Shown here one piece after another: positions 1 through 44,225 of a stretch of 44,225 nucleotides of DNA. A program made the position numbers and the translations under genes. The notes under the pieces are model-generated. The model saw nothing but the letters and a program-made list of their open reading frames with translations. It was not told the DNA's origin and did no database searches. The stretch is from Tubiluchus corallicola (Eukaryota; Animalia; Priapulida). The first letter of the stretch is position 1; the number at the start of each line of letters is the position of its first letter. Location of the stretch: assembly GCA_030141605.1 (NCBI GenBank), contig JAQGDQ010000609.1:1-44225 (forward strand), read 5' to 3'.

Positions 1-556
1 CTTTTTATGATTAGCTTAATCTGTATTGACTTTTTATGATTAGCTTAATCTGTATTAACTTTTTATGATTAGCTTAATCTGTATTAACTTTTTATGATTA
101 GCTTAATCTGTATTGACTTTTTATGATTAGCTTAATCTGTATTAACTTTTTATGATTAGCTTAATCTGTATTAACTTTTTATGATTAGCTTAATCTGTAT
201 TGACTTTTTATGATTAGCTTAATCTGTATTAACTTTTTATGATTAGCTTAATCTGTATTAACTTTTTATGATTAGCTTAATCTGTATTGACTTTTTATGA
301 TTAGCTTAATCTGTATTAACTTTTTATGATTAGCTTAATCTGTATTAACTTTTTATGATTAGCTTAATCTGTATTGACTTTTTATGATTAGCTTAATCTG
401 TATTAACTTTTTATGATTAGCTTAATCTGTATTAACTTTTTATGATTAGCTTAATCTGTATTGACTTTTTATGATTAGCTTAATCTGTATTAACTTTTTA
501 TGATTAGCTTAATCTGTATTAACTTTTTATGATTAGCTTAATCTGTATTGACTTTT
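1..556. repeat. 29-bp tandem repeat (19 units; runs off the window start) with a 3-unit higher-order period
   Basis: Unit CTTTTTATGATTAGCTTAATCTGTATT(G/A)A; the variable base cycles G,A,A across all 19 units. Confidence 0.95.
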
Positions 557-1145
557 CATGAGTGCTTCTCTTATAACAGTGGTCTTCAACCTTTTTTAAT
601 GTCATCCACCCCTAGTGGTGATTAAGTAGAAGCTGTCCACCCCCCCCCCCCCGCCCACCCCGAAAAAGTCTCATTAAAAATCTCACGTTTTTAAGATTTA
701 AAATCTATGTTTCATATCTCATTTCTATGACTATGTAAACAGAAACAGGCAGTTTCTCTTATTTTTTATTTAACTTTTACATATTCATACATATATTTAC
801 ACACCTCATCTCAAACTAAGAGGCTGAAAATACACAAGATTTACAATATGTAATTGCTTCTACATTCTGTGCTTAAATTTACAGCGAGCAAGTTTTTCAT
901 CTTTGGCTAGAGGCATTGTGTTCATGTATAGCCATAATTGAGAAGTGGTACCAACCTTGGTCGTACCTGCGCAGCCCCGGATGGGTGCAGATTAAATGTG
1001 AATTAAGGTACGTGTAACTCCAGGTGTGAAACCTCTTGCTTTGATTTCCTTTGTTTATAAGACATGTATAAAGGTTTTGTAAATTTAGGCTGTCATGTAT
1101 GATTGTTCTGTCTTGTAAAGATGCGCATTATCATTGTGCTGTAGT

Positions 1146-1301
1146 GATAAGATAAGATAAGATAAGATTTATTTTCATCGGTATGATATAAACAGTACAT
1201 ATTTGTAAAACATGAGCTTAAAGCTCGTAAACCGATATCAAACATAATGTATATGAGCGATAACATGGTAATAATATGTACTTCTTAAAATCTTTTGGAT
1301 G
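1146..1301 (-). mobile_element. 3' tail of a non-LTR retroelement (copy 1), (TCTTA)n tail
   Basis: Near-identical to 3417..3573; on the minus strand a stem-loop region, then AATAAA, then a pentanucleotide microsatellite tail. Confidence 0.6.
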
Positions 1302-1855
1302 CCACCAGAGGTATTGGTACAAGAAAAATTTATAACTACATGAAGACAGTAAAAATTCAGACAGTTAAGAATTGAGACAGTAAAAATTTTAGGCAGTAAC
1401 ATTTTCTAAAATTTACACAAAAAGCTATCTAGGTCAATAAAAAATTTTCCTGCCAACATTTCAGCATTTAATTAAGACTTAACAAAATTGGGAAGTTCGC
1501 TGAATTTACAAATGGCACATTTACATGATGCACCAGTCCATGAGTTAATTAGACGTTTAAATTCGAAAATGATTTTAATGCATTTGAACATGACAGTTGG
1601 TTTTAGGGGAAAAAGCTTTAAGCATGACAGCGTTCTTTATCTATAACGATATTCTTTAAACTGTTTTCATTTGTCAACTGTGATGTATTATTGTTTTAGT
1701 GATTTAGAAAAAAAATTCGTTTTTTTAGATATAACGAATATGCGAAAATTAAGGTGCTCCTATGTTGTCTGAGATTGTCTGCATGTAATAAGCAGTTCTT
1801 TGCTTAGTGAATTCCTGCAAACTGTTAGACAGATTGCCTGTGTATTTTGCAAGTA

Positions 1856-2461
1856 CAGTCTAGCCTCGTTATTTCGCCACTGTCCGTCTAGGGCAAATTT
1901 TTGGCGAGAGGCGAGTATGGCGAGATAACGGGAATATAACGAAGTTAGTCTATATGTATGTATATACATAATAGTTGATTAACATAGTGTTCCTCTGTGT
2001 ACATATAAAATAGACAAAACAGTTTTCGCTTCAGAGACATCATGTAAAGTTGCTCACACTTTGTGGAAACTCAAACTTAAACGCAGCTTTGGTGTTATAG
2101 AGTAAGGATATCGGTGACGCTTTAGTTTCTTTGCGCATTAACCAACCACAGCACTCCTAATCTAATCCTGGTGAGACACACACTAGATTAATTATGTCTG
2201 TCTATCGAGTACAGCAGCATTGTCTACATACCGCGGTTATATTTATCGACACGCGGTATATGTATTGATCAATTCACCTCTGAGTTTGTCTGTTTGGTGA
2301 CATAACGAATATAGTTTACATAAGCATTCATCCTAGCATGACGTGGCGAGGGTGGCGACTTAACGAGGTAAATATCAAAGCAGGAAATCCGTCCTGGTAC
2401 TTTCTATGGCGAGAGACGAGTTTGGAGGCATAACGAGGGGCGAAATAACGAGGCTAGACTG
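1856..2461. mobile_element. Tc1/mariner-pogo-type MITE
   Basis: 23-bp perfect TIRs CAGTCTAGCCTCGTTATTTCGCC (1856-1878, 2439-2461), TA on both sides, no transposase. Confidence 0.85.
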
Positions 2462-2512
2462 TATATTGCAGAAAACAATGACATGTTCTGATCCTGATTT
2501 ATTTATTTTTAG

Positions 2513-2645
2513 GATTCTTTCGAATTTTGCCTTTAATTTGTCTCCTGATTGGGAACTACCACCAAAGAAAGTGGTTCCTCAACCATTAAAAGATGGAGTA
2601 AGAGATATGCTAGTCAAGCATCATTTATTCAGCTGGGACTTATGA
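2513..2645 (+). CDS. RUNDC1: Terminal coding exon of RUN domain-containing protein 1 (upstream exons outside the window)
   Basis: Pyrimidine tract + AG acceptor at 2511-2512; encodes [43 protein letters not shown], matching the RUNDC1 C-terminus as I recall it ([19 protein letters not shown]). Confidence 0.8.
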
Positions 2646-2737
2646 TAGACAACTTAGAGTGGTAACAAAAATCGACACGGATGCGATACGTTTACTTGCG
2701 TGCATCATAGCAGTTAAGCAAATGTGACAGTTTACTG

Positions 2738-3210
2738 CAGGGGTGTGCAAATTGCGGCCCGCCGAGAGAATTTGTGCGGCCCGCGAAGAGATTTGTCAAC
2801 CTAATGAAAGTGCGGCCCGGGCGATTAATTGAGTGTATCCAGCTGAAGTCCGTGCCACGATCCCAAAGATAGTGCGGGTAGTTTTTTCTACTAGATCGGA
2901 TGCCATTAACCCTTACAAGACGGTTGTAGCTTCATGTCGCTGTACTACAAGGACTGTGTGATACACATTACTAATATGCATTGTAATGAAATTACCACTA
3001 TCTGTCCTGAAAGTAGAAATATATGGTTTGTAATATAAATTTTAATAACCTCTAAAATAGTTTCTTTATTGTAGTAGTAATAATCTACGCAGGTCGGATA
3101 CAAAAAAATCGTTATTAGGTCTTTCTGTACTTTCTGGGCTTGTTCAAACTGCCTGTGGCCCGCAGGAATTGCGGGAAAGTTTAATATGTCAGATAATTTG
3201 CACGCCCCTG
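2738..3210. mobile_element. hAT-type MITE (copy 1), just downstream of the RUNDC1 stop
   Basis: Ends CAGGGGTGTGCAAAT / ATTTGCACGCCCCTG, subterminal GCGGCCC repeats, perfect 8-bp TSD GTTTACTG (2730-2737, 3211-3218). Confidence 0.88.
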
Positions 3211-3416
3211 GTTTACTGTACTGTCAGATATTGTCATGGGGTAAAATTTGTTTTTAAAAATGTTGTTCACTTGACATTGTTGCTGTTTGCATATGAATAT
3301 ACATGTTACTCAAACAGTTGCCACTGTGTGGTTTCACAGTTTTTTGCCCTGAAATTTGTGCGTGTGTGAATTATATTGTGCAAGTACTTAAAACATTGCA
3401 AACAAAACTTAGAGTT

Positions 3417-3573
3417 AAGATAAGATAAGATAAGATAATATTTATTTTCATCGGTATGATATAAACAGTACATATTTGTAGAAACATGAGCTTAAAGCTC
3501 GTAAACCGATATCAAACAATGTATATGAGCGATAACATGGTAATAATATGTACTTCTTAAAATCTTTTGGATG
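3417..3573 (-). mobile_element. 3' tail of a non-LTR retroelement (copy 2), (TCTTA)n tail
   Basis: About 140 bp nearly identical to 1146..1301. Confidence 0.6.
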
Positions 3574-4608
3574 AATGATTTGTTCCGTAAATCGAACAAA
3601 CCTGCCATTCCAAATGCATGTATTCCAGATTAGTTTCTTTGTCATGTTAACATCAACATGTGACGCGCATTATTTGTCATGTAATGTAACTACTCATTTT
3701 AAGGCATGTTTATTTTCATCATTCTTGAGAATTCGTGTTCTTAACGTTTTTCGTTATATTGCTGGGCAGGCAAGGGGTGCACGATTGCCGTTGTTTGTCA
3801 CCTCCATGAATAATACTTGCTCTGTCGTTTAATCATCAAAGGTGAATACTGTAGATCATTATATTGTTATTATACATATTGTGCTGGAAGTCAAAATTAT
3901 GTTGACAAGATGGTGAGGAGGAACCATTTATAGAGGGGAAGGTGTTGGACATGTCCCGACTGTTGAGACTAATGTGATCTTGTTAATTTTGGTTACATGT
4001 GTGATATATAATATTATTTATATATACGGCCAAAGACAAAATCTATTTATATTATTATATTGCAGTTCACACATTATTTTCATGATTGTCTATATACTAT
4101 ATTACTCAGTGAATGTCTGTATGCTCAAGTGCAGTGTATGCTTGACAGCATTCTATGGTTTATTCTGCACAAAGCTTTCATAGACACATAACTCCCGTAA
4201 CTAATTATGCTTGGCCTGTTTATGACTAAAGGTTTCCCATCTTGTTGTCATTGTGAAAATATTTATTATTTTGTTGACCGTTTATTTATTTATCAGAAAC
4301 ATGAAATTTGTTTAAGACGAATAATATTATTTCAGGCGCTAGTCATCATTACCAAAAATTCATTCCACTAAATTTCGTTATATTTATTTTTATGAAAATG
4401 ATGTATATATACAAAGTATGTTGTTTACCTAGTATTATAGAGAAAAATAAAATGAATTAAACACAGAGTTCATCAATAGAATTATTTGAAGGTTTCTAAT
4501 GTTGGCAATTCTCAGTCGCAAAAACTAATGCTTACTCATTATATTACGCGATGCAGAAAAAATCTCCACAACACAACGGGCGTCCAGAACAGAAACAGAT
4601 CGTGGGAT

Positions 4609-7600
4609 TTACGATCCACCTTGTATCCACTTCCACAAGTCCAGTCGGCGATCATAAAACGAACAAGAAGCAATTAAATATCCAGGTGGTGACAAGTCTA
4701 TAGTACTTGCACTCACAGATTCATGGTGTGACGTGCCACTAGTACTTGCACTCACAGATTCATGGTGTGACGTGCCACTAGTACTTGCACTCACAGATCC
4801 ATGGTGTGACGTGTCACTAGTACTTGCACTTACAGATCCATGGTGTGACGTGCCACTAGTACTTGCACTCACAGATTCATGGTGTGACGTGTCACTAGTA
4901 CTTGCACTCACAGATTCATGGTGTGACGTGTCACTAGTACTTGCACTTACAGATCCATGGTGTGACGTGCCACTAGTACTTGCACTCACAGATTCATGGT
5001 GTGACGTGTCACTAGTACTTGCACTCACAGATTCATGGTGTGATGTGCCACTAGTACTTGCACTCACAGATTCATGGTGTGATGTGCCACTAGTACTTGC
5101 ACTCACAGATTCATGGTGTGATGTGCCACTAATTGTCTCATTTTGTCGTTTCGGCTTGCAACTTGCCATATTTTCTGATTTACCATCATCGACACGGGTA
5201 GAAGAATTACTACATTTCGTGTCTCCAGGTGGCACTGCTGATGATGAGAAATGAAAACCACGAGAAGACAATGGCAACCCCCAATCAACACCATACGCAA
5301 GTGATTCGTGTTCAAGATAAGAACAGACTATCGGCTGAGAATCTGAAAAAAACAACAATTGAACTAAATGTAATCATGCAAACTGTAACTAGCCAACATT
5401 TAATTAGTTACAGAAATACGCTCATTAATGAGTTTGAAGAAGCAGTTTGTATTTAACCCTTTCACTACGGAAAGTGGTAGACTGCCGCCCAAGCTCAGGA
5501 CTAAGCGCAGTCACCCAGGTCTGTTTATTTCACTACTACGACCATGCAAGAATATTTGTAGAAAGTTTAACAGTCTTGGGATTGGGGTTGCTTCGCAACG
5601 AGTAACGTTAGCCAGCCAGTGAAGCCAGGTGCATTCCATAATACTGCACTGTATGGTCTGAAGCCAGGTACATTCCATAATACTGCACTGTATGGTCTGT
5701 TCCCACGCAAAATCACTTGTAGATCGTTGGTGAAACGTATGTTTAGTTGATTGTTCTGCATTCTTATAAAATGATTGTATATTATGGATTAGTATTGTGT
5801 CTTTTGTGAAAACTGGTTTTGAAACATAAGTACATGCTTATTTATGAGGGTGTGCACGTGTGTGTGTGTGTGTGTGTGTGCAGGAGTGCTTGCATGTGTG
5901 CTCGTATGTGTGCGCATGTGTAAAAGTAAAACTAATATTTAATATTAGTACTGAATATCGCACAACTGTTTGTTTATCTACAAGATGCTGTTTTAGTAAC
6001 ACACCACAAGAAGTTATGGTCAAATGTCCAAAGGTCAATGTGGCCCAGTTAAAAAGCAACTATGTAGTGAAAGGGTTAAAAAATGGAAACTTAAACTTTG
6101 TGTCAGTGGACTGTTATAATTAACATCAATGTAACAACTGCGCATTTCCCTAATAACAAGCAAAAAAATCAGTCATGACATTTCTTAATAACATTCTATT
6201 TGTATCAGTCATGACGTTTCTTAATAACATTCTATTTGTATCAGTCATGACGTTTCTTAATAACATTCTATTTGTATCAGTCATGATGTTTCGTAATAAC
6301 ATTCTATTTGCATCAGTCATGACGTTTCGTAATAACATTCTATTTGTATCAGTCATGACGTTTCGTAATAACATTCTATTTGCATCAGTCATGACGTTTC
6401 TTAATAATATTCTATTTGCATCAGTCATGACGTTTCGTAATAACATTCTATTTGTATCAGTCATGACGTTTCGTAATAACATTCTATTTGCATCAGTCAT
6501 GACGTTTCTTAATAACATTCTATTTACCCTTAATCTCAGTACAGTCTAGTATATGAAAACCATTTTGCATGCATGCCGCCAGAAGATGACGACCAAGCAC
6601 AGGTTCCCATTTCAGTCTCCAGATGCCGCCACCTACGTGGGTGTCTGATACGGGCGTTTTCATTTGTCTTGTGTCCCAAATGAGAATACGTTCATCGTAG
6701 CTAAAAGGGAAAAAGTTACCAATATTGGGAAAAACGTGCATAAACATCGAATTTTTCACAAACATATGAGAAAAAGTTCTCGCGGAAATTAGTTTATTAT
6801 TATCACATTCAGTACAATATAATGACATTAAGCACACAGTGACATCAAAATTGTTACGTCATACTGTATTAAATTGTTATGTTTCATACACTATCGTTAT
6901 GATAAAAGAATAATTGTACTGCAGTGGGCTAGAGAAGCAAAGGCTTGTATAAGCCCACTGTCATGTGAACCCGATAAAAAAAGAATGGATGAGTGAACAA
7001 AAAAAGAACTGGGAGAAAGGTTAGATCACACAGGAAGGGTAGAAGGATGTGTTAGTGGAAATGGTAGGAAGAAAGATAATAGATTGTGCTATGTTGACAT
7101 CAGCTCTAAAGATTTATCAATGATGCCTTGTTTTGCATAATCTGTACCAGGATTGTGGTATGACTGCTGCAGTAGGTGTGGGAAATTAGGAAGTGTTGTA
7201 CTTGTTGAGAATCATTGCTCTGTTCTTCTTTTGAAATTTTTGAATTGGCTGAACAGTTTTTAATTCATCATTTATGTCATTGCAAAGTCTTGGACCAACA
7301 TTTGCAATGAATTGCCGTTAATAATAATAATAATAATCTTTATTTAAAGTCGGCTTTTGGGTGAGCTATTATCGCCGACTGTAAATAACAACCTACAACT
7401 ACATAACAGAGACTATTGTTACCCCACTTTTACCCTAAATACCACACGTCAGGCAGGGCAACAGCAGGTACCATTTTTAAATTCTTTGGTATGACCCGGC
7501 CGCTGGTTCGAACTCACGAGCTCCCAGACGGAAAGCAGACGCATTACCACTAGACTAAACCGTCTGGTTAATGAATTAATTATTTGAATTAATGAATTAA

Positions 7601-10600
7601 TCATTTGAAATGATTTTAATTACCTGCCTGTGGCCAGCATGTTTTCTGTACAAGGATTACTCTGTATACTGCACACACCCATCATATGCTCTTTGCTAGT
7701 AAAAGTAGGAGCCTGTGAACCTGCTCTTATGTCCCAACCCTTCAGCTTGCAATCATCACCACCTAATATTAATAACAAACAACCCTGCAGTCTACCGAAC
7801 AGTTGCTAATTAAAAACCATATTTGAGTAAGTAAGTAAGTAAAAAAATTTTATTTGTCTCTGAAAGTTACAAAATAAACATAAACAAAAGCTGAAAACTA
7901 AAATAAAGCCGGAAAAGAGACGGGGTGGCGAAAAGACCAAGGGTCACCAAGTCAACCACCCCTATCCAAACTGAAGAAAATTAAGCGACCTGTCAAGTAA
8001 GGTATGTACAAATGAAAATAATCAACATCTGAACAAAAAAAAATGAGGCAACAGGTTCAAATGAGTTTAAATTTAGAAACAGTAAATAAATTTGGAAATG
8101 AGAAGAGGCAAAATTTAAATTAGCAAACAAAACATCTGGACTTTAACAATGTTGAAAACTCTTAATCTCTATCAATTTAAAAAAGCATCAAAGAATTACC
8201 TACTACAACGGTATAATTAACTCACAATTTTACTCATCCTGATCTTAAGTTACTAACAAAACTTATTTTGTTCTAATGTACGTTATAACTGATGAAAATG
8301 TTAATTGTCAATTGTTTCACTTATCTGGAGGAGGACTCGAAAGCTCAATGCTCCTTCCTTCTCCTCACAGTAACTCGCATAGTTTTTTTTTCAATGTAAT
8401 ATCAATTTATATGTATGTTTGAGTTGCTGTGGAATAAATTCTTAATTCAAAAAATTCATAATTCATAATGTCTTGCAAAACTTCCTATTTTCATTTACTA
8501 GAGAATGCGCTTACCTGAATACACAATATTAATGTTCCAGTAATCGAAAGCTGCAATCCAAGCTTCAAAACCATGAGCGAGCCACTGACTCATAAGTGAC
8601 ACATGTGAACCTGTACACTGCAGTAGACTGACACCCCCTGAAGAATCACTTGCAACGATGCTGGGAGAGGTGCTAGGAAACGAAATGCAGAAAACAAATC
8701 AAGAATTCACCTCAGTAGACAATTTCAGTGTGTTAAAATTAAAATTAAGTAAAATGAGTTACTGGTTTCATAAGTTACCCTAGTCTTCTTCGCCAGCTGA
8801 GTACACATTACAGCAGGGGTGTGCAAACTGCGGCCCGCTGAGAGATCTTGTGCGGCCCACGAAGAGGTTTGTCAACGTAATGAAAGTGCGGCCCACGCGA
8901 CCCACCTGAAGTCTGCGTCAATATCGCAAAGATAGTGCAGGTAGTTTTTTCCTCTAGATCGGATGGCATTAACCCTTACAAGACCGTTGTCACTTAATGT
9001 CACTGTCAGACATGATGAAATATATGGTTTTTAATATAAATTTTACTAACTTCTAAAACAGTTTCTTGAGTGTAGTAGTGCAGTAGTAATGATGTGCGCA
9101 AACTGGATGCAAAAAAATCGTTATTAGGTCCTACTGTACTTGGCTCCTTGACCAACCTGCATGTGTCCCACAGGAATTGCGGGAATGTTTAATGTGGCCC
9201 GGCTAGACAGATAATTTGCACACCCCTGGATTACACTATTCGATTTGCAAACCTCTTTTAATTACAACTGGTTGTTGTGCTTTAAATGAGGCTTACTGTT
9301 TCACGTTGACAAACTCTCACTGGAGTAAAGGAAAGCTGTATTAAATAATGATTTTCATTAAATTAGTTATTAAATTATTAAATTAATAATTCAGGATTAA
9401 ATGCTTGATGATGCAAGATTAAACTATCGTCGTGGCTAGAAGTCTAGTTAGGTGTGGCATCACGTGACCAGCTGATGTTCGACCGGCTGACTCAGAAGTA
9501 AAGATTGATGATGTAATCCTTATTCGCAGAAGCTCACGGCGCATTAGGTAGTTAAACAAAAGTGGTTTGAGGCCCGCACCTCGGGGGAGATGAGGAACTG
9601 ACTGAAGACGGGCGGCTGGCATTACTATCCTCTTATATTTACCATGTTGTTTTTGTTACTTAATAAATAAAGTCTTGATAGTTTGCCATGCCCATCGTGG
9701 CTACCTCACACGCCACACAATAAACAACAATAATCAGCAAGCAGATTTAACCACAAGAATAAATAAACTTTAAAAATTATTTTACTGCTGGCAGAACTGC
9801 CAAACAGCTAGACAAAAGTCTAAGAAACTAAAGTAGTGATAAATTACATTTTTTTTATCTGTAGCTTCACGTTGTTATTAAGCAGTATTGCTTCATAAGA
9901 TCAGCTATTAAGAGTAAACCTAGTTTAAAACAATGCAAACTTGTGAAGCTTTGATTAATAACCCATACATTTTAGTGGCCTGGCGCATTTACAGATCCAA
10001 TGCACTACAAGCAGCAGTGACTTAAAGGACAAGAAAAGGGGTACCTGAAGTAGGTTTCAGAAAAATCGCCCTAAAAAGTTATACTACTTTACAGAAATTT
10101 TATGCACATTTGTATTCGTGTTGAAAGGAATTTTCGTTTGTTTTCATTTTAAATCTCCCGCAATACAGTTCCGGCAGTGCCATTACATGACGTCACTTCG
10201 CCACGTAAATCAGGGAAAGAATTGGAAATGTTAAATTATGACCCACGAAACTTTCCATGCAAATCTATATTACTTAGCACTTCACTTACCTGCTGGAAAC
10301 ACTTATGTAACTAGACTAATCATTTAAAATGTTTGTGCCAGTTGGTAAAATGTCGCTGACTCACCCTCCAGGGTGCGCCACTCACTAGCCAAAAACGTAA
10401 TTTTAAATTTTTTTTACTTAATTAGCAACATGTATGCTACGGATGCTCCAATTATTTTTTCAAACTTTACTTAATGTTATCTAAACTTGTTTCAAACGAC
10501 CAAATGTCAAAATGGCTGCGCCTAACGGTAATCACAGGAGTTTAAATTTACGCGTTTCATACAGCGTTACGGCCGACGCAAGCTCTGCATACGAAAAGGT

Positions 10601-12769
10601 AGTATAGTATGTAAGTGGTATAAAATTTCAAGATGAATTTTTAAGCTTTATGTAAATGGAGAGTTTTCTTGTGCTTTAATCACTTAATCGCACAGATAAT
10701 CAGTAAGAACTACAAATTGACAAAATGTTACAGGAGTTACAGTTTAAGAGAACCTGCTGATTTGAGGAAACTCTGCGTGCAGCTAAAAAAACTACACAGC
10801 ATGCAGAATTTGAAGCTAATAAAAGTATCATATTCCAACCTAGCCACTGGGGGGGGGGGGCAAGCCAGCCCAACTCGGTGCCGGTCCCAAGCTCGGATAA
10901 ATAGGGAGGGTTAGGGTCAGGAAGGGCATCCGCCTGTAAAAAACTGCGCCAAAACCTTCTATGAATGAGTCGGTGAGACTTAAAGGTAAAGTCCACAAAG
11001 AAGTGGTCAGACCCGCTCTAATCTATGGGCTGGAAGCAGCTTCTCTAAAGAAGACCGAAGAGAAGAAAATGGGTGTGGTGGAGATGAGGATGTTGAGATG
11101 AATGGTGGGAATAACAAGAAGAGATAAAATTAGAAATAATAATATCAGAGGAACGCTAAAAGTAGTGGAAGCCTCGCAAGATTGCAATGGTATGGACATC
11201 TGAAAAGAAGAGTCGGTGAAGATCATGTGGGAAGGGAGGTCGCGGAAATGGAAGTGCTGGGAAATAGAAGAAGAGGGCGATCCAAGTGGAGATGGATTGA
11301 ATGTATTAATTGAGACCTTCGAGAGAAGAACATAAATGAAGAGATGGTCAACAACAGGAATGCCTGGAGAAGACTCATTCACAACGGCTACCCCACATAG
11401 GGAAAAGCTGGGAAGAGAAAGAAAAGTATCATATTCCAAACAATGTTAATTTATCTGGCTCTGATGACGTCCGCAGCTCACCTCGCATATCTACCAGTCG
11501 ACCAATCCAAAGATAATGCAAGACCATTGTCATCTGTTACTTTTTTCTTATCGACCTGTACAAACCGTTCACCATTAAACTCTTGTAGGTCAAGAAAACC
11601 GGAAGACAGGGCACAGCCAAGCACGGGGTGTTCACCGGGAAATGCCATGTGACACCATTTACAGTCTAATACTCCAGTCGTATCAACATAAGTGATTTTG
11701 TCACATTCACCACCCTCACTAATCTGACACAAAGTGATCTGTCCAACCCTCTGACTTGAATCAGAACTGCAACCATTCTGTTAAGTAAAAAAACAAATTA
11801 TTAAACTTTCATAGTACATTATCATAATTAACAATGATGCATATTTGTGTGTCTAAAACTGTGTAAGTTTACACAATAATTTATCATGCATTATTTACCA
11901 TTTTGCGAAGGATGCAAACTTTACCAATAGTGAAAATTCCAATCTAAATTTAGGCTGGTTTGAATAGAAGTAAGCGTGCTATGTCTGTCTCTCTAACTTA
12001 CTAAAAAGCATTTATTCCTTGTCCTCTCTTCTCCTTTTCTCCCTTTATCTGATTCTGCCTTAGTCTTATTATGGTCTCTCTCTGTCTCTCTGTCTCCCCC
12101 TTCTCTCTCTCTCTCTCTCTCTCTTGCTCCATTTCTCTCTCTCTGTCTCTCTCTCTCTCCCTCCCTCCCCCTCCCTCTCTCTTCCTCCCTCCCTCAATAC
12201 CTCAATCCCTGCCCTCTCTCTCTCTCTCTCTCTCTTTCACTCGCTGTCTTTCTCTCTGTCCCTCTCTCTGTCTGTCTCTCTCTCTGTCTGTCTCTCTCTG
12301 TCTCCCCTTCTCTCTCTCTATCCGTCTCTCTCTCTCTCTCTTTCTCTCTCCCTCCTCTTTGACTCTGATTCTGTCTTACTCTTATTATCGTCCCTCGTGT
12401 CCTAGTCTACCTACCTCCCTCCCTCCCCCCTCAGTCTCCCTCTCTGTTTCTCTCTCCTCTCTCTGTCTCTCACACACACACTCTCTCTCTCTCTTTCTCC
12501 CTATCGTTCCCACTAATACTAATTCTCTTTGACTCTCATTCTGACTATGGCAAGCAGATGCATTGTGTGCATGTGTCTATCGGACTATCACAGGCATTAA
12601 AAAATAATCCTACCTGATCACTGGCATCGCTTCTTAGTTCGTAAGTTGCACAAATAAAATACTGTTCATATTTATTCACACGACACCATTCAATACAGTC
12701 GGCGGTATAACCCGTGTTTTGCGACAACAGTTTTTCCCTGTCAGGCAAAGTAACTTGTTCGGTGTGCAT
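4609..12769 (-). CDS. DPH7: Diphthine methyltransferase/methylesterase DPH7 (WDR85), WD40 protein; exons 12614-12769, 11482-11777, 8515-8672, 7624-7762, 6528-6700, 4609-5342 (551 aa)
   Basis: All introns GT-AG with consistent phases (0,2,1,2,1). Motifs: [101 protein letters not shown]. Confidence 0.93.
4702..5130 (-). repeat. 39-bp coding tandem repeat x11 inside the last DPH7 exon
   Basis: Unit AGTACTTGCACTCACAGATTCATGGTGTGACGTGCCACT, encoding S(G/D)TSHH(E/G)SVSAST on the minus strand. Confidence 0.95.
5457..6075. mobile_element. piggyBac-type non-autonomous element in DPH7 intron 5
   Basis: TTAA|CCCTTTCACTAC ... GTAGTGAAAGGG|TTAA: 12-bp TIRs and TTAA TSD; internal 39-bp duplication (5620-5697) and a (TG)n tract. 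Confidence 0.8.
6168..6527. repeat. 36-bp minisatellite x10 abutting the DPH7 exon 5 splice donor
   Basis: Unit ATCAGTCATGACGTTTC(T/G)TAATAACATTCTATTTG(T/C). Confidence 0.95.
7318..7569 (-). mobile_element. tRNA-derived SINE, probably MetaSINE-type core
   Basis: Minus strand: A box TAGTCTAGTGG, B box GAGTTCGAACC, core GGTCATACCAAAGAATTTAAAAATGGTAC, then AATAAA and an (ATT)n tail. Confidence 0.75.
7826..7965 (-). mobile_element. LINE-type 3' end with conserved stem-loop and (CTTA)n tail
   Basis: Same architecture as 22515..22640 and 34178..34350. Confidence 0.55.
8814..9228. mobile_element. hAT-type MITE (copy 2) in DPH7 intron 2
   Basis: Homologous to 2738..3210; TIR CAGGGGTGTGCAAA / TTTGCACACCCCTG; degenerate 8-bp TSD CATTACAG / GATTACAC. 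Confidence 0.85.
10837..10912 (+). ncRNA. Twister ribozyme core (type-P1; appears to be the 3' cleavage product)
   Basis: AA-CCTA(P2)-GCC-[ACTGGG..CTCGGT, P3]-GCCGGTCCCAAGCTCGG(P4/L4)-ATAAA-TAGG(P2')-GAGGG, colinear with the recalled rice twister ...UAACACUGCCAAUGCCGGUCCCAAGCCCGGAUAAAAGUGGAGGG...; P2 changes are compensatory. Confidence 0.8.
10839..11421 (+). mobile_element. Short bipartite (internally deleted) RTE-clade non-LTR element
   Basis: Flanked by direct repeat AAAAGTATCATATTCCAA (10821-10838, 11422-11439). An RTE-like 5' leader is joined to a degenerate RTE ORF C-terminus ([26 protein letters not shown]). Confidence 0.85.
12075..12500. repeat. (CT)n-rich low-complexity microsatellite in DPH7 intron 1
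   Basis: Degenerate CT/CTGT/CCCT runs. Confidence 0.9.
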
Positions 12770-13006
12770 TGTCTATGAGCACAAAGCCACTTTTCACTAC
12801 AAGCAGCATGTACCAGCATGTATACAGCATGTACAAAAATCCATAGAGAATTTAAAATGTTAACATTCATCAGATTTTAAAAATCTTTCAGTTTCACAGG
12901 AAACTAATAATTGTTTAGCAACAGGCTAGTTTCACTTTGAATTTATCTAAATAAAGTCTAATTAATTCTTTATTCGTGTTTTTAAAGTTTACACTTGGAA
13001 GCAGGT

Positions 13007-13540
13007 TTAAGTTTTTTCCTCTATTTCGGTCACGGCTTGACGAAACATATCACTAACTTTAAGAGAAGGTGGCTCTTCTCTTGGCAATGAGTCAGTCACT
13101 AATGTCTCATCATGTTGCTGTGGTGAAGACTTGTCTTCTCCAGTTTTTTTGTGTGGTAGAATTACACCTTCAGCTTCAAGAGTTTTTGTAGTTAATGCAA
13201 ATAGATCTTCATCTGTCACTTTACCTTCTTTTTCCAACTGCATGTATTTCTCAACAAAAACTTGACAAAACGATTTGCTCGTTTGGTTGTTAATATCAAT
13301 AACTCCAGGCGAACCAAATTTTTTATAGAACTTTGCTCTGATAACGTCTTCAGGATAAAGAATATTAATGATTTCTTTTTTTGCTGGAGGTCGATTGAAC
13401 GTAGGCTCATGCAGTGGCGGAAATCTTTTGTAGACGTCGTACCAAATGGGTTTATCTTCAACTTTCACTGCACCTGCTTTCATTAAACCCGTCATTCTGG
13501 TGAATATTGTTCCAAGTCTTTCTAGTCTGCTTCCTGCCAT
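13007..13540 (-). CDS. MRPS23: 28S mitochondrial ribosomal protein S23 (mS23), intronless CDS, 177 aa
   Basis: MAGSRLERLGTIFTR..LMKAGAVK..KPIWYDVYKRFPP..ILYPEDVIRAKFY..CQVFVEKY; AATAAA about 33 nt after the stop. Confidence 0.93.
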   Translation of the reverse strand: MAGSRLERLGTIFTRMTGLMKAGAVKVEDKPIWYDVYKRFPPLHEPTFNRPPAKKEIINILYPEDVIRAKFYKKFGSPGVIDINNQTSKSFCQVFVEKYMQLEKEGKVTDEDLFALTTKTLEAEGVILPHKKTGEDKSSPQQHDETLVTDSLPREEPPSLKVSDMFRQAVTEIEEKT

Positions 13541-13789
13541 AGTTCACAAGATAAACGTTATCCATTGTCCAAACATTCTCAAACTTTTACCTAAAGAAAT
13601 AATTAAAAAGTTTGTCTTGTCATACATAGCTAACAAAACAAATTTAATAAGAAAGTTCTAAATTCGTAATGAGCAATGTCTTGTCATTCACTAACACATA
13701 CAAGTAGTCAATTTTCAAGAAAAATGGTGCATATTGCACGATCTCTAGATATAAGGACAGCAAATAGTGCTAGAAAATTAAATGCACCA

Positions 13790-14223
13790 TGTTTTGGATA
13801 TAAGCAAGTGGTGCCTCCTGGTGTTTGTTTTTCCTAGTTTAGACAGGTGAGCTAAAACAGGAAATAGGCCATTGGCCTCATTTCTCAGTTAGGATATGAA
13901 AGTAGTGAGTCACCGGTATGCGGCAAAGATGTAAGTTTCATTTCTTCACATTTCGTCATGTCATATTATTATTAATTATCGTTATACCAGTTACTTAATG
14001 TTTTGACATTGGTTTAGCAGAAAGAATTTTTAATTTTTCTTCAGATAAAACGAAGTCGAATGCATGTCGTGTACAGTTTTATATCTTTGCCGCATACCGG
14101 TGACTCACTACTTTCATATCCTAACTGAGAAAAGAGGCCAATGGCCTATTTCCTGTTTTAGCTCACCTGTCTAAACTAGGAAAAGCAAACACCAGGAGGC
14201 ACCACGTGCTTATATCCAAAACA
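13790..14223. mobile_element. Foldback MITE with ~145-bp TIRs, TGT...ACA ends and 5-bp TSD (Ginger2/TDD-like)
   Basis: 13790-13934 is the reverse complement of 14079-14223 with few mismatches; CACCA duplicated at 13785-13789 and 14224-14228. Confidence 0.8.
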
Positions 14224-14547
14224 CACCATGAAATTCTCACAAATAATGCATAATAAAATAAGTAACAGACCAGTTTGAGTGCCAGAAATTCCACTTCCCA
14301 ATCCACTTCTGGGTTGATACGCAGTAAGTTAATATAAGGCCAGAGGTGGCTCTATAGTTAGGCAGTTTAGGTAAGTACGGCTCCAGAGAAATTATGGTGG
14401 GTATCAGGAAGGGGATCTCATAACTCTCTTACTAACACACATTCACCAAGTTTGAATAGCATGGTCCAAAAAGTCTTCGAGGTACAATGCTCAACATTGT
14501 TTGGTTAAGTTGGGTACCACATCTAGGCCTATACAGCAACAGTATAG

Positions 14548-17545
14548 AGTTTCAAGAGTTTCAAGAGTTTTATTCATTTTCCACATTGCATCATTACAAT
14601 TAGCATTAAAATACAGATAATTTTCCATTTGAGTAAATATAAATATAAATATGAATAAATGCAATATTATTAAGAAATTTCATAATGCGGGATATACATG
14701 TGCAAATTTCATTACAGAATAATTTTTTGATGCATACAGTTTGAGCCTAAAAGCATAGCTTGACAGGCCAAACTGTATGTGGAAATCTTAAAAAAAATGG
14801 GGGGGGGAGTAGTGACTGAAAGATGAAATGGAGCGAGAAACTAAGAAAAACTGTGATCATGGTTACAAAGTGTTCAGTATCCTGTTAAACATAGTCACGT
14901 TATATTAAGATTACTGTAGCAAAAAATGCAGGTTATTACCATTATCAAATTGTGTTACTCTTCAATACTTTTGAAATATTTCTTTTCTGACGGTTTTTTT
15001 AAAAGTTAAAAGGGAGTGACTACATTTCGAATTGCAGCTTAGTCTGTTCCATAGGACTGGCCCCATATAGCTGATGAAGTGTTTCGCCATATTTGTTCTA
15101 CAACGTCTTGGTATATATTCATTATGTCTGGTATTGTATTTTTTTACATTTATCTTGACTGGATTTTCAAAAAAAGTTGGAAATAAGTTGTTGTTGGTTC
15201 TATACATGTATATACATCCATTAAAATTAATAACATCATCCAGAAGTAATATTTGACATTGCTTAAAATGTGTAGTAGTACTTGTGCTCCTTTTGTCTAG
15301 TTTGAAGATGACACGTAAAAATTTTCGTTGTAAAACTCTTAAGCATTCTAAATTTGTAGTATAAGTAAAGCCCCATAATGTTGTGCAGTAATTTAAATAT
15401 GATAATATTAAACTGTTGTATAATGTTAGAAGATGTTCGGTGTTCAGAAAGTTTTTAATATATGAGATGATACTTATATTTTTTGATATTTTTAATCTGA
15501 TCATGAATATATGTGGTCGCCAGTCTAGATGCTCATTCAGTATTAATCCCAGAAATTTCAGTTCTTTTACACGTGTAATTCTTTTATGGTCTATTATTAA
15601 ATCGTGATTCGCCTGAATTGGTTTATTTCGGGATCTAAACAGAATGTATTTTGTTTTTGATGAATTTAGTGAAAGTTTATTTGTTTTGAACCATATAGCT
15701 AGATCATGTAGAACTGTATTTATGTAGTCAATATTGGTTTCTATTTTATGAAAGCTAAAAAAATGCTTGTATCATCAGCAAACTGAAATAAATTGTGATT
15801 TTTAACACAAAATTTGATGTCATTAATATAAATTAGAAAAAGTAGTGGCCCGAGGACTGAGCCTTGGGGCACGCCACATTTGATTGTTGTTACATCTGAA
15901 AAAGCGTTATTATATTTTACTGTCTGAGTGCGCCCTGTTAAATAATTCTTTAGCCACATATGAGGCAAACCTCTGATACCGTAATAGTACAAATTATTTA
16001 GCAGAATGTCATGGTTTACTGTATCAAATGCTTTTGATAGGTCGCAAAATACTCCGTAGGATGTGCCATTTTTTTCAACAGTATTAATGATATTTTCTAT
16101 AATTTTTGTTAAGGCCATTTCAGTGGAGCTACCTTTTCTGAAACCAAATTGTTTATTACTCAGAATTATTTTTTTTATTAAATAATGAGATAACTGATTG
16201 TAAAAAACTTTTTCTAATATTTTTGATATAAAAGGCAATAAGGACACTGGTCTATAATTGTTCAGAGACATGGGATCATCTGATTTAAACAAAGGAACAA
16301 TAATTGATTCTTTCAATTTCGTTGGTTTTTCACCTGTAAGAAAAGATAAATTAATTAAATATTACAAAGGTTTAGATATGTAGTCAATGGTGTCTATTAC
16401 GACTTTAGGTAACATTTTGTCCTTACCAGGACTTTTATTCCGATTAAACGATTTGCAAGTATTTATTATATCATTTTCTGTTACTGCACTAATAAAAAAG
16501 CTTTGTCGGTAGGTACCTTTAAGATATGTACATGGATTTACGTTTGTGTTTTCAATTTGTTCTGATAATATTGGTCCAATATTGGCAAAGTAATCGTTAA
16601 AAGCATTTGCCACCTCTACATTATTTTTAATTAATTTATTGTTTATGAACAACGTAATGGGTCGATTTTGCCTTTCTTTATGCATAATTTCTTTCATTGT
16701 ATCCCATGTCTTTTTTATGTTATCTTTAACTGTCATCAATCTATCCCTATAATACTGACATTTTGATGCTTTTATAACTGTCTTAAGTTCATTTCTATAT
16801 CGTTTGTATTCTATTTCAGATACGTCATTACTTGCCTTGTTCACCAGAGAACGATACATTTTGTTTTTTCGCTTAACACTTACTAAAATTGCTGTAGTGA
16901 TCCAAGGTTTTTTTGCTGCTTGATGATTGTTATTGCTTTTCTGTAGTTTAATATGTTTGTTATAGATATCAGAAAGCTTAGTATGAAATAAATTGTATGC
17001 GTCTTCGGTATTAGTTGCAGAATATAAATCTGACCAGTCACATTGATTTAAATCTTGGATAATTTTGTTTTTTATATGAACATTATAAGTATGTTTGCGC
17101 ACGTATTCCTTACTGTATGTTTCAATTTTGAGATCAATAATTAAAAAAATTGGGAGGTGATCTGTTATATCTGTTAGAAAAATACCTGATTTATACTTAT
17201 AATCTAGTGCATTAGTAAATATATTATCAATTAGTGTTGCTGAATAAGGCGTAATTCTTGTTGGTCTTGTAACAGTAGGAAACAGATAATTGGTCAGCAT
17301 TGTGTCTAAAAAGTGTCCGGTTTCGTTGTGAGAAGCGTGGTTTATTAAATTTATATTATAGTCTCCTAGTAAGAAAATATGTTTGTTTTGTCTATTAACA
17401 ATTGCCATAGTGTTCTGTATTTTGTCTGTAAAATGGTTAGGATTTTCACCAGGTGGTCTATATATTACTCCCATTATTGTATTTTTATTCTTGCTGCGTA
17501 ATTCAATGAAAAGTGATTCTATGTCTGGATCATTGATATAAAGAC
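14548..17545 (-). mobile_element. 5'-truncated L2-group (Crack/Daphne-like) LINE with disrupted APE-RT ORF2
   Basis: APE motifs GVIYRPP, LLGDYNINL, TLIDNIF, TDHLPIF (16362-17582); RT motifs NYRPVSLL, DLSKAFDTV, GVPQGSVLGP, FADD (15741-16316); C-terminus 14962-15504; 3' stem-loop near 14737-14775; short 9-bp-unit tail. ORF broken by stops/frameshifts. Confidence 0.9.
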
Positions 17546-18199
17546 ACAAGTAGACGTTTGATTGGCTTTGCCACAGTAACATTTGGAGATATGCAAAATA
17601 ATTGATACCTAACTACCACTGTTTGAGTGGCCTTCAACTTCACAATGAACAAGGACTGACAAGTGCAAGAACTGGACCAAATCAAAGTAAACACACGATA
17701 GATCTGTAGGCCTATCTTTTGCTTTTATTCCTAATCGAAAGAAACCCTGAAATTGATAATGGTATATAGTCGAGGAGCTATAACCAATTAAATTAGCCAC
17801 ATCAGTACCAAAGATGACTGGCTTCAGGTAAAGCAACTTTCCTGAAAGATTATAACATGAGCCCAAGTATGCTACAAAGCATGCCTGAAAGATTTAAAGT
17901 CGACAATAAACACAGTTCTGTTTAAGTCTAATTTCTTTTAATTTTGATATCACCTACCGGGGTATTTCATCTCTCGTTTTTGCTATCTATGCAATATCAT
18001 GACCAAATGTTATAACGCTATGAAAATGAGCACACTCGCAGCTATGGTGGCGCGCTCTACCATCCGACATGCTCGAAGAGTCAATAGCAGGTACCTTCGT
18101 TTAGACTTCAACGAACGGCAAAATTATCGTGAAGGCATTAATTACATCTTGTATGCAGCACGCTTAGACGAAATGAAAGTAAAACGCTTATAATTATGA

Positions 18200-19338
18200 G
18201 ATTATGATGTTATACTTAATGGTTAGATTAACCATTTTCTTATCATATAATGGAATTGACCACTTCAACTCGTATGTAACGTCTTCTCTTTCACTTCTTT
18301 CACATTTACCCCTAGTCATTTGGTCAACACAACGATAGTGTCTACCCTATATAATACACTCGACATCATGAGCCATAGACAAAAACGATAACACTTAAAA
18401 TGCAAATACGAAATGGAGCCTTACCTAAACATTATTAAGGACAAAAATCATAGGCAAGTTATCACTAAACTCTGAGTGAGTGAACATGATTTAGAAAACG
18501 AATGTGCTCATTATACCAAAACACCAGAACAAGAACGAATATGCAGTTATTGCGCAAACTTATCACCCAAAAAACTTGAAATAGAAGATGAAATGCACTT
18601 TTAATATGACTGCCCACTTTTTGCTGAAAATAAACGAACTATGAAAATAAACTTCACAGACTAAATTTTTTCTCTAGAAATACTACCTCTCTCATGTGGC
18701 TGTTTAACAGTAGAGTTCAACAAGATGCAATTCATTTTGGGGAACATATATTTAAAAACTTCCAAATGAAAAAAAGCTAATGCCGGCTACACAGTTAATA
18801 CTTTTCAATGTTAACTCAACTACTCAAGAGTTGAGGCTTTTTAATATCTAGGTATAATTTTGTATTGCATAATGTATAGTTGTTGATTGTCTTTCTTTTT
18901 TGTAGGCTTTATTTTTAATACTGTTTCTTTGTTTTTGTAGACTTTCTAGTTACAATCTATACGTCCATGACATCAATGCAAAAGCTTTTGGCAACAACTC
19001 TGATTCCTAGGGAAGAAGAAATCAGCACTCTGGCAACAGACTCTAACCAAATTATTTCCAGCTCTCATAATGTTATTTTTATAATCTTTCATTTAAAAAG
19101 CTGGTACTGATGCCTACTACTTTTAAGTTATTTTTCTTTTTCATTGTTAAATTATACAATTTTTACGTAACTGTGATTTTTGTATCAGTATACCACATCT
19201 TAACACTTGTCTATGAAAATGACTTTACATACAGTCCATTGAAAATTTTTTCGGTTCATGTAATACTTAACCTGTATTGCTCTACCAGTTTACATTGTAC
19301 GTATTGGTGCCCAATAAAACTGAATTGAATTGAATTGA
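18200..19338 (+). mobile_element. Degenerate 3' fragment of a non-LTR retrotransposon with C-terminal CCHC-type motif
   Basis: Reads ITKL*VSEHDLE..ERICSYC..IEDEMHF..DCP near 18455-18620; AATAAA + (TGAAT)n tail at 19313-19338. Boundaries approximate. Confidence 0.55.
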
Positions 19339-19974
19339 AAGGTCAAACTCCCAAACTGTTCTTCTAATTTACTTTTTTGACGGTAGATCATGTTTCCGAT
19401 TTGTATACTAGAGATGACACCTCTAAAGAATCATTAACTCTTAGATTAACTAACTACAATACACATTCTTCCAAAATTATCATTTAACTGCCCTGGTTAT
19501 TGTGTTAATGTATTTTTTTTAATTTGTTATTCTCTTTTTTCAATTAGCAGCTTATAATTGTTTTGTGTATTTAGCCAATCACCCAGATCTTTGTAATTTT
19601 CAGCTTCACTAATGCATTCATAAATGTGGGATTTGTTTTTTTTCTTGGTCATCCTAGCACGCATAAATTGAGTCTTTTTGATACAAAACTTTAATTGTTT
19701 CAATCCTTCAGCTTTTCTACATTTTTTTCATTTTTTTGTGTTACTGTCATTTCCTACTCCTATTATGTCAGCTCTTACGAATTCAGCTTGTCTATTCAAT
19801 TATTCATTTGACTCATGTACACAGTACTTGCCAAAGCGTGGTAGTATATGGTATCTGAGCAATAAACTTTGAATAAAAGGAATTCGTCAAATCTTCAGAA
19901 ATACTGTTATCTATGGTCACAAAACTGATTCAACTCATAGAAAACTCGAAGTCGAATACGAGAGTTAAGCTAAA

Positions 19975-22358
19975 ATGTCTGCTCGAAAAGGTGCTGGAGT
20001 AAACCGGTTACTAACAAAACTACGACAGTCTATTGAAAACAAAAACTTTTACGAAGCACATCAGTTGTATAGAACTTTGTACTTTCGGTGAGCACATTTC
20101 TCTCTCATATTTTTCTCTCACATTTCTTTCGTTTATGACAGTGTAACAGTATATAACATAGTAGCAGTTTTCATATAATTATGATAGATACGTAATTGAT
20201 ATTACAAATGGACCTCGGTGATATTCAAAAATGATTTGAAGAATGGCTAACGGAGCTCCAGCAAAGTAAAAGTTATCTTTTTCGCATTTGTCCTCGGTCC
20301 CTTAATTACATCTTACAGCATGGATAGGGGTTAAGCATAAATGACCGCTTTTTACCCTCCAATCTTTTCTGGATTCTTTATTTATTTTAAGTTTTCTAGT
20401 AGGTGGTGGCGCTAACGATACGATATAGAAGATAGTATCAGTGTGTTCTTTTTTGCACGATCAATAGTGTCAGGTTGCCTCAAAAATCCAAGTGTCTTGT
20501 TGCCATTGCGGAAGTCTAGGATCAATGTATTTCTCTGAGAGATTTAAACTGAGAAACTGAAAGAGCACTCACTACATATTCAGGAAGCTTGTTCCAGGTA
20601 TTTACAACACGAGCTGCAAAGAAATTATGTCTTCTTCCCCATTTTGAAGCAGATTTCTTGTTGATTTTGAGCGAATGTCCTCTTGTCCTATGATGTATCT
20701 GGAGTTCATATATTTTGTTACTGTCTACCCGGCCAATGCCCTTAAAGATCTTAAATGTCTGGATCATATCCTGTTGCGTCTTCTGTATTCGACTGTTGTA
20801 AGTCCTAAATGTCTTAATCTATCAGGTTATGATTTTTCAGCTATACTTGATATCATCCTAGTTGCTCGACGCTGAATACTTTCGAGCTCACGAATCATGT
20901 CATGTCTACATGGATTCCAAGTCACATCAGCATAATCTAAGATAGGCCTTACCATGGATTTATAGGGGCCATTAATCTACTTTATTATTAAAAATCTAGA
21001 CTAAATTCACTTAAATGCACAACTTCTTACAAATAGACAAATATTGCAGGTAATGATTTATTTGTAGGAAAAGGGAAGCTGCTCTTTAGGCTCTCTGTTA
21101 ATTTAGACAGCATATGTGGCTCCCTTATTAAACAACAACTGTGACATGACCTTAATAATAGTGTGAAAAAGTTTATTTCCTGCAAATATGAACTTAGAAA
21201 TAAACAGGTTTTTTTTGTTTAATCTTTCAGTTACACATCTCAGGAAAAATATGTGGAGTTAATAAACTTACTATACGATGGTGCCACATTATTGTTGCAG
21301 AATGAACAGGTAAGTTTTGGTTAATATTCAGATAACGTTATACATCGTTTTTGACAAAATTTCAAAAATGTTTGATTTTCGAATATCACACCAAACTAAG
21401 TTGTTAGTCTGTAATAAATGTAAATACACATGAAGCATATCTACCATCACAGATTAAAATGTTGCTAATATGTCCTTAAAGGAAGAATCAACCCTAGAAC
21501 AACATTTATTGCATTTTAGTGTACAATTAAAAATATTGAAATCGCAATACAAAATATGCGCATAAAACGTTTAGCTTAAAAATGTAAAAGAAATTTAAAT
21601 ATCTTTTACCTCCTGCCAAACGAACCTTGCTGCCTGCATATTGGAAAAAAATGGCGTAATCTGATGTATGGTGGAAGTACGCATTGCAAACTTTCTACAG
21701 TTTGCTTAGAAGTTCCATTATTCTAATATTGTGTTTAACTGTGTTTATCTAGAAATTAGTCATTCGATCAATTATGATCAAATTTAAAGTGGTTACTTTG
21801 CTTTAATCTACACGATTACACCTTAAAGTGTGTAAGTAATTAACATTAATTGTGTGACTAATTAATTTACAGTTTTTTGTTGACTTTTAACATAGGCATA
21901 GAAACTTGCCAGCATGCAGTAGGTGCCGGGCTGGTTACTTAGTTCATAGAGTTCACTGTATAAGTTAAAAAAGATTCTGAATCACCACGTGGGATAAGTA
22001 TTTATGTTGCATGGAAACCGGATGATGCCATTTTTCATCTAAAATGAGCGCGCCCAAGCGTAAAGTGACGGCGACCTTAAATTGATTTTACTAATTACAT
22101 GAGATGCTTATCACAATTTTATTGCTGAAACTTTCTTACATTTTTTCCCAAATATTAAAATAAGCTCAAATTCCCAAGAGACTTGGCTTTTGCTTTAACG
22201 TAGAAAGTTATATGCTAAAAAATATTTTTGTGCTGTGTCTTAAAATTTTATTTAAAATGTTACCTCCTTCTTGCAGCATGAGAGCGGTGCTGATTTGTCC
22301 ATGCTGTTACTGGATGTCTTGAAGAAGACTGCTACACCAGCATCCGATGAACTACTTG
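19975..22358 (+). CDS. GET4: Golgi to ER traffic protein 4 homolog, 5' part; exons 19975-20087, 21231-21309, 22277-22358 (remaining exons not found in the window)
   Basis: [38 protein letters not shown] / [26 protein letters not shown] / [19 protein letters not shown]; GT-AG introns with consistent phases. Confidence 0.9.
20430..20965 (-). mobile_element. CR1-clade LINE 3' fragment in GET4 intron 1
   Basis: [35 protein letters not shown]; upstream degenerate [23 protein letters not shown]. Confidence 0.75.
21480..22194. mobile_element. Possible Kolobok-like non-autonomous element
   Basis: TTAA|AGGAAGAATCAA ... TTGGCTTTTGCT|TTAA; the TIRs are imperfect. Confidence 0.35.
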
Positions 22359-22514
22359 GTAAATTGTTATCTAGTATCTAATTGCATTTCATACTCTGTT
22401 TGCTAATTTTTTATATTACTGCCAATTTAAGGTATGGAGGAATAGATTATTATATGTGAAAATGTATTGTCACATCTCAAAAATGGTCTAAAGTCATAAG
22501 AAATAGCATTCAAT

Positions 22515-22640
22515 ATTCAATTCAATTCAATTTTATTTTCTCAATTGCAGTTAAAATTCATCATAATTATTTTTACATTTCATTGCAACTGAGAAGGAGC
22601 AGCGAAAGACCTATTGGTCACTTGGTCAGCTGCCCCTAAT
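22515..22640 (-). mobile_element. LINE-type 3' end with conserved stem-loop and (GAATT)n tail
   Basis: Same architecture as 7826..7965 and 34178..34350. Confidence 0.55.
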
Positions 22641-23127
22641 TAAAAATACAAGTTTACTTACAGGCTCATGACATTTTCAGGTGTTTGTGTATGTATAAAA
22701 GGCAAAAGCAACAAAAATCAACTCAAAGCAGAAATGCATTTCAAAGCATAACAAGGCACAACATTATGCAAAAAATTAATGAAATTCAATGTAGAGAAAA
22801 AAATAATATCAAACAAAAAAGCAACAAAAATCTACTCAAAACAAAAATGCAATTCCACTCAGAATAAAAGGAAGTTATCACAATTCACATATGGAGCAGC
22901 TTTAATTATAGGAAAAACCTGAAGATATGTTATGGACACAGACACAAAGAGATGCCACTGCATCAGTGACTATATGGGTTAATACCATGCTCCTAAATTT
23001 GAATTTATGAACTACACGGGACTTGGAAGATATGAGATGTTATTTTGAAACGTCAGAGGTCAACATTTTGGAAGAACTTCGTAACTGTCTGTCACGTATC
23101 TCAAAGAGAAACGTTCAAAAGTTTTAA

Positions 23128-23633
23128 TTACCAAGTGTCATACAGGTCTCCTATAGGAACTTACCAAGTGTCATACAGGTCTTCTGTAGGAACTTACCAA
23201 GTGTCATACAGGTCTTCTGTAGGAACTTACCAAGTGTCATACAGGTCTCCTATAGGAACTTACCAAGTGTCATAAAGGTCTCCTATAGGAACTTACCAAG
23301 TGTCATACAGGTCTCCTATAGGAACTTACCAAGCGTCATACAGGTCTTCTGTAGGAACTTACCAAGTGTCATACAGGTCTTCTGTAGGAACTTACCAAGT
23401 GTCATACAGGTCTTCTGTAGGAACTTACCAAGTGTCATACAGGTCTCCTATAGGAACTGTCCAAGTGTCATACAGGTCTCCTATAGGAACTTACCAAGTG
23501 TCATACAGGTCTCCTATAGGAACTTACCAAGTGTCATACAGGTCTTCTGTAGGAACTTACCAAGTGTCATACAGGTCTCCTATAGGAACTTACCAAGTGT
23601 CATAAAGGTCTCCTATAGGAACTTACCAAGTGT
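23128..23633. repeat. 33-bp minisatellite x15
   Basis: Unit TTACCAAGTGTCATACAGGTCT(CCTA/TCTG)TAGGAAC; ends at the BEL LTR. Confidence 0.95.
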
Positions 23634-26600
23634 AGTCACAGAAAACACTGTAAACAGAGGTTAATACCACTGAATGCTTTATTAACATAATTAGTATGTC
23701 CAGTATAACATAAATGTTCAGCAGCTCCCATAAGTGGATTAACCTGACTGTTCAGAGCACAGGTGTGTAATGACAGACAGGTGACTAGCAGGTAACAAAC
23801 AGAAAAGCTGGCCAAAACCAAAAGCTTTACATTCACGTCACAGATGGCGCCTCGTGCACGATAAGTAAGATTAACAAAAAGAAAGCTAAGTCTGCTACAC
23901 CCGGCTCCTAATGAGCGCTTATAAAGTGGTCATTACAATAATCTGCTTGTAAGTCACTGTGCAATATTACATGAACTCTGAACAGTAACACTTAGATGCT
24001 ATTTAGTACAACTAAATATTTCAGTCAAAACTGAACAATCATACAGTTTGATAGTTAACACTATTCCAGTGAAACACTTTGAGTGAAATAATTCCAAACA
24101 TGAAAGTTACAGATAAATACTGTTAGCTAAAGCACTACAAAGCAATGAATCAAATAACGAATCGATAATAAGATACGATGTAATAAAACAGAATCTGATG
24201 CGATAGTGACACTTTGATAGCTTATAACAGTTAGCAAAGGCAAATGTCGTTCAATGCTAAGTTCTATGTAACACATCATATAAAATTTAGAATTACATTA
24301 TCACAAAGTTGGCATACTGCCAAGTGATAGAATTTAATGTTAATTTTGTCTGAAAGATTTAAGCAACTATTTGACATACATTTCAAATTACTGGCAATTA
24401 ATTTGGCAAAATTGTAAACTAAATCACACATTCATGAATAACACTTAATTCACAAAATTAACACAGAATCAAATTTTTCGCATAACAGCGAACTATTGCA
24501 GCATCAAATTTAAATAACTAAATAATACAGGCAAGGTCATTTCTCACCAACAATACTGCAGTCATTAGGTCAAAATAAACGTAACTATATATGACAAATA
24601 TGAAATAATTCGTACTTTAGAATTAAAGTGTATATCAACACATTACACAGAATTTTACTCAGCTTCTTCGAGGAGACATAGCTTTGTTATTGGTCTAAGC
24701 AATGTCGTAGATGGGGTCTTCACCATAACTGATCTCACGAGTCCATCCGGAGCTGGAAATACTTCGGTGATTCTGCCTGTTGTCCATTGATTCCGAGCAG
24801 CATTCTCATCAACGACCAGAACCAAATCATTCTCTTTAAAGTTTCTTTTTTACAGTCAGCCATTTCTGACGTTGTTGCAAGTTTGGAATGTATTCCTTGA
24901 CCCAGCGGCGCCAGAAGATGTTGACGAGATACTGGCACTGCCTCCATCTCCTTTTCAGCATAGAGTCGTCTTTGCAGAAGATGCCTGGTGGCAAATTTGG
25001 GCAAGGTCGCTGTAGAATGAGGTCATTTGGCGTTAATGGTCTGAAGTCATTTGGGTCATTGGAAAACTCCGTTAAAGGTCTGTTGTTCATGATGAACTCG
25101 GCTTCAGCAATCAAAGTCAGCAAGACTTCATCAGTAATGGTTTGTTCCTTCAACAGTTGCCAGAAGATGCCACGGAAAGATCTGATACACCTTTCCCAAA
25201 CACCACCATGGTGACTGGCCCCTGCAGTGTTGAAGGTCCATTTTACACCCCTTTGCACCATATGCTTGTTTAATTTTTCTTCATTCCACAGTTGTAGAGC
25301 TTCACGAAGTTTACGCTCACCACCAATGAAGTTTGTCCCTCTGTCAGTCCAGACTTCCAGCACCTCTCCTCTTCTACATATGATTCTTCGAAATGCGTTG
25401 ATGAAGGAGTCAGTGTCAAGATTGTGCGTGATCTCTATATGAACAGCTCTGGTGGCCATGCATGTAGCAAGGCACCCATAGCGCTTGATGGTAGAACGGC
25501 CTTGTCTAACATATATCGGCCCGAAAAAGTCGATTCCTATTCTGGAAAATGGAGGATCGTATGACTTAATCCTTGCAGTCGGAAGATCTGCCATTAACTG
25601 CTCGGCAGGCCGGGAGCGTTCTTTCTTGCATTTGAAGCACCGAGACAAAACTCTTCTTGCTGCGCTTTTCCCCTTAATAATGTAATACTTCAGTCTCATC
25701 TGGGAAAGAACGTAGTCTCTGCCTAAATGAGCATATGATTCATGATAATATTGAATCAGCAAGTCAGTTATGTGATGTTTGTAGGGAAGAATCAGTGGAT
25801 ATTTGTAACCATAGTTGAAGCTACCTCTGGTTAGTCTTCCATAAACTCTCAGTAGGCCTTCGGCATCCACGAAGGGTCTGATGCCATACAGAGGACTGGA
25901 CTTTAGGTGATTCTTCTCTTTATTAAGTGATTCTTTATTACCTGGTAATGCGGGAGACATCAGTTTTATCTCTTCTCGAAATGCAATCTTCAGCACCAGA
26001 TGAATAATGGATTTCTCTGCTTCTTCCAGATCACCATATCGCAGATGCTTCCCTATCTTTCCATGGTAACCTGTTCCCTTGTTCTTCAAGTAATGCTTAT
26101 ACTTGATGAACCAAGCTACAGAATTACGGAGTTTTTCCCATGAAGAGAAATAAGTTAGCAACTCGTCTATTGGCTGGTCTTGGATGGCCAAGTTGATCTG
26201 CACTTTCTTCACTTCTTCATGGTCATCAGGTACTGGGAATAGTGTTGGCTGTGCTGGCCACTCAGCTTCTGTTTTCCAGAGAAAAGGAGGACCCTTGAAC
26301 CATCTGTGGTCTGCAGATAGCTGTTCTGCCTTTATGCCTCTTGTTATGTCATCTGCAACATTCTGCGAAGAACTGACATACCGCCATTGACTAACATCTG
26401 AACCACAATGAATCTCAGCGAGTCTATTGGCCACATACACTTGGAACCTCTTCTTTTCATTTTGGATGAATTTCAAAACTGATGTTGAATCAGTCCAGAA
26501 AACAACAGCATCTATTTTGATGTCCAAAGCTTCTAGAATTGTTTTGTTCATTCTGACAGCAATAACTGAAGCTTGCAATTCTAATCTCGGCACAGTTTGT

Positions 26601-29600
26601 GTTTTCAGAGGAGCTACTCTGCTCTTAGCTGTTAGCAGGCAACAATGAATGTGTCCCTGCTGATTAACAAACCGAACATAGGAGCATACTCCATAGGCGT
26701 CATTCGAGGGATCACTAAAATGATGCAGTTGGGTAGATGTAACAGGTCCGAAATTGATCAGCTTGACACATCTCGGAATTTTCAGGTCATTAAGACTGCT
26801 CAAGCTAGTGGTCCACTTTAGCCACTTAGTTTCTAGATCATCTGGGATATGCTCATCCCAATCAAGCTTTAGCTTGCACAAGTGCTGGAGTAAGACCTTT
26901 GCTGGTAGAATCACAGCACATAAGAAACCCAAAGGATCAAACAATGATGATGTCTCAGACAGGATACCTCGCCTCGTGGTAGGTTTGCTCTTCAGAACAG
27001 ACTTGAATTGAAATACATCATCTTGAGTGTTCCATCTAATTCCAAGGGCACTCTCTATTGGTGGATCAGCTAGCTTCTGTTGCAAGTCCAGAATAGGTTT
27101 GGCTCTTTCAGATTCCGGAATTTCTTTGATAACAGCCTCTCTGTTACTAAGGAACTTTGTCAAGTGGAAACCGCCTCTCTGCAGTAGTTCCGTGAGGCTA
27201 TTTGCTAGTCTTACTGCTTCATACTCTGTGCTGACAGACTTTAACAGATCGTCAACATAAAAATTGTTCTTTACAGCATACAGTGTTGCAGCATCAGAAT
27301 CATGAGCATTGTCATCAGCTGTCTTTCTGACTGCCAGATTGGCACAAAATGGTGATGAGATACAACCAAACAAGTGAACAGACATGTGGTAGTCTACTGG
27401 ACTGTCGCCAATCTGAGCGCCATCATCATACCACAAGAATCTCAGCATGTCATACTGTGAAGGATCTACGAGGACCTGGTTGAACATGCCCTCGATGTCT
27501 GCACAAATAGCAACTTCATGCTCTCGGAACCGTAGCAATACATCTAATAAATTTGATGTCAGATTCGGTCCAGACATTATAACATCATTCAGAGATATGC
27601 CATTGCACTTGCAGGAGCAATTAAAAACAACACGGATCTTGTTTGGCTTCCTAGGGTGAAATACTCCATGGTNNNNNNTACCAGTATATGGGATTCTTAC
27701 CATCACCATCTTGACGAATTCCAGAATATTCTTCATCTACCTGCTTTGCGTAGCCTTTCTGGATATTGTCACTCATGGCCTTCTTATATAGTTCCATGTA
27801 ATCGCTATCCTTTTCAAATTTCCTTTCCAGCATTAAGAAGTTTCTTAAGGCTACATGCCTGTTGTTAGGCAATTCAGGTGGATCTTGACGAAATGGAATC
27901 TTAAACTGGTAATGTCCATCAATGAGCTGTGCAGAATCAGTAGTAACTTTTAATGCCTGTGCATCTTCTACTGACATGCCAACCTTTGCCTCTCTGACAA
28001 CACCACAGGAATCCATTTCCCAAAACTTTTGAACTTGTTTAAGCAACATATCACCATCCTCAGTCTTCGTGTAATTGCTAGTGCACTGCAAACTATTTGA
28101 TGTTCCTCCCAATATGGACCAGCCCAGCGGACCTCTAACTGCTATGGGTTCATCATTACTACCTGATCTTGTCTCATAGACTAGAAAACATCGCGTTGCA
28201 TTTGTGCCTATCATTAGCGTAACCTCATTGATGTCAGCTGTGTAGAACGGAATGGACTTCAAGTGCTCAAAGGTGTTCAGCTCCACCCTTTTTGGACACT
28301 TTGTGGAACTCAAATTTAAACCATTCATAGCTGCTACACTTGGTAATTTGATATACTCATCGCAGTCGATTCCAGACACTAGCAAGTCAATTTTCTCAAC
28401 TTGTCGCTGCTCTTTTCCACACACAGTAGTTATGGACACTGTACCTTTGGAACCTTCAACATTGAGGTATTGCAGAAGCTTTTGCTCACAAAGGCAAGAG
28501 CTTGAACAACTGTCCAGCATTGCTAATGTTGTAACCGTTCTACCGTTCAATTCCGACTTAACAGTTACAGGAACAACTTGTAGAAAACAGCCAGGATCGA
28601 CAAACTGTGTAGAATTACAACTCCTCAATTCTGGTACATTACGATTCTCAGTCTCAGTGACTTCAGCGACCACTACAGTACCATTACCTCCAGAGTGGTC
28701 ATCGATTTGACTTGGCCCAGCTCCATTTGGCGGATTGTATGAAACACTAGGTGTCTTTTGCTGCCCTGGTTGTTGTCGTCTTTCGGTTATGCCACCACGA
28801 CCAAACCTCGGTAATGGATGCAACATTTGGTGATGCTTTGTGTGTGTTTTACAGTTCGTGTCTTTGCAGTTCATTCCTAGAGGGCACATCTTCGATCTAT
28901 GATCTGGCTTAAAGCAATTTATGCAAAGCTTCTTTTTAAAAACAAATTGGAATCTGTCATCGGTAACATTCTTCTTAAAATCAGTGCAGTCTTCCAAACT
29001 GTGGTCTCTAAGGCACATTGGACATTTGGCATTTTGCCTAGCCAATTCGGTGTTGAAGACCTTTGTACTTTTGCTCCTTTCCATCCTTTTCCCAGAACCA
29101 CTTCTAGATGATAATTGTTTGCTGCTCTCAAATATGTCACCGAAGACTGGGTGGTTGCTTGCTTTGGCCTTCTTGCAAACGAAATACACTAAATCTGCAA
29201 ATGTGGCTTCCTTAATATGATGTTGATTATTAGAGTCATCATCTTCAGTGAGCGTACTTAACCAGTGGCTTCGCCATTGCATTGGTAACCGCCTTACAAT
29301 CTTCTTTAAATTATCAGAAGCATTAATATCCGCGTGATAACCTAGACGCCCTAAAGCATCTCGGCAATCAACCAGTTTATCAGCATAATCTTGAAGCCCT
29401 TTCCTGTCACTGACCTTGAACTCTGGTCCATCAATTAATCCATTAATGTATGCTCGGGCTATCACATAAGGAGAGCCAAAACGCTCTTCCAAAAGCTTCT
29501 TTGCTTTCACGAAGCCTTCACTTGGTTGCAGCGTCACACAGTTTTTAATCAGCTCATAAGCCTTACCAGTTGTATATCGTTGTAAGAAGTGCAATTTTTC

Positions 29601-31251
29601 GCCATCGTCGCTGCATTTTGATTCAACATTGGCCTCAAATGAGCATAGAAAACGATGATAATCAGTTGGATCGCCATTAAATTCAGTTAGTGCTGATGCA
29701 GGTAAAGAAAAACCTCGTTTTATTGCATCTGCCATCTCCCTGATAACATTGTCATTAGATGCAGATGGTGTATTCCTCAGCTGGGCATAGTCAAGATGGT
29801 CGTACGTTACACGTAGTTCTGCAACTTGAGCCCCGTCAACAACACGAGAAGTTGGGTTCACATGAGCGAGTGTGTCTGCACTTGTGAATGCACCTGCATT
29901 CATTGCTGTTTGTCTGGCTTTATCCTGGGAACGCCCTTGCGATCTGTGGTGGGCAGTTCCATGTGCAGGTGTCATGTGAGACAAGTGTGAATGCAACTCA
30001 ACTGAATTGGTGTCTCTTTCTTCTTCCTGCAGAATTCGCAAACTCTCTGTTGCTATCTTAAAATCAGTCTCTGCTTTAAGTTTTTCAGACTGTTGCTCAA
30101 TTTTCAACTGTTGTTGTTTTAGCATTTGTTCACCTTGCAACTGTTCAAGCTTTAGTTTTGCTTTATAGGCATCCACCTTTATTTTAGCGCTTGAACTCAC
30201 GCTGCGTCGCGAGTTTGCCTGTGATGAGCGTGTGAGGGCGGATCCATGATCGCTACCCGGTGGTGCGGGCACTTCCGGTGGCTTGAGTGAATGCAAACGG
30301 GCGGATCCATGATCACTACCAGGAGAGGGTGCTGCATGTGGGCTTGGTTGCCATTTCTGTTGTAGATACGCCTCCACGTTTGCTTGCACGGCACTGTACT
30401 CACAGCTTTTGCCATCCATGTACTCACATATTTCATCTAATTCACATTGTTCAGTCACTAATTGCTTCAAAGTCTCACAAGTGTTTAGAACCTCCTCATA
30501 GGCCTTTGTTAATGAATCGGCCTTTTCCTTTATTAGTTCAAAATCGGCATTCTGTCGTAGTAGTGACTTCAAAACATTAATCAGTCTTGTCATGTAGGCC
30601 ACTTGACCTGACCTAGTTCTTTTTAACTTTTTAATGTTCTCAGACGGCATTAGAAATTGTTGCCAATCAGGAATTGCAGTAGTACCCATGACAGTAGATT
30701 CAGTTTCCAGTGGGGTACTCTCATCACTAATACTATCTGCTTGCTGAGAAAGTTCCTTCTTTCCAGACTGTGACATTATTATTTCCACACAGCAGTCTAA
30801 AGTTTTACAGCAACGTAGCAGTAGTTGTCCTACAATCAGTGTTAACAGCAAAGTAGGTCAAGCTCAGAGTTGTGTACCTGTATAGGCTACAGCATGGCTT
30901 CTAATCCTCCACAGTTCACTGTTGTAAAAAGTAAACTTTCCACAGCAAATGTCAGCATAATAGTTGAGTCAGGTTAATGATGTAGTCACAGAAAACACTG
31001 TAAACAGAGGTTAATACCACTGAATGCTTTAGTAACATAATCAGTATGTCCAGTATAACATAAATGTCCAACTGCTCCAATCAAGTGGATTAACCTGACT
31101 GTTCAGAGCACAGGTGTGTAATCACAGACAGGTGACTAGCAGGTAACCAAACAGAAAAGCTGGCCAAAACCAAAAGCTTTACATTCACGTCACAGATGGC
31201 GCCTCGTGCACGATAAGTAAGATTAACAAAAAGAATGCTAAGTCTGCTACA
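23631..31251 (-). mobile_element. BEL/Pao LTR retrotransposon, near full length; LTRs 30981-31251 (5') and 23631-23899 (3')
   Basis: Direct LTRs of about 270 bp with TGTAG...CTACA ends; purine-rich GGAGCCGGG before the 3' LTR; internal gag-pol ORF. No TSD seen. Confidence 0.95.
24655..30776 (-). CDS. BEL/Pao gag-pol polyprotein (Gag, 3 Zn knuckles, protease, RT, RNase H, integrase); frame breaks at the N gap 27673-27678 and at a T run near 24846-24851
   Basis: FNGDPTDY, CPMC..H..C / CINC..H..C, MLDSCS, KIRVVFN, ADIEGMF, FYVDD, HHFSD.S, RLEL, H..H..C..C, GIDFFGP, TDRGTNF, GGVWER; the final shifted segment reads DLVLVVDE..GRITEVF..DGLVRSV..RPITKLCLLE. Confidence 0.9.
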
Positions 31252-31252
31252 A

Positions 31253-31445
31253 TTAAGATTACTGTGGAAAAAGAATACAGGTGATTACCATTATCAAAGT
31301 GTTACTCTCAATACTTTTGAAATATTTCTTTTCTGACGGTTTTTTTAAAAGTTGAAAGGGAGTGACTACATTTCGAATTGCGGCTTAGTCTATTCCATAG
31401 GACTGGTCCCATATAGCTAATGAAATGTTTCGCCATATTTATTCT
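31253..31445 (-). mobile_element. Fragment of the same L2-group LINE family as 14548..17545
   Basis: Highly similar to about 14905-15100; directly abuts the BEL 5' LTR. Confidence 0.8.
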
Positions 31446-34177
31446 GTATGAGGGTCAGCAGATAAGGGACCAACAACCAGCATCTCAGGTTTAGAGTCCG
31501 TATACTCTATATGGTAAGCCTACTTAAATACTGTTAGACAGCTACAAACAGGACCTGTGGCCTGCGTTGATTAAGCCCGCTGCACGTGAATATGGACCTT
31601 GCACGCATGCGCGTGATGTGTTTTTCACACAGTACATTGCTGCAAAATACATTTCTTTTATTTATACTTACTCATAATCACAGTCATAAGCAATTTCAGC
31701 ACCACCGCCACCATTACATTCATCATCTGCATAACTACAAACAAACAAAAATATCCAGTTGAAAATTGTTTCGAGGTGTCATTAACTGATAAACTAAGAT
31801 GTATGCAAACCACATTATATATATATATATATTTATATTAGTTCTTTATTTGTCATTAAAATGGTTCACTCATTATAATAAAATTGAGTAAGCCTCAGCA
31901 TAATGTTAAAATAACAACACTGTTCAAGACAAATGCGTCCAGTGCATACTAAAAAAACTAAAGTGCAAAACTAAGGCCTAATTATATACAATAAATGAAC
32001 ATATTTACAAACACCATATTAAAATATTTTTACAAAACAATATTACGAAAGTACATTAAATTTTACATGACGTATTTTACACTATATATACATTTGACAT
32101 GACACAATTAACAGAAACATGCTTTACATTAGATAAATTTCACTCATTACATTTACACTATTTATACATTTGACATTACAAAACTAACATAACACGTATT
32201 ACATAAATGTTCAGATAAAGGGGAAGAAAAAGCTATTATAAAAAAGTACGTCAAAAAAATTCTTACACAACCTTATATTATCCTACTTTGCATTACGCTT
32301 ACCTGTTTCAAATACCTATGTGATTAAAAAAAATTCTTAGTAATTTTAAATATTCGCGATACCTGGTGAAACAACATTGCATCGCCATCCCAGAGTGCAC
32401 CACTGATTCACAAAAAACACGTTGTGAATTTTTTTGGCAATATAAACTAATTTAAACCTTTCCTTGGTTAATGAAGAGTGTGGTACGAATGCTGTGATTA
32501 TTTTTTCAAACTTTACACAATGTTGTCTAAACTTGTTTCAAACGACTTACCGCTAAAATGGCTGCGCCTAACGGTCATCTTTAGGAGTTTAAATTTACAA
32601 ATATATACAAATTATAAGCGGTTAATTAAAAACTACAGATTATTTAAATTCAACAACAAACCATGTGAACAATGTAAGTGAATTTCTAATATTTCTAATT
32701 TCTTGTTTTATCTATTTGAATTCATTGATCAGCCGCTACAACCTGAGGCATCTCTGTGGGGAGGTCTGAACCATTTCGACTCACCATTTGAAACAGTTTA
32801 GCCATGTAGAAAGAATACAAGAAGGTTTAAGAGACGTTCAACAATAACATAAGAATAGCTACTAAACCTGCCGAAAACCGCAGAACAAACAGTTGTTAAG
32901 AATGTCACGGAGGCACCTGTGTCGGGTCGGGTGTAGGGCCCTCTACACGCCCTGCTTCCACGTCAGCAGCGATTCACCTCTTTCTTGTAGGTCCAGACGT
33001 CTTGTTTGGGCCTACATGTGGTGTGAGAAGCCAGCTGACTTGGAATGCCAGTATAAAAGCATGTAGAGGTCACTACAGCCTTGATTTCTGACACAGGTGC
33101 TCTTCGGGTGTAGTGCTGTTACTGAGTTAGTTAGTTTTTTTTTGTGTGTGTATTTTGTTCCATATTTTTATTAGTGCTGATAATAAACTCCGTACAGTGT
33201 AGTTTTTGTGTTTTTTATTTTATGAGAGTTAAATGACATGCTATAAAAGGTATATGGTACTAGTTTACAGACATTAATTTAGCTAATTATCATAACATTT
33301 GTAATTAAAATTAACATTTGTAGTTACGTAATCAGTTACACAACGATAGTAAAATGGATCTTCATAATGCGCAATATCAAGACCGCCATGCCATCTTGGA
33401 GTTCGACCCCCTGAGTTAAATTCAGTCCAATATCAAGGCCGCCATGCCATCTTGGAGTTCGACCCCCTGGGATCGATGCCATTATTATGCTTTGTAATAA
33501 ATTAATATTGTTGCAGGTCGCAGGATCAAACCGTCACGCGTTTCGTGAAAATGTAGTGTATTGAATGTATAAATTGCGTGGGCCAATCAGAGCTCAGTTT
33601 TCTAGGCCAATTTTCTTGAGCGTGTAACCTGTTCTCGTAGATTCGAGGGCAGTGAGTTCTCGGCCATGTTCGGCTTCGGTTTCATTTTGTTTTTCTCTTC
33701 TTGGTTGCTGTTATTAAAGTCAGTCGTGATTCAGTAATTTTTGGTTTAACCCTTTGGTTTGCATCTCGACTCAGCGCGTGAGTGTCAGCTATAAACTGTT
33801 GCTAAGTGTTTCATTTTACTGTTTTTCTTTCTTTTCTTTCTTTTTATAATTTTCTTTAGTTAATTATGAATCCTCGCTATCATAGACAGCATCACAATAT
33901 GATAAAAATTTTAAATGAAACGTACATGTACTTTTCATCCTTCAGATCTTGGAACATGTACTTGTAGATTGTTCGATCGTCGAGCCAAAATTTTCGTTTC
34001 TCTGGCCGTCCATGCACAGCACATTGAACCTTGTTAGCTTCGCCTAAAACGAAAAGAAAAAACTATTCATGAAGATGTGTATGAAAATATTTTAACACAA
34101 TAATTTATTTAATTACTCATTCGTTTATTCACTGCCACACACATCGAACACAAACGCAAAAAACAGGTTGCAATTAT

Positions 34178-34350
34178 ACAATTCAATTCAATTCAATTTC
34201 AATTTATTTATCTCCTTACAGTGTTACAATAAAACATGATTAATAAAAGAATCTCTAATAAATTTTGAGGAATTGTTAAAATAAATAGATCTAGAACTAG
34301 AGAAAGGATAGCGAAAAGATTATAAAGTCACCTAGTCTGCTATCCTTTAC
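34178..34350 (-). mobile_element. LINE-type 3' end with conserved stem-loop and (GAATT)n tail
   Basis: Same architecture as 7826..7965 and 22515..22640. Confidence 0.55.
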
Positions 34351-35819
34351 CGAATATAGATAAAATGATTTTTAGACGCTGGTGGGCATTAATGTTATCA
34401 GTTTAATTTAGGAAACATTATTAATTTTAAAATTATGACATTTGCTATATAATTAAGTAATCCAGAGAAAAGAATATACATGTAGTTTAATTAGCGGGCA
34501 ACAAAATAAGGTCAGTCTTGATTAAACTAAAAATTGCATTTAGATTTTATGTGAAATGCAGGTGAAAATTGTTATGAAATGATAAAAACACTTTGGGTTA
34601 ATAATGTTATTAATCAACAACAGGAGTTAAATGCAATTTGATTTGAGTTCAACTTCAGTATTTCTAGGCTTATTGATTAAGAACAAATCTACCGACTTGG
34701 ACAATAATACTAAATAATATATTTCTCAATATACTGATAAGAGAGTTCTATTCTAATCTAACGACATTCATATACTAAAACATAATAAAACAATACAAGA
34801 CAGTATTTTTGACGCACATGTATAAGATGTTTAGATTATAGAGTATATATAATAAATTATCTAGCTGCTTGAATAAACCTACTAGATATCAATGTATCAG
34901 CAAACAAACCTTAACAAACCAATAAACGTAGCATCACATTATAGGGTTTACAAAAGCTATGGAAAAAAAACTACAAATCCGGTGAGTTCCAAAGCCTAAT
35001 AATATGGATCGTATAACGAATTAATGTTCATAGTCAGTGATCTTTGGACCTATTTGACTAATGGATGGGTGACAGTCAGAAAATTGTTGTTCTAAGCAGT
35101 CTTAAGATCAAGTAAGAAATTTCAATAGCAAACATGATGTATGCAAAAACAAGAACAAGATACCAGTGTGGGATCCTCCATCGCAGCAGCCTTCAAGGTC
35201 AAGATCCCACAATGACTCTCTTTTCCATCTTCCACCACACCTAAATTAATGAGCGCATAATTACACATTAATTGCTGTTAGAAACTGAAATATAAGTTCC
35301 TATTCTAATCTAACGACATTCATATGCAAACACAGACTAATATGTATGGGCATAACTACATATTACATACAAAGACCCTTATTTCACAATGGCTTACACA
35401 CACAAGTACTAGCTTGCCTTTTGTTCATTCCCGTAATGATTAGCGCGCCAGCTTTCTCTGATGTTTAAAACTTTCTACAGGGTGGGCAGGAAATTTTGTC
35501 AATTGAAGATGAAGCTGCCCTGACATTTGTGGCTCCAAGCAATGACCACTGGCCACAGTTGAAAACTTTAAAAATAAGGCAGGAAAGGGAAGGATGAAAA
35601 GGGGAATTTTACCAGACTGATAAGGTGTGTGCAACCCATCAAACTCAGCCCAATTTTACTCCTGCAGGATTAGAACTAAATGATAAAGTTCGAACAAAAG
35701 CTGCAACGTCATGTCAAAATCTGAGTTATAACTCTCATTGGTTGATACTTGCCTAACGAAACGATTCTACACGGTGTCATAACACCTCTCAGGATGGGTT
35801 GCACATCCACATTATTTAT

Positions 35820-36320
35820 AGATTTATTTCGCAATAAACATATACATATACATTACACGTACATCGATAATCAGTTTTTGTTAATACAAAAATATGATAC
35901 AATTCATGAATTCTGCGCTAGAGACCTAAGAAGCTAGCTTATGGTAGGCCACTAGAATTAGTTACGAAAAAAATTTCAATATATACAGATACAACATTAC
36001 AATATATACAAATATAAATACGGGTGGGAAGTAATAAAAATATTATTATACTAGAGGGGAAGTTTTTGAAAATGAAAAACAACAAATCATGATTGAGTGA
36101 TCAGTTATATGTTTCAAGTAACTTTAATTTATTTTTTTTTAAATATGGACAGCGAGTTGGCATTTTTAATAGCTGGAGCAATTGAATTCCACATGTAAGG
36201 GCCATTGTATTTAATAGAAAATTTTCTAACATTTGTGTTGCACTGTATGTAGTGATGGTTAAGTCTATAACGTGTGCCGTAATTGTGTATTTCATAATTA
36301 CATTTCATTACTTCGATTTT
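35820..36320 (-). mobile_element. L2-group LINE 3' fragment
   Basis: HNYGTR..CNTNVRKFSIKYNGPYMWNSI..SLSIFKKK; 3' stem-loop near 35918-35956; AATAAA. Confidence 0.7.
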
Positions 36321-37385
36321 TAAAGCAGAATTCGACAATAGGATCATATTTACGCTAAAGATACCACCAGTTGGTCAATGGTTCAAAGCATACGCGGTTT
36401 CTTTACCCGACAGCCCGACTGGCGTCTGAGTCCACCCTCCTACTCACAGCTTCACGTTAAACGTATAGGTCTTTGGAACGGACATACATCGGGCAAGAAT
36501 CCTTTTCCATACAATAGCAGTATTTATATGACATCTGGAGAACGGGAATGGGCCATGGGTGGTGCTGGGTATGTATAGATAGCCCATTCAGCGGTGGGTG
36601 TCATAGGCATATTTAGAATTCGCGAGAGGGCCACGGCGTCCCGCAACGGGCGTTTTCCCGGACCCAAGTCGCGATTTTTTCGAAATTTTGACCAAACAGC
36701 CTGCGGAAAAAACGTTCTAGCGGCGCCTGGTGGGACTCTCGGAAGGAGATATTTGGTTCTTTAGAAAGAGGAAGAACAGGGCTACACGATTGTGTGAGCT
36801 ATATTTTAGGATACGTCCACCGTTTAGTTAATTAGATGTTCTATTTTTGGCAATTTTCGCTTAGAAAACTGCTGACGCAAAGCCATTGTTGTGACGTCAT
36901 CCATTATGCTCTATAACCTTATAGCTTTAATTCAGTAAAAGCTGCAGCTACTGGCTTTGCGTTAGGTAAGTAAACAAACACTAGGTAGAATGTTCGCGCA
37001 TTGTTGATTATAAGTGTATTTATAAGCAAAATTTTTTGCGGGGCCTTTGCTAGTTAAAATATTAAAACAAATCGTGCTTCTTTTAATTGTCGATACTTAC
37101 CATAAATAAATCAGGATCGATGTTATAACGACTATGGCTATTCCCATAGCAGCAATGCCCAGCTTGTAGGCTGAAAAAGTAAATAATTTAGCTCTTATTA
37201 TAAAATTGAAATATAGTAATGTGCATTCAAAGTGCCTCAAAACAAAGAATGAGTCCGTTATCATTTACACTGCAAAAGCGCATAAACTGTAGCAAGACTA
37301 TAAGTATTAAAATTAGGAAGATCAAACTTGGATTATGAGTAATTAATATTTTTTAATTAATCATGAATTATCTAAATCTCCTGCT

Positions 37386-37706
37386 TGCCTACCTTCCTAC
37401 CTACTTACCTATGTACCTACCTATGTACCAACCTATTTATCTACCTACGTACGTACGAACCTACCTACCTACTTCCTATCTACCTACCTATGTACCTAAC
37501 TATTTATCTACCTATATATCTACCTACGTACCTACTTACCTATCTACCTACCTATGTACTTACCTATTTATCTACCTACGTACCTACTTACCTATCTACC
37601 TACCTATGTACTTACCTATTTATCTACCTACGTACCTACTTACCTACCTACCTACCTACCTACGTACCTACCTATTTATCTACCTACGTACGTACTTGCC
37701 TGCCTA
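37386..37706. repeat. Degenerate (CCTA/TACC)n tetranucleotide microsatellite
   Basis: Direct inspection. Confidence 0.9.
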
Positions 37707-37939
37707 CATGCTTAACAATCCACTTGCTTAAAACTATTTAGATACATTCATACAAGGCAAGCAGGTATAAAAACATTGTTCTGTTAACTTCGTTTCCGTC
37801 ACACTTCAAGCTATTCTATACTATACTACTCACTTCTATTGTGATCTATTTGTGCCATTGCGTTTATTCTACAGTATTTTGTTTTCGTCTTTAGTCAGTC
37901 AGTCAGAAAATTCTCAGCTTCATTTTCCTAGTAAGTAAG

Positions 37940-39182
37940 TGTGACGCTCAGGCTTATTTTAGGCCAGGTTATGTAACTAGTTCCTACTGTTATAATTCCA
38001 CCATTTATAAAAGAACTTTAGTTAAGATGTTTAACGGTATAATGACAGAAGCCAACCTGTTCTGAAATCAGATTTCACCTGTACATTCAGTGATACTGTT
38101 TATGCATTACTACTATATCATGTGATTGAAGCCACGTAGACGAAATTTTGGCTGTTCAGTTCGCCCTGGTATTCCGCTTTAAGTTGTCGAGTTAAGCGGA
38201 CGTTCTCATGTCATGAAATGATGGTTTAGTAGTAACGGTGCTTGCTTGTAGAAAAGCGATCTGTCTACCTGGTTACGACAGAGACGATAGTTGCATTCTA
38301 GCGATGATACTTACCTATTGCTGATTATATTTTCCTGATGCTGATGATACATCACTTACCAGTTTTCGATGATATCTGCTGCTGATGATACTTACCAGTA
38401 TTTACCTGACTTTGATGATACTGTCGTTGGTGCTTCCATGCTGTGATTGCGGAATTGGTGGTCCTTGCCTTGCGGCGAGTGCGGGAGCTTGGATGCAACC
38501 CTGTTTTGGCGTCCTGTAAGTGGAGGCGTGTGCATAGGGAGTCGTCGGGGTTTGGAGACATCGTCGTCCACGTGGTCAGATCCATCAAGAGGTGGTGTGG
38601 TCGGCCGTTCTGTGGTGCACCATCCCTCGATCGGGCCCCTGGTGGTGAGATGGCGCGGAAGGTTAGCGGGAGAATGGTCGCTTGATGATGCCAAGACTGC
38701 ACTGGTGAAAAACATTACGTTGTTCTTTCTCTTCTTAGCCGGCTTAGTCTTTATTATTAACAGTTGTCTCGTAATGTGTTTTGAAATATTCATTAAATTG
38801 TTATATTATTTTATTAATTCAGTGGTTTCTTCTCAGTGTTTTCGACTAAGTGTTTTATTCTTTACCTAAGGGTTACACTTAAGTCACGAACCACATATTT
38901 ACAATAACGGAACTTAGACTACATCGTCACATTATGGTGTCAGAAGTGGGATCTTTGACTTTATTTGGTGTAACTCGGTAGGAATAAAATTCTTTGTCAG
39001 CATTTTGAGAATTTAATGATATTTACTTTCAGGTAATTAGTTACATAGCTAATTTTCTGGGGGAATCTTTGGGCAAAAGCATTTCGAAAGAACATAGCAT
39101 CTTCCGTTGAGTGAATTTATTGATTACTCAGTTGAATGTGTTTTGTCCATTATTTAAATAGGTTTCCTGCAGATTTTGTAAA
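37940..39182 (+). mobile_element. Gypsy (Gmr1-like) 5' LTR 37940-38931 + tRNA-Leu PBS 38935-38952 + leader; inverted relative to the adjacent element
   Basis: TGTGAC...GTCACA ends, then TGGTGTCAGAAGTGGGAT; reverse complement of 42992..44225. Confidence 0.9.
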
Positions 39183-42100
39183 GCAACTCACTGATCTGTT
39201 CGTCATTGAGATGAGAATCATATGCTACATCATTGAGAGACTGGGTGGGTGAGGCAGAAGGCGGGAATGCATATTCAGGAAGTTTCAATGAACACTCATT
39301 TTCCTCCTGCTCATCCATCTTCACATTACCACAACCACCTTCAGACAAAACACTGTCTAGTGACGTTGTACTAAATTCCTCACACTTTGCAAACAAAACC
39401 ATGTGCTCGTCGCGTTCAACAAATGGTTTCAACATGTTGATATGATATGTTCTTGTATGGCGCTTGCGTGCACATTTGCCTCCTAAATGTATTTTATATG
39501 TCCAATCAGACAATTTATCAACAACTGTAAAGGGGCCACGATAGCGCTTTTGCATTTTGCTTTTTCCTTCAGGCATTAAAACAAGAACTTTTTGCCCTAT
39601 TTCAAGCGAGCGTTCTGAAGTGGTTTTATCATACCAATTTTTCTGTGATATTTTAGCTTTTTGCAAAGCTTCATGGGCATCAGTAGTTGCCTCTTCTACA
39701 GTGTTAATTATGCGAGTCACGTAATCATCAATTTCCTCCCACTTAGGAGCTTCTACAGAGCCCCAACGTTCCTTTAGGGCAGCCAAAGGCCCACGCACGG
39801 GAAAACCGTAAACTAGCTGAAATGGAGCATACCCAGTGGATTCTTGGGGTACTTCCCGGAAAGCAAATAAAATGAACGGAATAGTTTCATCCCAGGGTAA
39901 ATGTTTCTCATTTTGCATGACTTTTAAAATGCAGGATTTTAATGAGCCATTAAATCTCTCAGTTAACCCATTCCCCTGTGGGCTATATGGGGAAGTGAAA
40001 ATTCCCTTTACACCCAAGGCCTGTTCTAAATCATGGATCAACTGCGAGGTGAATTGAGTACCTATGTCGGTTAAAATCTCACGCGGGATGCCATGTCGAC
40101 ATATGTATTGCAATAAAGCTTTAACAACAGTAGTGGTTTCAATATTTGGCAGCGGGTAGCAATCGGGGTACCTCGTAGCATGATCTATTATTACTAACGC
40201 GTACTTAGTCCCCGAGGGTGTTCTCTTCATAGGCCCAATAATATCCATGGCTATAGTTCGAAATGCAATCGAAGGTATGGACAATGGCTTTAATTTTGCT
40301 TTATCAGAACGTTTAATTCTCGCCGTTTTCTGACATGGGACACACGAGCGGCAATATTGTGTCACTGAACGTTTAACTCTAGGCCAAATACATTCTTGTA
40401 AAACACGTTGGGTAGTTTTACGTATGCCCAGGTGACCAGCCATGTGCGCATCATGTGCCAAAGATAAGACTGCCAAACGTCTATACTTGGGTACAACCAA
40501 AAGTTCGCGGGGTTCAGCATCGCGCTTTTCACGTGTCAGGTAATATAAAACCCCATCTTTAATGAAGTAACCCTTTCTTTGGGCACGAGCTACTGTTTCT
40601 GTGACTGCGTGATCACGTAAATTGCGCAAACTAACATCATCGCGCTGTTCTTGCTGCAATTGTTCTTTACTAAGCTGTAACAGCTGCTGTTGCTGTGCTT
40701 TAGTAGCTATGCCAGATGCAATATTTTTTTCCGCTTTTTGATCAGCGTTTAAACTACTTAGTAATTGTTTCTCGCTGTTAGCTTCTGCTTGTAGCTGCTT
40801 TGCTTTTGACCGGGTTACTGCAAAAGCTTTTTTTGAATTACCAGTTCGTTTCGCGACATTGATATTTCCGCTCACAAGTTCATCAAAATAATGTGACGTA
40901 TCTGAATTTTCAGGTGTGATACATTCTAAATCAACTGACTTAGGTGGTGTACTAAAACTCTGTTTAATGCTAAATGGTGTCACAGCAGTTCGGTAATCAT
41001 TACCTAGCAAAAAGGGCACAGGAAGACTATCAGACACTGCCACTCTCAATCTACCATTGACTAGCGTACATTCCACCTCAACAACAGCCGCACGTGTATT
41101 TTTAACATCGCCATGCACACACCAAATTTTGGTACAATTTTCACTTTGTAGAAACTGTTCTGGACGGACATAACGTGGTTGGATCAAACTCACGCTAGCA
41201 CCAGAATCTCTTATACCATCGATCCAGATACCATTGACTTTAGCTTTAAAGCTAAACTCATCAGACTCAGGCACACACTCAGGCATAGCCGCAGGTGAAC
41301 TGGTAGAGTGACTGGATCGGTGACCAGTATTTCCTGTCTTGGCCAAGAATTGACGACTAGGATTTCTACTCTTGCCACTAGTTTCACCATAATTAGGGCG
41401 TTTCGGGCACTGGGTCCTTTTGTGTCCAAGTTCTCCACAAGTATAACAGCGTATCTTCTTCATGACGTCATTATTCATCTTTTTTCCAGAACCATTTGAA
41501 AAAACTGCCGGCCTAAAATTTCCACGCTGTTGTTGCATTGGTTTAAGTTTTGAAGCTGTACCTAATGCATTAGAAGCAATGTACAAATCGGCTTTCTCTG
41601 CCACCTTTTCCATTGTCTTCTGCCCTTGCTGCCTGACCCAAATGCTCATTTCACGGGGCATCAATGTAAGGGCCTGCTCAATACATAGCAGTTCACAAAT
41701 GTTCTCAAAGGTGGACGCTTCTTCGGCTTTCAGCCATTCTTGCAGGGCACGATCAAGCCGTACAAAAAGCTGACGGAATGTTTCATCCGGTCTCCGAGTA
41801 ATCTTGCGGAAACGCTCAAGATACATGTCATTGGAGAGGACATAGGCAGCTAACAAAGTCTTCCTTAAAACATTGTAATCTTGCATGCTGTCAAGTGGTA
41901 CTTGTTGAAAAGCCTGGGCTGCTTTTCCGGATAAAGCTGGGCCCAGCGATGCAGCAAAGTGTTTCTCTTCAAGGCCATTAGCTTTGGCTACTGCTTCAAA
42001 CCACTGTAAGAAAGTATGCAGATCATCGGTTCCCACTGTAAAAACACGTGATAACTTTACACGGGTTATTCGAGATGCGGTTGTAGTAAGTATGCCATCA

Positions 42101-42684
42101 GGTGATTGAGGAGGAACCTGTGTCACGTGACTTGGAGATGAGGCATCCAGCTCACGAAGCTTCAACTCAAACTGATACTGCTCTTTCTGCATTCGTTCTC
42201 TGCGTTCCTCACGCTCACGTTCCCATTCTCTCTCTTCACGTTGCATACGTTCACGCCTTTCTTCACGTTTCTGTTCCCGTTCCCATTCACGCTCTTTCTC
42301 GCGCTCTACTAACTTTAACTTTTCAATATTGTAAAGAGGTACTGAACGTTCTGTCATCTCATCATCCGCAGGTTTACCATTAATAGCAGAATGCAAGGTA
42401 AGGTCGGCAGGAGGGGGAGTTGCTAACAGTTGATCAGACACACGTCTGCGCCCACTCATCTGCGCAACAGACACACTCGGTGTGCTTGACACACCTCCAA
42501 CTTCTTTCGGTCTAACACTAGGTTCACCTGTCGTCACAGGGTTACCTTGTGCATTCATGATTATATCAATTATTCCGGCCTTATTTGCACCCTGTGGTAA
42601 AGTTAGCTTACGTTCAACAGTTATCTGCTTTAAGACAGGTACAGTAAGTTGCTGCAATTCACTCTCCACGTAAACGCGTGACAT
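39154..42684 (-). CDS. Gmr1-like Gypsy polyprotein: Gag (coiled coil, SCAN-like capsid, CCHC knuckle), aspartic protease, integrase; truncated before RT/RNase H
   Basis: CYTCGELGHKRTQC; IRDSGAS; AHDAHMAGH..CRSCVPC; AMDIIG / LTDIG / NGLTERFNG (DDE); RYRGPF. Integrase follows protease directly; no YxDD motif. Confidence 0.9.
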   Translation of the reverse strand: MSRVYVESELQQLTVPVLKQITVERKLTLPQGANKAGIIDIIMNAQGNPVTTGEPSVRPKEVGGVSSTPSVSVAQMSGRRRVSDQLLATPPPADLTLHSAINGKPADDEMTERSVPLYNIEKLKLVEREKEREWEREQKREERRERMQREEREWEREREERRERMQKEQYQFELKLRELDASSPSHVTQVPPQSPDGILTTTASRITRVKLSRVFTVGTDDLHTFLQWFEAVAKANGLEEKHFAASLGPALSGKAAQAFQQVPLDSMQDYNVLRKTLLAAYVLSNDMYLERFRKITRRPDETFRQLFVRLDRALQEWLKAEEASTFENICELLCIEQALTLMPREMSIWVRQQGQKTMEKVAEKADLYIASNALGTASKLKPMQQQRGNFRPAVFSNGSGKKMNNDVMKKIRCYTCGELGHKRTQCPKRPNYGETSGKSRNPSRQFLAKTGNTGHRSSHSTSSPAAMPECVPESDEFSFKAKVNGIWIDGIRDSGASVSLIQPRYVRPEQFLQSENCTKIWCVHGDVKNTRAAVVEVECTLVNGRLRVAVSDSLPVPFLLGNDYRTAVTPFSIKQSFSTPPKSVDLECITPENSDTSHYFDELVSGNINVAKRTGNSKKAFAVTRSKAKQLQAEANSEKQLLSSLNADQKAEKNIASGIATKAQQQQLLQLSKEQLQQEQRDDVSLRNLRDHAVTETVARAQRKGYFIKDGVLYYLTREKRDAEPRELLVVPKYRRLAVLSLAHDAHMAGHLGIRKTTQRVLQECIWPRVKRSVTQYCRSCVPCQKTARIKRSDKAKLKPLSIPSIAFRTIAMDIIGPMKRTPSGTKYALVIIDHATRYPDCYPLPNIETTTVVKALLQYICRHGIPREILTDIGTQFTSQLIHDLEQALGVKGIFTSPYSPQGNGLTERFNGSLKSCILKVMQNEKHLPWDETIPFILFAFREVPQESTGYAPFQLVYGFPVRGPLAALKERWGSVEAPKWEEIDDYVTRIINTVEEATTDAHEALQKAKISQKNWYDKTTSERSLEIGQKVLVLMPEGKSKMQKRYRGPFTVVDKLSDWTYKIHLGGKCARKRHTRTYHINMLKPFVERDEHMVLFAKCEEFSTTSLDSVLSEGGCGNVKMDEQEENECSLKLPEYAFPPSASPTQSLNDVAYDSHLNDEQISELLYKICRKPI

Positions 42685-42991
42685 TCTAATCACAGGATAA
42701 TATAGGACAAATAGTAGTTACAGTGAAAAAACTTTATGCTTGCAGAATATTTATAGATCTATCACTCAACTGACACACACTGGCTCAACGCATACAAACA
42801 GACAAAAATACTGTATAGTAGGGTAATGTACGTGCAAATCAAACAAAGTAGCAAACTAGAATATACAAAATCTAGGCCAAGACTTTTGACTAGCCTGCAA
42901 CGAAATAACGGTTTCACTAGCACTTGAAACGTTTACAGTGCAATCAAGGTCAAATCGGCATTCAAGTCGGCATACACCTGGAATTATAGCG

Positions 42992-44225
42992 TTTATAAAA
43001 TCTACAGGAAACCTATTTAAGTAATGGACAAAAACACATTCAACTGAATAATCAAAAATTCACTCAACGGAAGATGCTATGTTCTTTCGATATGCTTTTG
43101 CCCAAAGATTCCCCCAGAAAATTAGCTATGTAACTAATTACCTGAAAGTAAATATCATTAAATTCTCAAAATGCTGACAAAGAATTTTATTCCTACCGAA
43201 TTACACCAAATAAAGTCAAATATCCCACTTCTGACACCATAATGTGACGATGTAGTCTAAGTTCCGTTATTGTAAATATGTGGTTCGTGACTTAAGTGTA
43301 ACCCTTAGGTAAAGAATAAAACACTTAGTCGAAAACACTGTGAAGAAACCACTGAATTAATAAAATAATATAACAATTTAATGAATGTTTCAAAACACAT
43401 TACGAGACAACTGTTAATAATAAAGACTAAGCCGGCTAAGAAGAGAAAGAACAACGTAACGTTTTCACCAGTCCTGTCTTGGCATCATCAAGCGACTATT
43501 CTCCTGCTCCTATTCCGCGTCATCTCCTCACCAGGGGCTTGATCGAGGAATGGTGCACCATAGAACGGTTGACTACACTACCTCTTCATGGATCTGATTA
43601 CGTGAACGACGTCTCCAAACTTTGACGATTCCTGATGTACACGCCTCCACTAATACGACGCCAAAATGGGGTAGCATCCAAGCTCCTGCACTCGTCGCAA
43701 GGTAAGGATTACCAATTTTGTAATCACAGCATCCCGCACCAACGACAGTATCATCAACGTCAGGTAAATACGAGTAAGTATCATCAGCAGCAGATATTAT
43801 CGACAACTGGTAAGTGATGTATCATCAGCGTCAGGAAAATATAATCAGCAATAGGTAAGTATCATCGCTAGAATGCAACTATCGTCTCTGTCGTAACCAG
43901 GTAGACAGATCGCTTTTCTACAAGCAAGCACTATTACTACTAAACCATCATTTTATGACATGTGAACGTCCGCTTAACTCGACAACTTCAAGCGGAATCC
44001 CGGGGCGAACTGAACAGCCAAAATTTCGTTTACGTGGCTTCAATCACATGGTATAGAAGTAATGCATAAACAGTATCATTGAATGTACAGGTGAAATTTG
44101 ATTTCAGAACAGGTTGGCTTCTGTCATTATATCGTTAAACATCTTAACTAAACTTCTTTTATAAATGGTGGAATTATAACAGTAGGAACTAGTTACATAA
44201 CCTGGCCTAAAATAAGCCTGAGCGT
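42992..44225 (-). mobile_element. 5' LTR (43243 to just past the window end), tRNA-Leu PBS (43222-43239) and leader of the Gmr1-like element
   Basis: ATCCCACTTCTGACACCA-TAA-TGTGAC on the + strand; homologous to 37944..39182 in inverted orientation. Confidence 0.9.

Follow-up and report, generated by a model that had tools for sequence, protein, structure and literature searches.

How does a BEL/Pao retrotransposon prime reverse transcription when its 5' long terminal repeat (LTR) is not followed by a tRNA-type primer binding site (PBS)? This question is raised by a minus-strand LTR element of 7.6 kb in contig JAQGDQ010000609.1 of the priapulid Tubiluchus corallicola, of which positions 1 to 44,225 (44,225 nucleotides, hereafter the window) were analysed. 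In the ICTV profile of the family Belpaoviridae (PMC8742986), replication is tRNA-primed, the PBS is an 18-nt site for tRNA-Arg or tRNA-Gly, and the process as a whole is called poorly understood. Priming by an element's own RNA is described for the fission yeast element Tf1 in the available text of PMC7175516 and PMC5341516. A preliminary description of the locus had suggested that the same might hold in a BEL/Pao lineage.

Structure and classification of the element

The 5' LTR (30981..31251, minus strand, 271 nt) reads TGTAG...CTACA, and its two ends, 31251 and 30981, agree with the second LTR and with several contigs that span the junctions in runs X1 and X2. The 3' LTR (23631..23899, minus strand, 269 nt) is identical to it at 261 of the 271 aligned columns. 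The poly(A) signal AATAAA is found in the 3' LTR only (23683-23678), the 5' LTR having a variant at 31033. A polypurine-tract-like site (23900..23909, minus strand) adjoins the 3' LTR, and a GGGGCCGG-type tract is found at this position in many relatives. The Gag-protease frame (27654..30776, minus strand) encodes DUF1759, three Cys-His boxes that were read from the translation and an MLDSCS protease-like motif. The Pol frame (24836..27736, minus strand) encodes the reverse transcriptase (RT), a Peptidase_A17 domain of the Pao family (PF05380, E 4.6e-51), an integrase zinc finger and the start of a DUF5641 domain that is cut by a stop. Six consecutive N (27673-27678) mark the place where the frame changes between the first open reading frame and Pol.

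By its proteins this is a BEL/Pao (Belpaoviridae) element that is a variant in its priming. It resembles Belpaoviridae/Semotivirus in its LTRs, three Cys-His boxes, PR-RT-RH-IN order, polypurine tract, animal host and length of 7.6 kb; the LTRs are of the TG...CA kind and within 0.2-1.2 kb, Pol is of the Pao type and the integrase follows RT. The triple Cys-His box in Gag is given as a BEL/Pao feature in the available text of PMC554778. A family character that is missing is the tRNA-complementary PBS, as no TGG follows the 5' LTR. Homologs of the Pol protein, with 41-48% identity, come from echinoderms, corals, molluscs and fish, and a PDB sequence search with Pol gave no match. Judged by host range alone, the element fits the Sailor or Suzu groups as these are presented in the available part of PMC6238403.

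The flanks of the element differ and include no target-site duplication, a property of this copy, which is possibly recombinant or an assembly join for that reason. The duplication may also be missing because a minisatellite with a 33-bp unit (15.3 copies, 23128-23633) adjoins the 3' LTR.

Elsewhere in the window, broken minus-strand RT frames (RVT_1) at 14962-17612 probably belong to a LINE, and a 138-nt piece of this region (14962-15099) is repeated close to the outer end of the 5' LTR, at 31308-31445. The segment 37944-44225 has inverted repeats at least 1,240 nt long and 93% alike, the right arm reaching the window end. Between them lies a minus-strand open reading frame of 1,187 aa (42717-39154) with a SCAN domain, one zinc knuckle and a gypsy-type integrase, in which no RT or protease motif was found. 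It looks like a Gag-integrase of the Gmr1 type set in a frame that resembles a DNA transposon, for which Ginger offers a comparison.

The primer binding site and its complement in the LTR

Two nucleotides (TC, 30979..30980) separate the end of the 5' LTR from a 12-nt non-tRNA PBS (30967..30978, minus strand). The exact complement of this PBS lies in the LTR at 31100-31089 (minus strand), a segment that we refer to as the predicted primer; it recurs unaltered in the 3' LTR at 23749-23738 and nowhere else in the window. The preliminary description had reported both the PBS, 2 nt inside the LTR and without TGG, and its complement, and both are borne out, the former by direct reading together with the LTR ends and the latter also by comparison with chance. 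When the LTR was shuffled 20,000 times with its dinucleotides preserved, a 12-nt match arose in 3 cases (offsets 0-5 permitted). Six of 6,770 interior control positions reached 12 nt, probably one site at six offsets, and none of 1,171 interior positions did so against the real LTR. The polarity of the match fits priming, in that the 3' base of the predicted primer (31089) faces the LTR-nearest base of the PBS. The segment ends in AAT and is followed by C, as in relatives. When the leader was folded, 9 of the 12 primer-PBS pairs had a pairing probability of 0.96 or more, and the fold with the primer on the PBS had z = -3.5 against 300 shuffles. ARAGORN found no tRNA across the window, and near the PBS Rfam gave a single match, at chance level.

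Covariation among related elements

Alignment with Pol retrieved 97 loci, the metagenome part being the best 80 of 578, and 62 of the 97 had enough upstream DNA for scoring. Tier 1 includes those in which the LTR end could be set as the point where two LTR copies diverge, i.e. 15 loci and the window element (n = 16). L048, of the L049 family, was excluded, as were L071 and L069, whose repeat does not mark the LTR end and which were moved to tier 2; for L016 and L033 the LTR end was judged visually and falls no more than a few bases away from where the repeat stops. A match of 10-15 nt between the PBS and the element's own LTR was found in 14 of the 16 tier-1 elements, and one of at least 11 nt in 12. 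Among 234 pairs in which PBS and LTR were swapped between elements, 7 reached at least 10 nt and 2 at least 11 nt. The TGG-type tier-1 elements L074 and L092 match their own LTR over 4 nt at most. The letters that pair vary between families, and the spacer between LTR end and PBS is 1-4 nt long in all 14 self-matching elements. Related BEL families had been named in the preliminary description as the place to look for conserved complementarity, and the covariation found in them (14 of 16 own pairs vs 7 of 234 swapped ones) gives its self-priming proposal good support.

Tier 2, for which LTR ends were chosen visually and from their position, contributes 14 elements with a match across a predicted splice junction and 6 with a contiguous match. 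It is the weaker tier and rests on choices made by eye because scans of many candidate ends gave chance matches; such matches of at least 10 nt at wrong places were seen in L010, L078, L083 and L089. The remaining loci of the 62 include four that repeat scored families, the TGG-type L066 and 22 without assignment, of which seven are on contigs that do not hold the donor part and the rest have no convincing LTR end or match. Thirty-two elements were summarised together: 27 distinct 10-mers were found at the 3' end of the predicted primer, which ends in AC or AT in every one of the 32 and is followed by C in 21. An A-pyrimidine / C junction is thus conserved at the predicted cleavage point. In all, the window element and 33 relatives (13 from tier 1 and 20 from tier 2) differ from the Belpaoviridae profile in having no tRNA PBS where this region is readable.

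Within the same host, a diverged copy on one contig (X5) keeps the spacer and 11 of the 12 PBS bases, and the sequence to either side of these is different. The single change still permits a G-U pair; the LTR primer is not on this contig. The variant table of same-host contigs includes no variants in either 12-mer, which is weak support because the table also misses known LTR differences. Against self-priming, this organism also has some LTR contigs that part from the window element at 31124 and differ through the primer region; PBS partners of theirs did not turn up. Loose ends at 31124 and 23773 mark other LTR subfamilies of this organism, in which the upstream part is shared and the primer region is different.

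Several observations concern the retrieved loci themselves. The LTRs of L007, L012 and L016 end in TA instead of CA. Seventeen BEL/Pao loci (L081-L097) come from prokaryote genome records, mostly metagenome-assembled genomes, and are probably for the most part animal DNA that was binned by mistake. One of them, L092, is in a 1.44-Mb Wolbachia chromosome record and has both LTRs and its TGG-type PBS. A search of viral contigs found no relatives.

Predicted introns within the LTR of related elements

Five of the tier-1 matches are contiguous (the window element, L007, L015, L033 and L081), and the other nine arise only once a predicted GT-AG intron within the LTR is removed. This intron is 76-164 nt long in eight of the nine elements and longer in L085. 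In a junction control with eight spliced elements, matches of at least 11 nt were obtained with GT..AG in all eight, while the best of the 255 other dinucleotide pairs reached this length in two of the eight. L058, which reads TTGG, had been considered as a tRNA-type control; since it matches its LTR over 10 nt after predicted splicing from a weak donor, it was rejected and excluded from the junction control. Any GT was permitted as donor, and GTAAG was found in seven of the nine elements, GTRAG accounting for 27 of the 698 GTs in these LTRs. The acceptors of the spliced relatives carry pyrimidine tracts. Splicing is thus predicted to complete the primer in most of the readable relatives.

None of the 97 loci, which are not known to be RNA-derived, contains a junction 18-mer predicted for the nine relatives. 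Extra pairing upstream of the primer gave a significant, weak extension in just two of the nine. Two elements scored as contiguous, L031 and L035, have a longer match of 12-13 nt across a weak GT-AG junction that is not preceded by a pyrimidine tract, and it is possible that these are decayed introns. A hidden intron in the LTR of the window element was also considered and rejected, since its 12-mer is contiguous and the LTR includes neither a spliced match nor a GTRAG donor.

Phylogenetic position and probable intron loss

Two trees were built, one with FastTree and a quick LG+G4 tree from which unscored rows, L066 and L008 were left out. In the LG+G4 tree the window element groups among the retrieved loci with the spliced elements L027 and L049 (SH-aLRT 95), and in the larger set of the FastTree analysis these two are again its nearest relatives. 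All 33 self-complementary rows of the LG+G4 tree lie on one side of a branch with a support of 99 that separates them from the TGG-type rows; there are only two of the latter, and the set was picked by likeness to the window Pol. The contiguous state requires six changes on the LG+G4 tree and five on the FastTree, and L021/L015 and L076/L077 are close sister pairs of one spliced and one contiguous element.

The most likely reading of this distribution is that the intron was lost repeatedly and that the window element descends from an intron-bearing form. The two trees disagree on the root, and loss is accordingly the probable rather than the proven direction. The intron splits the primer, and for this reason only a spliced 5' copy could pair with the PBS, while an unspliced 3' copy would transmit the intron. 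Since the minus strand copies the upstream part of the LTR from the 3' end of the RNA, the intron would persist only while the 3' copy stays unspliced, and its loss would result whenever the 3' LTR copy is spliced as well.

The window element has a second internal complement of the primer region at 31002..31021 (minus strand), with 8 nt exact at 31015-31008 and about 17 pairs with bulges. In isolation this site pairs with the primer region at -18.5 kcal/mol, vs -15.5 kcal/mol for the PBS, which speaks against self-priming. A hairpin as good was obtained in 4 of 500 shuffles for the window element and in 265-500 of 500 for the other intron-free elements; as a general trait of intron-free elements, present in one of five, the hairpin was rejected. 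The folding predicts that the hairpin at 31021-31002 hides the copy of the primer in the 3' LTR transcript. As a lead, it could keep this 3' copy from competing for the PBS, as the unspliced intron would in relatives.

The start of the transcript

In the preliminary description the paired segment began at an initiator-like C-AGT, plausibly the 5' end of the transcript. The motif is present as sequence (31101-31098), and in 7 of the 32 elements, the window element among them, a YAGT precedes the primer end by 10-13 nt. One sequencing run presumed to be of RNA gave no match to the LTR, a result with no bearing on expression. No common initiator position emerged across the 32. In the spliced tier-1 elements merely 4-10 paired bases lie ahead of the donor, and 3 in L085; a first exon of 4-10 nt is implausibly short. 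A TATA box is found 57-76 nt before the primer 3' end in L026, L033, L069 and L085, from which a start some 15-35 nt upstream of the paired bases would be expected; it is at 108-155 nt in five other elements and absent from 23 (n = 32). For the clade it is therefore doubtful that the transcript begins with the paired 12-mer itself, as it does in Tf1. The primer may instead be a longer capped fragment that is paired at its 3' end only.

In the window LTR there is neither a TATA box upstream of the primer nor a GTRAG donor, and a second candidate start lies at about 31137. Candidate promoter motifs occupy 31111..31203 on the minus strand: GGCGCC at 31203, TGACGT at 31192 and E-box-like hexamers at 31145, 31134 and 31116. 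AGTTG at +28 from 31100, counted by hand, is presumably a match to the DPE consensus; as evidence for the start it was set aside, for it is not kept in the 3' LTR.

Proposed mechanism and alternative explanations

Since all 12 bases of its PBS are complementary to a segment of its own LTR, the element is likely to prime with its own RNA. We consider tRNA-independent self-priming, similar to Tf1 in function and set in another superfamily, the probable mechanism, with a probability of about 0.8 as judged from sequence comparison. Transcription would start within the 5' LTR, at 31100 or upstream of it, and the RNA segment 31100-31089 would fold onto the PBS. A cut of the RNA just past 31089 would follow; the element's RNase H is the probable enzyme, as it is in Tf1, whose RNA is cut between bases 11 and 12 (available text of PMC7175516). 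The RT would then extend the primer by about 110 nt, up to the cut, and jump to the 3' repeat. Later, the PBS would be rewritten from the primer by plus-strand synthesis, and the two would in this way stay matched during drift. In most readable relatives the primer would be assembled through removal of the predicted GT-AG intron.

The same covariation is predicted if the LTR-derived primer is supplied in trans, by short transcripts of solo LTRs or of other copies, and not cut from the same RNA. LTR bins are far deeper in contigs than the interior in both X1 and X2 (a depth, not a copy number), suggesting many solo LTRs. Supply in trans is nevertheless improbable, as leader folds pair in cis with high probability and the exactness of the AY/C end agrees with duplex cleavage of the Tf1 kind (available text of PMC7175516). 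Slightly less probable again is that the pairing of LTR and leader forms a structural RNA element, serving packaging, dimerization or translation control, and that something else is used for priming. Covariation in DNA shows pairing, not priming, and the weak further upstream pairing in two of nine spliced relatives would suit a structure; yet in 14 of 14 tier-1 cases the pairing begins where a PBS would lie, 1-4 nt past the LTR, and it replaces the TGG site, TGG-type relatives being without it and no other PBS being visible. The least probable of the three is that a host tRNA fragment or another small RNA primes, the LTR match being secondary or due to chance. Half-tRNA priming does exist in Copia lineages (available text of PMC6317226), but each of the 27 primer ends would then need a host RNA as well as a match to its own LTR, often across a splice junction, and the single Rfam match near the site is at chance level. 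Self-priming from the element's own RNA thus remains the preferred explanation.

Comparison with known systems and implications

Tf1/Tf2 of Schizosaccharomyces pombe and the Tf1/sushi group likewise have a non-tRNA PBS next to the LTR that is complementary to about 11 nt of their own LTR RNA, as far as the available text of the sources describes it. The window element shares with the Tf1 type a PBS complement in its own LTR, the polarity of priming and covariation. It differs from Tf1/sushi, which are Ty3/gypsy chromoviruses, in its Pao-type Pol and is not a member of that group. The available text of PMC7175516 and PMC5341516 includes no intron-split primer in the Tf1 system. Self-priming was predicted from sequence alone for Tcn1 (Ty3/gypsy) and for TAR/Houba/Osr-1 (Ty1/copia), according to the available text of PMC6317226; these too are self-priming lineages separate from tRNA-primed kin, and they differ from the window element as plant and fungal elements of other superfamilies.

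In the main text of the BEL/Pao surveys PMC554778, PMC3118150 and PMC6238403, so far as available, no PBS or priming terms were found, and the available parts of PMC8220671, PMC3601003, PMC6934838 and PMC12451622 do not report self-priming in BEL/Pao. A literature search that covered mainly the main text of open-access papers found no paper on the subject.

On balance we favour a broader scenario, though with less confidence than self-priming itself, in which a large BEL/Pao clade of aquatic animals dropped tRNA priming and the host spliceosome builds the primer; elements of the window type would be products of repeated intron loss, and the hairpin of the window element may replace the job of the intron. 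The pairs L021/L015 and L076/L077, and L027 and L049 vs the window element, are natural comparisons with and without the intron. If self-priming is true, it arose in all three LTR superfamilies, BEL/Pao being the third, and a widespread animal lineage is independent of host tRNA; it would also account for the failure of tRNA-based PBS finders on these elements. A primer built by splicing would tie retrotransposition to cap-proximal splicing and thus offer the host a point of control.

What the first reader, a model, noticed from the sequence alone, without database searches (positions are those of the whole stretch)
37940..44225. RT-less Gypsy Gag-protease-integrase ORF enclosed by two inward-facing LTR+PBS arms: an LTR retrotransposon rebuilt with DNA-transposon architecture
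Seen: an uninterrupted ~1176-aa Gag-PR-IN ORF ends where RT should begin and reads into an inverted copy of the element's own leader, which supplies the last residues and stop. Both flanks are ~1.24-kb inverted repeats, each a ~990-bp LTR + tRNA-Leu PBS + leader; the visible outer end is TGTGAC. Known: Gmr1-like elements have the PR-IN-RT order, and Ginger DNA transposons use Gypsy-like integrases with TGT...ACA TIRs. Inference: the IN-before-RT order lets one rearrangement yield an intact integrase between inverted att ends, a possible precursor state for Ginger-like elements or a distinct non-autonomous class. Convergent LTR promoters could also give hairpin/dsRNA that silences the family. 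A dead fusion of two opposed insertions is an equally real explanation.
Basis: partly seen in the sequence, partly recalled or inferred. Interest (0 to 1): 0.85.

Follow-up and report, generated by a model that had tools for sequence, protein, structure and literature searches.

The report
Retrotransposon misfire with two left ends
Two different copies of an ordinary animal jumping-gene family are fused back to back here, leaving an intact integrase gene between inverted end repeats; this is likely a one-off copying accident pasted in whole, not a spreading new kind of transposon.

Summary
The anatomy is confirmed. An unbroken 1176-aa Gag(SCAN)-protease-integrase ORF with intact catalytic motifs stops in the integrase-RT linker of a Gmr1-like Gypsy element. 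It lies between two inverted 1.24-kb arms, each LTR + primer site + leader.

The arms are 93% identical, so they come from two different family members. 37 differences are G(left)/A(right) against 1 the other way, with an ADAR-like neighbour bias.

The mobile-class reading failed its main test. In four public DNA runs (two samples), 0 of 46 contigs cross the 39182/39184 junction, while both parents run on normally and the LTR sits at many other flanks. None of 78 related loci shows inverted LTR+primer arms.

Best reading (0.55): two reverse-transcribed 5' ends were joined without homology and inserted by integrase through two U3 ends. Rivals: later rearrangement of opposed copies (0.22), misassembly (0.08), mobile unit (0.07). 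The target-site duplication cannot be tested, because the window stops about 4 bases short, and a duplication would not prove DNA transposition. The locus is a natural example of the opposed-LTR geometry Bao et al. 2010 proposed for Ginger origins, without evidence of mobility.

The parts
37935..37939 (+). Left flank; the 4-5 bases that would be the target-site duplication if the unit inserted whole
   Evidence: sequence; the matching right side lies outside the window
37940..38931 (+). Left LTR, 992 bp, G-rich variant, U3 end facing outward
   Evidence: mixed-flank loose ends at 37940 and 38931 in three runs
38445..38680 (+). Zone of one-way G(left)/A(right) differences: 29 of the 60 right-arm A positions that align to A or G; ADAR-like
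38935..38952 (+). Primer-binding-site motif of the left arm (tRNA-Leu assignment recalled)
   Evidence: the same motif start occurs in 6 of 78 related loci
38953..39182 (+). First 230 bases of the leader of the left copy; its reverse strand supplies the last 9 codons and the stop of the ORF
39183..39183 (.). Fusion point; one base that matches neither parent's continuation, with at most about 2 bases of microhomology
   Evidence: loose ends behind 39182 and before 39184
39154..42684 (-). Gag(SCAN, CCHC)-protease-integrase ORF, 1176 aa, broken off in the integrase-RT linker
39418..40494 (-). Integrase: HHCC, D-D-35-E and GPF/SH3 all intact (residues 731-1089)
42685..43221 (-). Full leader of the right copy; 42992-43221 is the part shared with the left arm
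   Evidence: normal leader joint 39182 to 42990 in three runs
43222..43239 (-). Primer-binding-site motif of the right arm
   Evidence: sequence
43243..44225 (-). Right LTR, A-type variant, U3 end facing outward, cut about 4 bases short by the window end

Best explanation
This is a single malformed copy of an ordinary multicopy Gmr1-like Gypsy family, in which the 5' ends of two different family members are fused back to back, likely as unintegrated DNA copies that the family integrase then likely pasted in through two U3 ends. Shown: the two-left-end anatomy, two distinct LTR variants, a junction with almost no homology, an ordinary parent family, and no junction in two other samples' contigs. 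Inferred: one DNA copy ran from its LTR to the integrase-RT linker, and a second covered LTR, primer site and 230 bases of leader. They were joined by a reverse-transcriptase jump or by end joining. Both outer ends are valid integrase ends because the LTR starts TGTGACG and ends CGTCACA. The unit could still encode Gag-protease-integrase from the right LTR. It has no RT, no sense 3' LTR and no purine tract, so it would not copy itself by reverse transcription.
For: Two templates: arms 919 of 950 identical outside the variable zone and 239 of 292 inside it. Both variants occur elsewhere in the runs: a left-type contig over 38488-38764 at depth 320 in X3, and a right-type loose end at 38443 in X1. 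Not a spreading form: 0 of 46 contigs cover base 39183 in X1, X2, X3, X4; the bin holding it is exactly 3/4 of the bin before in all four runs, and both sides run on into their normal neighbours. The left end starts exactly at the TG used as an insertion end by other copies. Leader- and ORF-bearing copies are few relative to LTRs: depth at 38167 is 51622/1435/852 in X1/X2/X3 against leader 2718/121/22. Depth is only a rough guide. Chance juxtaposition of two such copies is therefore unlikely, whereas two DNA copies meet naturally in one particle (inference). Fusions of two parents before integration, with target duplications, are reported for same-orientation elements (PMC1950507, passages; bioRxiv 10.1101/452573, first of two parts read). 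No purine run of 10 or more on the ORF strand in 38901-39300.
Against: No target-site duplication could be checked, and it is the one feature that separates this from a later rearrangement. Logan contigs drop rare forms: a joint seen in X2 is missing from X1 of the same sample. Several window alleles are absent from all depth in the runs, so this very copy was not seen and is not confirmed as real DNA. The papers read cover same-orientation fusions only. Antisense nesting at this same linker does occur (L030), which keeps the two-step route alive.
Confidence: 0.55

Rival explanations
1. Two separately inserted copies were fused afterwards in the chromosome: by antisense nesting or proximity followed by a deletion, or by an inversion with one break in a leader and one in an integrase-RT linker.
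For: Arms from different variants fit two insertions. The near-blunt junction fits end joining. L030 shows an unrelated LTR element inserted antisense at the same linker position of a Gmr1-like copy. 9 of 14 listed differences between the window ORF and the runs are replacements, which fits some decay after insertion (a biased subset of a cut table).
Against: It needs two rare ORF- or leader-bearing copies to meet and break while the ORF is still intact; the ORF differs at 20 of 1465 bases from the main X3 contig. No LTR end lies at the junction, so nesting alone is not enough.
Confidence: 0.22
2. The junction is an assembly or library chimera joining two repeat copies.
For: The junction is in 0 of 46 contigs. 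The window has an N gap at 27673-27678, begins in a tandem repeat and ends inside the LTR. No genome is held for checking.
Against: There is no shared sequence at the junction for an assembler to slip on. A fold-back chimera of one molecule would give identical arms, not 93%. The runs lack other private alleles of this copy too, so they probably are not its source individual.
Confidence: 0.08
3. The unit moves as DNA, with its own integrase acting on the two inverted U3 ends: a proto-Ginger or a distinct non-autonomous class.
For: Integrase motifs are intact and the left end is TGTGA, fitting the TGTNR of Ginger termini (PMC2836005). A second LTR-sense to ORF-antisense joint (38299 to 40644) occurs in two studies, in a copy about 7% diverged.
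Against: No second copy of this junction in two samples. 0 of 78 related loci have inverted LTR+primer arms, and 74 carry RT downstream of integrase. Arms, ORF and flank fail the Ginger1 features. The excision mechanism of Ginger1 is unknown, and LTR integrases normally only integrate. The second joint could be a plain inversion in an old copy.
Confidence: 0.07

Closest known systems
Gmr1-like Ty3/Gypsy LTR retrotransposons (parent family)
   Same: SCAN-type Gag, CCHC, protease, then integrase ahead of RT. This order is described in PMC8220671 and bioRxiv 10.1101/2025.03.03.638093 (passages) and seen in relatives. TG...CA LTR and primer site.
   Different: RT, RNase H, purine tract and the direct 3' LTR are missing, replaced by an inverted 5' end from another family member.
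Complex LTR insertions fused before integration (Sabot and Schulman 2007, PMC1950507; Zeng and Sun, bioRxiv 10.1101/452573)
   Same: Two parent copies are joined into one unit proposed to be inserted by ordinary integrase; the LTRs may differ.
   Different: In the parts read these are same-orientation, three-LTR or swapped-LTR plant elements. Here the parents are opposed, joined without homology, and both outer ends are U3. No target duplication is shown here.
Ginger1/Ginger2 DNA transposons (Bao, Kapitonov, Jurka 2010, PMC2836005)
   Same: Gypsy-type integrase with HHCC, DDE and GPY/F between inverted ends starting TGTNR. The paper proposes opposed LTRs around an integrase as one possible origin.
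   Different: Arms of 1.24 kb against 40-270 bp. Gag and protease are still attached; no YPYY, OTU or Ulp1; the flank is not CCGG/CCGT; no multiple copies. The paper's scenario uses a 3' LTR plus an upstream insertion, not two 5' ends.
DIRS-1-type retrotransposons with inverted LTRs (search listing)
   Same: Inverted terminal repeats on a retroelement.
   Different: DIRS use a tyrosine recombinase and keep RT; this has a DDE integrase and no RT.

Membership tests
Gmr1-like Gypsy (origin of the sequence) | Protease-integrase-RT order | tested here: met
   Integrase follows protease directly. Relatives carry RT-RNase H after the point where this ORF breaks; 74 of 78 related loci have RT downstream.
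Gmr1-like Gypsy (origin of the sequence) | SCAN-like capsid domain in Gag | tested here: met
   PF02023, E 2e-14
Gmr1-like Gypsy (origin of the sequence) | Placement in the Gmr1 clade by an RT or integrase tree with named references | not tested
   No RT present; no tree built
Complete LTR retrotransposon | Direct LTRs, RT-RNase H, polypurine tract | tested here: not met
   LTRs are inverted, no RT, no purine run
Ginger1 | Terminal inverted repeats of 40-270 bp | tested here: not met
   1.24-kb arms made of LTR, primer site and leader
Ginger1 | Stand-alone 500-800 aa transposase with YPYY motif, usually a C-terminal OTU or Ulp1 domain | tested here: not met
   1176-aa Gag-PR-IN; no such Pfam domain; no YPYY before the zinc finger, by inspection
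Ginger1 | TGTNR termini | tested here: met
   Left end TGTGA; this is shared with Gypsy LTRs, and the right end is not visible
Ginger1 | 4-bp CCGG/CCGT target duplication | tested here: not met
   Left flank ends TAAG
Any DNA-transposon-like mobile class | The same unit at several sites | tested here: not met
   0 of 46 contigs cross the junction in two samples; rare forms can be dropped from contigs
Unit inserted in one piece | Target-site duplication on both sides | not testable with these tools
   The window ends about 4 bases before the right LTR end; no genome held

The most novel reading that the evidence does not exclude
Gmr1-type elements repeatedly throw off two-U3-ended units, and because their integrase precedes RT these keep an intact integrase. 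Some are then excised and reinserted as DNA, so this locus is a caught-in-the-act precursor of Ginger-like transposons. The second opposed joint at 38299/40644 would be another such product.
Probability: 0.07. Interest if true: 0.85.

Novelty: new variant of a known kind. Interest (0 to 1): 0.33.

Why it matters
How a DNA transposon could arise from an LTR retrotransposon is an open question (PMC2836005, Discussion). This locus supplies the hypothesised substrate: an intact Gypsy integrase gene between two outward-facing integrase ends. It makes the excision step testable. As it stands it is most likely a dead by-product, which mainly tells us how reverse transcription or integration goes wrong. 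The side finding, an LTR variant with an ADAR-like one-way A/G cluster that appears to have spread in the family, would matter for how host editing shapes retrotransposon LTRs.

Tried and rejected
No whole genome is held, so no genome-wide copy search or flank extension was possible. No RNA holder was listed, so expression and small RNAs were not examined. Viral contigs gave no relative.

L017 first looked like a second inverted case, but it keeps RT-RNase H sequence and its inverted arms do not match the direct repeats that abut its coding region. L030 is an antisense nested insertion of a different LTR element.

A local hairpin as the cause of the A/G cluster was not supported: folding z = 0.02 and 1.10. 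CpG decay explains at most 6 of 29 sites. An APOBEC-type G-to-A reading fits less well (GG bias p = 0.03, purine-follower bias p = 0.82) but is not excluded, because polarity needs an outgroup.

The host could not be placed: the best mS23 hits are 41-56% identical and spread across arthropods, vertebrates, molluscs and lancelets. No tRNA gene lies in the window to test the primer site.

Literature: 'two U3 ends'+'integrase' gave 0 papers. 'inverted LTR'+'aberrant'+'integrase'+'target site duplication' gave 0. 'inverted LTRs'+'retrotransposon' gave 3, all on Dictyostelium/DIRS. The library lacks most subscription papers, and supplements were not read. No structure prediction was run; it would not bear on the question.
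Full report
Observation. The described structure is in the sequence. One reading frame runs from ATG 42684 to a stop at 39156-39154 on the minus strand, 1176 aa. Pfam finds SCAN, a CCHC knuckle, the integrase zinc finger, core and C-terminal SH3/p58 region, and no RT. Against 15 relatives (alignment A1) the protease D-S-G, HHCC, D814-D873-E909 and GPF motifs are all intact. The protein stops in the linker from which relatives continue into RT-RNase H; 14 of 15 show a YxDD-type motif there and one is itself cut short. This SCAN-PR-IN-RT order is the Gmr1-like organisation (PMC8220671 and bioRxiv 10.1101/2025.03.03.638093, passages). The arms 37944-39182 and 44225-42992 align at 1158 of 1242 columns. 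Each is LTR, primer-site motif and the first 230 bases of leader. The LTR begins TGTGACG and ends CGTCACA. The right LTR lacks about 4 bases at the window end.

The arms come from two family members. Identity is 919 of 950 outside 38431-38720 and 239 of 292 inside. Across the arm, 37 sites are G on the left and A on the right, against 1 the other way (p = 3e-10). C/T changes are balanced at 7 and 6. Taking A as ancestral, A's preceded by G are spared (3 of 29 changed, 17 of 31 unchanged, p = 3e-4). This is the ADAR preference stated in the abstract of PMC8809894 (search listing). A G-to-A deaminase model fits less well, polarity is unproven, and no unusual local fold was found. The G-rich form is not private to this locus: an X3 contig matches it over 277 bases with 4 differences and one gap at depth 320. 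So the cluster does not show that the inverted unit's own hairpin was edited.

The parent family is ordinary. Five DNA runs from three studies hold the stretch or part of it. Laid on 37760-42990 (X1, X2, X3, X5), contigs leave the window with mixed foreign flanks at 37940 (9, 8 and 5 contigs in X1, X2, X3) and behind 38931 (5, 10 and 7). Both LTR ends therefore serve as insertion ends at many sites. The leader continues normally through a strand-changing joint 39182 to 42990 in X1, X2 and X3. The ORF continues past 39184 into other sequence which, read by eye, fits the motif preceding RT in relatives. Depth is only a rough guide, but LTR depth exceeds leader depth 12- to 39-fold, and ORF depth is roughly one to four times that of the left flank.

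The junction test. On 39128-39237, 46 contigs were laid (X1 11, X2 12, X3 7, X4 16; 31 listed; two samples). Every listed piece ends at or before 39182 or starts at or after 39184. The depth bin 39180-39183 is exactly three quarters of the preceding bin in all four runs, so no laid contig covers base 39183. That base matches neither parent's continuation, and there is no useful homology around it. Limits: contigs drop rare forms, and a joint seen in X2 is not listed for X1 of the same sample. Several window alleles are absent from all depth in X1, X2 and X3, so this copy itself was not seen. The result argues against a common, multicopy inverted class. It does not confirm or deny the single junction.

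Other genomes. The metagenome scan covered 27 of 64 parts, found 434 relatives and kept 78 loci. Of these, 74 have RT downstream of integrase, one is circularly permuted and two end too soon. One (L030) is interrupted at the same linker by an unrelated LTR element in antisense. Sixteen have direct repeats around the coding region, and none has inverted LTR+primer arms; the one inverted hit, L017, keeps RT sequence and its arms are not its LTRs. Most loci are too short to hold both ends, so this survey is weak on architecture.

Mechanism. Three one-off routes give this shape: joining of two unintegrated DNA copies followed by integration through two U3 ends; deletion between opposed neighbours; or an inversion between two copies. 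I favour the first (0.55). Copies with leader and ORF are few, so two of them meeting and breaking in the chromosome while the ORF is still intact is improbable, whereas two DNA copies share a particle. The ORF differs at only 20 of 1465 bases from the main X3 contig. Pre-integration fusion of two parents is reported for same-orientation elements (PMC1950507, passages; bioRxiv 10.1101/452573, first part), and pairwise recombination among family members in PMC5668417 (abstract). Unchecked notes from this scan describe similar two-left-end Gypsy copies with target duplications in other genomes. They moved me from chromosomal rearrangement toward this route, but they are leads, not evidence. They also mean the form is not unique. 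A second opposed joint in this family (38299 to 40644, X2 and X3, ORF side 13 differences in about 172 bases) may be another such product or an inversion in an old copy. The unit cannot retrotranspose unaided: it has no RT, no sense 3' LTR and no purine tract. Whether it is transcribed, or makes hairpin RNA from its 1.2-kb arms, is untested.

Comparison. It is not a Ginger element. Arm length, ORF content and flank all fail the Ginger1 features in PMC2836005 (first part and Discussion read); only the TGTNR end is shared, as with any Gypsy LTR. That paper already proposes opposed LTRs around an integrase as a possible Ginger1 origin and notes that excision is unexplained. My searches found no paper on two-U3-ended Gypsy copies, in a library that lacks most subscription journals.

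Verdict. This is a real-looking, probably unique malformed Gmr1-like insertion: a new variant of a known kind, interest 0.33. The bold reading, a mobile proto-Ginger, has probability about 0.07 and would merit 0.85. Long reads across the right end and the junction would settle it.

Noticed in passing
window 38445-38680 versus the right LTR: One-way cluster: 29 G(left)/A(right) against 1 reverse in 38431-38720. A preceded by G is spared (3 of 29 changed sites against 17 of 31 unchanged, p = 3e-4), as expected for ADAR editing written back into DNA. The G-rich form is deep in X3 (depth 320), so it probably spread as a subfamily.
   Followed up: partly
window 38299 to 40644 (contigs in X2 and X3): A second LTR-sense to ORF-antisense joint with 4 extra letters, in a copy about 7% diverged, in two studies. 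It is either an independent misfire or an inversion in an old copy.
   Followed up: partly
L030 8362-8957: A Gmr1-like copy interrupted at the same integrase-RT linker position by a different LTR element in antisense; its sister L032 continues into RT.
   Followed up: yes
L017 2260-14418: Degenerate Gmr1-like element amid a tangle of inverted and displaced non-LTR repeats.
   Followed up: partly
window 23631-31251: BEL/Pao element on the minus strand (DUF1759, RT, Peptidase_A17, DUF5641) with direct repeats about 7350 bases apart, 94-99% identical, and a 6-base N gap at 27673-27678.
   Followed up: no
window 14962-17612: LINE remnant (endonuclease and RT) on the minus strand, broken by stops and frameshifts; its 3' end recurs at 31308-31445.
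   Followed up: no
window 13007-13543: Uninterrupted reading frame for mitochondrial ribosomal protein mS23, with animal hits at 41-56% identity.
   Followed up: partly
window 1-706, 4592-5209, 6096-6597, 23029-23732, 37344-37750: Tandem arrays with periods of 29, 39, 36, 33 and 4-12 bases.
   Followed up: no
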